Of a DNA stretch of 64,000 bases, positions 1 through 64,000 are shown piece after piece (the stretch's first letter is position 1; each line of letters begins with the position of its first letter). This stretch comes from Nemertoderma westbladi (lineage: Eukaryota > Animalia > Xenacoelomorpha). Location: contig JAUCBJ010005652.1 of NCBI GenBank assembly GCA_032718475.1, forward strand, positions 1 to 64,000, written 5' to 3'. The translations under genes were made by a program, and so were the position numbers. Below the pieces are notes generated by a model. That model was not told where the DNA came from. It worked only from the letters and a program-made list of their open reading frames with translations, and made no database searches.

Positions 1-642
1 GGGTTGGTCTGACGGGTTTACTTACTCTGACTCCTGGTTGCTTATCTCGAATGTAAAGGTCACAATTCTCGGAAAGTCTCACTTCCTCATCTACCTCCTC
101 CCAATCCGTCACAAGATGTTATGTGGGACCGAGGATGTAGCAGAATATGACGTCTTTCTGTCGCAAAAGCTTCCCTAAAGCTGCTGCAAGAAGCTGTCAG
201 TGTCATAAAAACACGTGACTCGTGACTCGCCCCACTATCTTAGCGAAAACACTACAGGTTCGTGAAATGAATTGTTATGATGTCCACAACCAGAAGAATG
301 GGAAAATGGAAGAGGTGAAAACGTCAAAAAGGCAAGAGGCGACTGAACGTGGTGGCAAAGAATTATTCGGGTTATATCGGGTTATTTTGTGAACAATGCA
401 CATTATAATGTGTGTAGGTGTTGTTCCCATCACCATATCTCCTTTCGTTATTTCAATAAACACGAATTCCGAACACTGACCAGTGACCATTGGAAAGCCC
501 ATACTCGATATACTGATATAGTGGGGGTAGGCTAGGTGTTGTTCGCCTGAGCGTTGGTGCATTCGTTGTTTAAATGACACCCATAACAACCCGTTGCTAT
601 GGTAACACAAATGCAAAACAATGACCATACCTAAATATAGTT

Positions 643-2027
643 AAACTGTCCGCAAACCTGTCCGCAAACCTGTCCGCATACTTGTCCGCAAAACCTGCCC
701 GTAAACCTGTCCGCATACCTGTCCGCAAACCTGCCTGCAAAACCTGTCCGTAAACCTGTCTGCAAACCTGTCCGCGACACTTGTCCGCAAACCAGTCCGC
801 AAAACCTGTCCGTAAACCTGTCCGCAAACCTGTCCGCAAACCTGTCCGCAAAACCTGTCCGTAAACCTGTCCGCAAACCAGTCCGCAAACCTGCCTGCAA
901 ACCTGTCCGTAAACCTGTCTGCAAACCTGTCCGCACACTTGTCCGCAAACCAGTCCGCAAACCTGTCCGTAAACCTGTCCGCAAACCAGTCCGTAAATCT
1001 GTCCGCAAACCTGTCCGTAAACTTGTCCGCAAACCAGTCCGCAAACCTGTCTGTAAACCTGTCTGCAAACCTGTCCGCAAACTTGTCCGCAAAACCTGTC
1101 CGCAAACCTGTCTGCAAACCTGTCCGTAAACCTGTCCGCAAAACCTGTCCGTAAACCTGTTTGCAAACTTGTCCGCAAACTTGTCCGCAAACCTGTCCGT
1201 AAACCTGTCCGTAAATCTGTCCGCAAAACCTGTCCGTAAACCTGTCCGCAAACCAGTCCGCAAACCTGTCTGCAAACCTGTCCGTAAACCTGTCCGCAAA
1301 CTTGTACGCAAACCTGTCCGTAAACCTGTCCGCAAAACCGGTCCGTAAACCTGTCTGCAAACCTGTCCGCAAACTTGTCCGCAAACCAGTCCGCAAACCT
1401 GTCCGTAAACCTGTCCGCAAACCAGTCTGTGAATCTGTCCGTAAACTTGTCCGTAAACCTGTCCGCAAACTTGTACGCAAATCTGTCCGCAAACCTGTCC
1501 GCAAACCAGTCCGCAAACCTGTCCGTAAACCTGTCCGCAAACCTGTCCGTAAACGTGTCCGCAAACCTGCCCGCAAACATCTGTCCGCAAACCTGTCCGC
1601 AAACCTGTCCGCAAATCTGTCCTAAAATCTGTCCGCAAACCAGTCCGTAAACCTGTCCGTAAACCTGTCCGCAAACCTGTCCGCAAAACCTGTCCGCAAA
1701 TCTGTCCTAAAATCTGTCCGCAAACCTGTCCGCAAACCAGTCCGTAAACCTGTCCGTAAACCTGTCCGCAAACCTGTCCGCAAAACCTGTCCGCAAACCA
1801 GTCCGCAAACCTGTCCGTAAACCTGTCCGTAAACCTGTCCGCAAACCTGTCCGCAAACTTGTCCGCAAACCAGTCCGCAAACCTGTCCGTAAACCTGTCC
1901 GTAAACCTGTCCGCAAACCTGTCCGCAAACTTGTCCGCAAACCAGTCCGCAAACCTGTCCGCAAAACCTGTCCGTAAACCTGTCCGCAAACTTGTACGCA
2001 AACCTGTCCGTAAACCTGTCCGTAAAC
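643..2027. repeat. 12-bp minisatellite (consensus AAACCTGTCCGC/T), roughly 115 units, in a KIF16B intron
   Basis: Directly visible tandem units with variants (aaacttgtccgc, aaaccagtccgc, aaacctgtccgt); explains the FADR/LRTG/CGQV pseudo-ORFs. Confidence 0.97.
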
Positions 2028-2182
2028 TGCTGTTCGTTTTACGTTTGCGCCCGTATCGTAGGTACACCCCTGACGGGGTAAAAGCTTTTATATCTTTTAA
2101 AATTGTTAAAATAAATTTAAAATAAATAAATTTTTATGTCTAAACAGCGATAATTCTATAATTATAAATGTGTGTTTTTCAG

Positions 2183-2307
2183 GTGGAAAGAATCTCAGAA
2201 AGTTTTAGAAGAACGAAGTTTGGCATTGCGACGAGAAGGTATAGGCGTCTATGTAGATTCCCAGTTACCTCATCTTGTAGGTCTGGAAGACGATTTGTTA
2301 TCCACTG
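2183..2307 (+). CDS. KIF16B: Kinesin-3 KIF16B internal exon (just before the FHA domain)
   Basis: ttttcAG acceptor at 2181-2182 and G|GTGAGT donor at 2308; encodes WKESQKVLEERSLALRREGIGVYVDSQLPHLVGLEDDLLSTG, the KIF16B 'LPHLIGIDDDLLSTG' segment. Confidence 0.9.
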
Positions 2308-2991
2308 GTGAGTGCTTACATTGTTACATCGTACTGTACACGACGGTCTCAGTATAGTTATACAGATTAATTTGCTTCAGGTATTATATCCGTATATTCC
2401 GTTCTCGAACAGACAATAATTATAGTTTATTGAAGTACCGTTGTCCAATGAAACGAATAAATTTTTAGTCTACAAAAGTTATACAAATTGTAGAATTATA
2501 CAAATATTCACCATCAGCCGCACTAATTCTTTAAGCTGTAGCAAACAGTTTCGTGCGAGCCAATCCAATTATATATTCGGTTTAAATTTACAATATGTGT
2601 AGCTGATAAAAAGTTTAGAAAGTTTTGAGAATTGCTGTCAATTTTGTTCAGAGAGGTTAGTAACCGATCAAATACAATTTAATGAATAATATTATATCAA
2701 TAATAATATTAATTTTTAATGAATGTTAATTAATAAATGGAATAATAGGATAATAATATAATAATTAATTAGTGTTATAATATACACCCGGCCATTCGGG
2801 GTAAGTGAAGAGAAGGGCACAATGGGCAAACTAGGGGTAATTAAAAAACTAATTAATAAATAATATCAATTAATTTAATATTATAATATTAATAATTTAT
2901 CAGTATAAATAATATATTGTGAACGAAATTACATTGATTCTATAAACATATATTCTTATATTATTCCTTGATATTTTATACTAAATTCCAG

Positions 2992-5858
2992 GGATCACTA
3001 TTTATCATCTACACGAAGGAGTGACGACTGCTGGTCGCAATATCACGTTGGTGAGACCCAACCTGAGCTTCAGTCTGATGGAGCTGGACAGATTGTCGCC
3101 GGAACCAACGACCAATAGAAGGCCATCCGTGGATGACGTCACCACCCCGGAATCTAAACCGGACATTCATCTGTCAGGCGAAGCAGTCAAGGACCAGCAT
3201 TGTTGGTTCAATATGGTCTCCGGGGTGGTTACTATCCATCCCCTAGGTAACGCCTTGTGTCTGGTAAACAACATCACGGTAACACAGCCCCAAAGGCTGT
3301 CCCAGGGCTGCGTGGTTCAACTGGGCCGGTCTAATTACTTTCGGTTCAACAACCCATCAGAGGCCGCGGCTCTTAGGGAGAAGAGGCTCAGCTCATCGGT
3401 TCAAGACATTAGCGCTTCTATAGACAACCTCAGTTGTCTCTTTAACGTTTCCTCAGCCAATAAGGAATTGAATATGTCGTTACTAGGCAACGATTCTGAA
3501 GGAGGGGATTATCATGATGAGATTAGGAGTGTGCAAGAACGGTTACGTAAAGAACAACAAGAGTTGGAGCGACAGACGAGAGACTTCCTAAAGGAGAGAG
3601 GCGAACTTACATTGGAGAAGGAGAAGTTTCGTTTAGAGAAGGCGAAATCTCGTCGGGTTGTTGATAAACCGGGGGATTCGCGGGATCTAAGAGACGAGTT
3701 GAAGGGGAAGGTTAATATCGAGTTGTCCAAGATGGTAGTCGTAAAGGAATCCGCTCTCGATGCGATTAATGAAGCTGTTGATGCCTTGACTTCGGAAAAA
3801 GAGAGAATTGAACGTGAAACTCAACTTCAGCAAGAGATGTTGATGAACGACAAGTACATATTGGAACAGGAGCGCTGGGAGCTCTCCAACGCAATGGAGC
3901 AGATACTCGATGAAATCGATAACGATATAGAGCGTTCCCAACAGGAGTACAACACTGGCAAGGAGTTAGTGGAACGTTGTGAGACAGAGTTGAATAGGCT
4001 GGAAGAAAAGAAACAATCGTTGAAGCCCATAGATGATGTAAATCGAGTAATCCGTTCCAATTCTTTCGATGATTCAGATGTGGCTCAAAGTGTTGAGAAT
4101 TATATAAAGCATCAGAATGATGAGTTTGAGACTTTTATAAAGCCGCAGTGGGTGGAGCTGAATGACGCTAAAGATAGCTTGATGGAGAAGGAGAAAGATT
4201 ATAAGTTTCAATCGAGTTCCACTGTGGGTGAGGAGAAGGTGGGCGAATTCGAGAGAGAGAAGCTGCGATTACACAAGTTAGAAATCCGATTGCGAGCCAG
4301 GGAAGCCGCCTTTAGAGATACAATCGAAATGGAGAACAAACATTTCGAGAAACTCAGAAAGGAAAACCGCGAAGCTCTGATTTCGGAGTTACTGAAAATC
4401 AAAGAGGAAGAAAGAAAGAGTCTGTTGGTTATTGAAGAAGATATAGCTGCGAAGAGTAAGTCTCTGGGAGAATGTAAACAAAAGCTCGAGCAATGCAAGA
4501 AGCATTTGGATGTGGAGATGGAGAAACGCGAAGAGTTTATCGGGTCGAGTAGACTAGAGGTTGAAAGCGTTGATGAAGAGAAGTTGGAGATTATAGAGGA
4601 AGAGTTACGAGTGGAGGAAGATGCTGAAAAACTATTTGAGACTATTAGTAAGGGCGAGTTGTTGCTGGATGAAGCATCCAGCTTTATTGATACAACTTTG
4701 GAGTCCCAATCGGGTAAACTTCAGCAGTTTAGAGACTGTTTGGAATCTCCTGAGGAGCCTCAGGGAGATCTTACCAACGATAATTACGTCAAAGAACAAA
4801 GAGCCATGAATAATCTATTGAAGGAGAACGACGGCCTTATCGAAGGAATTGTAGGAACAATGAAATCCTTATCGCCTTACGGGATCCAGTTGGCGCTGGT
4901 TGGTGACAGTTCGTTAAACGTTGAATCTCTCCCACCGCCGAACGCCACATCCAGCCCCATTACGCCGATCGGCCCCCAACTGGGGCGAGGACCTCCCCAG
5001 TTCTCCTGCAACCGCGGTTCGCTCTACGATCTAACGGGCTCGAGCATCTCCAGTCGTCGGAGCGGTCTCCTCTCGAGTAGAAACAGTTCGGTGTCCTCTC
5101 AACTCGATCTCCCCGGCAGACTCCCGGCCTTCTCCGACTATCAACGGAGGTGGTCGACGTCCTCCAGACGTCGGGACCTCTTCGCACCAGATCGACGGAC
5201 TCACTCGCTTATGTCCGTTGCCGAAGCAACTGACCCCGTCGTCGGAGACGATCTTCCCGAAAGCGACAAACACCTCGCTGTGCGGGGCTCCGATCACTCT
5301 CGATCGCAGAGCGCGTTGATTCCCCGTTCGCGCAGCGCGCTGGGCGGCGAGCTAACCCGCCCCGGTTCTCTTCTCCTCCTCCCGAGGACTTCTTCGATGT
5401 ACGCGAACCGCTCCGTCTTCCCTCCGCCGGAGTCCCCCGTCCGCGTCGCGGTCCCCCGGTTCATCCTGCGGCGCGGCGCCGGTCGCTCAATGTTCCACGA
5501 GTTCGAGATCTCGGTGGCCACGTGGGACGGCGTCGGACAGACTGTCTGGACGGTTCACCGACGCTACGAGCGGTTCCGGGATCTGCACTCCGAGATGGGT
5601 CGTAGGTTCGCGGAGGTTCGCACCCTCTCTCTTCCGGGTCGGAGGTTCTTCCGCAGTTTGGATTACAACTTCGTGGTAAGTCGTCGTGCTCAACTAGAAA
5701 CTTACCTTAAGGCCCTCATCAATCTCCTTATTTCTTTGCCTCTCAGTCCGTTACACCATCAGCGATGCCAAGGGCGCGTTTCTAAAACACTCCTCTGCGA
5801 ATTTATCCCGTTTTTTCGGAAGGGAGTATTCGAGACAACAAGTTCGTCAACTCGTTGA
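2992..5858 (+). CDS. KIF16B: KIF16B terminal exon: FHA domain, long coiled coil, C-terminal PX domain
   Basis: ttccAG acceptor at 2990-2991, phase matches the previous exon (STG|ITIYHLHEGVTTAGR); FHA motif 'RLSQGCVVQLGRSNYFRFNNP'; PX motif 'WTVHRRYERFRDLH...LP...RRAQLETYL'; stop TGA at 5856-5858. Confidence 0.9.
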
Positions 5859-6205
5859 TTCTATTTACCAGATCTCTTTATATTCTGTTTGTTATGAGGA
5901 TTCTATAATTTTTCTAACCTGAAGATAAACTTTTCATTTTGCAGTTGAACCGCTTATATAATTTTATTTTAATTGTAGCACAATATACGTACTTCTTTCT
6001 ATACCACAATTCAGTATATTATTATATACCACACTGTGTATTCGGTATGCATTATGCAGCACAAAGTGTACTTGGTATGTATTATGTAGCACACTGTCCA
6101 TTCGGTATGTATTATGTAGCACACTGTCCATTCGGTATGTATTATGCAGCACAATGTTTACTTTTACTTGGTATGTATTTTGTACCACACTGTTTGTGTA
6201 TGCAT

Positions 6206-6570
6206 TAGTGATTAAACGGGATCAGACTTTATCGGGATCGCAATTGCAATTTTGGATATATTTCCTCAAAGTTAATAGTGATGTGGCGGGTTTTGGGTAA
6301 CACTCACTTTATCTTACACTTCTGCAATATTAGTAAGATAAAGTTGTATTAAAATTGTTTTCCAATTGATTACTGGATGGTTTACTGACATATAAATTCG
6401 ATATAATCAAAACATTTCCGTTCTGCTGGAAATATTTATCGGCTATTCATAATATTTACTTCACTTGTTATACTTCGGGATCCCGGTCCAAAAACGTTGG
6501 GATCGGGGTTGCATTTTTCGCCGGGATCCCGGTATTTCGAGATTGGGATCGGGATCCCGTTTAAACACTA
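6206..6570. mobile_element. hAT-type MITE
   Basis: TIRs TAGTGATTAAACGGGATC / GATCCCGTTTAAACACTA (1 mismatch); perfect 8-bp TSD GTATGCAT at 6198-6205 and 6571-6578; CGGGAT subterminal repeats. Confidence 0.88.
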
Positions 6571-7218
6571 GTATGCATTATGTACCACAATGTGTATTCG
6601 GTATGTATTATGTACCACAATGTGTATTCGGTATGTATTATGTACCACAATGTGTATTCGGTATGTATTATGCAGCACAATGTTTACTTGGTATGTATTA
6701 TGCAGCACAAAGTGTACTTGGTATGTATTATGTAGCACACAGTGTATTCGGTATGTATTATGCAGCACAATGTGTATTCAGTATGTATTATATACCACAA
6801 TGTGTATTCGGTATGTATTATGCTGCACAATGTTTACTTGGTATGTATTATGTAGCACACAGTGTATTCGGTATGTATTATGCAGCACAATGTTTACTTT
6901 TACGTAGTATGTATTTTGTACCACACTGTTTGTGTATTCGGTATGTATTATGCACCACAATGTTTACTTTTACTTGGTATGTATTATGTAGCACACAGTG
7001 TATTCGGTATGTATTATGTAGCACAATGTGTATTCAGTGAGTATTATATACCACACTGTATTCGGTATGTATTATGCAGCACAATGTTTACTTTTACGTA
7101 GTATGTATTTTGTACCACACTGTTTGTGTATTCGGTATGTATTATGCTGCACAATGTTTACTTGGTATGTAATTTGTACCACAACGTCATTGTGTATTCG
7201 ATATGTATTATAATTATA

Positions 7219-8279
7219 CAAGGTGTACTAAATAACAGGTCATGCAGCGAGCGGATTGCTGAAATTAGCGGAGGCCGATCGTTTCCCTATTTATGGAACT
7301 ATTTTCATAATATTTCCTTAGAAACTTCTTATGTGCTTCTTTGGTTAGGTGGATATGATGACTAGGATTCATAGCAATGTAATAAAATGTCTTTCTGGAA
7401 TTTTTATCTTGTAGTTGCCAAGGTAACCGGGTGCGAAGTTCAAACTTTGCGCGCCTGTATTTCAAGGCGACAAATGATTCTTCCCTTGAGATTTGGTAGG
7501 TGATTAAAGGAAGTAAAAGTCTATCAAAATATTTTACATTTGAATTTGTTTACATTCCCGTTGCCATAGAAATAAGTAGAATGAAAAATTTTAATAATTG
7601 TCTACCAATTCTATAAAACACCATTTTTATTCGGTTTGTCAGTCTAAATAATAAGTTAAAATTGCCAACATTTAATTTTATAATTCGTCAATTATGAATC
7701 ATATTTCTAAAAGTCAATATTTGCAAATAAACTAAACTGTCCAATCAGAGAGCAAGATCTGTTATAGCATGATTTTGACATTCCAGAATATTAAATTTCG
7801 GTTAGCAATTATTAGAAATAAAGGACAGCCACCAGGCATTTTTGTTGAAAATTATATAAGTAATAAATAGTAGCCGAATTTCAATCTGGCTGTCATAATG
7901 GGAAATTATCGTAATTCCCGTCACCATGGAAACGGGATTGAAAAATAAATTAAATGTAAAATATTTTGATAGACTTTTATTCCCTTTACTCATATACCAA
8001 ATCTCAAGAACAGAATCCCTTGTCGTTTTGAATTACAGGCGCTCGAAATTTGAACTTTGCACCCGATTACCTTGGCAACTACAAAATAAAAAATTCCAAA
8101 AACACTTTTTATTAAATTTCTATGAACCCTAGTCATCATATCCACCTAACCAAAGTTGCATAAGATGGGTTTCTAAGAAAATATTATGAAAATAGTGTCA
8201 TACAGTAAATAGGGAAACGATCGGCCTCCGCTAATTTCAGCAATCAGCTCGCTGCATGACCTGTTATTTAGTACACCTG
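7219..8279. mobile_element. Foldback-type non-autonomous DNA transposon with long inverted arms (Tc1/mariner-like ends)
   Basis: Left end ta-CAAGGTGTACTAAATAACAGGTCATGCAGCGAGC, right end GCTCGCTGCATGACCTGTTATTTAGTACACCTG; inverted similarity continues for over 350 bp. Confidence 0.82.
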
Positions 8280-8650
8280 ATTATATACCACACACTGTAT
8301 CGGTATGTATTATATACCACACTCTGTATCGGTATGTATTATGTTCCGGGATGAGTATTCGGTATATATTATGTACCACAATGTGTATTCGCTATGTATT
8401 ACGTAGCGGTAGCACAATGTTTATGTATTATGTAGCACAATTTGTATTTTAGGTATTTCGATGATGTTTATTTAAACTACCTTGACTCCGATTATCTGTA
8501 TTATGAATGACACTTGATACATTTTCATCTAATACGTACAGATTTGAATCTTTCTTACCACATCCGTATATATTTTTATTATTTTTGTGGATCTCTTCTT
8601 GGCCTTCTAGATTTTTTTAGTATTTAAACGAGTTTGTAAAGTGCATTTCA

Positions 8651-10506
8651 GGGGACATCCATTAATGACGTCACGTTTTATAAAGACATTTTTGACCCCC
8701 CCCCCCTCCCCATTGTCACGTCACACTCGATAAAAATAAATGATTACTATTATATTATTAGAACAAAATATGTGTAATGAATTTGTAAACTATAAACTAT
8801 AGCTATAAACTAACATTACAAATTAATAAGAGTATTTCAGACATGCTCCCATGGGCACGATGACAGGTGGTCTGTCATGCTTATATTAGCCATTGGTGAC
8901 TTGGTGAGACATCAGGTACTGGGTGTGGGTTCGCAGGGGATTCATAATCAAAACGGGTTTTGGAACTACCGCTACGATATGGAGGGATATAAAGTGATTT
9001 TTATGTAAAACTTTCGATGCAAAGTAAAGATGGCATTCTTTACAAACACGCTCGACTAATTTTACCAATTATGGAAGGGCAGTTTAGAGGTCGTAAGGTA
9101 ACATTTTCAAGGTTGTCGTTGGAAGAGGTAATAGTTTAAATATGGTATCCTTTAGAGCTAAATTGACTAAAAGAGATGGGAAATTGAGTATAATAGTTCG
9201 ATTGTTCTGGACAGATGTCTCCTTGAATAGTTTGCGTTATCGGGATTTCTTGCTGCCGGTTGCTCGGCACCGCACCGCACCGCACCGCACCGCACCGCAC
9301 CGCACCGCACCGCACCGCACCGCACCGCACCGCACCGCACCGCACCGCACCGCACCGCACCGCACCGCACCGCACCGCACCGCACCGCACCGCACCGCAC
9401 CGCACCGCACCGCACCGCACCGCACCGCACCGCACCGCACCGCACCGCACCGCACCGCACCGCACCGCACCGCACCGCACCGCACCGCACCGCACCGCAC
9501 CGCACCGCACCGCACCGCACCGCACCGCACCGCACCGCACCGCACCGCACCGCACCGCACCGCACCGCACCGCACCGCACCGCACCGCACCGCACCGCAC
9601 CGCACCGCACCGCACCGCACCGCACCGCACCGCACCGCACCGCACCGCACCGCACCGCACCGCACCGCACCGCACCGCACCGCACCGCACCGCACCGCAC
9701 CGCACCGCACCGCACCGCACCGCACCGCACCGCACCGCACCGCACCGCACCGCACCGCACCGCACCGCACCGCACCGCACCGCACCGCACCGCACCGCAC
9801 CGCACCGCACCGCACCGCACCGCACCGCACCGCACCGCACCGCACCGCACCGCACCGCACCGCACCGCACCGCACCGCACCGCACCGCACCGCACCGCAC
9901 CGCACCGCACCGCACCGCACCGCACCGCACCGCACCGCACCGCACCGCACCGCACCGCACCGCACCGCACCGCACCGCACCGCACCGCACCGCACCGCAC
10001 CGCACCGCACCGCACCGCACCGCACCGGTATATATTATACTAAACTAAAACATTACAACAATTTATTGTAAGTTAAGTTAATTAGCCAGACAACAGCTAA
10101 TGTACCATACTGTACATACATACTGTACAGTTCTCCACGGTAAATATCACCTGCAACAGTAAGTTGATAGCTGGTTACAGTTTAAAACGAAAGTACTCTG
10201 CACAGTAGTAACAGTAGACATATATAGTATACATACGTAGGCTATGTATTGTATAGCTGATATGGTTGAACCATAGAATACTGTAGTAAATTTGTACAAA
10301 CCAATGGTTAAGTGGCTTTTTCATACTACCGGTGGTACCCTGAAAGTATACACGTTATGTATTTAATATTCAGTAATTATATCGGAAACTTATAATGTGA
10401 CGTCACGATATTGCGGACCCCCTCCCTCCCCCACGTCACAAATCATCACGAAATATCAAACCCCATCCCCCCCTTGTCCAGCGTGACGTCATTTATGGAT
10501 GGCCCC
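8651..10506 (-). mobile_element. Defective DNA transposon, Zator-like, with a transposase C-terminal remnant and an internal microsatellite
   Basis: TIRs GGGGACATCCATTAATGACGTCACG / CGTGACGTCATTTATGGATGGCCCC; frameshifted minus-strand remnant 'LPYDL..CPS..KLVERVCKECHLYFAS' near 8990-9110; superfamily is from recollection and the TSD is not preserved. Confidence 0.65.
9267..10026. repeat. Perfect (GCACC)n pentanucleotide microsatellite, about 152 units
   Basis: 760 bp of uninterrupted GCACC. Confidence 0.99.
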
Positions 10507-11174
10507 TTTTCCATAAAATTTACTTTTCTGCTTCTGAAATTTATCTTCATTTTTATTAATTTGATATATTTGATATCAAATTCGACATGCAGATATGCTG
10601 TTCATATAAAGTCCAAAATACTTCCGAAATTATTTGACATTTTAGAAATACGGCGATTTTAAGTTTGTTGATATGGTGGTAAATAGGCTATATGATGAGT
10701 TATGGAACTGAATGGTGCTCTCGTTTTACACACTATTGTGTACAGTATGTAAATGAAATCTAAAAAGGAAAATCTTACCATAATGCATGTGGAATAACAG
10801 TTTTAATCCTTTTAAAGAGAAAATTAACCAAATATTTTAAATTATTAACCGATGTTTCCATACTGGAGCATGACCTTCCAAGATATATCTTTAGTCATAA
10901 TTTGAGTAAAATAATATGTAAATATTTATTATTTGTAGATAGACCGAATATCCCTCCACCTCCCCCACCTGTCACATCATAATAATATACTGTAGTCTTT
11001 GGGATAGGTAGGTAGGTACCGGTACTTCATATTAAATATTATTCAATGTAATTATTGTAAAGTAGGGCCACAAAACAATTAATTATTATTCTTAAATAAA
11101 TTTAATATAAAAATAGTAATCCTCAGTGAATTGATTCTTAAAACCTTTTGATAGAATTCAACGGGCTATTTGAA

Positions 11175-12820
11175 TGGGGTAGACGACTCGGAAATTTTTT
11201 TTCGAGTTTTCGTTGGTTTCATGTGAAAGAGCATGTGAAAAAACCCCAGAGAGCAATTTTACTTCAAAAAAATTAATATTTGCCGAGTTATAGCAATTTT
11301 AAAACGCAAAATTAGCAACATCGAAAAATCAGGCCGTTTCAGAAACCTGCACTAGTGACGTCAGCCATAACACAGCAACAGTTGTCAAGCGCAGTTGATT
11401 GGCTAATATAAAGTATAATATTGCAGTATCTAAAATAAAACAAATAATAAATGTAGCTATGTATTTATTTGGATATGTATTTGTGTTGTGTTAAAAATCG
11501 ATTACAGGATAGCGGTATGGAGGCAAATTATTCATCAAGTTAATTATTCTAGAATAATATTTATTTCGCCCATACCTGTATCGTAGAGGTGTAGCTAAAA
11601 ATAAATATAGCTAGCTAATTACTGCCAGCCGTTTCATTAATCTATTTTTTAATTGTTTTTACAGCGAACAATGCGGGATGGGTAGATTAGCACTAGATGG
11701 AAATTATTTAGATTTTTTGTCAGTTCACTGTAAAGTGTTACTGGTACTAGTGTTGCACGTTTCACCATTATTCTGCCTTTCATAATAGCTGTTTTTGGTT
11801 TGACATCCAAAAATATCAAAATACCAAAAAATACCAAAACATAATGTTTTGGGCTATTGATTTATGTTCTTGACATATTTTGGCTAGTTACATGTGAAAA
11901 AAAAATGTTTAAAGAAAATAAAAACAAATGTTTGTGATAGCTAGTGTTTTCAATGGTATGTACTGTTTTAATATTGTAGCTAGTGTTTTTATAAAATACC
12001 ACAAAATCTTATTTTTTGATGCCATTTCAGATGCCATTACACCAACGCATGTGGTAGAAGTAAAATGTCCAACATCAAAACATGCCATTCAAAAATCTTA
12101 TCTTACACAATCGAATATCGTAAGCGTATGTCACAAATCCAACTTCAAATGCTTCTTTGCAATAAACAATTGGCCTTGTTTAGTGTCGCAGATCCATCTT
12201 TTGAAATAAATGGCGAAGTGAAAATAGTTGAAGTATCATATGATTCCATATACATGCAAAGTTTACTGAAAAGTAGTCGTAGCTTCTGGAAGGAATATAT
12301 ATTTCCCAAAATTGTGAAAAAATAGATAATTAAAAAATGTAAATTATACAGTAGTTATAGTTCAACTAAATTCTGATTAATGCTGATTGTATTGAGATGG
12401 CAGCTGAAGATACGACGTCATCCATTACAGCTACATGGACTAACTCTATCAATGCTTTTTGGAATTCAATAATTTAACTTGTATAAAAATAATTACAATC
12501 GAAAAAGTGCGAATCCACAATCCGTATCCGTAATCTAAGTTTTGAAGCTGAATAAAACATCAATAAGCTACTGGATTTCTACCACCTGGCAGTTTTAGCT
12601 ACAAAATATGTTTTATTTTTATAGCTAACAACTGTATAGTTTGGGAAAAATAATTATTATTCTGGAATAATTAACTTGTTATGAATCAATTTCCACATCA
12701 ATTTCCATCATTATTTCCACAATTTTTTTTAAGTAAAATTGCTCTCTGGGGTTTTTTCACATGCTCTTTCACATAAAACCAACGAAAACTCGAAAAAAAA
12801 TTTCCGAGTCGTCTACCCCA
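11175..12820 (+). mobile_element. Non-autonomous Kolobok-like DNA transposon
   Basis: About 100-bp near-perfect TIRs TGGGGTAGACGACTCGGAAA... / ...TTTCCGAGTCGTCTACCCCA, flanked by TTGAA on both sides; further inverted subterminal similarity; internal YqaJ-like nuclease remnant. Confidence 0.72.
12030..12325 (+). pseudogene. YqaJ/lambda-exonuclease-like PD-(D/E)xK nuclease fragment, frameshifted
   Basis: 'DAITPTHVVEVKCP' then, in another frame, 'QIQLQM...LFSVADP...FWKEYIFP'. Confidence 0.75.
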
Positions 12821-13899
12821 TTGAATATAAATTTTGGAGAATAACGTCTTTGTTATAAATAATAATAACAAATGGGCAATACTCTGTGTTGAATATCTTC
12901 AGGTATATATTAAATCTATGTGGCTCTTGTGTTAATTGTTAATTTAATAGGCTTACACTGTTATTTCAAAAAGAGTTCAAGCAATTTTAACATTTCAGTG
13001 ACATTACAAGTTAAAACAGCACGTTTTGGATTTAAACAAATAGTAATGTTTTGCACAATGTTTACAAGTGGCTACTACTTTACTTATGTTCAATGATATT
13101 GTATTTCAACGGTATTGTAAGGACTTGGGTTGGTATTGTGTTCGGTGGTGCTGTACCAGTAGCTATTGTCACGTATCTTTAATAAATACAATAAATGATA
13201 CTAATTATTATAATCTAAAGTTATTTCCTGTGCATGAGATGGAACGCTCACAGAATTTCTCTCAACACGAGTCGTTTATTCGTGCTGCTTAATGCGTATT
13301 CTTCAGTCGCGTATCTTAAATTAAATCCCTCTGATGTAGCGAATATTCCTAAGATGATAATTATTTGAAATTATGAAATCAGAACAAACTTTATATGAAT
13401 GGACTTTAGAAATCTTCGCTTAATTGATCTAGAATAAACATTAAGCGAAGAGGCAGGGGGGGGGGGGGGGGTGTTTTGCTCTAGAGATGGATTGATTTTG
13501 ATTTCGTTGAAAGGCTCCCTCTGCGAGGTCATCTGATGCTAGACATATTTCAGTTTCAGGTAATTAAAATGTTAAATTCGCAGCCTTATGCTATGCAGTC
13601 TTATACATTTACATGTTTTATTTTTGGGACTATATGAAATTAAAAAAAAATTAATTTAGGTGGCCAAAAGTATGGAATTTTTATATTTAGATGGCGCTGT
13701 TGTACTTTTTCTGAGTTATAAAAATGTTGTTTTAAAAAGCCCCACATTTTGTAGTGTATGTTATGATTCATATGTTATCTATAATCGGCCATTATAGTGC
13801 AGCTGTACATTGAGATGCTGTGCTGGCCACCACCTGCAATTAACATTTAACTTACTGTAAAGCAGCGTGCATTAAGTATGCTGTGCCGGCTTATCAACA

Positions 13900-14680
13900 A
13901 AATTATGTCACCACAACTCACTCCGTACCCCCCAAGACTTTCGCGAGATTATCGTCACCTTCAAGGCCAGTGTCCTTTAGAAGGCGTCTCATGAAAGTCA
14001 TGGGCAGTCCACCATGCTTACTTTCTCAATGGGGCTGCCAAAGCACAAGATTGTGCACAGGCTGGTCCTCACGGCGAACACAATGTCCTGCGGCTTTGTT
14101 CAAGTGTCATGCATGTGGGGGTCAATTACACACCTCCAATGTTACAGTAGTTTTGGTTGGAGATGTGTGCATTGTACTTGGCAAAGTGAACACGGCGTAG
14201 CATTCTTTGAATGTGCCGTCCAGACATTTTGTATCCTCGGCAGTTAAAGCCCTCACATGAATCCAATATATGAGTACTGGTTCTACTGCCGCTCTAAATA
14301 ATCGGACCTTAAGTTTCCGATATTTCCTGTGACTTCCAAATTCTGGACAGCCCATTCAATGTTACCCATACCTTCCACTTACGTATCCGAAGGTGCGTAT
14401 CCTTACTTCCGGATCCATGATCCCAGGTAGCAAGAGTCATCCACATACTAAAGCACACCATCTCACGAGCTTATGCTCATACGTCCAGACATTTCCTGAT
14501 GAATGTCGTCCAATGAGAGAGAGAGTATACTACCAACAATTTTACAAAAAGACCAACACTAGAAGCAGCCTGTTCTAATGAGATGTTGGGATCCATCTAT
14601 AGTGATTCTCAGAGTACTCCTACTGTTAGTCATCAGCAAAGTCTAGATCCGTTAGGTGCTTGGTTGGATCAGGGTTTTTT
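13900..14680 (-). mobile_element. Decayed non-LTR retrotransposon RT fragment (RTE-like)
   Basis: Minus strand 'HLTDLDFADD' near 14630-14660 and 'KLKVRLFRAAVEPVLIY...KCLDGT'; frameshifts and stops. Confidence 0.72.
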
Positions 14681-15259
14681 TTCAAAATTCCACGGTGAAT
14701 AGTTTCTAAACGGTTAGAAAAGTTTTAGCAATACTGCAGTATTGTTTGTATTCTACTTTATTTTTTCTACGGTACATCCTGTAATCTTAAATACCATCGA
14801 AATATTAAACTAATCAGGCCTACTACCGTACTTAATGCAGCTTTGATAAACAAATTGTTTAGCCATTTATTGGGAAGGAATACTCCACATCATTGGTGAT
14901 GGTCACAGTATGTAGAAAGGTAAGGGCCAACGAAGAAAGATATGATTTTGAGATAAATACGTTTAAAGTTTTTGTTGTTGAAATTCAATTAAATGCTTAT
15001 ATTTTTCTTGTTACATAAAGAACTGGAGGGAAATTTGATTAAATATGAATGAAAATGCGAACAAATTAAATATGGCTAATGATAAATTCTGATTTATCAA
15101 TGTGTTATTATTTCAAACTCTGTATTATAATAACTATTTACATATTTGTGTGTAAAGTTTAGCACTTTACAGTGTGATGATCCAAGTGCTTTGTTACATA
15201 AACGAACGTAGTGAGTGAGTGAAAATAAAGCCACGAGGATCAGAACACTGTAAAGTATA

Positions 15260-15787
15260 CAGTTTTATTCCAAAATTGTAACATTACGAAATTATTTTAT
15301 ATTTATATTATAAGTGATAGAATCTGCACAAATTAAATTAATTGCTGTATAAATAAATGTCAAATAATATAAATAAACAAAAGTAACTTAGAACTAACAA
15401 AATAACACAATAACTAAGAACTAACAAAGTAACTAACAAAATATACAAAAGTTAGCTTATATTTATGGTGGCGATTGGAGCCATGTTAATAGTTTATAGC
15501 TACTGGTTATTAATACAGTAGCTACAGGCAGGTAATGCAGTAGGCCTATCAATCAGGCTGTCCGGCAATTAATTATAAATGTCACCTATTGTTTACGTGG
15601 TAACCAATGACGGCATGATGTAAAGTCTCGCTAATGGGACATTACTTAACTGAATAACACCAATACAATACTAAATGTACAGGCCAATACAATGCTGTAA
15701 TGTTCTCTAAAGTTGTAAAGTGCTAAATAACAACTCGCTGTTAATACTAACGGCGTTGCGTAATGTTACAATTTTGGAATAAAACTA
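15260..15787. repeat. 28-bp inverted repeat pair of an unclassified interspersed repeat
   Basis: AGTTTTATTCCAAAATTGTAACATTACG / CGTAATGTTACAATTTTGGAATAAAACT; related sequence recurs inverted at about 27820-27970. Confidence 0.55.
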
Positions 15788-16405
15788 ATAATTTTCAATT
15801 TTTAGTTTTAGAAATATTTCTAAACAACTTTAAAAAATTTATAAATCACTACTTTCATTTATAAATTTCACGAACATATTTAGAAAAAAAACCAGGCGCT
15901 GGATATTCTCGACTTCTGGAGCTTGTCCTGTAGGGGGGTTACCATCACCATAATTATTTATATTAGGCAGTTGAGTACGTTTAATACAATAGGATGTTTC
16001 ATATAGGATTTAAAATAAAACCAAATTGAAGAAGCCCTGTTTAGTTTAAGGGAAGAGCTTGTAGTTCACTGCCGTTATTCATTTTACAGATAGTGGCGCA
16101 CATTGACCGCAAGTGAAAATAGTGTCCTTGAGCTCAAATTGACCGCAAGTGAAAAGTTAGGTTTATTGTTTTGGTTAGAAAACTGCACCACTGTAACCTG
16201 CTCCGTTCCCTTGATATTTAAATTCAATTTTTCAAACTCACTAAACACAAGTTGGTGGTGTTTGCTGTTATTTTGCACCATTAACTCTAATTTCATCCTT
16301 CAGTCACTTGAGATGAACCCCGTGCCACAAACGGTTTATAATTTACCACCTTTTAGTTTTCCGTTTACTCATTTAGCCCGTTCTATCACTCCCACAATCC
16401 ATTCA

Positions 16406-18229
16406 CTACGACCAAGTTTCCATCTGGATTTGGCCACTGATTTCCATTCTTTCCACCATTTTATTCGCAGTTTTTTGGTCCATTTGGCCTTCCTTTTGTA
16501 TAATTGTTTTTATCGTTGCTATGACATCCGCCGGCATCTGCTTAGCACTGCCTGCTATGGCTATGACACAACGCCTATTTATAGCTTCCCATAGGGAGGT
16601 GCTATCTTCCTGTAGTTTGTGCCAAACGTAGCAAACTCTAGCTTGATCCCGTGACCAACAACACGTCAGACTCAAAAGTTTGTCTGCCGCATAGCTAGAA
16701 AGTTCATCGCCGCATAAAAAATCGCATGTTTCTTTGCGATTCCCGAAATACAAACGCAATAAGTCGCAATTAGCTTGTTTCCTAGCGACCAGCGATTGTA
16801 TATATGAACGAAAAGGGGCCAAACCTGTACCGGGACCCACCATAACCAAAGGGGTGGTAGGGGGGCGAGCCATAAAGGTAAACGTTCCATGCCGGACCCG
16901 CACAGGCACAATGGACCCTGGACCGAGGCCGCTCAACCAATGGGAGCAGAGGCCTAGTCTGGGGGCAGCCATGTTGGTTCTGTAGCGAACCACCGCTACC
17001 AGTAGCTGAACTTCGTCTGGGTGCATCGCTAGACTGGAGGCGATTGAGAACGAACGGGGTTGAATGCAAGGAAGCAGGTCAAACAGCTGTTCCAAGGTCA
17101 ACTCGCTGCTGGTTTTAGGGAAATCTTGCAGACACTCTATGGTCCGTCTGCGGGGCCGATAGCAGTAGGTTAGCAGGTCGTCGTAGGCTCCGGTGCTAGT
17201 GAGTTCCTCTAGACGCTCCCGCTCCCTCGGGTCGGTGGCCCAGAGGGCAAGGAGTTCGAAGAAGCTGAACCGCGGGACAGCCGTGATGTCGAGGAACTTC
17301 TGGATAATATCTCGGACAGTGGAGCACTGTCTGAGAACACAGGGGGTCTCGGATGGGGGTCCTGGAGACGGTGGGTGATGGCGGGTGTCTGGGTTTATAG
17401 CATCCCCGTTACGAGAATCAACTCCGATAGCTTCCGACACCACTGTTACACTCACTGTCTCCTCCGCGGATAACTTAGTTATCCGAAATAAAGTGTCGAC
17501 GAACTCGTCTGAGTTGTTCGGTTGGACAGCCAAGACGTCGCCGGGTTCGAAGCCCATATCGGATCCGCTGATATCCAATCGGATGAGTCGGACATCCTGC
17601 CAGTGGTTGGGGTCAGTAAGCCGCACGTTGGATAGTAAAGCTGCCGGGTAGGGATGCTTCTGGTTGTAAACATCCGCCAGTCCCAACTCTTTGTCCCCCC
17701 CATGTCCCGGGTTGAACTCCACCCTGTAAGGGGACGTTAAGGGGACTCCCACGCCCCGAGAGCTGACTCCCAATAGATCCGTCAACGCAGTTACCAGACT
17801 GTCCATCCAGGGTCTGACCACAGCCTCTATCCCGTGGTCGTGTTGGTCGTCTCCCAGGACCAGCGGGAGCAACGGCTCCGCTCCCAGGGTCTCCAACCGA
17901 CGATGGAGTTTCTTAGCGACGAAGTTGTACCGGGAGTAGGATGAGTCCCCGAGTCCCAGAACGGAGTAGCGCAGTTGCGATTGGTGCTGCGTCGTTTTAC
18001 GCATCAGGAAAAGCCAATATCTGGCCATGTTGTCGGGATGGTCGCCCTGTCCGGTAGTGGAACAGATAAATACGACGAGGTTAGCGGATGTTATTGTCGG
18101 GAGAAGATCGTCTAAAGATCCGACTCGACACGGGATTCCGTTACTAGTTAAACGTCGACGTAGTCTGCGAGCCACGTCCTCCGACGTGCCGGTCTGGCTA
18201 CCGTATCCAATGGTTACGATACCTTCCAT
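16406..18229 (-). CDS. NDOR1: NADPH-dependent diflavin oxidoreductase 1 (Tah18 orthologue), single exon, 607 aa
   Basis: Flavodoxin motifs YGSQTGTSEDVA, STTGQGDHPDNM, LGLGDSSY; FAD motif PRSFSIASS; GLCSHWL; NADPH motif MVGPGTGLAPFRS; C-terminal ETWS. Confidence 0.95.
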   Translation of the reverse strand: MEGIVTIGYGSQTGTSEDVARRLRRRLTSNGIPCRVGSLDDLLPTITSANLVVFICSTTGQGDHPDNMARYWLFLMRKTTQHQSQLRYSVLGLGDSSYSRYNFVAKKLHRRLETLGAEPLLPLVLGDDQHDHGIEAVVRPWMDSLVTALTDLLGVSSRGVGVPLTSPYRVEFNPGHGGDKELGLADVYNQKHPYPAALLSNVRLTDPNHWQDVRLIRLDISGSDMGFEPGDVLAVQPNNSDEFVDTLFRITKLSAEETVSVTVVSEAIGVDSRNGDAINPDTRHHPPSPGPPSETPCVLRQCSTVRDIIQKFLDITAVPRFSFFELLALWATDPRERERLEELTSTGAYDDLLTYCYRPRRRTIECLQDFPKTSSELTLEQLFDLLPCIQPRSFSIASSLAMHPDEVQLLVAVVRYRTNMAAPRLGLCSHWLSGLGPGSIVPVRVRHGTFTFMARPPTTPLVMVGPGTGLAPFRSYIQSLVARKQANCDLLRLYFGNRKETCDFLCGDELSSYAADKLLSLTCCWSRDQARVCYVWHKLQEDSTSLWEAINRRCVIAIAGSAKQMPADVIATIKTIIQKEGQMDQKTANKMVERMEISGQIQMETWS

Positions 18230-19346
18230 TGCGACCTACAAACTAGGAGAAGGATAGATTCTTCGACTGTCTTGGACAGTTCAAAGTTGGATAGTTTGAA
18301 TTCAAATTTCTACAGAATTAGAACTTAACAGTACAGAAGAGTCAACGTTTTTGCGCAATTTTAGACCAATGTCAATTTATAAAATAAAGTCTGATTAGCA
18401 CAAAATATTATTATATTGTTATTATAACAGTATTATATTTATTACTGTATCAAGTATAAATAGGAAATCACAGTTTTACCTAACATAAGTCGAAATAGTA
18501 AACACTAATAACTTAGTAGCCGTTTTCTACAAAGTTCGGTTAATTTAGGTCTAATATCCATATCTACGCAATAATGAGTGTCGCTTCTATTACCAGATTA
18601 CCGGTACTGGTAATGTAATGACCGTGTAATGTCTCGTGACTCGTGCAGGTAAAGAATTGATTTCTAATTAATTTATTGTGTGAAACCGAGGTTTCTATTC
18701 AACAAAATAATGACTTCGTAAGGCGGTTTAAAAATCTGAAACTAATAACACTCAATAGAGTTGATCAGATGTTAAAATGCTTCGAAAAAAGATGCTTTGC
18801 AAAATGTTTCGATGAGTATTGGGAAAATATCATTCAATAATAGTTACTTTAGATATTTCACAAAAAATAGAGATACAGAAGTTGTATTTTTTATTACTTT
18901 ATTCTTTTTCATTTAATTCTGTTTGGGATTTTTATAAAATATATTTTATAGTTAATTCCCCTTCCCTTCTAACAGATCAATTAATAAATGTTCCTGGAGG
19001 TTCGAGTAAAGTGATTTAAATGCGTTTATAAATCTTTGCCTTATTCAAATAAGGCAAATATGAATGAAAAGAAAAATGAAAAGATTGTTAAACATATTTT
19101 ATTTGGATTTAGCGAAAATATGGTGGTATTTCTACTTTTGTTCAATCAATAGAAAATTGAAACTTTCGGCCAATATTCGATAGTTTACATAGTTTGAACA
19201 ACCCATATCTGACCTGTTTCTCTATGTACCGGCATACAAAGGAGTTTTAAAATTGAATTAGAAAATGCATTTCTACATTTCTTAACTATAATAAGATAAA
19301 AGGATTAATCTACTACCGTATATAAACCATTACACGGTAAACAATT

Positions 19347-19946
19347 TTAACAGAAGAAAGTACAATAACAAGCAAAAAGCGTTGTTACTATGAGCACCAA
19401 GGCGCCGGAGTATTTAACTGTTTCCAGACCAAAACCCCTCCCGAGATCCCATAGTAAATGTCGCAGACCATTGGCCATTTTGAAACCCAAACAGAAAGTA
19501 AGAAAGAATCGTCCCGAGATAATGAAAGCGATACCCAATGGGTTGTCTCTGAGATTTAGGGATTTAAAGAACTCTATATAGGCGCTAAAATCGTAAGGTA
19601 ACACCGCGTATGTGAACGCTCCGAGGTATAACGCAGATGCGAGAGCGACGCCCGTAAACCGGAACACCAGACTGAATCCGGACGCGTAATTCATCAGTCG
19701 GAAAGCTCCGAAAAATGGAGACACATTTCGCTTAAGTTTATAGTTCTTCTTCCAGAAATCCTGTTGCTCTGCAATGGATGCGGATAGTATCTGTTCGCTG
19801 GTAAAGGATTTATCCGCGCCGCTAGAACCACGGAATAGGATTGGCGAGGTTGAATACCGAGGTTTACTTATTACGGAGCTGTAATACCGATGTTTACTTC
19901 GAGTAATGTTTAGTAGGGAACGGGAGGCTGCAGCCATCAACGCCAT
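19347..19946 (-). CDS. SDHC: Succinate dehydrogenase cytochrome b560 subunit, single exon, divergent
   Basis: Basic mitochondrial presequence, 'FWKKNYKLKRNVSP', 'SLVFRFTG', 'NGLRHLLWDLGRG', three TM helices; first ATG at 19946. Confidence 0.88.
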   Translation of the reverse strand: MALMAAASRSLLNITRSKHRYYSSVISKPRYSTSPILFRGSSGADKSFTSEQILSASIAEQQDFWKKNYKLKRNVSPFFGAFRLMNYASGFSLVFRFTGVALASALYLGAFTYAVLPYDFSAYIEFFKSLNLRDNPLGIAFIISGRFFLTFCLGFKMANGLRHLLWDLGRGFGLETVKYSGALVLIVTTLFACYCTFFC

Positions 19947-20053
19947 TATCAATGATGGGGTTCTTACAGTTTAAAATCAAAAAAATATTGTTTGATATAA
20001 ACCAGCATTGCCAAATCAGTAAATAGCTTTACCTACCAACCAACGGCAACGGG

Positions 20054-20160
20054 TATACCTTAAGTATGTGATAAAGTAAGGTAGGCCTATACCTCAAGTA
20101 TGTGATAAAGTAAGGTAGGCGCCGTAGGCCTATACCTCAAGTATGTGATAAAGTAAGGTA
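20054..20160. repeat. Three copies of a ~34-bp repeat upstream of SDHC
   Basis: TATACCTCAAGTATGTGATAAAGTAAGGTA(GGCC) x3. Confidence 0.85.
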
Positions 20161-21854
20161 AGCGGCCTAATGCCAATTGCAAATGAATGCAGTACCGGTA
20201 ATGCTTTAATGTAATTAAAGCAGACAATACATCAATATACACAGGCCTATAATTTTACAGTAGACCCTAAGTACTGAAGTAATTATTTTTATCTTTGAAT
20301 GGTCTGAATTTTCTGCTAATTTCTGCCATAGTGTAAGTTCGGCACAAGTCGCTGCCGCCATGGTGCCATGTCAGCATGTGTCGTCAGTGTGTGGTGTGTG
20401 TACCGGTATTTCTCTGCAACCTGTGTATGTATACTGGTATGATTATTTTGACTATCGTTAATCGTTATGCTTAAACAAATGGGTTAAACTTTTCCACGTA
20501 TGCCGGACGTTGGACGTAACGTATCCAATCCACGTATGTAGTATGTGCTATGTGCGTGCGTATGTATGTATTTATCCACGTATCCATACAGGATACAGCC
20601 ATACATTACATGGAGCGATTTGAGATACGCGTAGGTAGGCGAAAACTGTTTCCTGATTGGTCCAGATGAGATATGAGGGAAATATCCTGCAAAATCACAA
20701 AATGCTTAGGCAGTTATGCCTAACCTAACAGCCTTAGATAAAAATTAGATTCGACACGGACAGACGGGACGGAGCCCATGGGACATGGGATGGCAGGATG
20801 GGACCACCAGTACATACAGACATACAGGATACAGCTGTACAGTATAATATGGTAAAAAGCGGTAACAACTGGAAACACATTTTCGTAGCCGCATGCATAG
20901 TTACTGCAGTACTGGCTGACTGTAGATACTATTGTGTATTGTTTGGAATGCTAGACAGACAGCTAGGCCTGTTCCCGAACAGGGCTGGCAAAGTAGGTTT
21001 TTGTAAACCTAGGTTTTTGTCGATTTTTGTCAAAAACCTAAAATTTGAAAAAAGCCTAAAACGAGGTTTTTAGGTTTTTCATCACAATAAAGAGCCAAAT
21101 TGCTTGTTTTTTGATAATTTCTGATGACAAAAATATTTTGGTTTCATGCATGAAACCCACAGACTAAAGTCTTTTGAGTTTCTGTCTTTAACTAAGCCGA
21201 CAATAAAACCTCACTGCTGGCAGCTGGAATGACTAATGTACATATTACCTTATCCCTTTTAAAACAAAAATCAAATCGATTATTTTAATATATTGTAGAC
21301 TTACAGGTACGGTATCTACTGAACTACCAGTGCTGTATAAAATATAATCTTGAACAATTGCGGCCCCAAATGAGCCCTGAATGAGCTCTGTACGATAAAG
21401 ATTAAGGGTGTGAAACTTTTTTAAGACACGCTCATACCAAAAAATCATTCACTGGAAAATGCGATTTAGTGTAAGGCAGAAATATCGCGCTTTGATTCTT
21501 TAGCGAACAACTAAATTATAGTCACATATTGGATTCTGCAATGAGTAGAATACCAATACTTGCTATATGCACTAAAACAGGGGTGCTGAATTCAAAAAGT
21601 GCCTCTAAAATATCTTAAAGTTGACATAAATCTGATTTTATCTACTCAACTATCTCCCGAAACGCAAATTCAGCCAACTCAACTACCTGTGAAACTACCC
21701 GTACTTCACACATGATATCTCGTTAAACGAAACAAGATATGGAAAACAGTTTTTAGATTTGGAATCACCATTACATTCTGATTCAGATGGGATATACTGT
21801 ACTTAATTTTTTGGCCCAAATTCGACTACTCTCCCCTTAAGACTGTTTTTTGTT

Positions 21855-22190
21855 AATAGCATGTCATTGAATCTGATTGTTTGATTTTGGGTAATCCAAT
21901 AGTATGTGGCTGTGGCAGATGATTGTTTGTTACTGTCCAATACCATGTTTAAACTGATTGTTTGTTGTTGACCAATAGCATGTGTCAACTGATTGTTGTT
22001 ATTGGCCAATATAATGTGTCATCTGATTGTTTGTTATTGACAAAGAAAGAGCATGTTCCAGCTGATTGGTTGTTAATGGCCAATATCATGTGTCAGCTTG
22101 TTACTTGGTTTTAGCCAATAGCACGTGTCAACCGATTGTTTGTTATTGAGTAATAGCATGTGTCTACTGATTGTCTGTTATTGGCCAATA
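21855..22190. repeat. Degenerate ~31-bp tandem array rich in CCAAT/ATTGG
   Basis: About 10 units like CTGATTGTTTGTTATTGGCCAATAGCATGTGTCAA. Confidence 0.8.
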
Positions 22191-23416
22191 AATAGGGGTA
22201 TAACGTTTCGCCGTATCCGTATTCGTATGCACTTGCCGTATCCGTATGTACAGTACTTTTTACAAATTCCATATCATTTTACTAACTTGTCTCAAGATGT
22301 TCCAAGAGGTTTCCACTGGCCAAGAGCCACCAAGAGGTTACAATTTCCTCAAAGAGAGACCAAGAACCCTCAAGAGTGACCAACAAAGTTTTGCCTTCTA
22401 TCAAATCAGGAATGCCGAACTTTTTAGAAGGATGATTCTTTCTTCTTGATTGGGCATTGAGATTAAATTAATACACAACATTTTTTTACCACACATTTAC
22501 TGCTATATCAATATCGTCCCATATTGTTTGTGTGTAATAAACTCTCTGTAAAAGCTTTTGCTGAATTGTCCGGTTATTTTTCCTTATTTTTCCCGTAAAA
22601 TACTCTGTAGTTGGTTTACCAGGCATAAAAAGGCCGTGTCCTTGCTGTACTGGTGTTTTAGCGGACATAAAAGCTATTTCTTCTGTATTTGTACTTTAGA
22701 GGACATAATCCGTAATTCCGTGACGTAAAAGCTCGATACTCTTGAAAACAGTGTCGCTACCATGACGACGGCTAGCAGCTGATATTGCCACGTCGACGTT
22801 TCTTTGTTCTCTCGTTGTTCAGGTTGACCAATCAGAGCGTTTGTTGTCTCTGTGTTGGAGGTGTATGGTGGCCCATGAGTATCATAACAAAAAAATATAT
22901 TTATATATTTTTAAATGAAATAAAAAAAACTAATTTTAAAATGCATATGAAAAAAAATTCAAATAAAAAATAAAATGCAATTTAAAATGGATTTTAAAGT
23001 CGATTTCAAAACGATTTTTAAAAGGCATTTTAAAACGCATTCACAACACGCAGCCCATGAGTATCATAACAGACTGTCGTAATGGTAGCTGGCCCAGGAG
23101 TATCATATCGAACTGGCTGAGGATAGGCCTAACATGCGCATGCGCATACGCTACCTAGTTCCCTTGCTGCTAGCTGTAGAGTACCGGTAGTGCACTACTG
23201 ATGCCTACTGTTACTGTGATACAGTACTGGAACTTGACTACAGGACTACTGGTACGGTTCAGCAGTCAGGCAGTATGACTCGTTCATTTCTGTGACCTGA
23301 AGGTGTAGAGTACCGGTAGTTGTACAGTTCGCATTTTTGTAGACTTCCTTTTCAGTATTACATTATTATATTTCAGTATTCCACTGTGTATATAGGCCTA
23401 TGCGTATGTCTTGGAT

Positions 23417-24785
23417 ATGGCAGGAGTTGCGGGACAGAAAGGAAGAAAAACAAACATCGGCGATTTGGAGGCGAGACTGTCAGCGAAACGCACGAAGAGA
23501 GCGCAACAAGGTACTGGTGCTACCGGTAGACTCAAATCCCCGCAATGGCTAACTGTACAAAAATTATCTGAACACTCTGGAGGTAGACTATCTAAATACG
23601 AACCGATTGGGCCTCGCCACTTTGTACCTTTCCAAGCTGACTATGAGGACCTAAGCATCACTAACATAAAGACTGCCTGTGAGGCATACTATGGTGAACC
23701 CGAGGGAAGTTGTGATGTTTTGGCTAGTGAGAGGGGCCCAAGCTGCTCTGACATCGAACAATTGGGATGTAAGAAGATTTACTTTGTCAGGTTTACTGGT
23801 GGTAGTAGTAGACCTAGTACTAGTAGCCAACCTACCACGCCCGGTAGTGATGCTGCTGCAGGTGGTAAAGTGAGTACCGCACTGCAGGATTTAGAACCAA
23901 GTGACGGCGGTAGCTGTACTACTTATTCATCTACCAATATGTTATCTAGGGAGTGGTCTTCACGGGCAGTTGAGTCCGAAGATTTATCCAAAATCTGTAT
24001 CAGTGTCATGCTTAATAAAGGCAGGTAAACTTATAGTAGATGATAAATACGTTGCTGTCACTATATGTCGTGAAGAATTTGATATTGAGCACTCCACTTG
24101 GAATATAGAGAAAGCCGGCAGATACAAGGTGTCCAAAGTACCTTATGCGGAGGGTGGGTTTAGATCTGCCTACATGGCCTACAATTGCGATGGCAATGAA
24201 AAGTTTGTTGTGAAAAAATACAAACCCAGTGTGGAAGCAATGTTAACTGAGGAACTGGGAACAACCGTCGAATATCACACTCGAAAACAGGTACAAATGC
24301 ATACCGTTGCTTCTACAATCACTGATTCATTCTCGAAGTGTGTGAGTAATCTCGACGAAGATTTTGGAGAAACTTTCGTCTACAATAAGGTTTGGTTTGG
24401 GGTGATGGATTCATCTGAGAGGGAATTTATTACAGTAGAGGAGCATGTACCTGGCACATTTATTAAATACATAAACAACTGTGGCACGGTAACAGATACG
24501 AGGGACCAAGACCTCAGCGATTACGAGCTGGATAACTATGATAAGGCGCAGGCGCTCGCCCATTACTCATATATACATACGAAGAAGAAGATAATGCTAT
24601 TAGATATTCAGGGCACAGATCTGCGATTGTATGACCCTGAGATCGCCAGTAGAGAACTAACATATGACGACCAAGAGATATACTTTTGCGCAGGGAATTG
24701 CTCAGTGATCGGTATTGAAACCTTCCTCCTATCCCATAAATGCAACCGTTATTGCAAAATTATGCACCTCCATGAAAACACTTAG
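23417..24785 (+). CDS. Alpha-kinase (eEF2K/MHCK family) with an N-terminal domain of unknown function; predicted exons 23417-23864 + 23950-24785 (427 aa)
   Basis: GGFRSAY, FVVKKY, TVEEHVPGTFIKYINN, LLDIQG, LYDPEI, 'AGNCSVIGIETFLLSHKCNRYC' Zn site; an 85-nt G|GTAAAG...TCTAG|G intron joins the two overlapping ORFs in frame. Confidence 0.85.
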
Positions 24786-25329
24786 TAGGCCTATCATATC
24801 ATTCGTCATGTGACTCATGCAATAGAACTTGCTTATAACTATAACTTGCTTTTTTATTTTAGCATAAGTTCTTTAGTTTTTCATACATTTTAGCCGGCAG
24901 CTAGTTTGGGTTTGGGCTGGGGTTACTAACATTGAATAATACTAATATCTGGTTTGGTAAATTATCTAAATTGCAATGAAATTAATACCGGGGTAACTAA
25001 CCCACGTTCTATTCCATACAGCGAAACTTATACATTTTTGGTTTTACTGTTTTTTTTGTTGGTTTTTTTAGTTTTATTGTTCGCTTTAAGTTTTAACTTT
25101 TTTAGTTGTTAGTTGTAGTAGTTTAGTTGAAATTTAATAATTACATTGAAAATCCATGATTCCAATAGGGTATTCAGCAATCCGGATTATCATTGAAAAT
25201 AACGTGTTAACTGTTAATACAATTTACGTACTAGCCGTCCGGATTGCCAATGAAAATAAATGCCCAATCTGTTACATCCCTCCCTCTATAGCCTTATAAT
25301 TATAATAAATATATATGTTTCTCTTTTAA

Positions 25330-25845
25330 CTATTCTTTAATTTTTTCTTTAAGATAAATGAAGACTTCCTTAGCATCACAACTCTTAATATTAGCGGGTT
25401 CTGGCAATATCTGAGTGCACTTTCTTATAACCTCACAGTCCATAATACGGGTCTTACTATAGTCAGTGATACCTAGTTGCTCTGCAACCAGTTGCAAGTC
25501 ATGTAAATCAAAATCGAGCGAGTATTTCTGGCCACCGTATGTTTCGGGAAAATCAAACATATGATTTGGAATTCCCGTTGGTAATCCTATCTTCTGTGCT
25601 CGAATTCTATGTGAGTTCCAGTTTGACACGAACATATCGCAATCCTTCTGCACAATGGGTATGTAAACATAGGCCATAACAAGCCTGTCATTTGCGTTAT
25701 GTGGATCGTATTGATTCGTAACTAACAGATCTGTAAGTTGATCCTTATAATACATTTCCATGCGTTCGTGAAGATCCCTCCACCATCGTTCAATTTTATT
25801 GGTAGTGGAAGGCCCAAATATTATAGCTTCTGTTGGGTCATCCAT
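25330..25845 (-). pseudogene. IS3EU/integrase-like DDE transposase, C-terminal part only
   Basis: 'GPSTTNKIERWWRDL...FVSNWNSHRIR' integrase-core motif; N-terminal part missing. Confidence 0.8.
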
Positions 25846-26229
25846 AATAATTCATAATAAGGTCATTTATTTACGTATTTAACCTTATGCTGTTATGCAG
25901 TAGGCAGGTAGGCTATCACAGTTCCAGCTATCAGCTGATCAGTCATTATTGCTATTGGCTGATTGGTCATAGTCAGTTTATTTATTTACATAATATTGCT
26001 GTATTGTCTGATTGTATAAGCTATATTTATATTATATCTGTATATTATATTATTTGGATGGAGACACCGCTGTCGCTGTCATAGAAGCATATAAATAAAA
26101 CTGCACATATAATAAAACAGGCAGACAGAATGAAGTTGAACAGTGAATAAAACAAAACGACTTATACTATGGCACTATTGATAATGAAACAATTTATTAC
26201 CGACACACATGTGTAGCCATTGGAAATTT

Positions 26230-26940
26230 CAGTTCAATGACTCCAAGTGCAAGGTCATGCATACATCTATGTTCTAGAAATCCCCAAGCAACGTTTTACA
26301 CAATGAATGGACGGACACTTTTATCGGCAACCGAGGAACGTGATTTTGGAATTACATTTACACCAGACTTGTCCTTCACAGCATCACAGCTCACTGCACA
26401 AAGACTGCAGCCCGCGCCATGCGAGTCGTACATTTAATATGAAGAACTTTTACATATTTGGAAGCTCCGATGTTTACCCTCTGACCCTGTTATACAAATC
26501 CCTTGTTCGGCCTCTCCTTGAATACGACAAAGTTGTTTGTTCGCCATTCCTCCGACATGATAAATATTGAACGTCTTGAACAAGTACAACACCGTGTGGT
26601 CACTCGCCTTGTACAGTTATACTATCGCTGCCTGAGTTGTCATATGAAAACCGACTACTTGCACTCAAACTACCGACATTAATATATCGTCGTGTACTAG
26701 CCGACCTTATAATAACATACAAGTTTATCAACGGGATTGACAAATTTGAGCAGTTTCGTTCCTAACTCCACCAATGCTGACACGCAACAACTTTGCAGAC
26801 AGCGTTGCAAACATTTGGCATCCTTTACCATTACCGGAAAGTGTTGTTAATGCACGTAATACCCTTGGTACTCCATGATTGAGCATATTGAAAAATAGAC
26901 TAGACTGCGAAATGTCCTTTAAAATGAATATATAGTGATA
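26230..26940 (+). mobile_element. Decayed CR1/L2-like LINE 3' fragment inside IS3EU
   Basis: 'ERDFGITFTPDLSF', 'LYKSLVRPLLEY...SPF...LEQVQHR'; multiple frameshifts. Confidence 0.72.
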
Positions 26941-28069
26941 CTCCTGTGCGCCAAGTGGCAGTAGCGAAAGCGATATCTTTCGGATACAACGATATTTTTA
27001 TTAAAATCTAGCTACAGTACCTATTATTTTCATTTTTCAATCCCAATAAACATTTTTTTGTGTTAAATTTTAAAAGTGTTTTTTTATGTTTAATTGTTAT
27101 CCTATCTGTTGTAGTTACTTTACTTTGCACGTTTTATTTCAGCAGTAATATTTTACTTACTGACTTATGCGACATAACTACGGTACCAAATTTATGTTCC
27201 GTATAACTACGTATTGTTGTGTTGTATCCTATAGAGTATTGTATACTTGTCCTTATTAATATGTTTGCCTTTGGTACTGTATGTTGTTGAAGCCCTTGAA
27301 CCTACTGTAAGTATGCTTTGCCGGTTTTTAATTTAATTTTTCTGTAATTTCATTTTTTTCTAAATAATTAATATGCACCAACTGTAAGTACTGTAAATAA
27401 ACTATAATTTTAATTATTTTACTAATTTTACCTGAATACCATTATCCGTATTTTTCTTACAATAGTACATACGCTTATTAGCGTACTTTGCAGATATATG
27501 TTCATTTTATTTTAATCTACTGTACGTGTACGTACATGTGCAAAAATTAATATTTTATTGTTATTCTGGCGATATTAATAAACATAACATACAGCTAGTC
27601 ATTATTCATTCAGATATACCGTATCTGTAGCATAGGCGTATAGGACCACAGTACGTAGTATGTAATAAAGTAGAACGTAGTACATAAATACAAGGACTAG
27701 GCCTACTGAAGTAGTCTTTAATATTCTTTCTATAATTCATATTCTAACATTTGAGTAATTTCAAAAAATGTACACTTTACTTGACAACAAATATTTACAT
27801 GCAGTGTTTCTTAAGTAGTTGTTTCGTAATGTTACACTTTTGGAATAAAAAAACAACGTACCTACTGTACTTGTTGCATTTGTCTTTATTAAGGTTTTCC
27901 GTCTCTGTATCCTTATTTTCATTTCACCCACCCACAACTTTCGTTCGTTTAAGTAACAACTCGGATTAGTGCAGCTGCAGTATTATAGATAACCGAATAA
28001 ACTACAGGTACTGTACAGTATAACAGGCAGATTTTATGTTTTATACCAGTCAGCCCAGTGCAGCTTTGA

Positions 28070-28245
28070 CGAGCCGGTGGAAGATTTTTCACCCGACGCA
28101 GCATTTTGCATTGCACAGAGCCGGCGCAGGATTTTTGCACCCGGCGTGGTTTTGCACAGAGCCGGCGCAGGATTTTTTGCACCTGGCGTGGTTTTGCTCA
28201 GAGCCGGCGCAGGATTTTTGGCACCCGGCGCCGCGTTCGGCGCAG
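28070..28245. repeat. ~40-bp GC-rich tandem repeat, about 4 units
   Basis: GCACAGAGCCGGCGCAGGATTTTTGCACCCGGCGTGGTTTT repeated. Confidence 0.8.
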
Positions 28246-29700
28246 AAAATAAAACTTTTCAATAGGGCATACTGCGAACTGCCATAGTCTTATACAGTTA
28301 GTTATAGTGCTTTTCTACGCTCAGCATACTCAAAGCAAAGAGCTTATTCAGTTACAGGTACCGGTACGCCTAGGGCCTTGCCACAAGTGCCACAACCGCA
28401 GAACCGATACCACTACTGCACTAGCTGACTTCTGCTGTTCTGATACTGTCTAGTGCAGTTCAACAGTAGTGCACTACCGGTACTCTACAGCTGGCAGCAA
28501 GGGAACTAGGTAGCCTGCCGTATGCGCATGCGCGCGCATGCGCATGTTAGGCCTATCCTCTGACAGTTCGATATGATACTCCTGGGCCAGCTACCATTAC
28601 GTCAGTCTGTTATGATACTCATGGGCTGCGTGTTGTGAATGCGTTTTAAAATGCCTTTTAAAAATCGTTTTGAAATCGACTTTAAAATACATTTTAAATT
28701 GCATTTTATTTTTTGTTTGAATTTTTTTCCATATGCATTTTAAAATTCGTTTTTTTATTTCATTTAAAAATATATAAATATATTTTTTTGTTATGATACT
28801 CATGGGCCACCATAGAGGTGTATACAGAAACTCAGTAGTTCAGTGTTATGTTTTTGCCCAGAGCCTAAGAACCGGCTTTTGGCACCTCCGTGTTTTCAGT
28901 TTTTAGTCTTACACTAGTAGGCTTAATTATAAGGACATATATCCGTTATCTGATGTCTGATGTCTGCATACTGCATACTGCAGTACTGCATACACTGCAT
29001 ACTGTGTAACACTGTGCATACTTTTATATTGTTATACTGCTATTTACTGTCAGTTCTTCATAATATGGTTGATGAATTATTATATTTGGAATAACGACAA
29101 ATAACCCCGAAAACCCAATATTCTTGATATACCGAAGGTAAGAGAGAAAGGTTACAGATAAATGATTGCGACCTATGTTGAGTGGTTTGAAGTGAATCTA
29201 ATGTTATTTGATAGACCCTACATGATTCGGTCCGTGTTCCTTTTATATGTGACTAAAATCAGTGAAGATCGGCAGATCAGTGTGCAGTATTGTGCAGCAT
29301 TGTGTATGAGTGAGACTGATAACGAAGCATTTCCTAAAGAATGCGCCATATATGTGAATTGTAACTAAGCCATATCGTTGTGAGTAGTTTAAGTCATAAC
29401 TCTGTTTATATAGATAGAGCGCCACGTCCTAAAGGAACTGTTAATATTTCCCGAAGGTGAATAATATTGTCAGAGATTATATAATACTGTCAGTCGAATA
29501 ATACATTAGGCTTACATAGCAATAAAATTAAGCCGTCGAACCCAATCTCCCGGGTATATCCAGCGGGTGAATGATCGCGCACAGATTGGTTTCGACTAGT
29601 GTAGTTAATTAAATACTTGTCATAGACTAAAGGTGATTTATTATCTAGAAGACATCCTAATTTGGCGGGTTAAACTGCCAAAGGTCTGAAAGCGCGAACA

Positions 29701-29712
29701 ATAACGGATATA
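29701..29712 (+). promoter_or_regulatory. Non-canonical primer-binding site of element 1 (ATAACGGATATA), complementary to LTR positions 28938-28949
   Basis: Directly follows the LTR terminal CA; no TGG; exact reverse complement of TATATCCGTTAT; 11-nt equivalent in element 3 at 55643-55653. Confidence 0.65.
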
Positions 29713-29979
29713 GCTTCTGTATTGCAGTAGGCAATAAAGCTGAAGTACCGGCAACCGGTACCCAGTAGGCCTGACTACCTAACCACCCGGACCGGTACCT
29801 ACAGCAGTACAGCAGTACAGGTACAGCAGTATTATTCGATTTTGATTATTATATACCAGTAGGTCTTAATAATTAATCGGGGACGCCTGGTTTTTATTGG
29901 GATTTTACTTAGGCCTATTTCTGTCAGTTTTATTTGTTTGTAGGCCAGTATTGAACAGAAGGTGTGTAAGCCTGATCAT

Positions 29980-30510
29980 ATTGTACAGACAAGTTGTAGG
30001 CTGAGCTGTTGTCTGATTGCTGTTAAGTCTGAACGGATTGCAGTGTGTGTAGGTCACCTGTCCGATAAAGAACGGTTGGGAAGTTGGGGTAGCCATTGCT
30101 GTAAAGTAAACCCCCAATTAAAGAATAAGTCGTACTACTGGGTTAGAACGCATACTACCTAACTATTTCGGAGTCTGCATGTCCTGTAGTTTATTTAGGC
30201 TTGAGAGTAGTCTGCCATCGTTTGGTCTGTACTTTGTTTGTGTAGTCTGTACAGGTAGCGTATAATATCATTTAGATAATTTGTAGGCTGGATAGTTGTC
30301 TGTCTGTTATTAGGTCTGAACGGATTGCAGTGTGTGTAGAGCCCTTGTCCGATAAAGAACGGTTGGGAAGTTGGGGTAGCCATTGCTGTAAAGTAAACCC
30401 CCAATTAAAGAATAAGTCGTACTACTGGGTTAGAACGCATACTACCTAACTATTTCGGAGTCTGCATGTCCTGTAGTTTATTTAGGCTTGATAGTAGTCT
30501 GTCAGTATTT
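29980..30510 (+). repeat. Tandem duplication (period ~288 bp) in the 5' leader of element 1
   Basis: GTCTGAACGGATTGCAG...TAGTTTATTTAGGCTTGA occurs twice; equivalent at about 56010-56530 in element 3. Confidence 0.9.
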
Positions 30511-31489
30511 AGTCTGCATTTGTTTGAGTAGTTTGTACGCGTAGCGTAATATTTATTATTCAGAGTTTATGCGATTATTCGCAACATTCATTCCCCAAGT
30601 TTGTTCCTACAATAATTGTGTTTGTTATACATACCACTATAGTTAAATTAACCCCGGTACTACACGGGCTGCTTGGCGTAGGGAAAGACTGGTGATTTTG
30701 TGCATCGGTCACTCCAGCAGATGCCGTGGTTCTTTTAGCTGTTCAAGTATATTTAACTACTGATTATCTGTTGTACAAGTACTCGTACCTAATTTAGGGT
30801 TTAGTGTACAGTACTTTCCGAAGTAATTAGTGTAGGCATTATATTTGTGTTGTAAAGTGGTTGATAGGCACGTTCGATTAGCTCTATTAACTTCTAGGTA
30901 GGAACACTCCGTGATACATAACGTAGAACCTATAGCGATACGGCTATAGGTCGTCAGGCGGTGGTATTTTCCTATCTGGACAGCGCAGTGTATTTACTAC
31001 TACTTATTATTTCAAATACCGTAGTACCCTGTCCGTTGTAATAACCAGATTTCTAACCCTTTGTTAGGCTGGTTTGTAGACTTCTTGTAAAATTACCCTG
31101 AAAATTCGTATTTTGTGTTTTTTGTAAATTTTTGTGTTTATTTAGAGATTGTAATCTCACCCGAATTGTATGTAATTTGTAGTATTAAGTAACTTAGGTA
31201 AATTAGAATTATTTGTTTTAGTGTCCTATAAGTAACACTTCACTGAAAGCGCACCGCTTTGTGTAGTGATTACTCCCCAGAAATAATAACATTTATTTCA
31301 AACATTGACAAAACCCATTAAAACGGGTATATATATATTATAAATCAACTCAAACGATTTATAAATAGTAGGCCTGCCATACAACAATTAGGTCTCAATA
31401 TCAGTTGGACTACTGCTTAAATAACGGCAATAAAGTAAGTTAAAGTAACCAAGTAACCCTTAAAATTCAGAAATTCAGTTATTTAAAAT

Positions 31490-31865
31490 AATTGATATAC
31501 CGGTATTTACCATAGGCTTATTATATTTATTTCTATAAATTTTAGGTTGAAATCATACCGGTATTCTGTAATTAATTCTAGTTTGTAATTATACTTATAT
31601 ATATACACTATAAGTGTAAATTGCATACCGGTATTTACGATAGGCCTATTATCTTTATTTCTATAAATTTAGGCTGAAATTATACCGGTACTTGTAATTA
31701 ATTCTAGTCCAGAATTATATATACTACAAACTGTAAGCTGTATACCGGTATTCCCGATAGGCCTATTATATATTTATATATATTTGTGCTAAAATTATAC
31801 CGGTATTCTGAGATAAACCTAGTCTGTAATAATACTTATATATACTATAAGCATACCGGTATTTT
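31490..31865. repeat. ~60-bp periodic array built on ATACCGGTA upstream of gag
   Basis: Seven ATACCGGTA cores here, five at about 57520-57770 in element 3. Confidence 0.8.
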
Positions 31866-31999
31866 AATATATTATATATATATCACGCTACACTGAGTAG
31901 CAGTATCGGTAATTAATTACTAGGCTAGCAGTTAATACTGAATTACTAGACTTGCTTAGACTGTAATATAGCAGTAGGCATCCAACTGTACAAACAAAC

Positions 32000-34900
32000 A
32001 TGACTGCCACAAGGCAAACTCTGTCAGATAGTCTCCTAGAAACAACAGTCTGTTTCTCAGATAGGAGTATAGAGTATCCCAGACCGAGGTCTGAAACCCC
32101 TCCTACTGTAAGAAAGACAACCCCTACAGTAGCTGTGTCAGAACCTAGGTTAGTAGAAGCAATTTCGCAATTCGCGAAGTTAGTGAAGCGCCGTAGGTCT
32201 ATCATCGGTACTCGAGCTCAGGTCAAGCGGGACCAAGAAGCAGCGGAACCGCAACAACCCGCGAGCCAAGAACTTACTTCTCAACGGCCTGATAGCTCCA
32301 GTAGTTCGGATACTGATGAGCGAACGCCCGAATGCGGAGCGAAGATGGTGGATAAGGTTTATGATGAGCGGCCAACCTATGAAGAATCAACCGACACCAC
32401 TTCTTCTCAAGAAGAAAGCGAAGGGACAGCGGAGGGGCCGCGAAAGAGAGATGCCATTGACATCTATCTGTCAGACTATCAACGCTTTGTGGGAGATGAA
32501 GAGTTGAGGAGAAGGCTGGAGGGGCTTAGCCCTAATAGTGAAGGAACCAAGCTTGTGCTGGACGCAATTGATGCGGAAATGTTAGCGGCGAACCAAGCTA
32601 AATTTGATGAACTCCTCCGCATCAATAGAGTTCAAGAAGAGCAAGTAAAGAAAAAACTTATAGAAGACAAAAAGAAAATAGCAGTGACCTTGGCAGAAGC
32701 AGCGGCAAAGGCAAAAGCGGCAGCGGCAGAGGCAAAAGCAGAAGCCGAGGCAAAGGCAAAAGCGGCAGCGGCAGAGGCAAAAGCAGAAGCCGAGGCAAAG
32801 GCAAAAGCGGCAGCGGCAGAGGCAAAAGCGGCAGCGGCAGAGGCAGTGGCAGAAGCCGAACGGAGAGCGACTGAAGAAACCACCCAACTAGAATTGGAAT
32901 ACATTCAGGAGAATCAAGACTGCATAAATAAACAGTTAACAGCTAGTAATATGCAGATGATGAATCGATCTACTCCCAAAAGACGGATATACATCATCTG
33001 AGGAAGGCGATACCACCGATACTGAAGGCAAAGGAAATAGATCTCGTCTAAGTAGACGTAAAAGAACATTCCACCGTCAGAAATTGCCTGATTTGCCTCC
33101 AGCTGTTAGAAGGCAACTAAATAACACCAACTTAGGTAGTACAGAGCCCACAGACCAAATAATTCAAATAGAAAGACTCCCTACTATAGTAGATGAGCCT
33201 GAAATAATTAGGCCTGTTCTTGAAATCACCCCTTCGGTGATAGACACACCTGTGCTCCCTGAAGCTACCTATAAATTCCCTCTGCATAGCACTAAGCTAC
33301 CTGTGCCCCGTAGAACTGCCCAGGAGACAGTTCAGGTCCTGGACCCCGAGCGAAATATTCCAAATTTGTCGCCCGTTGTCCCTCGTCTGCCCGCTACGAC
33401 GTTGGCGGATCCCGTTTCGGCGGTTGATTGGGTAGACGAGAGACGGCGGGGGATGGATATTCTCCTCGGAGAGATGAAGGAGAATCGGATACGCTCCTCC
33501 CAACAGGTCCGAGAGTTGGAAGGGACTGTCCAACATGTAAAGGGAACAGTGAGGGAAAGTAAGTTAGAGTTGCAAGAAGTGCAGCAAATTATCGCGTTAG
33601 AACGCGATAAATTAGTAAACTTACAAAAGGGTATACCACCACCCTCTGTAACAATGTGTCAACCTGTTAGGTCTGAAGTACCACATGCGCAAGGTGTGGA
33701 GCCTACACGCATCTATACTGCTAGCGAAGTAGAAACTCCTATAGTGAACCCTATTAAGGGTAATTATATACCTGTTGATAATGACATTCCCTATAGAACT
33801 GATCATAATCCGAGAATTTTATATACCGATAACTCGATATTAAATAACACGATGGCCCAAGAAAGTTTCACGCGTCAAATGGCTAGAACCGAAGCCCGGC
33901 AAGCGGTAAAGGTGGGAGAGATCGTCAAGTTCAATGGAGATGAGATGAAATGGTTACCTTTTAATGAATATTACAAAGATAACATACAGAACTCTGTACT
34001 GTCTAATGGAGAGAAACTTAGATTCCTCATCGAGTGCTTGGAAGGATCTCCCAAGTCAATGGCGTTAAAATTTATTGGACATCCAGATGGATTAAGACAA
34101 GTTTGGGATACACTAAACATCAGGTATGGTAATAGGACTAACATAGCTAGGTATTTATATGCGAAATTAATGGCGCCCCGAAAGTTTCTTAGCAGCGGGA
34201 TTATAGAGTTTTCCGATGAGATTCAGGAGATCTGTAGACAACTAGATTGGTTAGGTAAGTCTCATGAATACCAGAATTCTATGGTTGTAGGAGCTTTAGC
34301 ATCTACTTTGCCCAAGGGTGGAGTAGGTACACGCTGGGACAAGAAGGTGTTATATATGATGGAACAACAACAACGAGACCCTACCATGGCTGATCTCATG
34401 TCATTCTTAGATGGAGAAGTGAAATTACAGCTCCTAAGACAGTCCAGAGAGAAGACATTGGAAAACAAGGTAAGTGAGAAACCCGTTTCTAGGAGAAGGG
34501 TAACACCAGTATGTTATACAGACGACGGTGAAAGCCAAACTTCTCAAGGAGAGGACAGCGGGAAAGACACTGACAGATCTTATTATGTCAATAAAATGCC
34601 TAAAGATCAGGTAAGTAAATCCAAGTCTCGACCCAATGACAGAAGGGAACCGGTACAAAAAACCCTTCCTACGTTTCCTAAAAGAATTCAGGTGAGAAAG
34701 CCCGAGGAAAGAACAAGTGTGCACCACATAGCACAGGTTAAAGTAAGTAACATCAAGCCGAAATGTGTGCTGTGCGACGGGCCCCACCGTTTAAATGCGT
34801 GTGATAAATTCCTGAGGAAATCACTCGAGGATAGACGTGAAGTCATGTGGGATAAGCGGTTGTGTTATAATTGCCTCAGACGAGGACACGAACGGCGAAC

Positions 34901-36503
34901 CTGTAACTCCGACGCAAGGTGTGCAAAGTGCGGCGCAAAACATCATATCTTGTTGCACACGGAATTCGAACGAAACAGCCCGAGTCAGGTAAGTGAGTCC
35001 GAACTACATGTCCAATTCAGTGATGTGAACGACACTGATCAATCTGAGATGGAAGGATTCTATACGGACGAGTTCTCCGACCAAAACGAATCCTGTTACC
35101 TAATAAACACCACCGCAGTGTATCGAGTACTCGTGCATGAGAAAGACACAGACAGCGACCTCACCCTAACTACTTCAGATCAACAACCATCTTGGAAAGC
35201 GCCAACTTCCAATATAGGAATCCGAGAATTTCCTGTAGTCCAGTTACGGGTCCACGGACCTCAGAAGAGCTATATAGTGAACGCCCTCCTGGACTCCGGT
35301 AGCACAGGAACATTCATCGATAAAGAACTAGCCGAAGTCATCTTTGCTGGACAACCCAAGTTCCGAACCAAGCTAAACATGTCAGGGATCATGCAGGTTT
35401 GGAATTCTACTGTAGCTGCCGACTATTATATAGGTGAGTTGTCCACTCCACAGGATAAACTAGGAGAATACAGTATCAGGTCAGTGAAAATGGTGGCTAT
35501 AAAGAACTTCGCTACTACTCAAGCAGACCTTTATAATTGGGACGAGGATGAGAGCATCCAACATCTTAACATACCTCGATTCCAGACTGATTATCCTGGA
35601 GTGCAAATACTCATCGGCCAAAACGCGCATGAGGCGCTGGAGACATTAGAGAAACGGCCTGCTCAACCGCAGCCACTACAGACCTATGCGGTAAGAACTA
35701 GAGTAGGTTGGTACCTTACTGGACCTTCCCGTAGAACGCTCAGGGAAAGACTGCTTCAAGATCGCGTCTGCCAGGTGAGTGAATGGGAAGATGATACTAG
35801 TGAGGGAGACGACCCAACTGAGGGAACACCACACTCCTCAGATAATGACAATCTTAGCTCCAATGTAGATCAATGGAGATATTGCCCCAAGAAGTTTAAT
35901 CCAACGGACATCGCTTTCAGAGGAGCAACTCCTCAAGAACTGACAGATACTATAGACCGGTTAGGTGAACCCGACTTCCTGAGTAAGGAGAATGAATGGC
36001 CTCCCCATCTTACTCCGACTGAGATTAGACCAGCCAAGGGAGCGGAGAAAGTCGAACCTGAAACCCGGACGGGTGGATCGGAGTTATTTGAACCCGGGAT
36101 AGATCTGTCGGTATTACATGTTGCCAGGGACGACGCCGTGGATCTGGGCCTCCCCTCCGCGAGTGGATCCTTCATGAAGATCAGAGAGAGCGATTGGAGC
36201 TCTGGAACATCACACGTCTCTCAGGGACTCTCACCTCTCCTGCAGAGAGCGACGGACCACTATAGCTCCTGGAATCGGCTTTGTGACGCCGTCATATACT
36301 TTGAGCGATGTTTCTATCGTCACTATTCCAGGACGAAGAGGAAACCTGGAATTGTATTCAGGATGCAGCGACTCAATCACCCAGTCGGTCGTTTGTGTTT
36401 ATCGGAAGGGAATGGAGGACTCTCCGGAAACTGTGGAAGACAAGATTCTCATCCCACGACCACCTCCCTAATCCTTCAAACATCTAGGGACTCCATAACG
36501 TAG
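32000..36503 (+). pseudogene. Gag-protease of element 1 fused to pol remnants; one frameshift near 32984
   Basis: Colinear with the element 3 ORF; 2-nt deletion (AAAAGAC--GGATA vs AAAAGACAGGGATA); RT, most of RNase H and the integrase core are absent. Confidence 0.9.
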
Positions 36504-37616
36504 CAACATATGGAGTGGGTGTGTGACTCTATTATTTTATATTATTTTATTATTTTTATATTTACGTATGTATTACTATGTAATTTTATTATAATCGTTT
36601 TCTTTAATTTTATTCAGTAGAATGTTATTTTAGCGATTATTTAGTAGATTAGTGCAATATATATTCGCGTTTATTACTTAATTACGTATATATTATATTT
36701 AATGCGACGGCAAGAAATAATTCTTTTTCTCCTTCCTTACTGTCTGTATTATATTATAAATACGTAACTACAGTAAGATGAAATGTCTGTACTTATTAAA
36801 GTACAATAAAGCCACTACTATATTCAAGTATTATTGGTAGGCAGAGTATTAGGAATGCAAAGTTCAGATCCTCGTGTCTCGGCTAAACCAAGCTCTGGGT
36901 AGACCTTGGAAACGACTTGCCTCTTCACACTGACATTGCTTCGTGCGATATTGCTCTCATACCGTATATTAAATAATACATATAGTAGCGTGATGTCCCT
37001 TTAACAGTAGCGTATAACGCAAAATAAATCTGTTAAACCCTTTGACCATCTGTAATTCTAGTCGATTAAGATATCGTGGCACCCACCGATATACTTGAAA
37101 GACAAATTATAGAATCAGTGGTTAACGTCCCCAGACAAGTTCTGGAATAAATCGGTGCCCATCTCAAATATTAATTAGTTAATATTTACAAATCAAATAA
37201 GTCAAAATCTGTAAAATTCAGATCCTTCAACAATTCTGGTCAATTAAGATATCGTAGCATTTACCGATATTCTTAAAAAAGACAATTGTCATAGAATTAA
37301 GGATCTTGTGTCCCTAGACATGCTCTAGAATCAAAATATGTCCATTTAATTATCAAATAATAAAATTTCAGGGAATAAATTTAAATTCATGCCTTTTAAT
37401 GAATTTAATAAATTGCCATTTTTACGCAATTTATAAAGTTCCCAAAATTCCATTAATTAATAGATCAAGGGAGCGGAGATTTATCTTATTATGCATATGA
37501 GTGTGCGAAAGTCTCCCAAATATAGTCAATAGCCGATAAAATTCATAAAGTCATGTATAAACAGGACATTGACTATTAAAGAATACTATTAAATAACATC
37601 CCAGATCTGTATGCAT

Positions 37617-40600
37617 TACTCCAGTCCCTGGCTTTAGACCCCGTACGAATTTTGGGGTGGACGGGGTTTCTCACCGAATCCTAGTTGGACATACATATAT
37701 GGGTGAAAAAAACTTGGGTAGACTTTCTGGTTCCTGGGCGTAAGTTTTTTATAGCCATTTGTTTTGTGCGTCCGTGAGCTGTTCACAATTTCAAAAATTG
37801 TGGCGATTTGAGTATTTACTATGACAGTTTCCAACGTAACATAATAATACACTTTAAAAATTGTGGTGAAAGTGGTAAAACATACCAGCGAATTTTTGCG
37901 TTATACGCCACATAATATACAGTACCTGTTTTTTAATACATTGTGAAAAGATCCAATTATTTCATGTAATAATGTTACCTATACATATTTTCTATGCTGT
38001 GCAAGTAAATACATTGTGTTCTAGAATACTAGCTACTAATTTATAGCTATTAATAAAATTTGTTACATCATCTTAGGTATTTATTTTTAACATCATTTTA
38101 AGTATTTATTTTAAACATAAATCATTAATTTAACATAAAAACAGAAAGCAAAAGTTCTTGGTCTCACCGATAATGTTCGTTAAATGGTATTTTCCGAACT
38201 TCAGGGTCCCCATAAACATAACCATGTAGGCTAATTATTTCTGTTACTGCACATCTTTCGCTATATTTTTCAATAAGAAATATCACAGAATTGTTCTAGA
38301 ACAATTTACAAACACATTATATTAACGCAAATATATGTTATTAAAAAATCATTAAAAAATCATATGTGGCATATAATGCAAAAGTACCAGTAGCTAACAA
38401 AACTGTGTTAGCTACAGTTTCATATTGTTTGATACGGGTATATATATTTTATACGTAAGAAGGCCCGTCATATTTTATTTATAATGTAGAAAGAAGGTGT
38501 TAAAAGTACAGTACATATAATAAATAATATAATTATTTATCTTGTTGAACATCGAACAGTTTTTTTTTCAAATGGGAGACAACAAGGAACTTGTTGGACT
38601 ACAACTTTGCAGAACTACAACATTAATTCGAGATGGTTTGGGACATCAATTGTTTGTGATGCTTCACGGTGTGTTATCTGTCAACAAGTTAGGTTAGGGG
38701 GTTCAGGGGACAATATCACAGTTACCGGAACAACCGAAGGTAGAAAGAAAATACTAGCATCCGCACAAATCCGAAAAGAAAATCGAAAATCCGAAAATCG
38801 CGTAGAAATCTTGCACAATACACTATTCATTCTTGTTCCATAAACGCAGCTCTTCCAAGTCACTTTACATCAAATAACTTTACAGTTGGAGCACGAGCAA
38901 TGGATAATTTCGATCATGAGGAATCCACCCTTTCTGGTCTACAGGGAACTCACGACACCGTTATGGTTTTATTCCAAGAAGCTCCAAGTGTAATTCCAAG
39001 CAAACCAAAACTCTCGACAATCGTTCAGAGTAAATCAGCTAAGCGCACTGGATCCTTACTTCCTTGTCAACATCTCAGATCCTATGATAAACCATCAAAA
39101 TCAGTTATACAAATCCCACCGGATTTTCCAGTTTCTGAAGTGACAACGTGCTCAACAAATAGCGATGTAAGACAAGAGGAGACTGTGATAAGTATGCTAC
39201 AAGCTGTAGGAGGTTTACACAACCAAAACACTGTGTCATGGTCTGGGATTCACGCAATTATCTCAAACGAAGACGTCCCTCTACAACATGTAGGTTTTCT
39301 ACCAATATTACCTTATCCTGTTACTAAGTATGACAGATGAAAAATGAAAAATTTTCAAAGCTTACTTGTCCATCTACAACAACAGGCACTTCCACTTGCA
39401 TGTGATGAAGGAGTCTACCATATTGCTGCTGAAATTCAATTGGTGTCTAACGAATTTAGTGATATTGTGCTTCTAATGGGGTCATTTCATCTTACAAAAA
39501 TACTCCTTGCATGTATTGGAAAGTATGTTGCAGGTAGCGGCCTAGAATCTGTTCTTATTGAAAACAGTGTGTTCGGACCTAACGTTACTGAAAGTGTCTT
39601 AAAGGGTAGCAATTATGTAAGGTCAGTTAAGGGAATGTTTATGCTGGCGGAAGTTGTAGAGCGACTAAAATGGAAATCCTTTCTAAGCAACATACAAGAT
39701 GATGAGCCAGACTTAGTCAATTTAGAAGTGGTAGATAATTTAGTCAATGCCATTCACCTTAAGAAGACAAATGATGCTAAATTACTGTTTAAGGAGCTAA
39801 GTACAAATTCAAAATCTATATTAGAAGAATTTGAAACGTTCTCACATAATGAAGTGGAACAATAATAAAGTGGAACATATCGGTCCTATTAGTGAGGCTA
39901 TACTTGCATGTCATTACCTCACTGGATCTGATGTTACTAGCAAAATAGGCACCAAAAGGGCAGCCCTAAAGGTGCACCCAGAACTCTATTTAAAGAACTT
40001 CGGGCGATGTTTCCCACCTAATAAAGAATCATTCAAACATGCAGAGCAATATTTGGTTAAGGTCATAAAGCCACGATCGACTAGTAAAACGTTTGACAGT
40101 CTTCGATCCGAAATCGTTAGACAAGAAGGTGCTCCAAACTTATTAAACCTTCCTTGTTCAAGTCATTCATTGCAGGGTCATTTGTTGCGCGCCTTCTACA
40201 ATGTTTATTTGTGTACATCAGTATTAAATAGTAACTCGCCCAACCTAGAACCAACAGATTATGGATGGTCTATTAATGAGAATGACTCATCAATCATGCC
40301 CGATCCTTGGAATAATGAACTACCTAAATGGGCTACGATTACTTGCTTCTGCAAGAAGTGCAATACTATGCGATGCAGATGCCGGAAAGATATCGTTTCT
40401 TGCACATCATTTTGCAAATGCAATTTTGAAATGGAGTGCGAAAATATTCCATAATAAGAACATTTTATAATTCATAGCATTTAATTAACATTATATAACA
40501 TTTCATAATAAATTCACTCATTGATCATATCAATATAACTATTTTACTGTGCCCTCGTTTCTTTATAACTCGCTTCGATCGGTTTATGATGAATTGGAGC

Positions 40601-40870
40601 ATCGTAAAACCGTTATATTTGGTTAACTCTGGTAACAACAGCTAAATAATATTTATCATTTGTACTCTTGATTTGGAAAAGTGATGAGGACACAGATGAA
40701 TATTTGTATATTTATGACGTCATAAAATGACGTCATAAAAAACTTAGGCCCAGGAACCTAAAAGTCTACCCAATTTTTTTTTCTTCATTTTTGGATCCCA
40801 AACCCAGTTCAAGTGAGAAACGGCGTCCACCTCGAAATTCCTACGGGACTTAAGGCCAGGGACTGGATTA
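37617..40870 (+). mobile_element. Academ (AcademX-like) DNA transposon, internally deleted
   Basis: TIRs TACTCCAGTCCCTGGC... / ...GCCAGGGACTGGATTA; 3-bp TSD CAT (37614-37616, 40871-40873); empty site seen in element 2 near 50355. Confidence 0.85.
38572..40454 (+). pseudogene. Academ transposase remnants with XPG-like and Cys8 zinc-finger parts
   Basis: DNFDHEESTLSG..THDT, ACDEGVY, MGSFH, HYLTGSDVTSKIGTK, CFCKKC..CRCRK...CTSFCKC; fragmented frames. Confidence 0.82.
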
Positions 40871-41406
40871 CATTGGAATCACCCTAATTCTACCGCTAGC
40901 TTTACATAATGTCACCATAGCAACAACCACGCTAGAATTAGCATTGAGTTAAAAGAACAATAGAAAGCTTGTCCCATTGAATAGCATAGGGAATAAATAG
41001 CGCACTACTAGTATCCAAGGATACATAATAATACAGTGACATTCTGGAAGGCATTGACTAACGGACAAATGGCCCGAATGTGCGTAGTTGTGACCAGTTG
41101 TGTGGTATTTGTGAGTTTATAGGTGAATGTTACTGCTAAAGTGTGTTTACAGTAGCTAGTCGCGATCGTAAAAGTAACCTAACTCTCCAAGGAAAACCTG
41201 AAGTACATCTAAGCCTTTGGGACGGACAGTTGAGTGACTTGTGCCGGTTGTCGTTGTGCGGCTACGTCGTTGGCGAAAGTACAGTGGCGACGACACATCG
41301 GCGCTGAGGATCTCGTACTGTCCGGGGGTTGATTGGGGTAGGCAGCGACGCCCGCTCGCCTAAATATAAACTCATTATAATATGGATAAACTCATATATA
41401 GCAGAT

Positions 41407-42600
41407 ATGACGGAGTTGATAGAAGATGGTCTTGGTATCGGGGAGCGATATACTCTACTTTTACAAGCGTTTGTTGATAGCTTAATACGCGGCGACGTTA
41501 GCCCAACTGCTGCGGAGGACGATGGTCGTTATATCGAACCGCCAATGTCCCAAGAGCAGCTCGCGCGAGTTGGACTATAGAAAATTCGCTGCTCGATATA
41601 CGCAGCGTAATGGTACGTATATGGGCTTCTTAACTACTGATCATCCTATCGATTTACGCAATACGGACTATGTCGACTATATATCCTGCCCAGCGGAGTC
41701 GGAACCATAAATTGAAATTCGAATGCGAAAATTCTATTCGAAATCGGCTCGAAAGAAAAGGCATTAAAGAAACAAATAAACGCGGTAACTCCAACATATA
41801 TTTGGAATTCTTGATAGAAGCATTGTAACAACAAATAAATATCATCCGCGTTTCCCCTACCAGACGTGCGTCTTTGGTATTATTACGATAAATGCCCTAG
41901 ACCCAACTAATAAACGGAAAGACATAAACATCCACGGAAACGTTGCGTTAAACACAGTTGTGCTCGTTATATTTACTGGAGTTTCGAGCGAAACTTGTTT
42001 GACGTATCACCTATGCTCACTCGGCTCGAACGATCCTGGAGTAAACCTACGATCAGAGTCCCGGAATACTCGGTCAAACCTCCTCATTCCTTAGTTGGAC
42101 CTCAGACCTGCGATCCTGGTGGTGTCGCGGATCCTCGCGGACTGTATTCACTGTTCAAAGATCTAGTGCTACCCTAACAATTAATCGGTAACACTCAGAC
42201 AGTGATTTCTAGCTAGCCGCCCATCTTACCTAGCCGGATTGTGACGCGGACACCTAATATCACTATCCAACCGTATGGTCGTCCCCGTTTAACGCGATAC
42301 AACCCTTCATCAAGGTGAAGGAGAGCGTTGTACGACACGAGTTAAACGCTATTCTATAACGATCAAAAAAGAAACCTGCGTTTGTTCAGATAAACGTAAG
42401 TTATAACAGTAAGTCCAATCGATAAACGAATTGGCCTTATCTCAATTCGATTGGGAAATCCAGAATCTCTAAGAAGTTATCGAACTTGGACGATCCTATT
42501 CTCTGCGAGAGTTTTTGGATGAACGTATCCAGCTACGAGCGGAGGAAAATCAGCTCGAGGAGAAGCATATCGAAACGGCAGATACCTCGACCACAATCCT
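41407..42600 (+). pseudogene. Disrupted 3' accessory ORF cluster of element 1, function unknown
   Basis: Homologous to 48442-49904 on the minus strand (EDDGRYIEP, ELDYRKF, NALDPTN, YSLFKDLVLP, EENQLEEKHI). Confidence 0.7.
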
Positions 42601-42816
42601 ACACCTTCTGATGCAATCATATTGCACCCTTCACCCAGGAGTTATGGCCCTCCTAGTAAAGTGGCTCCCCCCAAAGAGAAAAAGACTCTTGCTAGCCTCA
42701 AAAAACTGCGTAAACGCCGTCTGCGTAAGAAAGACTAACTGTTTAGAGTATCTTTATGTTTTAGAAACTGTGATTTTTATATTTTATAGACTGAAAATCC
42801 CATTTTCTGGGAGCGG

Positions 42817-43998
42817 TGTAAAAGCTTTTGCTGAATTGTCCGGTTATTTTTCCTTATTTTTCCCGTAAAATACTCTGTAGTTGGTTTACCAGGCATAAAA
42901 AGGCCGTGTCCTTGCTGTACTGGTGTTTTAGCGGACATAAAAGCTATTTCTTCTGTATTTGTACTTTAGAGGACATAATCCGTAATTCCGTGACGTAAAA
43001 GCTCGATACTCTTGAAAACAGTGTCGCTACCATGACGACGGCTAGCAGCTGATATTGCCACGTCGACGTTTCTTTGTTCTCTCGTTGTTCAGGTTGACCA
43101 ATCAGAGCGTTTGTTGTCTCTGTGTTGGAGGTGTATACAGAAACTCAGTAGTTCAGTGTTATGTTTTTGCCCAGAGCCTAAGAACCGGCTTTTGGCACCT
43201 CCGTGTTTTCAGTTTTTAGTCTTACACTAGTAGGCTTAATTATAAGGACATATATCCGTTATCTGATGTCTGCATACTGCATACTGCATACACTGCATAC
43301 TGTGTAACACTGTGCATACTTTTATATTGTTATACTGCTATTTACTGTCAGTTCTTCATAATATGGTTGATGAATTATTATATTTGGAATAACGACAAAT
43401 AACCCCGAAAACCCAATATTCTTGATATACCGAAGGTAAGAGAGAAAGGTTACAGATAAATGATTGCGACCTATGTTGAGTGGTTTGAAGTGAATCTAAT
43501 GTTATTTGATAGACCCTACATGATTCGGTCCGTGTTCCTTTTATATGTGACTAAAATCAGTGAAGATCGGCAGATCAGTGTGCAGTATTGTGCAGCATTG
43601 TGTATGAGTGAGACTGATAACGAAGCATTTCCTAAAGAATGCGCCATATATGTGAATTGTAACTAAGCCATATCGTTGTGAGTAGTTTAAGTCATAACTC
43701 TGTTTATATAGATAGAGCGCCACGTCCTAAAGGAACTGTTAATATTTCCCGAAGGTGAATAATATTGTCAGAGATTATATAATACTGTCAGTCGAATAAT
43801 ACATTAGGCTTACATAGCAATAAAATTAAGCCGTCGAACCCAATCTCCCGGGTATATCCAGCGGGTGAATGATCGCGCACAGATTGGTTTCGACTAGTGT
43901 AGTGAATTAAATACTTGTCATAGACTAAAGGTGATTTATTATCTAGAAGACATCCTAATTTGGCGGGTTAAACTGCCAAAGGTCTGAAAGCGCGAACA
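42817..43998 (+). repeat. 3' LTR of element 1 (1182 bp), preceded by a short PPT-like GGGAGCGG
   Basis: TGTAAAAGCTTTTG...AAAGCGCGAACA followed by TSD CTCTC. Confidence 0.96.
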
Positions 43999-44068
43999 CT
44001 CTCTCACAGAGATATTTACTTATTTTTATAATGTATTTGAAAACGTTGCCATCCCGCAGTTCCACGCT

Positions 44069-47061
44069 ATGGTTAAAGGACGCCATTATTCATCTTATAT
44101 ACGTAAACGAATATGGAGCATATATCTTCTACATGGGAAGAAACCTCATGAAATAGTTGAAATTATAGAAATTGAAGAGAACACCCGTGTGGGAATTCAA
44201 GGAGTCAGGCGGTTGATATTAAAAAAAAAATATATAGGAGAAAGTCGGAATATACGTCCAGGTAGAAAAATAAAGGTTCCTCAGTTTGTGTTTAAATTCA
44301 TTGATGAATTGCTTGAAAAAACTAACGGCGAGGCAACGGGGTCCAAGATCCGTAACCAACTTCAATCAAAGTTTAATTTGATTTTCTCAATCTCTACAAT
44401 TCATCGCATTCGTCAACAATTAGGTTGGGTTTATGCCAATGCAAAGTATTGTCAGTTTGTTCGAGATGTGAATAAAGTGAAACGACTGGCGTTTGTCAAC
44501 AAGTTACAAGGTTTGTAAAATCATTAATAAATATTAATTACGATACTGTATATTTATTTTCCCTTGAATATTAACCTTCTATCTCCCAGTGTTCCCAATT
44601 GGGAGCAGTTTTTTAAATTCAACTGGAGGAAATTTAACTTAGGCTTATAACAGTGCCGGATTAACCTTAAGGAATATAAGGCACGTGCCTTAGGGCCAGC
44701 CGAAAATACGGGCCATTTTTTCTCAGCGAGTCATTCCTGTGAAAAAATTTTTTTATCTGAAAAGTCCACATTTTTTCTCACTAAAATTTGTAGAAATTTG
44801 TGATAGAAAATTCTAGCTCAGACAATTAACCGACAGGTGCTGTGTTATTAGTTCCTTACCTGATGGCAGGGAAATAATAAAACATGGGCAGTAAAACTTT
44901 AAAGTGCTAATTATGAACAGTGGATAATTTAATTTTATTTATTTGTGGGGAATTATTTGTAGTTATGCTCTTAAACTTTCTAGAACAACCAAATAATGAC
45001 GTGGTGACATACTGGAATACTGTACATAGTAAATGTATGGCGTGGAGATATGGTAGTGCGAAATTTTTTTTTTTACCGGAAACGAGTTTTATAAATACAT
45101 GTAGGCCCTAATAGATAAAACAAAAGGATAAATTAGTTGTAGATAAAATAGTTGTTGATAAAAAAAAACGTTTCAGAAATAACTTCTTGTCACTACTGTA
45201 ATTTAATTTAACCGAAATTCAGATGTTCTGCCCTCGTGTATGAATTTTGCATTCGATGGCATTTTAGGTGCAATTCCTGCAAAACCTAAAACTCTCGGAC
45301 AGCATAATTGAATTTGGGTAGATTTAATTTAGTGACAAAAACTGCTTATTTCCAAGTCTGTTCTCTTATCGAAGAACATTACTTTCTCAGCAAGTCCAAA
45401 TCTTGATCAGAAATATTAGATCTTTGCACTAAGCCCACACTTTTGGTGTGCTATATTTCTCAGCAAGTCCTGTAAAGATAATTAGGCCTATCCTGCGAAA
45501 CCTACAGCAAATAAATAACATATTCCCGCGATCCGATCAAAATTGCTAAATGCCTAAAGGGGCCAGTCAGCCTTAAAGGGGCCAACTATATAACCCCTAC
45601 AGAAATGAAATTTTCGAAAATTTACACAATTTTTTGTTGTTTAATAGAAGGGCTTTCATGAGGTGATATCGGTTTTCAACATTGAATTATTTTTTGACCT
45701 CAAAAATGCTCTTTTCAACAACATAATATATTGCTGATATTTATGACTCTCTGTATAAAACAACCTTTTTATCAGTTTGTCGATTTTGACTTTTATCATC
45801 ACTAAATTCCCTACTATGTACTATTTTATTTTTTACTCAATTGCCATCAAACATATACCAAAATGTTCAGCAGCTATAGGAATACTATCGTTGGGATCTT
45901 CTAGAACCGATTTTGTAACAGCTACACTTTGTCTATCCAAAATATTTGATTCCCAAAATATAGCCCGGACATACTAAAACCCCCATCAATTTTTCAATAA
46001 CAATAATTTTGTGCTAAAATTTTCATAGAAGGTAGCCTTCATATCTAGGTCCATTTTAACAAAGTCTTGGACCAAGAACTTTAATGCAGGTGGTATTAAA
46101 GATCCTCAAAGATGAGCTAATTTACATATAAATGCCTCAAAATTTATATTACTTTTGAAAAAAACCGACCTGTTCAAAAAGTGCCATATTTTTCGAACAA
46201 TCGGTTTATGAAGCTATATCTATACTCAATTTTCATAGTATATTAAAGATCACAGATAATTGTGTTAAAGTTTCATAATAGTACATTTATAAATAAAACA
46301 AATAGATTCGGGGTAATGGTCCCATTAATATATTAAAAATTAAAGCTTGGGAAATTCTACCAAATCCATTGCACTTTTTGCAGTGCATACACTTTTTATA
46401 GCAAAGGTTTTATAGGCATAATAGGCCGTTTCGTAATGTTACTATTCTTGATGAAAACTATTTTTGCAAAGTACTTATTATTAAAGTAATTGGTACTTAT
46501 TGGCAACGAGTCATCCAACGAAAATACTTTATATTTCCTTCGCAACATTTTGACAATTTCAGTTGTCTTTAGCAGCTTTTTTTTTAAAGAGTTTGCGGAA
46601 AAATATTTAATTTTCGGGCCATTTTTGGAAATTACTAAAATGTGCTTTAGGGCCACCAGAGGCTTAATCCGGCACTGCATCCATCGAATTTAACTTAGGC
46701 TTATAATACTTTTTTTAATGTTAATATGTTTAGGAAGAGTGGAATATTGTTTTTAATTTTCAACTTCAAGTGTTTTCAAACTTCAAGTTGGTCTTTTGGC
46801 ATGCCAAATTCTGCTAATTCTCATTTTTTTCGATTTTTGGGACATGCAAACGATATTGGTCAAAAACGTTACAAATTTGATATTCCAAACTAGTGACGAC
46901 ATTAAAATTAGGTTTTTAAATAATATGACATTATTATTTGAAAAAAAAAATTCAGAAAAACGACTATCTTGTGCCAAATTACTTCCTTTAAAATACCCTC
47001 CCGACCACACGTCCTACGAAGAGTGGTTTTCACTGACGAGTGCGCAGTGTGTCTCGATAAC
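44069..47061 (+). pseudogene. Tc1/IS630-like transposase, interrupted (HTH part 44069-44518; catalytic start 'VVFTDECAVCLDN' at about 47023-47061)
   Basis: PGRK motif, 'STIHRIRQQLGW...YCQFVRDVNKVKRL'; first catalytic Asp motif cut off by the element 2 LTR. Confidence 0.75.
44651..46677. mobile_element. hAT-like non-autonomous element inside the Tc1-like gene
   Basis: TIR CAGTGCCGGATTAA / TTAATCCGGCACTG; flanks carry an offset 20-bp duplication rather than a clean 8-bp TSD. Confidence 0.7.
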
Positions 47062-48273
47062 TGTTCGCGCTTTCAGACCTTTAGCAGTTTAACCTGCCAA
47101 TTTTAGGTGTCCTCTTGTTTATAAATCGACTTTAGCCTATAACAATTATTTAATGCACATGAAGTAACATTAGCCGAAGCCAGTCTATGCGCGATCATTC
47201 ACCCACAGTTAAGGGAGACTGGATTCGGATGCTTTGACCTTATTGCGTTGCAGACCTACTGTATTATTCGATTGATTGTTAGTATATAATCTCTGACAAT
47301 ATTATTCACTTTCAGGGAAATATTAACAGTTCCTTTAGGACGTGGCGCTTTAAGTATAAAACAGAGTTATGACTTATACTAAACACAACGAGATGGCTAA
47401 TGATTTTCGTAAATAGCGCATTCTTTAGGAGATGCTTTATTATCTGTCACACTGCTGCATACGATTTCACACTGCTGCACACTGATCTGCCGACCGTCAC
47501 TGAATTTGATCATATATAAGGAGGATAGCCACTGACACATGTAGGGATTATGAAATAGCATTTACTGCACACTAAAACCAATGTAATGTAAGTCGCAGTT
47601 GCTACCGGTAACCGGTCCCTCTAACCTTCAGTAATCAAGAAGATTGGGGTTTTATGATTATTTATCGATATTCTCCAAATATAACAACATATCCATCAAC
47701 ATATAACCATTAATAACAGACAGTAAACAGAAGTACAATAATGCGGTGATATTCAGCCAGTATCGGTAATACCGGTACCGCAGTTGCAGGTGCAGTATCA
47801 AAGTTGTTCAGTTAGTGCAGACTGCAATTTCATCAGTCAGGTGATCGGAGATAATAGATTTACGTTCTTGTAATCAAAGCCGTCTAATGTTGGCCAAAGT
47901 CTGAAACTTCTAACACAGAAGTACAGAAGAATCCTAAGCCGGTGTTCTGGGCTTAGAAAAGATACACACTGACTGAATTGCGTGGGTTTCTGTAGGCACT
48001 GTCCAACACAAAGTGAAAATCGCTCTGATTGGCCGAGCAGAACAAAGAACAAAGAAAAGCTCCACGCTGGCAGTAAATCAGCTGACAAATGTCGTCATCT
48101 GAACTACACTCTATTTAGAGTATTTGGCGTATTGCGGCATAAAATGGCTTGTTATGTCCGCTAAAACACCTACAGGGTACATTGCGGAGAAAATGGCTTG
48201 TTATGTCCGCTAAAACAACTAAACAGTTCATTGCGGAGAAAAATGACTGGTTATATCCGCAAAAGCTTTTACA
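47062..48273 (-). repeat. 3' LTR of element 2 (1212 bp, diverged subfamily) with ~50-bp U3 tandem repeats at 48140-48260
   Basis: Reverse complement starts TGTAAAAGCTTTTG and ends GAAAGCGCGAACA; PPT-like CTGGGAGCGG adjacent. Confidence 0.93.
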
Positions 48274-48441
48274 CCGCTCCCAGAAAATGGGATTTAATTC
48301 TATAAAATATAAAAATCACAGTTTCTAAAATATAAAAATACTCTAAACAGTTAGTCTTTCTTTCGCGAACGGGGTTTACGCAGTTTTTTGATGCTAGCAA
48401 GAGTCCTTTTCTCTTTGGGGCCAGCCACTTTACTAGGAGGG

Positions 48442-49904
48442 CTATAACTCCTGGGTGAAGGGTGCAATACAATTGCATCGGAAGGTTTTAGGATTACGGT
48501 CGGTGTATCCGCCGGTCAAGGTACCCGGTTGATCGGTATCAACCTCAGTGGAATGAGGTCGAACAACCTTGAGAGCGCGTTTTAAGACAGCGGCTCTTAC
48601 TGGTTCCTGACGGGTCGTTTGCACGAGAGCGGTAGGTGGACCGTGTGTAGTGAGAAATTTCCTCGGTTTGATGGTTCTTTTCGACTCGCGTTCTCGGGCT
48701 CTGTGGAAATCGATATGCTTCTCCTCGAGCTGATTTTCCTCTGTTTGTCGTTGGAAGCATTCATCCAAAACTCTTGCAGAGAGTAGGGTCGTCCAAGTTC
48801 GATATCTTCTTAGAGATTCTGGGTTTCCCGATTGAACTGAGATAAGTTAATTCGTTTACCGCTTGGACTTGCTGCTACAATTTACGTTTCTCTGAACAAT
48901 TGTAGGTTCCTTTTCCGATCTTTTGTCTAATAGTGTCTAATGCATTGCGTACAACTCTCTCCTCCACTTCGGTGACAAGTTGTATCGGGGTTAAACCGGG
49001 ACGATTATACGGGTTGAACGGTGATATTAAATGTCCGCGTCCCGATCCGGCTAGGTAGGATGGGCGAATATCTAGGGAGCCCATAACCGGAGTGCCACCG
49101 ACTAATTGTTCGGGTAACACCAGATCTTTGAACAATGAGTACAGTTCAGGAGGATCCGTCATACTATTATGATCAAGAGTCTGAGGTCTCACTGGGGAAT
49201 GAGGAGGTCTGACCGAGTATTCCGGAACTCTGATCAACGGTTTATTTAAGGATTGTTTGCGTCGAGCGAGCGTAGGTGATACGTCGAACAAGTTTCGCTC
49301 GAAACTCCCGTAAATATAGCGAGTAAAAACTGTGTTTAGTGCAACGTCTCCGCGGATGTTTATGTCTTTCCGTGTGTTGGTTGGGTCTAGGGCATTCATC
49401 GTAATAATACCAAAGACGCACGTCTTGTAGGGGAAACGCTGGTGATCTTTCTCCAGTTTTACAATGTCTCTCTCAGGAATTCCAAATATACGTTGAAGTC
49501 AATGCGTTTATCCGGTTCTTTAACATCTTCTCTTTCGAGTTGGTTTCGAATAGAATTTTCGTGTTCGATTCTCAGTTTATCGTTCTGACTCCACTGGGTA
49601 TGATATTTAAATAGGATCATTTCCCTTTCGGTGTCTACATCGTCCATATCGTGTAAATCGATAGGATGGCCAGTAGTAAAGAAGTCTATATACGTACCAT
49701 TACGATGCGTAGAGCGAGCGGTGAATTTTCTATAGTCCAATTCACGCGTGAGCTGTTCCTTTGACATTAGCGGTTCGATATAACGGCCATCGTCCTCCGT
49801 AGTAGAGGGACTAGCGTCACCGTGTATTAAACTATCAACAACGCTTGCAATGGTAGGGTATATCGCTCCCTGATACCAATATCATCTTCTATCAACTCAG
49901 ACAT
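48442..49904 (-). CDS. 3' accessory ORFs of element 2 (49904-49459 with one frameshift, 49399-48875, 48768-48442), function unknown
   Basis: ORFs of 102, 174 and 108 aa in the track, conserved at protein level with element 1; no TM segment or recognisable domain. Confidence 0.6.
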
Positions 49905-51539
49905 AGCTGCTATAAGAGTTTATCAATATTATAATTAATTATAATTAGGCTAGCGGGCGTCGCTGCCTACCCCTCACGGCCCCCGGACAGTGCAAGATCC
50001 TCAGCGCTGATGTACTGTCGCCTTCAGGTTCTTACTGCAGGGTTAGGGCTACTTTCACAACTGCGACTCGCTACTGTAAACACACTTTAGTAGTAACATT
50101 CACCTATAAACGCACAAATTCCACACAACTGTCACAAATTGTACACATTCGGGCCATTTGTCCGTTAGTCAAGTGCCTTTCAGAATGCCACGTTATTATT
50201 ATGTATCTCTGGATACTAGCAGTGCGCTATTTATTGCGTATGCTATTCAATGGGGCAAGCTTTTTATTGTTCTTTTAACTCACTTTTAATTCTAGCGTGG
50301 TTGTTGCCATGGTGACATTATGGAAAGCTAGCAGTAGAATTAGGGTAATTCTCATGCATACAGATCTGGGATGCTATTTAATAGTAATTCTTTAATTGTC
50401 AATATTCCCCTTTATACATGATTTTATGAATTTTATCGGCTATTGACTATATATTGGAGATTCTCGCACACTGATACACTTAATAGGGTGAATCTCCACT
50501 CCCATGATCTATTAATTAATGTAATTTTGGGAATATTATAAATTGTATAAAATAACAATTTATCAAATTCATGAAAGGATATGAATTTAAATTTATTCCC
50601 GTAAATTTTATTATTTAATATGGAATAGACACAATTTTATTCCAGAGCATGTCTGGGGACTGGGATCCTTGATTCTAGGAAATTTGTCTTTTTAAGAGTA
50701 TCGGTAAGTGCTACGATATCTTAATCGACTAGAATTTTAAAGGATCTAATTTTTAACAGATTTTAATTTATAAATTTTCATGGTTTACAAACTCCTTAGA
50801 GTTTATTTGTGTGTATTTACTCTATTATAACATTTGTTTTAATAGATTTTTATAAATATTAACTATGTAATATTTAAGATGGGCACCGATTTATTCCAGA
50901 ACATGTCTGGGGACGTTAACCACTGATTCTAGAATTTTGTCTTTCAAGTATATCGGTGGGTGCCGCGATATCTTAATTGACTAGAATTACAGATGGTCAA
51001 AGGGTTTAACAGATTTATTTGCGTTGTACGCTACTGTTAAAGGGACATCACGCTACTATATGTATTATTTAATATACGGTATGAGAGCAATATTGCAATA
51101 AGCAATGTCAGTGAGAAGAGGCAAGTCGTTTCCAAGGTCAACCCAGAGCTTGGTTTAGCCGAGACACGAGGATCTGAACTTTGCATTCCTAATACTCTAC
51201 TTACCAATAATACTTGAGTATAGTAGGAGCATAGTAATAAGTACGGACATTTCATCTTACTGTAATCACGTATTTATAATATGATACGGACAGTAAGGAA
51301 AGAGAAAAATAATTATTTCTCGCCGTTGCACTAAATATATATAATATAAGTAATTAAGTAATAAACGCGAATATATATTGCACTAATCTACTAAATAACC
51401 ACTAAAATAACATTCTACTGAATAAAATTAAAGAAAACGATTATTATAAAATTACATAATAATACATACCTAAATATAAGAATAATAAAAAACGAATATA
51501 AAATAATATGGTCACACACCCACTCCAGACGCTATTACG

Positions 51540-54465
51540 TTGGGAGTCCCTAGATGTCTGTTGGATTAGGGAGGTGGTCGTGGGAAGAGTATCTTGCCTT
51601 CCATAGTTTCCGGACAGTTCTCTGTCTCTCTCCAGTAAACATAAACGACCAACTGGGCGATTGAGCTGCTGCGTCTCGAATACAATTCCCGGTTTATTAA
51701 AGTTACGTCGCATGACGACGAGTTCTACCGATTGCACTAAACCGTCATCTGAGATATGAGTCTCGATGATACGACCTGTCTGCCACCGCTTACGTGGAAG
51801 ATCTGTTTCCACAATAAGGACCATGTCTCCGGCGCTGACGTTTTCTTGCTGTGCAAACCACTTGGTTCGAAGTTGTAGCGTGGGCAGATAATGTTTTTCG
51901 AAATGGTCAGCGAAACGACGGGATAATAACTGCATAAGTTGCCAAGTTTGTCGGCAGTATTCGTCTCCGTCCATGATTTCCAATCGTGGGAGCATGGCTA
52001 CAGGTTTCTTCAGTAGGAAGTGCGCGGGTGTTAGCGCTTCCAGGGAGTCGGGACTCGATGAGACTGGCATAAGCGGTCTTTCGTTAAGATAGGCGGCGAT
52101 TTCTTCCATTAACGTCCGCAAAAGTTCGTCGGTGAGATACGCGCGGCACGGCACTATAAAGTGAAATGCGGTCTTCAGGCTTCTTATTAACCTCTCCCAA
52201 CTTCCTCCCCACCAAGGGGCGTCGGCGGCGTTGAATGTCCAGCTAGATGCTGTTACCCTTAGCTGATCGTCCACCTGTCTTTGGTTCCAGTCTCTAACGT
52301 AAGCCTTGATCTCATTATTGGCGCCAATGAAGTTCGTTCCCTTATCAGATCTCATCGTGTTGCTAGTTCCAAAGCGACTCAGTATGACTCAGTAGACTCA
52401 GTATGAAGCTGTTGGTAGATAGATCGTTCACCATATCTAAATGGATCGCTCTACAAGTCATACAGACAAAGATGACACACCATCGCTTGACTATAGTCCT
52501 GGCACGATATACTTCAATAGGGCCAAATAAATCCACACCGGTATTAGTAAAGGGTGGTTCATAGAAGCTTACTCGTTCCCTAGGTAATTCTGCCTCTCGC
52601 TGTGTTAAAGGGTACTGGATGCTTTCCTACAGGGTATACAGTTCCTAAGAACTTGGTTCAGAGCTCTACGGGGTTTATGAAAATAATAGCGAGTTCGAAT
52701 TTCGCTAAGAACTCGTTCTCTACCAGCATGGTAAAGCTTACTGTGAACATCTACAATCATCTTGATTTGTATTTCAAAATTTCTAATGAGTATGGGAAAC
52801 TTAGTGTCAAAGGATAATGGAGCATTAGTTAGTCTCTCTCCAACTCGTATTAACCCATCTATCATTGTGCTAGAGAAACGATCCCTTAAGCGCATCTGTG
52901 GATTTCTCAACAACAGGAAATACTTATCGGAATCTTCATAGCATTGCAGGAGTCTCAGTATCTGCTTATTGGTTTCTTCATGCTCCTGGAAACTGATCTT
53001 CTCCGTCAGAAACCTATCTATTTTATATTTGGAATATCTTTAATAGCATGAACCTGCACAGATGTCTGTGGAGCGGTATCACTAGCGATCTTCGTCCTGG
53101 AGTAGTGATAATGGAAGCATCGCTTCAAATACGCAACGGCCTTACAAAGCCGATTCCAGGAGCTATAGTGATGTATCGCTCTCTGTAGGAGAGGTGAGAG
53201 TCCCTGCGAAACGTCTGGTGTTCCAGATTTCCAGTCTCTCTCTCTGATTTCCACAACAGACTTATTTGTGGCGGGGAAGTTTAGATCCACAGCGTCGTCT
53301 CCGGAAATATGTAGTACAGACAGATCTATCACGGGTTTAAATAACTTCGATTTACTCGTCCGGGTTTTAGGTTTGACTTTCTCCGCTCCCTTGGCTTGTC
53401 TAATCTCAGCCATGGTGAGATGAGGAGGCCATTCATCTTCTTCTTTACTTAGGAAGTCGGGTCCACCTAACCAGTCTGGAGTGTCTACCAGTTCTTGAGG
53501 AGTTGCTCCTCTGGAGGCGATGTCGGCTGGATTAATCGTCCCAGGGCAATGTCTCCATTGATCTACACTAGTGCGACTAAGTATAATGGCTACTCTGTTG
53601 GTGACGAAGACGCTGAACTGACAGACTTCATTGGTTATATACTCCAAAACGAGTAAAGCGTCGGTCCAATAGACAGTTTTCTCCAGTGGATAGTCGATCT
53701 GTTCTGTGACATTCCGGCCGATGGCTGTAGCGTATAGAGCCGCCTTTAACTCCGCTCGAGGAACTCGTAGCTTGTTGTTTATCAAGGCCTTAGAGGTAAC
53801 CAAGGCAACTTTAATTCCATCCGGAGTTTCAACCTCAGGTAGGCTACTATACCTATTCCCATATCGCTGGCGTCTCCAAACACATGGAGTTGATAGGAAT
53901 ACGTGGGGAGAACATGACCAAAATATGAACGGGAAATCGTAAAGTTCTCGATGGATGGTAGAGAATCTTCCCATTTCATCCACTTCTTTAGTAGTTCTCC
54001 CTTAAGTGGATCGTCCCACGAGTGGTTTTCAAGCCACATTTGTTGAACTAAACTCCGAGCAACCAATATAACTGGGCTAATAAATCCCAATGGATCGAAA
54101 TAAGTGCTCAGGATACTTAGACAAATCCGTTTAGTTCGAACTGGATTATCTCGCTGTTTTAGCTGGAAAAACAGGATATCTCTCTCCGTGTCCCATTTCA
54201 AACCAAGCGTCTTGGTTTCCGGAAGATCGTCCTTGATTAGGTCTAGATCTTTAACTCCTCGGTCTTCTACCGGGATCGATTCCAGAAACTCATGGGAGTT
54301 ACTGGTGAATTTAGTTAGTCGAAATCCACCACGTTTCAAACACTCTACCGTTCCCTTGGCAACATCAATGGCTTCTTCCACCGATGGGAGGGACTTTAAA
54401 TTATCGTCCATGTATATATCCCGTTTGATGTTGTCGATAACCGCTTTAGAGAAGTTGTCATCAGC
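51540..54465 (-). pseudogene. pol of element 2 with several frameshifts
   Basis: RT, RNase H, zinc-finger (H..YH...C..C) and integrase motifs spread over ORFs 53782-54411, 53018-53983, 52605-52913 and 51444-52355. Confidence 0.92.
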
Positions 54466-55642
54466 TGTAAAAGCTTTTGTGGGATAACTGGTTCGTTTGC
54501 CTTGCTGGCCAGTTCCCCCCCCCGGTCGCTAGAATACTCTAAAAGGGATTTATAGCTAAAATAGTGCAAGCTACCAGCTTATTGACTGATTTGCTGTACG
54601 AAGGTATCTGGGCTCCGTTTAATCGGCCAACCAGCCTAGGAAAGTTGCGTCATAGCCCTATTTCTGTATCTGCCAATAGAATTTGAGTTGGCTTTGATCT
54701 TGACCTATCACAGAGCTACTGAACTGAATTTTCCTATCTCACTGCTCTTTCTCTGTGTTGGACGGGAGCTTCGTGGAATAAGGGTAGCTGGTATTCTTAT
54801 AGTTATTCTTATCAGTTTTTAGTGTTGTTGGTGATTCTAAGCCAGGAAGAACGGCTTTAGCCCTACACTAGTTGGCTTAATTATAAGGACATATATCCGT
54901 TATCTGATGTCTGATCACTGCATACCATACATTCAACCATACCTAATCAAACAACCTGTGCATACTTTATATTGTTATACTGCTATTTACTGTCAGTTCT
55001 TCATAATATGGTTGATGAATTATTATATTTGGAATAACGATAAATAACCCCGAAACCCAATATTCTTGATATACCGAAGGTAAGAGAGAAGGGTTACATA
55101 TAACAATTGTGACTTATGTTGGAGTGGTTTGAAGTGAATCTAATGTTATTTGATAGACCCTACATGATTCGGTCCGTGTTCCTTTTATATGTGACTAAAA
55201 TCAGTGAAGATCGGCAGATCAGTGTGCAGTATTGTGCAGCATTGTGTATGAGTGAACCTGATAACGAAGCATTTCCTAAAGAATGCGCCATATATGTGAA
55301 TTATAACTAAGCCATATCGTTGTGAGTAGTTTAAGTCATAACTCTGTTTGTATAAATAGAGCGCCACGTCCTAAAGGAACTGTTAATATTCCCCGAAGGT
55401 GAATAATATTGTCAGAGATTATATAATACTGTCAGTCGAATAATACATTAGGCTTACATAGCAATAAAATTAAGCCGTCGAACCCAATCTCCCGGGTATA
55501 TCCAGCGGGTGAATGATCGCGCACAGATTGGTTTCGACTAGTGTAGTGAATTAAATACTTGTCATAGGCTAAAGGTGATTTATTATCTAGAAGACATCCT
55601 AATTTGGCGGGTTAAACTGCCAAAGGTCTGAAAGCGCGAACA
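54466..55642 (+). repeat. 5' LTR of element 3 (1177 bp)
   Basis: TGTAAAAGCTTTTG...AAAGCGCGAACA; the last ~780 bp closely match the element 1 LTR. Confidence 0.95.
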
Positions 55643-57906
55643 ATAACGGATATTGCTTCTTTATTGCAGTAAGCAATAAAGTTGAAAGTACCGGTCAACC
55701 GGTAAACCTGAACGGTACATCTGTAGGTCAGTAGGCCCAACTGCCAGAACCGGTACTGCCGTAGGCCCGTAGGTCCAACTGCCAGAACCGGTACTTCTGT
55801 AGGTCCGTAGGCCTAACTGTCCTAACCGGTACTTCCCGTATAAGTACAGCAGTATTATTCGATTTGATTATATATGCCAGTAGGTCTTAATAATTAATCG
55901 GGGACGCCTGGTTTTTATTGGGATTTTACTTAGGCCTATTTCTGTCAGTTTTATTTATTTGTAGGCCAGTATTGAACAGAAGGCGTGTAAGCCTGAACAG
56001 ATTGTGCAGACAATTTGTAGGTTGAACTGTTGTCTGATTGCTGTTAGGTCTGAACGGATTGCAGTGTATGTAGATCACCTGTCCGATAAAGAACGGTTAG
56101 GAAGTAGGGGCAGCGAATGCTGTAAGGTAAACCCCCAACTAAAGAATAAGTCGTACTACTGGGTTAGAACGCATACTACCTAATTATTTCGGAGTCTGCA
56201 TGTCCTGTAGTTTATTTAGGCTTGAGAGTAGTCTGCCATCGTTGAGTCTGTACTTTGTTTGTGTAAGTCTGTACGGGTAGCGTATAATATTTATTTAGAT
56301 AATTTGTAGGCTGGATAGTTGTCTGGCTGTTATTAGGTCTGAACGGATTGCAGCGTGTGTAGATCACTTGTCCGATAAAGAACGGTTAGGAAGTAGGGGC
56401 AGCGAATGCTGTAAGGTAAACTCCCAACTAAAGAATAAGTCGTACTACTGGGTTAGAACGCATACTACCTAATTATTTCGGAGTCTGCATATACCGTAGT
56501 TTGTTTAGGCTTGATAGTAGTCTGTCAGTGTTCGGTCTGCATTTTGTTTGAGTAGTTTGTACGCGTAGCGTAATATTTATTATTCAGAGTTTATGCGATT
56601 ATCCGCAACATTCATTCCCCAAGTTTATTCCTACAGTAATTGTGTTTGTTATACATACCGCTATAGTTAAATTAACCCCGGTACTACACGGGCTGCTTGG
56701 CGTAGGTAAAGACTGGTGATTTTGTGCATCGGTCACTCCAGCAGATGCCGTGGTTCTTTTAGCTGTTCAAGTATATTTAACTACAGATTATATGTTATAC
56801 AAGTACTCGTACCTAATTTAGGGTTTAGTGTACAGTGCTTTCCGAAAGTAATTAGTGTAGGCATTATATTTGTGTTGTAAAGTGGTTGATAGGCACGTTC
56901 GATTAGCTCTATTAACTTCTAGGTAGGAACACTCCGTGATACATAACGTAGTACCTATAGCGATACGGCTATAGGTCGTCAGGCGGTGGTATTTTCCTAT
57001 CTGGACAACGCAGTGTACTTACTACTACGTATTATTTTCAAATACCGCAGTACCCTGTCAGTTGTAATAACCAGATTTCTAACCCTTTGTTAGGCTGGTT
57101 TGTAGACTTCTTGTAAAATTACACTAAAAATTCGTATTTTGTGTTTTTTGTAAATTTTTGTGTTTATTTAGAGATTGTAATCTCACCCGAATTGTACGTA
57201 ATTTGTAGTATTAAGTAACTTAGGTAAATTAGCATTATTTGTTTTAGTGTCCTATAAGTAACACTTCACTGAAAGCGCACCGCTTTGTGTAGTGATTACT
57301 CCCCAGAAATAATAACATTTATTTCAAACATTGACAAAACCCATTAAAGGGTATATATATATTATAAATCAACTCAAAAGATTTATAAATAGTAGGCCTA
57401 CCATACAACCATTAGGTCTCCATATCAGTTGGTCTACTGCTCAAATAGCAGTAATAAAGTAAGTAAAGTAACCAAGTAACCCTAAAAATTCAGAAATTCA
57501 ATTATTTAATATAATTGATATACCGGTATTTACGATAGGCCTATTATCTTTATTTCTATAAATCTAGGCTGAAATTATACCGGTACTTGTAATTAATTCT
57601 ATTCCAGAATTATATATACTACAAACTGTAAGCTGTATACCGGTATTCCCGATAGGCCTATTATATATTTATATATATTTGTGCTAAAATTATACCGGTA
57701 TTCTGAGATAAACCTAGTCTGTAATAATACTTATATAGTTATATATATACTATAAGTATACCGGTATTCTAATATATTATATATATATATCACGCTACAC
57801 TGAGTAGCAGTATCGGTAATTAATTACTAGGCTAGCAGTTAATACTGAATTACTAGACTTGCTCAGACTGTAATACAGCAGTAGACATTCAACTGTATAC
57901 ATAGAC

Positions 57907-60900
57907 ATGTCTGATACTAAGCAGAACCTGTCAGACAGTTTATTAGATGTAACTATCTGCGACTCAGATAGAGACGTAGAACCGTCTGGTCGTAAGTTCA
58001 GTTCACCTCCCACTGTGAGGAAGGTCATCCCTCCAGTAGTAATAAAAGAACCTAGGCTGGTCCAACATCGTAGGTCTATCATAGGCACTCGAGCTCAGGT
58101 CAAACGGGACCAAGAAGCAGCGGAACAGCAACAACCCGCGAGCCAAGAACTTATTTCTCAGCGGCCCGACAGCTCCAGTAGTGAAGATACGGTAGAACTG
58201 ACACCCGAACGCGGAGCAAGGATGACGGATGAGGCTTATTCAGATCCCCTTCTCATCCTTCCTGCAGCCGTACTCACTAGGTTATTGATCGCTGTGGAAG
58301 AACACCAGATCGATTGGGCGAGAAGCCAGCGTTCAACTAGAGATAGTTATGCTGGATACACAAGGGAAGAACTGAAGTCCATGGTCGAGTCGCAATGGAA
58401 CTTCCCCGGACCCGGACTCCCGTTTGATTTATCCGAAGCTGCCTGGGAAGACATACACCGGATGGGAGTAGCCAAGGAAACCATCGATCCAGCTGTGTGG
58501 AAGAGGTCCGCAGCCGGATACGCACAGGGATTCTTCAGCTCTATGGAGCGAGTAGAAAAACAACTTTTACAACAACCTCAAGGACCTCAAGAGCAGGGAC
58601 AGCTGCTTTATCAAGTAAGAAAAATAATTCTACGAATCAGGTTAATATTATCGGCCTTTGAGGAGGCTTCTAAACGAAGACAAGACACGTCGTTGCAAGT
58701 TGCCGTAAAGACTTGGTTTCAACGGGTGAGTCGCCAAGTTCAAGGAACAGCTCAGTGGAAAGCTCAGCTGGAGGAGCGCTCAACCCATGGAGAATCAACA
58801 GACGCTACTTATTCCCAAGTGGAAAGTGAAGCGACGGCAGAGAAACCGCATAAGAGGGATGCCATTGACATCTATCTGTCGGACTATCAACGTTTTTTAG
58901 GTGATGACGAACTGAGGAGAAGGTTAGATGGACTTAGCCCTAATAGCGAAGGAACTCAGCTTGTGTTGGATGCCATCGATGTGGAAATGAGGGCTGCTAA
59001 CCAGGCTAAATTCGATGAACAACTCCGCATCACTAGAGAACAAGAAGAACAAGTAAGGAAAAAACGTATAGAAGACAGAAAGGCAGCAGCAAAAGCAGAG
59101 GCAGAGGCAAAAGCGGCAGCAGCAGAAGCAGCGGCAGAGGCAAAAGCGGCAGCGGCAGAGGCAAAAGCGGCAGCAGCAGAAGCAGCAGCAGAGGCAAAAG
59201 CGGCAGCGGCAGAGGCAAAAGCGGCAGCGGTGGCGGAAGCAGAACGGAGAGCGGCTGAAGAGATCGCCCAACTGGAGTTGGAAAATCTTCAAGAGAAGCA
59301 AGACGACTTCAGTAAACAGTTAACAGCTAGTAATATGCAGATGATGAATCGATCTACTCCCAAAAGACAGGGATATACATCATCTGAAGAAGGCGATACC
59401 ACCGATACTGAAGGCAAAGGAAATAGATCTCGTCTAAGCAGACGTAAAAGAACATTCCACCGTCAGAAATTGCCTGATTTGCCTCCAGCTGTTAGAAGGC
59501 AACTAAATAACACCAACTTAGGTAGTACAGAGCCCACAGTCCAAATAATTAAAATAGAAAGACTCCCTACTATAGTAGATGAGCCTGAAATAATTAGGCC
59601 TGTTCTTGAAATCACCCCTTCGGTGATAGACACACCTGTGCTCCCTGAAGCCACCTCTAAATTCCCTCTACATAGCACTAAGCTACCTGTGCCCAGTAGA
59701 ACTGCCCAGGAGACAGTTCAGGTCCTGGACCCCGAGCGAAATATTCATAATTTGTCGCCCGTTGTCCCTCGTCCGCCCGCTACAACGTTGGCGACTCCCG
59801 CTTCGGCGGTCGAATGGGTGGACGAGAGACGGCGGGGGATGGATATCCTGCTCGGGCAGATGCAGGAGACTGTCCAGCAATTCAAGGGCACAGTAAGGGA
59901 AAGTAGGCTAGAGTTGCAAGAAGTGCAGCAAAGTATCGCGCTAGAACGAGATAAATTAGTAAATACGCAAAAGGGTATACCACCACCCTCTGTAACAATG
60001 TGTCAACCTGTTAGGTCTGAAGTATCTCATGCGCAAGGTGTGGAGCCTACACGCATATATACTGCTAGCGAAGTAGAAACTCCTATAGTAAACCCTATTA
60101 AGGGTAATTATAGACCTGTTGATAATGACATTCCCTATAGACCTGATCATAATCCACGAAATTTATATACCGATAACTCGATATTAAATAACACGATGGC
60201 CCAAGAAAGTTTTACGCGTCAAATGGCTAGAACCGAAGCCCGGCAAGCGGTAAAGGTGGGAGAGATCGTCAAGTTCAATGGAGATGAGATGAAATGGTTA
60301 CCTTTTAATGAATATTACAAAGATAACATACAGAACTCTGTACTATCTAATGGAGAAAAACTTAGATACCTCATCGAGTGCTTGGAAGGATCTCCCAAGT
60401 TAATGGCGTTAAAGTTTATTGGACATCCAGACGGATTAAGACAAGTTTGGGACACACTAAACATCAGGTATGGTAATAGGAATAATATCGCTAAGTATTT
60501 ATATGCAAAATTAGTAGCGCCCAGAAAGTTCATCAGCAGTGGGATAATAGAGTTTTCCGATGAGATTCAAGAGATCTGTAGACAATTAGATTGGTTAGGT
60601 AAGTCTCATGAATACCAAAGTTCTATGGTCATTGGAGCTGTGGCTTCTACTTTACCGAAAGGTGGGGTAGGCACACGCTGGGATAAGAAAGTACTATATA
60701 TGATGGAACAACAACGACGAGACCCTACCATGGCTGAGCTCATGTCATTCTTGGATGGAGAAGTGAAATTGCAACTCCTCAAGCAGTCCCGAGAGAAGAC
60801 ACCGGAAAACAAGGTAAGTGAAAAACCCGTCTCTAGGAGAAAGGTAACACCAGTGTGTTATACAGACGACGGCGAAAGCCGGACTTCTCAAGGAGAAGAT

Positions 60901-63900
60901 AGCGGGAAAGACACTGAGAGATCTTATTACGTAAATAAAATTCCTAAAGATCAGGTGAGTAAATTCAAGTCTCGATCAAATGACAGGAGAGAACAGGTAA
61001 GAAAAACTCCTCCTACGTCTCCCAAGAGAATTCCGGTGAGAAAGCCCGAAGAAAGGGCAAGTGTACACAATGTGACTCAAAATAAGGTAAGTAACATCAA
61101 ACCGAAATGTGCGCTGTGTGACGGGACCCACCGTTTGAATATGTGTGATGAATTCCTGAAGAAGTCATTAACGGAGAGACGCGAAGTCATGTGGGATAAG
61201 CGGTTATGTTATAATTGCCTCAGACAAGGACACCAACGGCGTACCTGTTTCTCTGACATAAGGTGTGCAAAGTGTGGTGCGAAACATCATATCTTGTTGC
61301 ACGCTGAATTCGATCGAAATAGTCCGAATCAGGTAAGTGATTCCGAGCTACATGTCCAATTCAGTGATGTGAACGACACTGATCAATCTGAGATGGAAGG
61401 ATTCTATACAGACGAGTTCTCCGACGAAAACGAATCCTGTTACATGATAAATACCGCAGTGTATCGAGCACTCACCTATGAAAAGGATACAGACAACGAC
61501 TTCACTCTAACTACTTCTGAACGACAACCATCTTGGAAAGAGCCATCTTCCAATGTAGGGATCCGAGAGTTTCCTGTGGTGCAGGTAAGGGTTCACGGAC
61601 CTAAACGGAGTTATGTAGTGAACGCCCTCCTGGACTCCGGCAGCACAGGAACATTCATCGACAAAGAGCTAGCCGAAGATATATTTGCTGGACAACCCAA
61701 GTTCCAAACTAAGCTCAACATGTCCGGCATTATGCAAGTTTGGAAATCTACAATCACAGCGGATTATTATGTAGGAGCGTTGTCCACCCCCCAGGACGAA
61801 CTAGGAGAACATAGCATAAGGTCAGTGAAAATGGTGGCTATAAAGAACTTCGCTACTACTCAAGCAGACCTTTATAATTGGGACGAGGATGAGAGCATCC
61901 AACATCTTAACATACCTCGATTCCAGACTGATTATCCTGGAGTGCAAATACTCATCGGCCAAAATGCGCATGAGGCGCTGGAGACATTAGAGAAACGGCC
62001 TGCTCAACCGCAGCCCCTACAGACCTATGCGGTAAGAACTAGAGTAGGTTGGTACTTTACTGGCCCTTCCCGTAGAACACTCAGAGAAAGACTACCGCAA
62101 GAGAGAGTCTGCCAGGTGAGTGAATGGGAAGATGATGCTAGTGAAGGAGACGATTCAACTGAGGGAATTCCTTACTCCTCAGATAACGACGACGTTCACC
62201 AGCTTTTTGATGAGGAGAATACCATCGATCTCCTTAAGGAAAACGAGGCTTGGCAAAACCAAGTGAACTTATGTCAACTTCTCTATCCATCTGAACGAGA
62301 AGCTTACAACGACGAGTTAAATGACGTCATTGAGCGTTGCAATGCCAAGACTCGAGATGAACATGCAGTACGATTCTTTACGCAAGAGGCGGTAGAGCCC
62401 AATTCCTACGATAAAGCCTTGTCGGTGGAAGAGGAAAGGGCCAAGCAGATCCAAGAGACAACTACACGTTTCCTCAAAGATCAAGGAAGGTACGAAGTCG
62501 GTTTACCTTTTCGCAAGAGAGAACCGAAGTTCATCAATAACAGACCTTTGGCGGAAAAAAGAATCGCGCAACTCCATCGACGCCTTACGGCTAATTCTTC
62601 AGCTTCATTCTTCAGCTAAAGTGTATCAAACACAGCTGGAAAAATTTATTAGTAAGGGATACGCGGAGAGAGTACCGGAAGAAACACCTGTGACTGAAAG
62701 AACGTATTACTTAACTCACCATTACGTTCCTAAACCCGGTAAGCCACACGAAGTGAGAGTAGTGTTTGATGGCTCCGCTCTTTACATGGGTCAATCCCTT
62801 AACTCTGAATTGTTACCCGGACCCAACTTGCTTCAATCTTTGTTGGGAATTCTTTTAAGATTGAGACAATATTCGATTGCTTTCGCCTCCGATATAGAAG
62901 GCATGTTCTTACAAGTCAAGGTGCTAGATAGGGATCGAGATAGTCTACGATTTCTGTGGTGGCCCGAAGGAGATCTCAACCAGAAACCGGTGGAGTACTG
63001 GATGACCATCCAGGCCTTTGGGATAATCTCAAGCCCTTCCAACGCCTGTTCGGTAGTGCGTACCACTGCAGAGGACAACCGAGAGGCATTCTCTAAGGAA
63101 GTGATCGACAACATCAAGAGAGACATATATATGGACGACAATCTGAAGTCCCTTCCATCAGTTGAGGAAGCCATTGAGGTCGCTAAAGGAACGGTAGAGT
63201 GCTTAAAAAGAGGTGGGTTTCGATTAACGAAATTCACCAGCAACTCCCGTGAGTTTCTGGAGTCGATCCCTGCGGAGGATCGAGGAGCGAAAGATCTCGA
63301 TTTGATCAAAGATGATCTGCCAGAAACCAAGACACTCGGCTTGAAATGGGACACAGAGCGAGATATCCTGTTTTTTCAGCTAAAACAGAGAGATAATCCA
63401 GTTCGAACCAAACGGATTTGCTTAAGTATACTGAGCACTTATTTCGATCCATTGGGATTTATTAGCCCAGTTATATTGATTGCTCGTAGTTTGGTACAAC
63501 AAATGTGGCTTGAAAACCACTCATGGGACGATCCACTTAAGGGGGAATTATTGAAGCAGTGGATGAAATGGGAAGATTCTCTGCCAGCTATCGAGGATTT
63601 TATAATTTCCCGTTCATATTTTGGTCATGTTCTCCCTACGTATTCCTATCAACTCCATGTGTTTGGAGACGCCAGCGATATGGGAATAGGTATAGTAGCC
63701 TATCTAAGAGTGGAAACTCCGGATGGAATCAAAGTCGCCTTGGTTACTTCTAAGGCATTAATCAACAACAAGTTGAAAGTTCCTCGAGCGGAGTTAAAGG
63801 CGGCTCTATACGCTACAGCCATCGGCCGGAATGTAACAGAACAGATTGACTATCCATTAGAGAAAACTGTCTATTGGACCGACGCTTTACTCGTGTTAGA

Positions 63901-64000
63901 GTATATAACCAATGAAGTCTGTCAGTTCAGCGTCTTCGTTACCAACAGGGTAGCCATCATACTTAGTCGCACGACGATGGACCAATGGAGACATTGCCCC
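57907..64000 (+). CDS. Gag-PR-RT-RNase H polyprotein of element 3, with one frameshift from a 13-nt insertion near 62605; open to the window end afterwards
   Basis: 1570-aa ORF with knuckles and ALLDSGS, then RVVFDGSA, SDIEGMFLQV, IYMDD, LHVFGDAS; ATTCTTCAGCT duplicated at 62594 and 62607. Confidence 0.92.

Follow-up and report, generated by a model that had tools for sequence, protein, structure and literature searches.

Pairing between the LTR and the adjoining primer-binding position points to probable Tf1-like self-priming in a BEL/Pao retrotransposon family and its distant relatives

The BEL/Pao retrotransposons in the window (the whole stretch of 64,000 nucleotides analyzed here) probably prime reverse transcription as Tf1 does, that is, with RNA derived from their own LTR instead of a host tRNA; we take this to be the best reading of the sequences and give it a probability of roughly 0.8. 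The observations behind it are the complementarity between a motif in the LTR and the nucleotides that adjoin the LTR, the position and polarity of this pairing, the absence of any site of the CCA type, and pairing that is specific to the family in 19 families of distant relatives. An earlier note on this DNA had proposed self-priming from the window elements alone; the relatives support that proposal, as each of the 19 families pairs its own site with its own LTR, in different letters, and almost never with a foreign LTR.

Self-comparison and searches for LTR ends identified three related LTR elements in the 64-kb window (Table 1). Element 1 is complete in the window, whereas elements 2 and 3 are represented by one LTR each. 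The 5′ and 3′ LTRs of element 1 agree at 1181 positions and differ by a single mismatch and 15 extra nucleotides, so this copy inserted recently; it has since received two younger inserts, and because it is missing the reverse transcriptase, most of the RNase H and the integrase core, it is non-autonomous. Of element 2, which is on the minus strand, the window contains the 3′ LTR and late pol only; element 3 sits within that pol.

Table 1. Coordinates of the elements and of the features discussed in the text (positions in the window).
Feature	Position	Strand	Remarks
Element 1	22547–43998	+	TG...CA LTRs; 5-bp target duplication CTCTC at 22542–22546 and 43999–44003
Element 1, 5′ LTR	22547–29700	+	TG...CA; split by a 5.9-kb insert at 22867–28814
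Conserved island, element 1 vs element 3	28902–28949	+	Ends in the motif; holds both putative transcription starts
Element 1, LTR motif (predicted self-primer)	28938–28949	+
Splice-donor-like site, AAG/GTAAG	29138–29144	+	Downstream of the motif; same place in all three LTR types; candidate only
ATTAAA, candidate polyadenylation signal	29608–29613	+	93 nt from the LTR end in each of the three LTR types; putative function
Element 1, predicted primer-binding position	29701–29712	+	Zero spacer, 12 nt
Element 1, gag-protease region	31967–36503	+	Two frames; DUF1759
Element 1, purine-rich tract before the 3′ LTR	42809–42816	+
Element 1, 3′ LTR	42817–43998	+	1182 nt; motif copy at 43251–43262
Element 2, 3′ LTR	47062–48273	−	About 75% identical to the other LTRs over R-U5
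Element 2, pol remnant	51444–54465	−	Peptidase_A17, DUF5641; interrupted by element 3
Element 3, 5′ LTR	54466–55642	+	1177 nt; upstream third unlike element 1
Element 3, LTR motif (predicted self-primer)	54893–54903	+
Element 3, predicted primer-binding position	55643–55653	+	Zero spacer, 11 nt
Element 3, gag-pol	57874–64000	+	Frame change near the start of the reverse transcriptase; extends past the window end

The assignment to BEL/Pao made in the earlier note is borne out by Pfam matches to DUF1759, Peptidase_A17 and DUF5641. The order of gag, protease, reverse transcriptase, RNase H and integrase is colinear between the window element and a full-length relative, and the best 120 homologues of the reverse transcriptase-RNase H region (37–45% identity; from cnidarians, echinoderms, hemichordates, fish and further sources) all carry the Pao domain, PF05380. 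The gag-pol of element 3 also contains what we take to be the YMDD motif and the three acidic motifs of RNase H. Judged by these domains, the window elements are BEL/Pao (Belpaoviridae). They share with the ICTV description of this family a metazoan host, the gene order, an LTR length within 0.2–1.2 kb and a purine tract before the 3′ LTR, and they exceed its 4–10 kb range, with a 2.2-kb leader and an extra 3′ region (PMC8742986). The same description gives an 18-nt site complementary to the 3′ end of a host tRNA, tRNA-Arg or tRNA-Gly (PMC8742986), and here the window elements differ, having no such site; the tRNA site is a described trait of the Belpaoviridae, not a phylogenetic criterion.

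What adjoins the 5′ LTR instead is a complement of the LTR itself. The 12 nt at 29701–29712 in element 1 are the exact reverse complement of 28938–28949, and the 11 nt at 55643–55653 in element 3 are that of 54893–54903 (the twelfth base is mismatched); both matches are as the earlier note had given them. The two 5′ LTRs end in CA (...GCGAACA at 29700 in element 1; at 55642 in element 3), and in both elements the 3′ end of the motif would be paired to the base immediately behind the LTR, with no spacer, which agrees with the primer polarity previously claimed. It also proved correct that no TGG, the complement of the tRNA CCA end, stands at the 5′ LTR end: the first TGG lies 188 nt downstream in element 1 and 267 nt downstream in element 3. 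Scans of the window for tRNAs and Rfam families returned nothing, as did a scan of the LTR and leader of element 3 against Rfam at permissive settings. Elements 1 and 3 are 94% identical over the part of the LTR that holds the motif, so they count as one observation. The LTR of element 2 has the diverged motif where it had been described (47851–47861, minus strand), identical to the element 1 motif at eight of 11 positions.

Four public sequencing runs, all of them consisting of contigs, were used to follow this arrangement beyond the window. Contigs from two studies of the same organism and from a second organism span the junction between LTR and site of element 3; those of the second organism (run X5) cross it with 3 and 6 differences. 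In runs X1 and X2, compared with window positions 46900–48000 and 55603–55672, the LTR is matched by thousands of contigs, which shows the family to be highly abundant and varied within this species. For the element 2 LTR, no variant falls within the motif among the 40 variant rows listed of 211, and, in favor of self-priming, five of the 15 contig joints listed break at 47850, one base past the motif. One junction contig may speak against self-priming, as it has as many differences as the LTR end of element 2 alone would give; it could represent an element 2-like LTR end with an unchanged site.

Shuffling the LTR suggests that a chance match of this kind has a probability of about 6 × 10−4 to 1.4 × 10−3: among 5000 dinucleotide shuffles of the LTR of element 3, three contain the 11-mer, a number that rises to seven when offsets of 0–3 are allowed. 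Ordinary internal positions reach a match of at least 11 nt at a similarly low count, 5 of 8200 in element 3 and 4 of 13,040 in element 1. The motif also ends an island of about 45 nt that is conserved between elements 1 and 3 and is flanked on both sides by poorly conserved sequence, about 55 nt of it downstream. The earlier note had placed the motif about 30 nt inside the point at which the LTR turns from variable to conserved and had expected the U3/R boundary there. The first part stands, as elements 1 and 3 become similar at 28902, which is 36 nt ahead of the motif. However, the island is short, and the similarity between elements 1 and 2 extends well upstream of 28902, so this point taken by itself does not map the U3/R boundary.

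Fold predictions give the duplex of motif and site −12.0 kcal/mol for 11 bp and −13.3 kcal/mol for 12 bp. It is part of the minimum-energy fold, with pair probabilities of 0.67–1.0, when the RNA starts at the motif and 60–120 nt of leader are included, and its pair probability is 0 once 250 nt of leader are folded with it. A stem between U5 and leader like that of Tf1 is predicted with 5 bp in element 3 and is absent from the prediction for element 1.

The family-level evidence comes from distant BEL/Pao relatives in metagenomes, for which we used the best 80 of 538 confirmed loci, at about 40% protein identity; these group into 57 families at 85% nucleotide identity. We examined 21 of the 57 (the other 36 had too little LTR sequence or were unclear), and 19 of the 21 have a site of 10–15 nt that pairs with their own LTR. 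The LTR end was fixed by a direct repeat in 11 families and chosen by scanning in 10. In the direct-repeat group, 10 of 11 families pair 10–15 nt with their own LTR, starting 0–4 nt after it, eight of them across a GT-AG junction that has a typical donor and an acceptor rich in pyrimidines, and two contiguously; two of these ten matches were adjusted, in that the LTR end of L016 was moved by eye from 101 to 91 and L057 needs an offset of 4. The eleventh family of this group is the one tRNA-like case, the L061/L077 family, in which L061 has a TGG-type site. Nine scan-chosen families have a match (eight spliced, one contiguous), and in the tenth, L029, no credible match was identified. Overall, in 16 of the 19 families the LTR offers a pairing partner only where it is joined across a predicted splice junction.

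Pairings are specific to the family. Once elements 1 and 3 are included, own pairings score 10–15 nt in 21 of 22 cases, whereas foreign pairings come to 10 nt in only 7 of 460, two of these being between sister families with the same primer; the site of element 1 reaches 4–7 nt with all 20 other LTRs. A control for the scanning step, which covered seven of the nine scan-chosen families, gave 10–13 nt for own pairings and at most 7 nt in 42 foreign ones. Sister families alter motif and site together (e.g., L041/L042 and L034/L062); motif and site thus change together at the family level in these relatives. The families are related and come from few host samples, so they do not represent 19 independent origins. 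In two sets of sister families the LTR intron is present in one member and absent from another exactly at the primer joint (L041/L042, with LTRs of 401 and 288 nt; L027/L028/L048, with LTRs of 415 and 177 nt), a pattern that suggests repeated precise loss or gain of the intron. One contig carries L043 and L044 in tandem, as head-to-tail BEL/Pao copies that repeat every 6138 nt.

The sites have further features in common. The match is 11 nt long in 11 of 21 cases, 12 nt in four, 10 nt in three, 13 nt in two and 15 nt in one, and in all 21 the paired run begins 0–4 nt from the LTR end. On the primer side, the last nucleotide is a pyrimidine in 21 of 21 rows and the second-last an A in 20 (these rows take in element 1 and the element 2 motif and leave out element 3). 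The window family and L052 have a site that begins ATAAC. The window family differs from most relatives in its contiguous motif and zero spacer, and its loop is longer, 736–789 nt versus 43–360 nt; the spliced primers of the relatives have only 4–9 nt on the upstream side of the junction. An initiator or TATA element at a fixed distance from the motif gave no clear signal across families; a purine-G-W-pyrimidine motif is slightly commoner 15–19 nt before the primer end (9 counts versus 2–7 in other bins), which is too weak to use.

In a quick-search tree of 75 reverse transcriptase-RNase H rows (22 redundant loci and short matches were excluded), spliced and contiguous forms are spread through one large group; L042, whose contig ends inside the LTR, carries a wrong tRNA-type label in this tree. 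Element 3 is on a long branch and its placement among the relatives is uncertain, so the evidence from the relatives transfers to the window family by analogy. A splice-junction primer was also considered for the window family itself and rejected, as junction matches are no better than the contiguous match: the best in element 1 is 11 nt (equaled in 4 of 300 shuffles), with an offset of 1 and a weak donor, and overlaps the motif, and the best in element 3 is 8 nt (111 of 300 shuffles). A search with the LTR-end pattern gave 0 matches in viral contigs and 0 in metagenome contigs, and a protein-based search of viral contigs gave 88 pattern matches and no relatives.

By analogy with Tf1, self-priming in the window family would proceed as follows. 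The RNA would start at the motif or some tens of nucleotides upstream, and the motif would fold back and pair with the site behind the LTR, closing a loop of about 740 nt; the RNA would then be cut just 3′ of the motif, probably by the RNase H of the element as in Tf1, and the freed 3′ end would be extended into U5, beginning minus-strand DNA synthesis. Plus-strand synthesis would later copy the primer back into the site, which would keep motif and site matched. In most relatives, the primer would have to be assembled beforehand by splicing of the LTR intron; this intron would lie 5′ of the cut, and the copy in the 3′ LTR would restore it. Should an RNA that is spliced in its 3′ LTR as well be copied, the product would be an intron-free LTR like that of the window family, and we infer that the sister pairs L041/L042 and L027/L048 fit intron loss by this route.

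Two transcription starts, 28938–28939 and about 28905, appear about equally probable from the sequences. The fixed length of 11 nt favors a start at 28938–28939, and the small upstream share of the spliced primers together with the island from 28902 favors a start about 35 nt earlier and a longer primer; because the spliced partners have so little sequence upstream of the junction, the RNA may start further upstream than the motif. Contrary to the view taken in the earlier note, a start some tens of nucleotides from the motif is compatible with self-priming.

The pairing could instead be real and selected but structural, acting in RNA circularization, packaging or a translation switch, with something else serving as the actual primer. 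LTR elements often have long-range pairings close to their primer sites, a duplex of only about −12 kcal/mol has to compete with leader folds, and, because the 3′ LTR carries the motif as well, the two ends of the RNA could be joined by the pairing. However, a run of about 11 nt, mostly with the A-pyrimidine end, stands next to the LTR end in all 21 cases; it takes up the one position available to a primer, with no other site nearby. We therefore regard a purely structural role as unlikely. The relatives also bear on the possibility that a host RNA (a tRNA half, an internal tRNA stretch or another small RNA) is the primer and the LTR motif a by-product or mimic. ICTV gives the Belpaoviridae as tRNA-primed (PMC8742986), half-tRNA priming without TGG exists in copia lineages according to the accessible text of PMC6317226, and the related L061/L077 family has its TGG-type site; nevertheless, the sites of the 19 families differ in sequence and each matches its own LTR, mostly only across a splice junction, and a fixed set of host RNAs would not track them. 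The window site, for its part, matches the LTR of no other family beyond 7 nt, and priming by a host RNA is in our judgment quite improbable.

We give hardly any weight to the idea that the match in the window family is due to chance or is the functionless leftover of a short inverted duplication. It would gain from the fact that elements 1 and 3 are one observation, from the unplaced position of the window family in the tree, and from the three of 11 motif positions at which element 2 differs; it is opposed by the low frequency of such matches on shuffling, by the local conservation around the motif, and by a length, position and A-pyrimidine end that are those of 19 other families.

Self-priming by the LTR is itself a known mechanism. 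Tf1 and Tf2 of Schizosaccharomyces pombe, Tj1 of S. japonicus and the Tf1/sushi group of Ty3/gypsy are described, in the available text of the sources, as having an 11-nt site next to the 5′ LTR that is complementary to their own LTR-derived RNA, and no tRNA site (PMC7175516, PMC4600332, PMC5341516); for Tf1, these partial sources give a primer length of 11 nt (PMC7175516) and a site that begins ATAAC (PMC11042837). As far as this text goes, the window family resembles the Tf1 group in its perfect complement of about 11 nt adjoining the 5′ LTR, its primer polarity and its ATAAC start. The differences are that the window family is BEL/Pao, not a Ty3/gypsy chromovirus, and so no member of Tf1/sushi; that its loop spans about 740 nt in a 1.2-kb LTR; and that the start site and RNase H cut have been demonstrated for Tf1 and are predicted for the window family. 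Most of the BEL/Pao relatives would, in addition, need splicing to make the primer, which the accessible text does not describe for Tf1.

According to the portions of the literature available, Tf1/sushi, Tj1, Tcn1 and the TAR copia lineage have been reported to self-prime (PMC6317226, PMC4600332, PMC7175516, PMC5341516), and in the Tcn1 chromoviruses and the plant TAR/Houba/Osr-1 copia elements self-priming is predicted from complementarity alone (PMC6317226). These are like the window family in that self-priming is read from sequence, with the trait in more than one superfamily; on the same partial account they are Ty3/gypsy and Ty1/copia elements of plants and fungi, and the window family is BEL/Pao. 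In BEL/Pao, described as tRNA-primed, we found self-priming or a spliced primer nowhere in print, in agreement with the earlier note, in a literature search that drew in part on partial texts and had most subscription papers, Repbase entries and supplements outside its scope. The accessible text of a BEL/Pao survey (PMC3118150) does not use the terms primer, PBS, tRNA or self, that of the Sinbad paper (PMC554778) uses primer for PCR primers only, and the available portions of PMC3601003, PMC5443660, PMC5445492 and PMC8220671 do not link self-priming to BEL/Pao.

Within BEL/Pao, Cer7 of C. elegans may be a precedent for priming that does not depend on the host, as it reportedly encodes its own tRNA-like primer RNA; there, a separate primer gene, not a fold-back of the LTR, would supply the primer.

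If self-priming is correct, a third major LTR superfamily also self-primes, and does so in an animal family that is high in copy number and was mobile recently. Tf1 and these elements would probably have come to the same primer length and end independently, which would point to a constraint of the reverse transcriptase/RNase H itself. Such elements would presumably be freed from tRNA supply and from silencing by tRNA fragments directed at the primer site, and self-priming would explain the absence of sites when such elements are annotated on the basis of tRNAs. In the spliced relatives, splicing would be an on-switch for replication, with the intron-free window family as a natural comparison. 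Whether events followed the broader course that these data allow is, in our estimate, an even bet: a large branch of BEL/Pao would have lost tRNA priming long ago and independently arrived at a Tf1-like 11-nt self-primer with an A-pyrimidine end; in most families the host spliceosome would assemble this primer across the LTR intron, making replication dependent on splicing, and families of the window type would have lost the intron through a copied spliced RNA, leaving the primer hard-wired.

Several other features of the window elements were observed. The leaders of elements 1 and 3 (29713–31999 and 55654–57906) extend about 2.2 kb before gag, are 92% alike and hold a 288-nt tandem duplication and shorter repeats; the leader and the donor-like site at 29138 together suggest a spliced mRNA that would skip the primer site. 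Amid an R-U5 that is 75% identical, blocks of 25–35 nt are identical in all three LTR types (29300–29700, 47062–47500 and 55240–55642); they have no Rfam match. Between the integrase and the 3′ LTR, elements 1 and 2 share a decayed extra reading frame (41286–42738, plus strand, and 48352–50022, minus strand; about 80% nucleotide identity) with a basic tail just before the purine tract and with no Pfam match.

The insert at 22867–28814 in the 5′ LTR of element 1 resembles a DNA transposon, with terminal inverted repeats of about 340 nt (93% alike), a 9-bp target duplication, an alpha-kinase ORF (23895–24785) and a fragment of an integrase core (25330–25851, minus strand); it is younger than element 1, whose LTRs differ at one base. 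A second insert in element 1, of 3.2 kb (37617–40870), has inverted ends of about 136 nt and broken ORFs (38744–40454) that end in a cysteine-rich stretch; the three pieces scanned gave no Pfam match. Host genes occupy long unbroken frames at 2985–5858, 16406–18235 and 19347–19970 and encode a protein with FHA and PX domains, NADPH-dependent diflavin oxidoreductase 1 and a membrane subunit of succinate dehydrogenase, respectively. The diflavin oxidoreductase is 36–44% identical to its best 120 homologues, nearly all of them animal, and this, with the unbroken frames, identifies the host as a divergent, intron-poor animal. Tandem arrays are present at 640–2037, 6009–8457 and 9267–10027, the last with a 50-nt unit whose copies are 100% identical.
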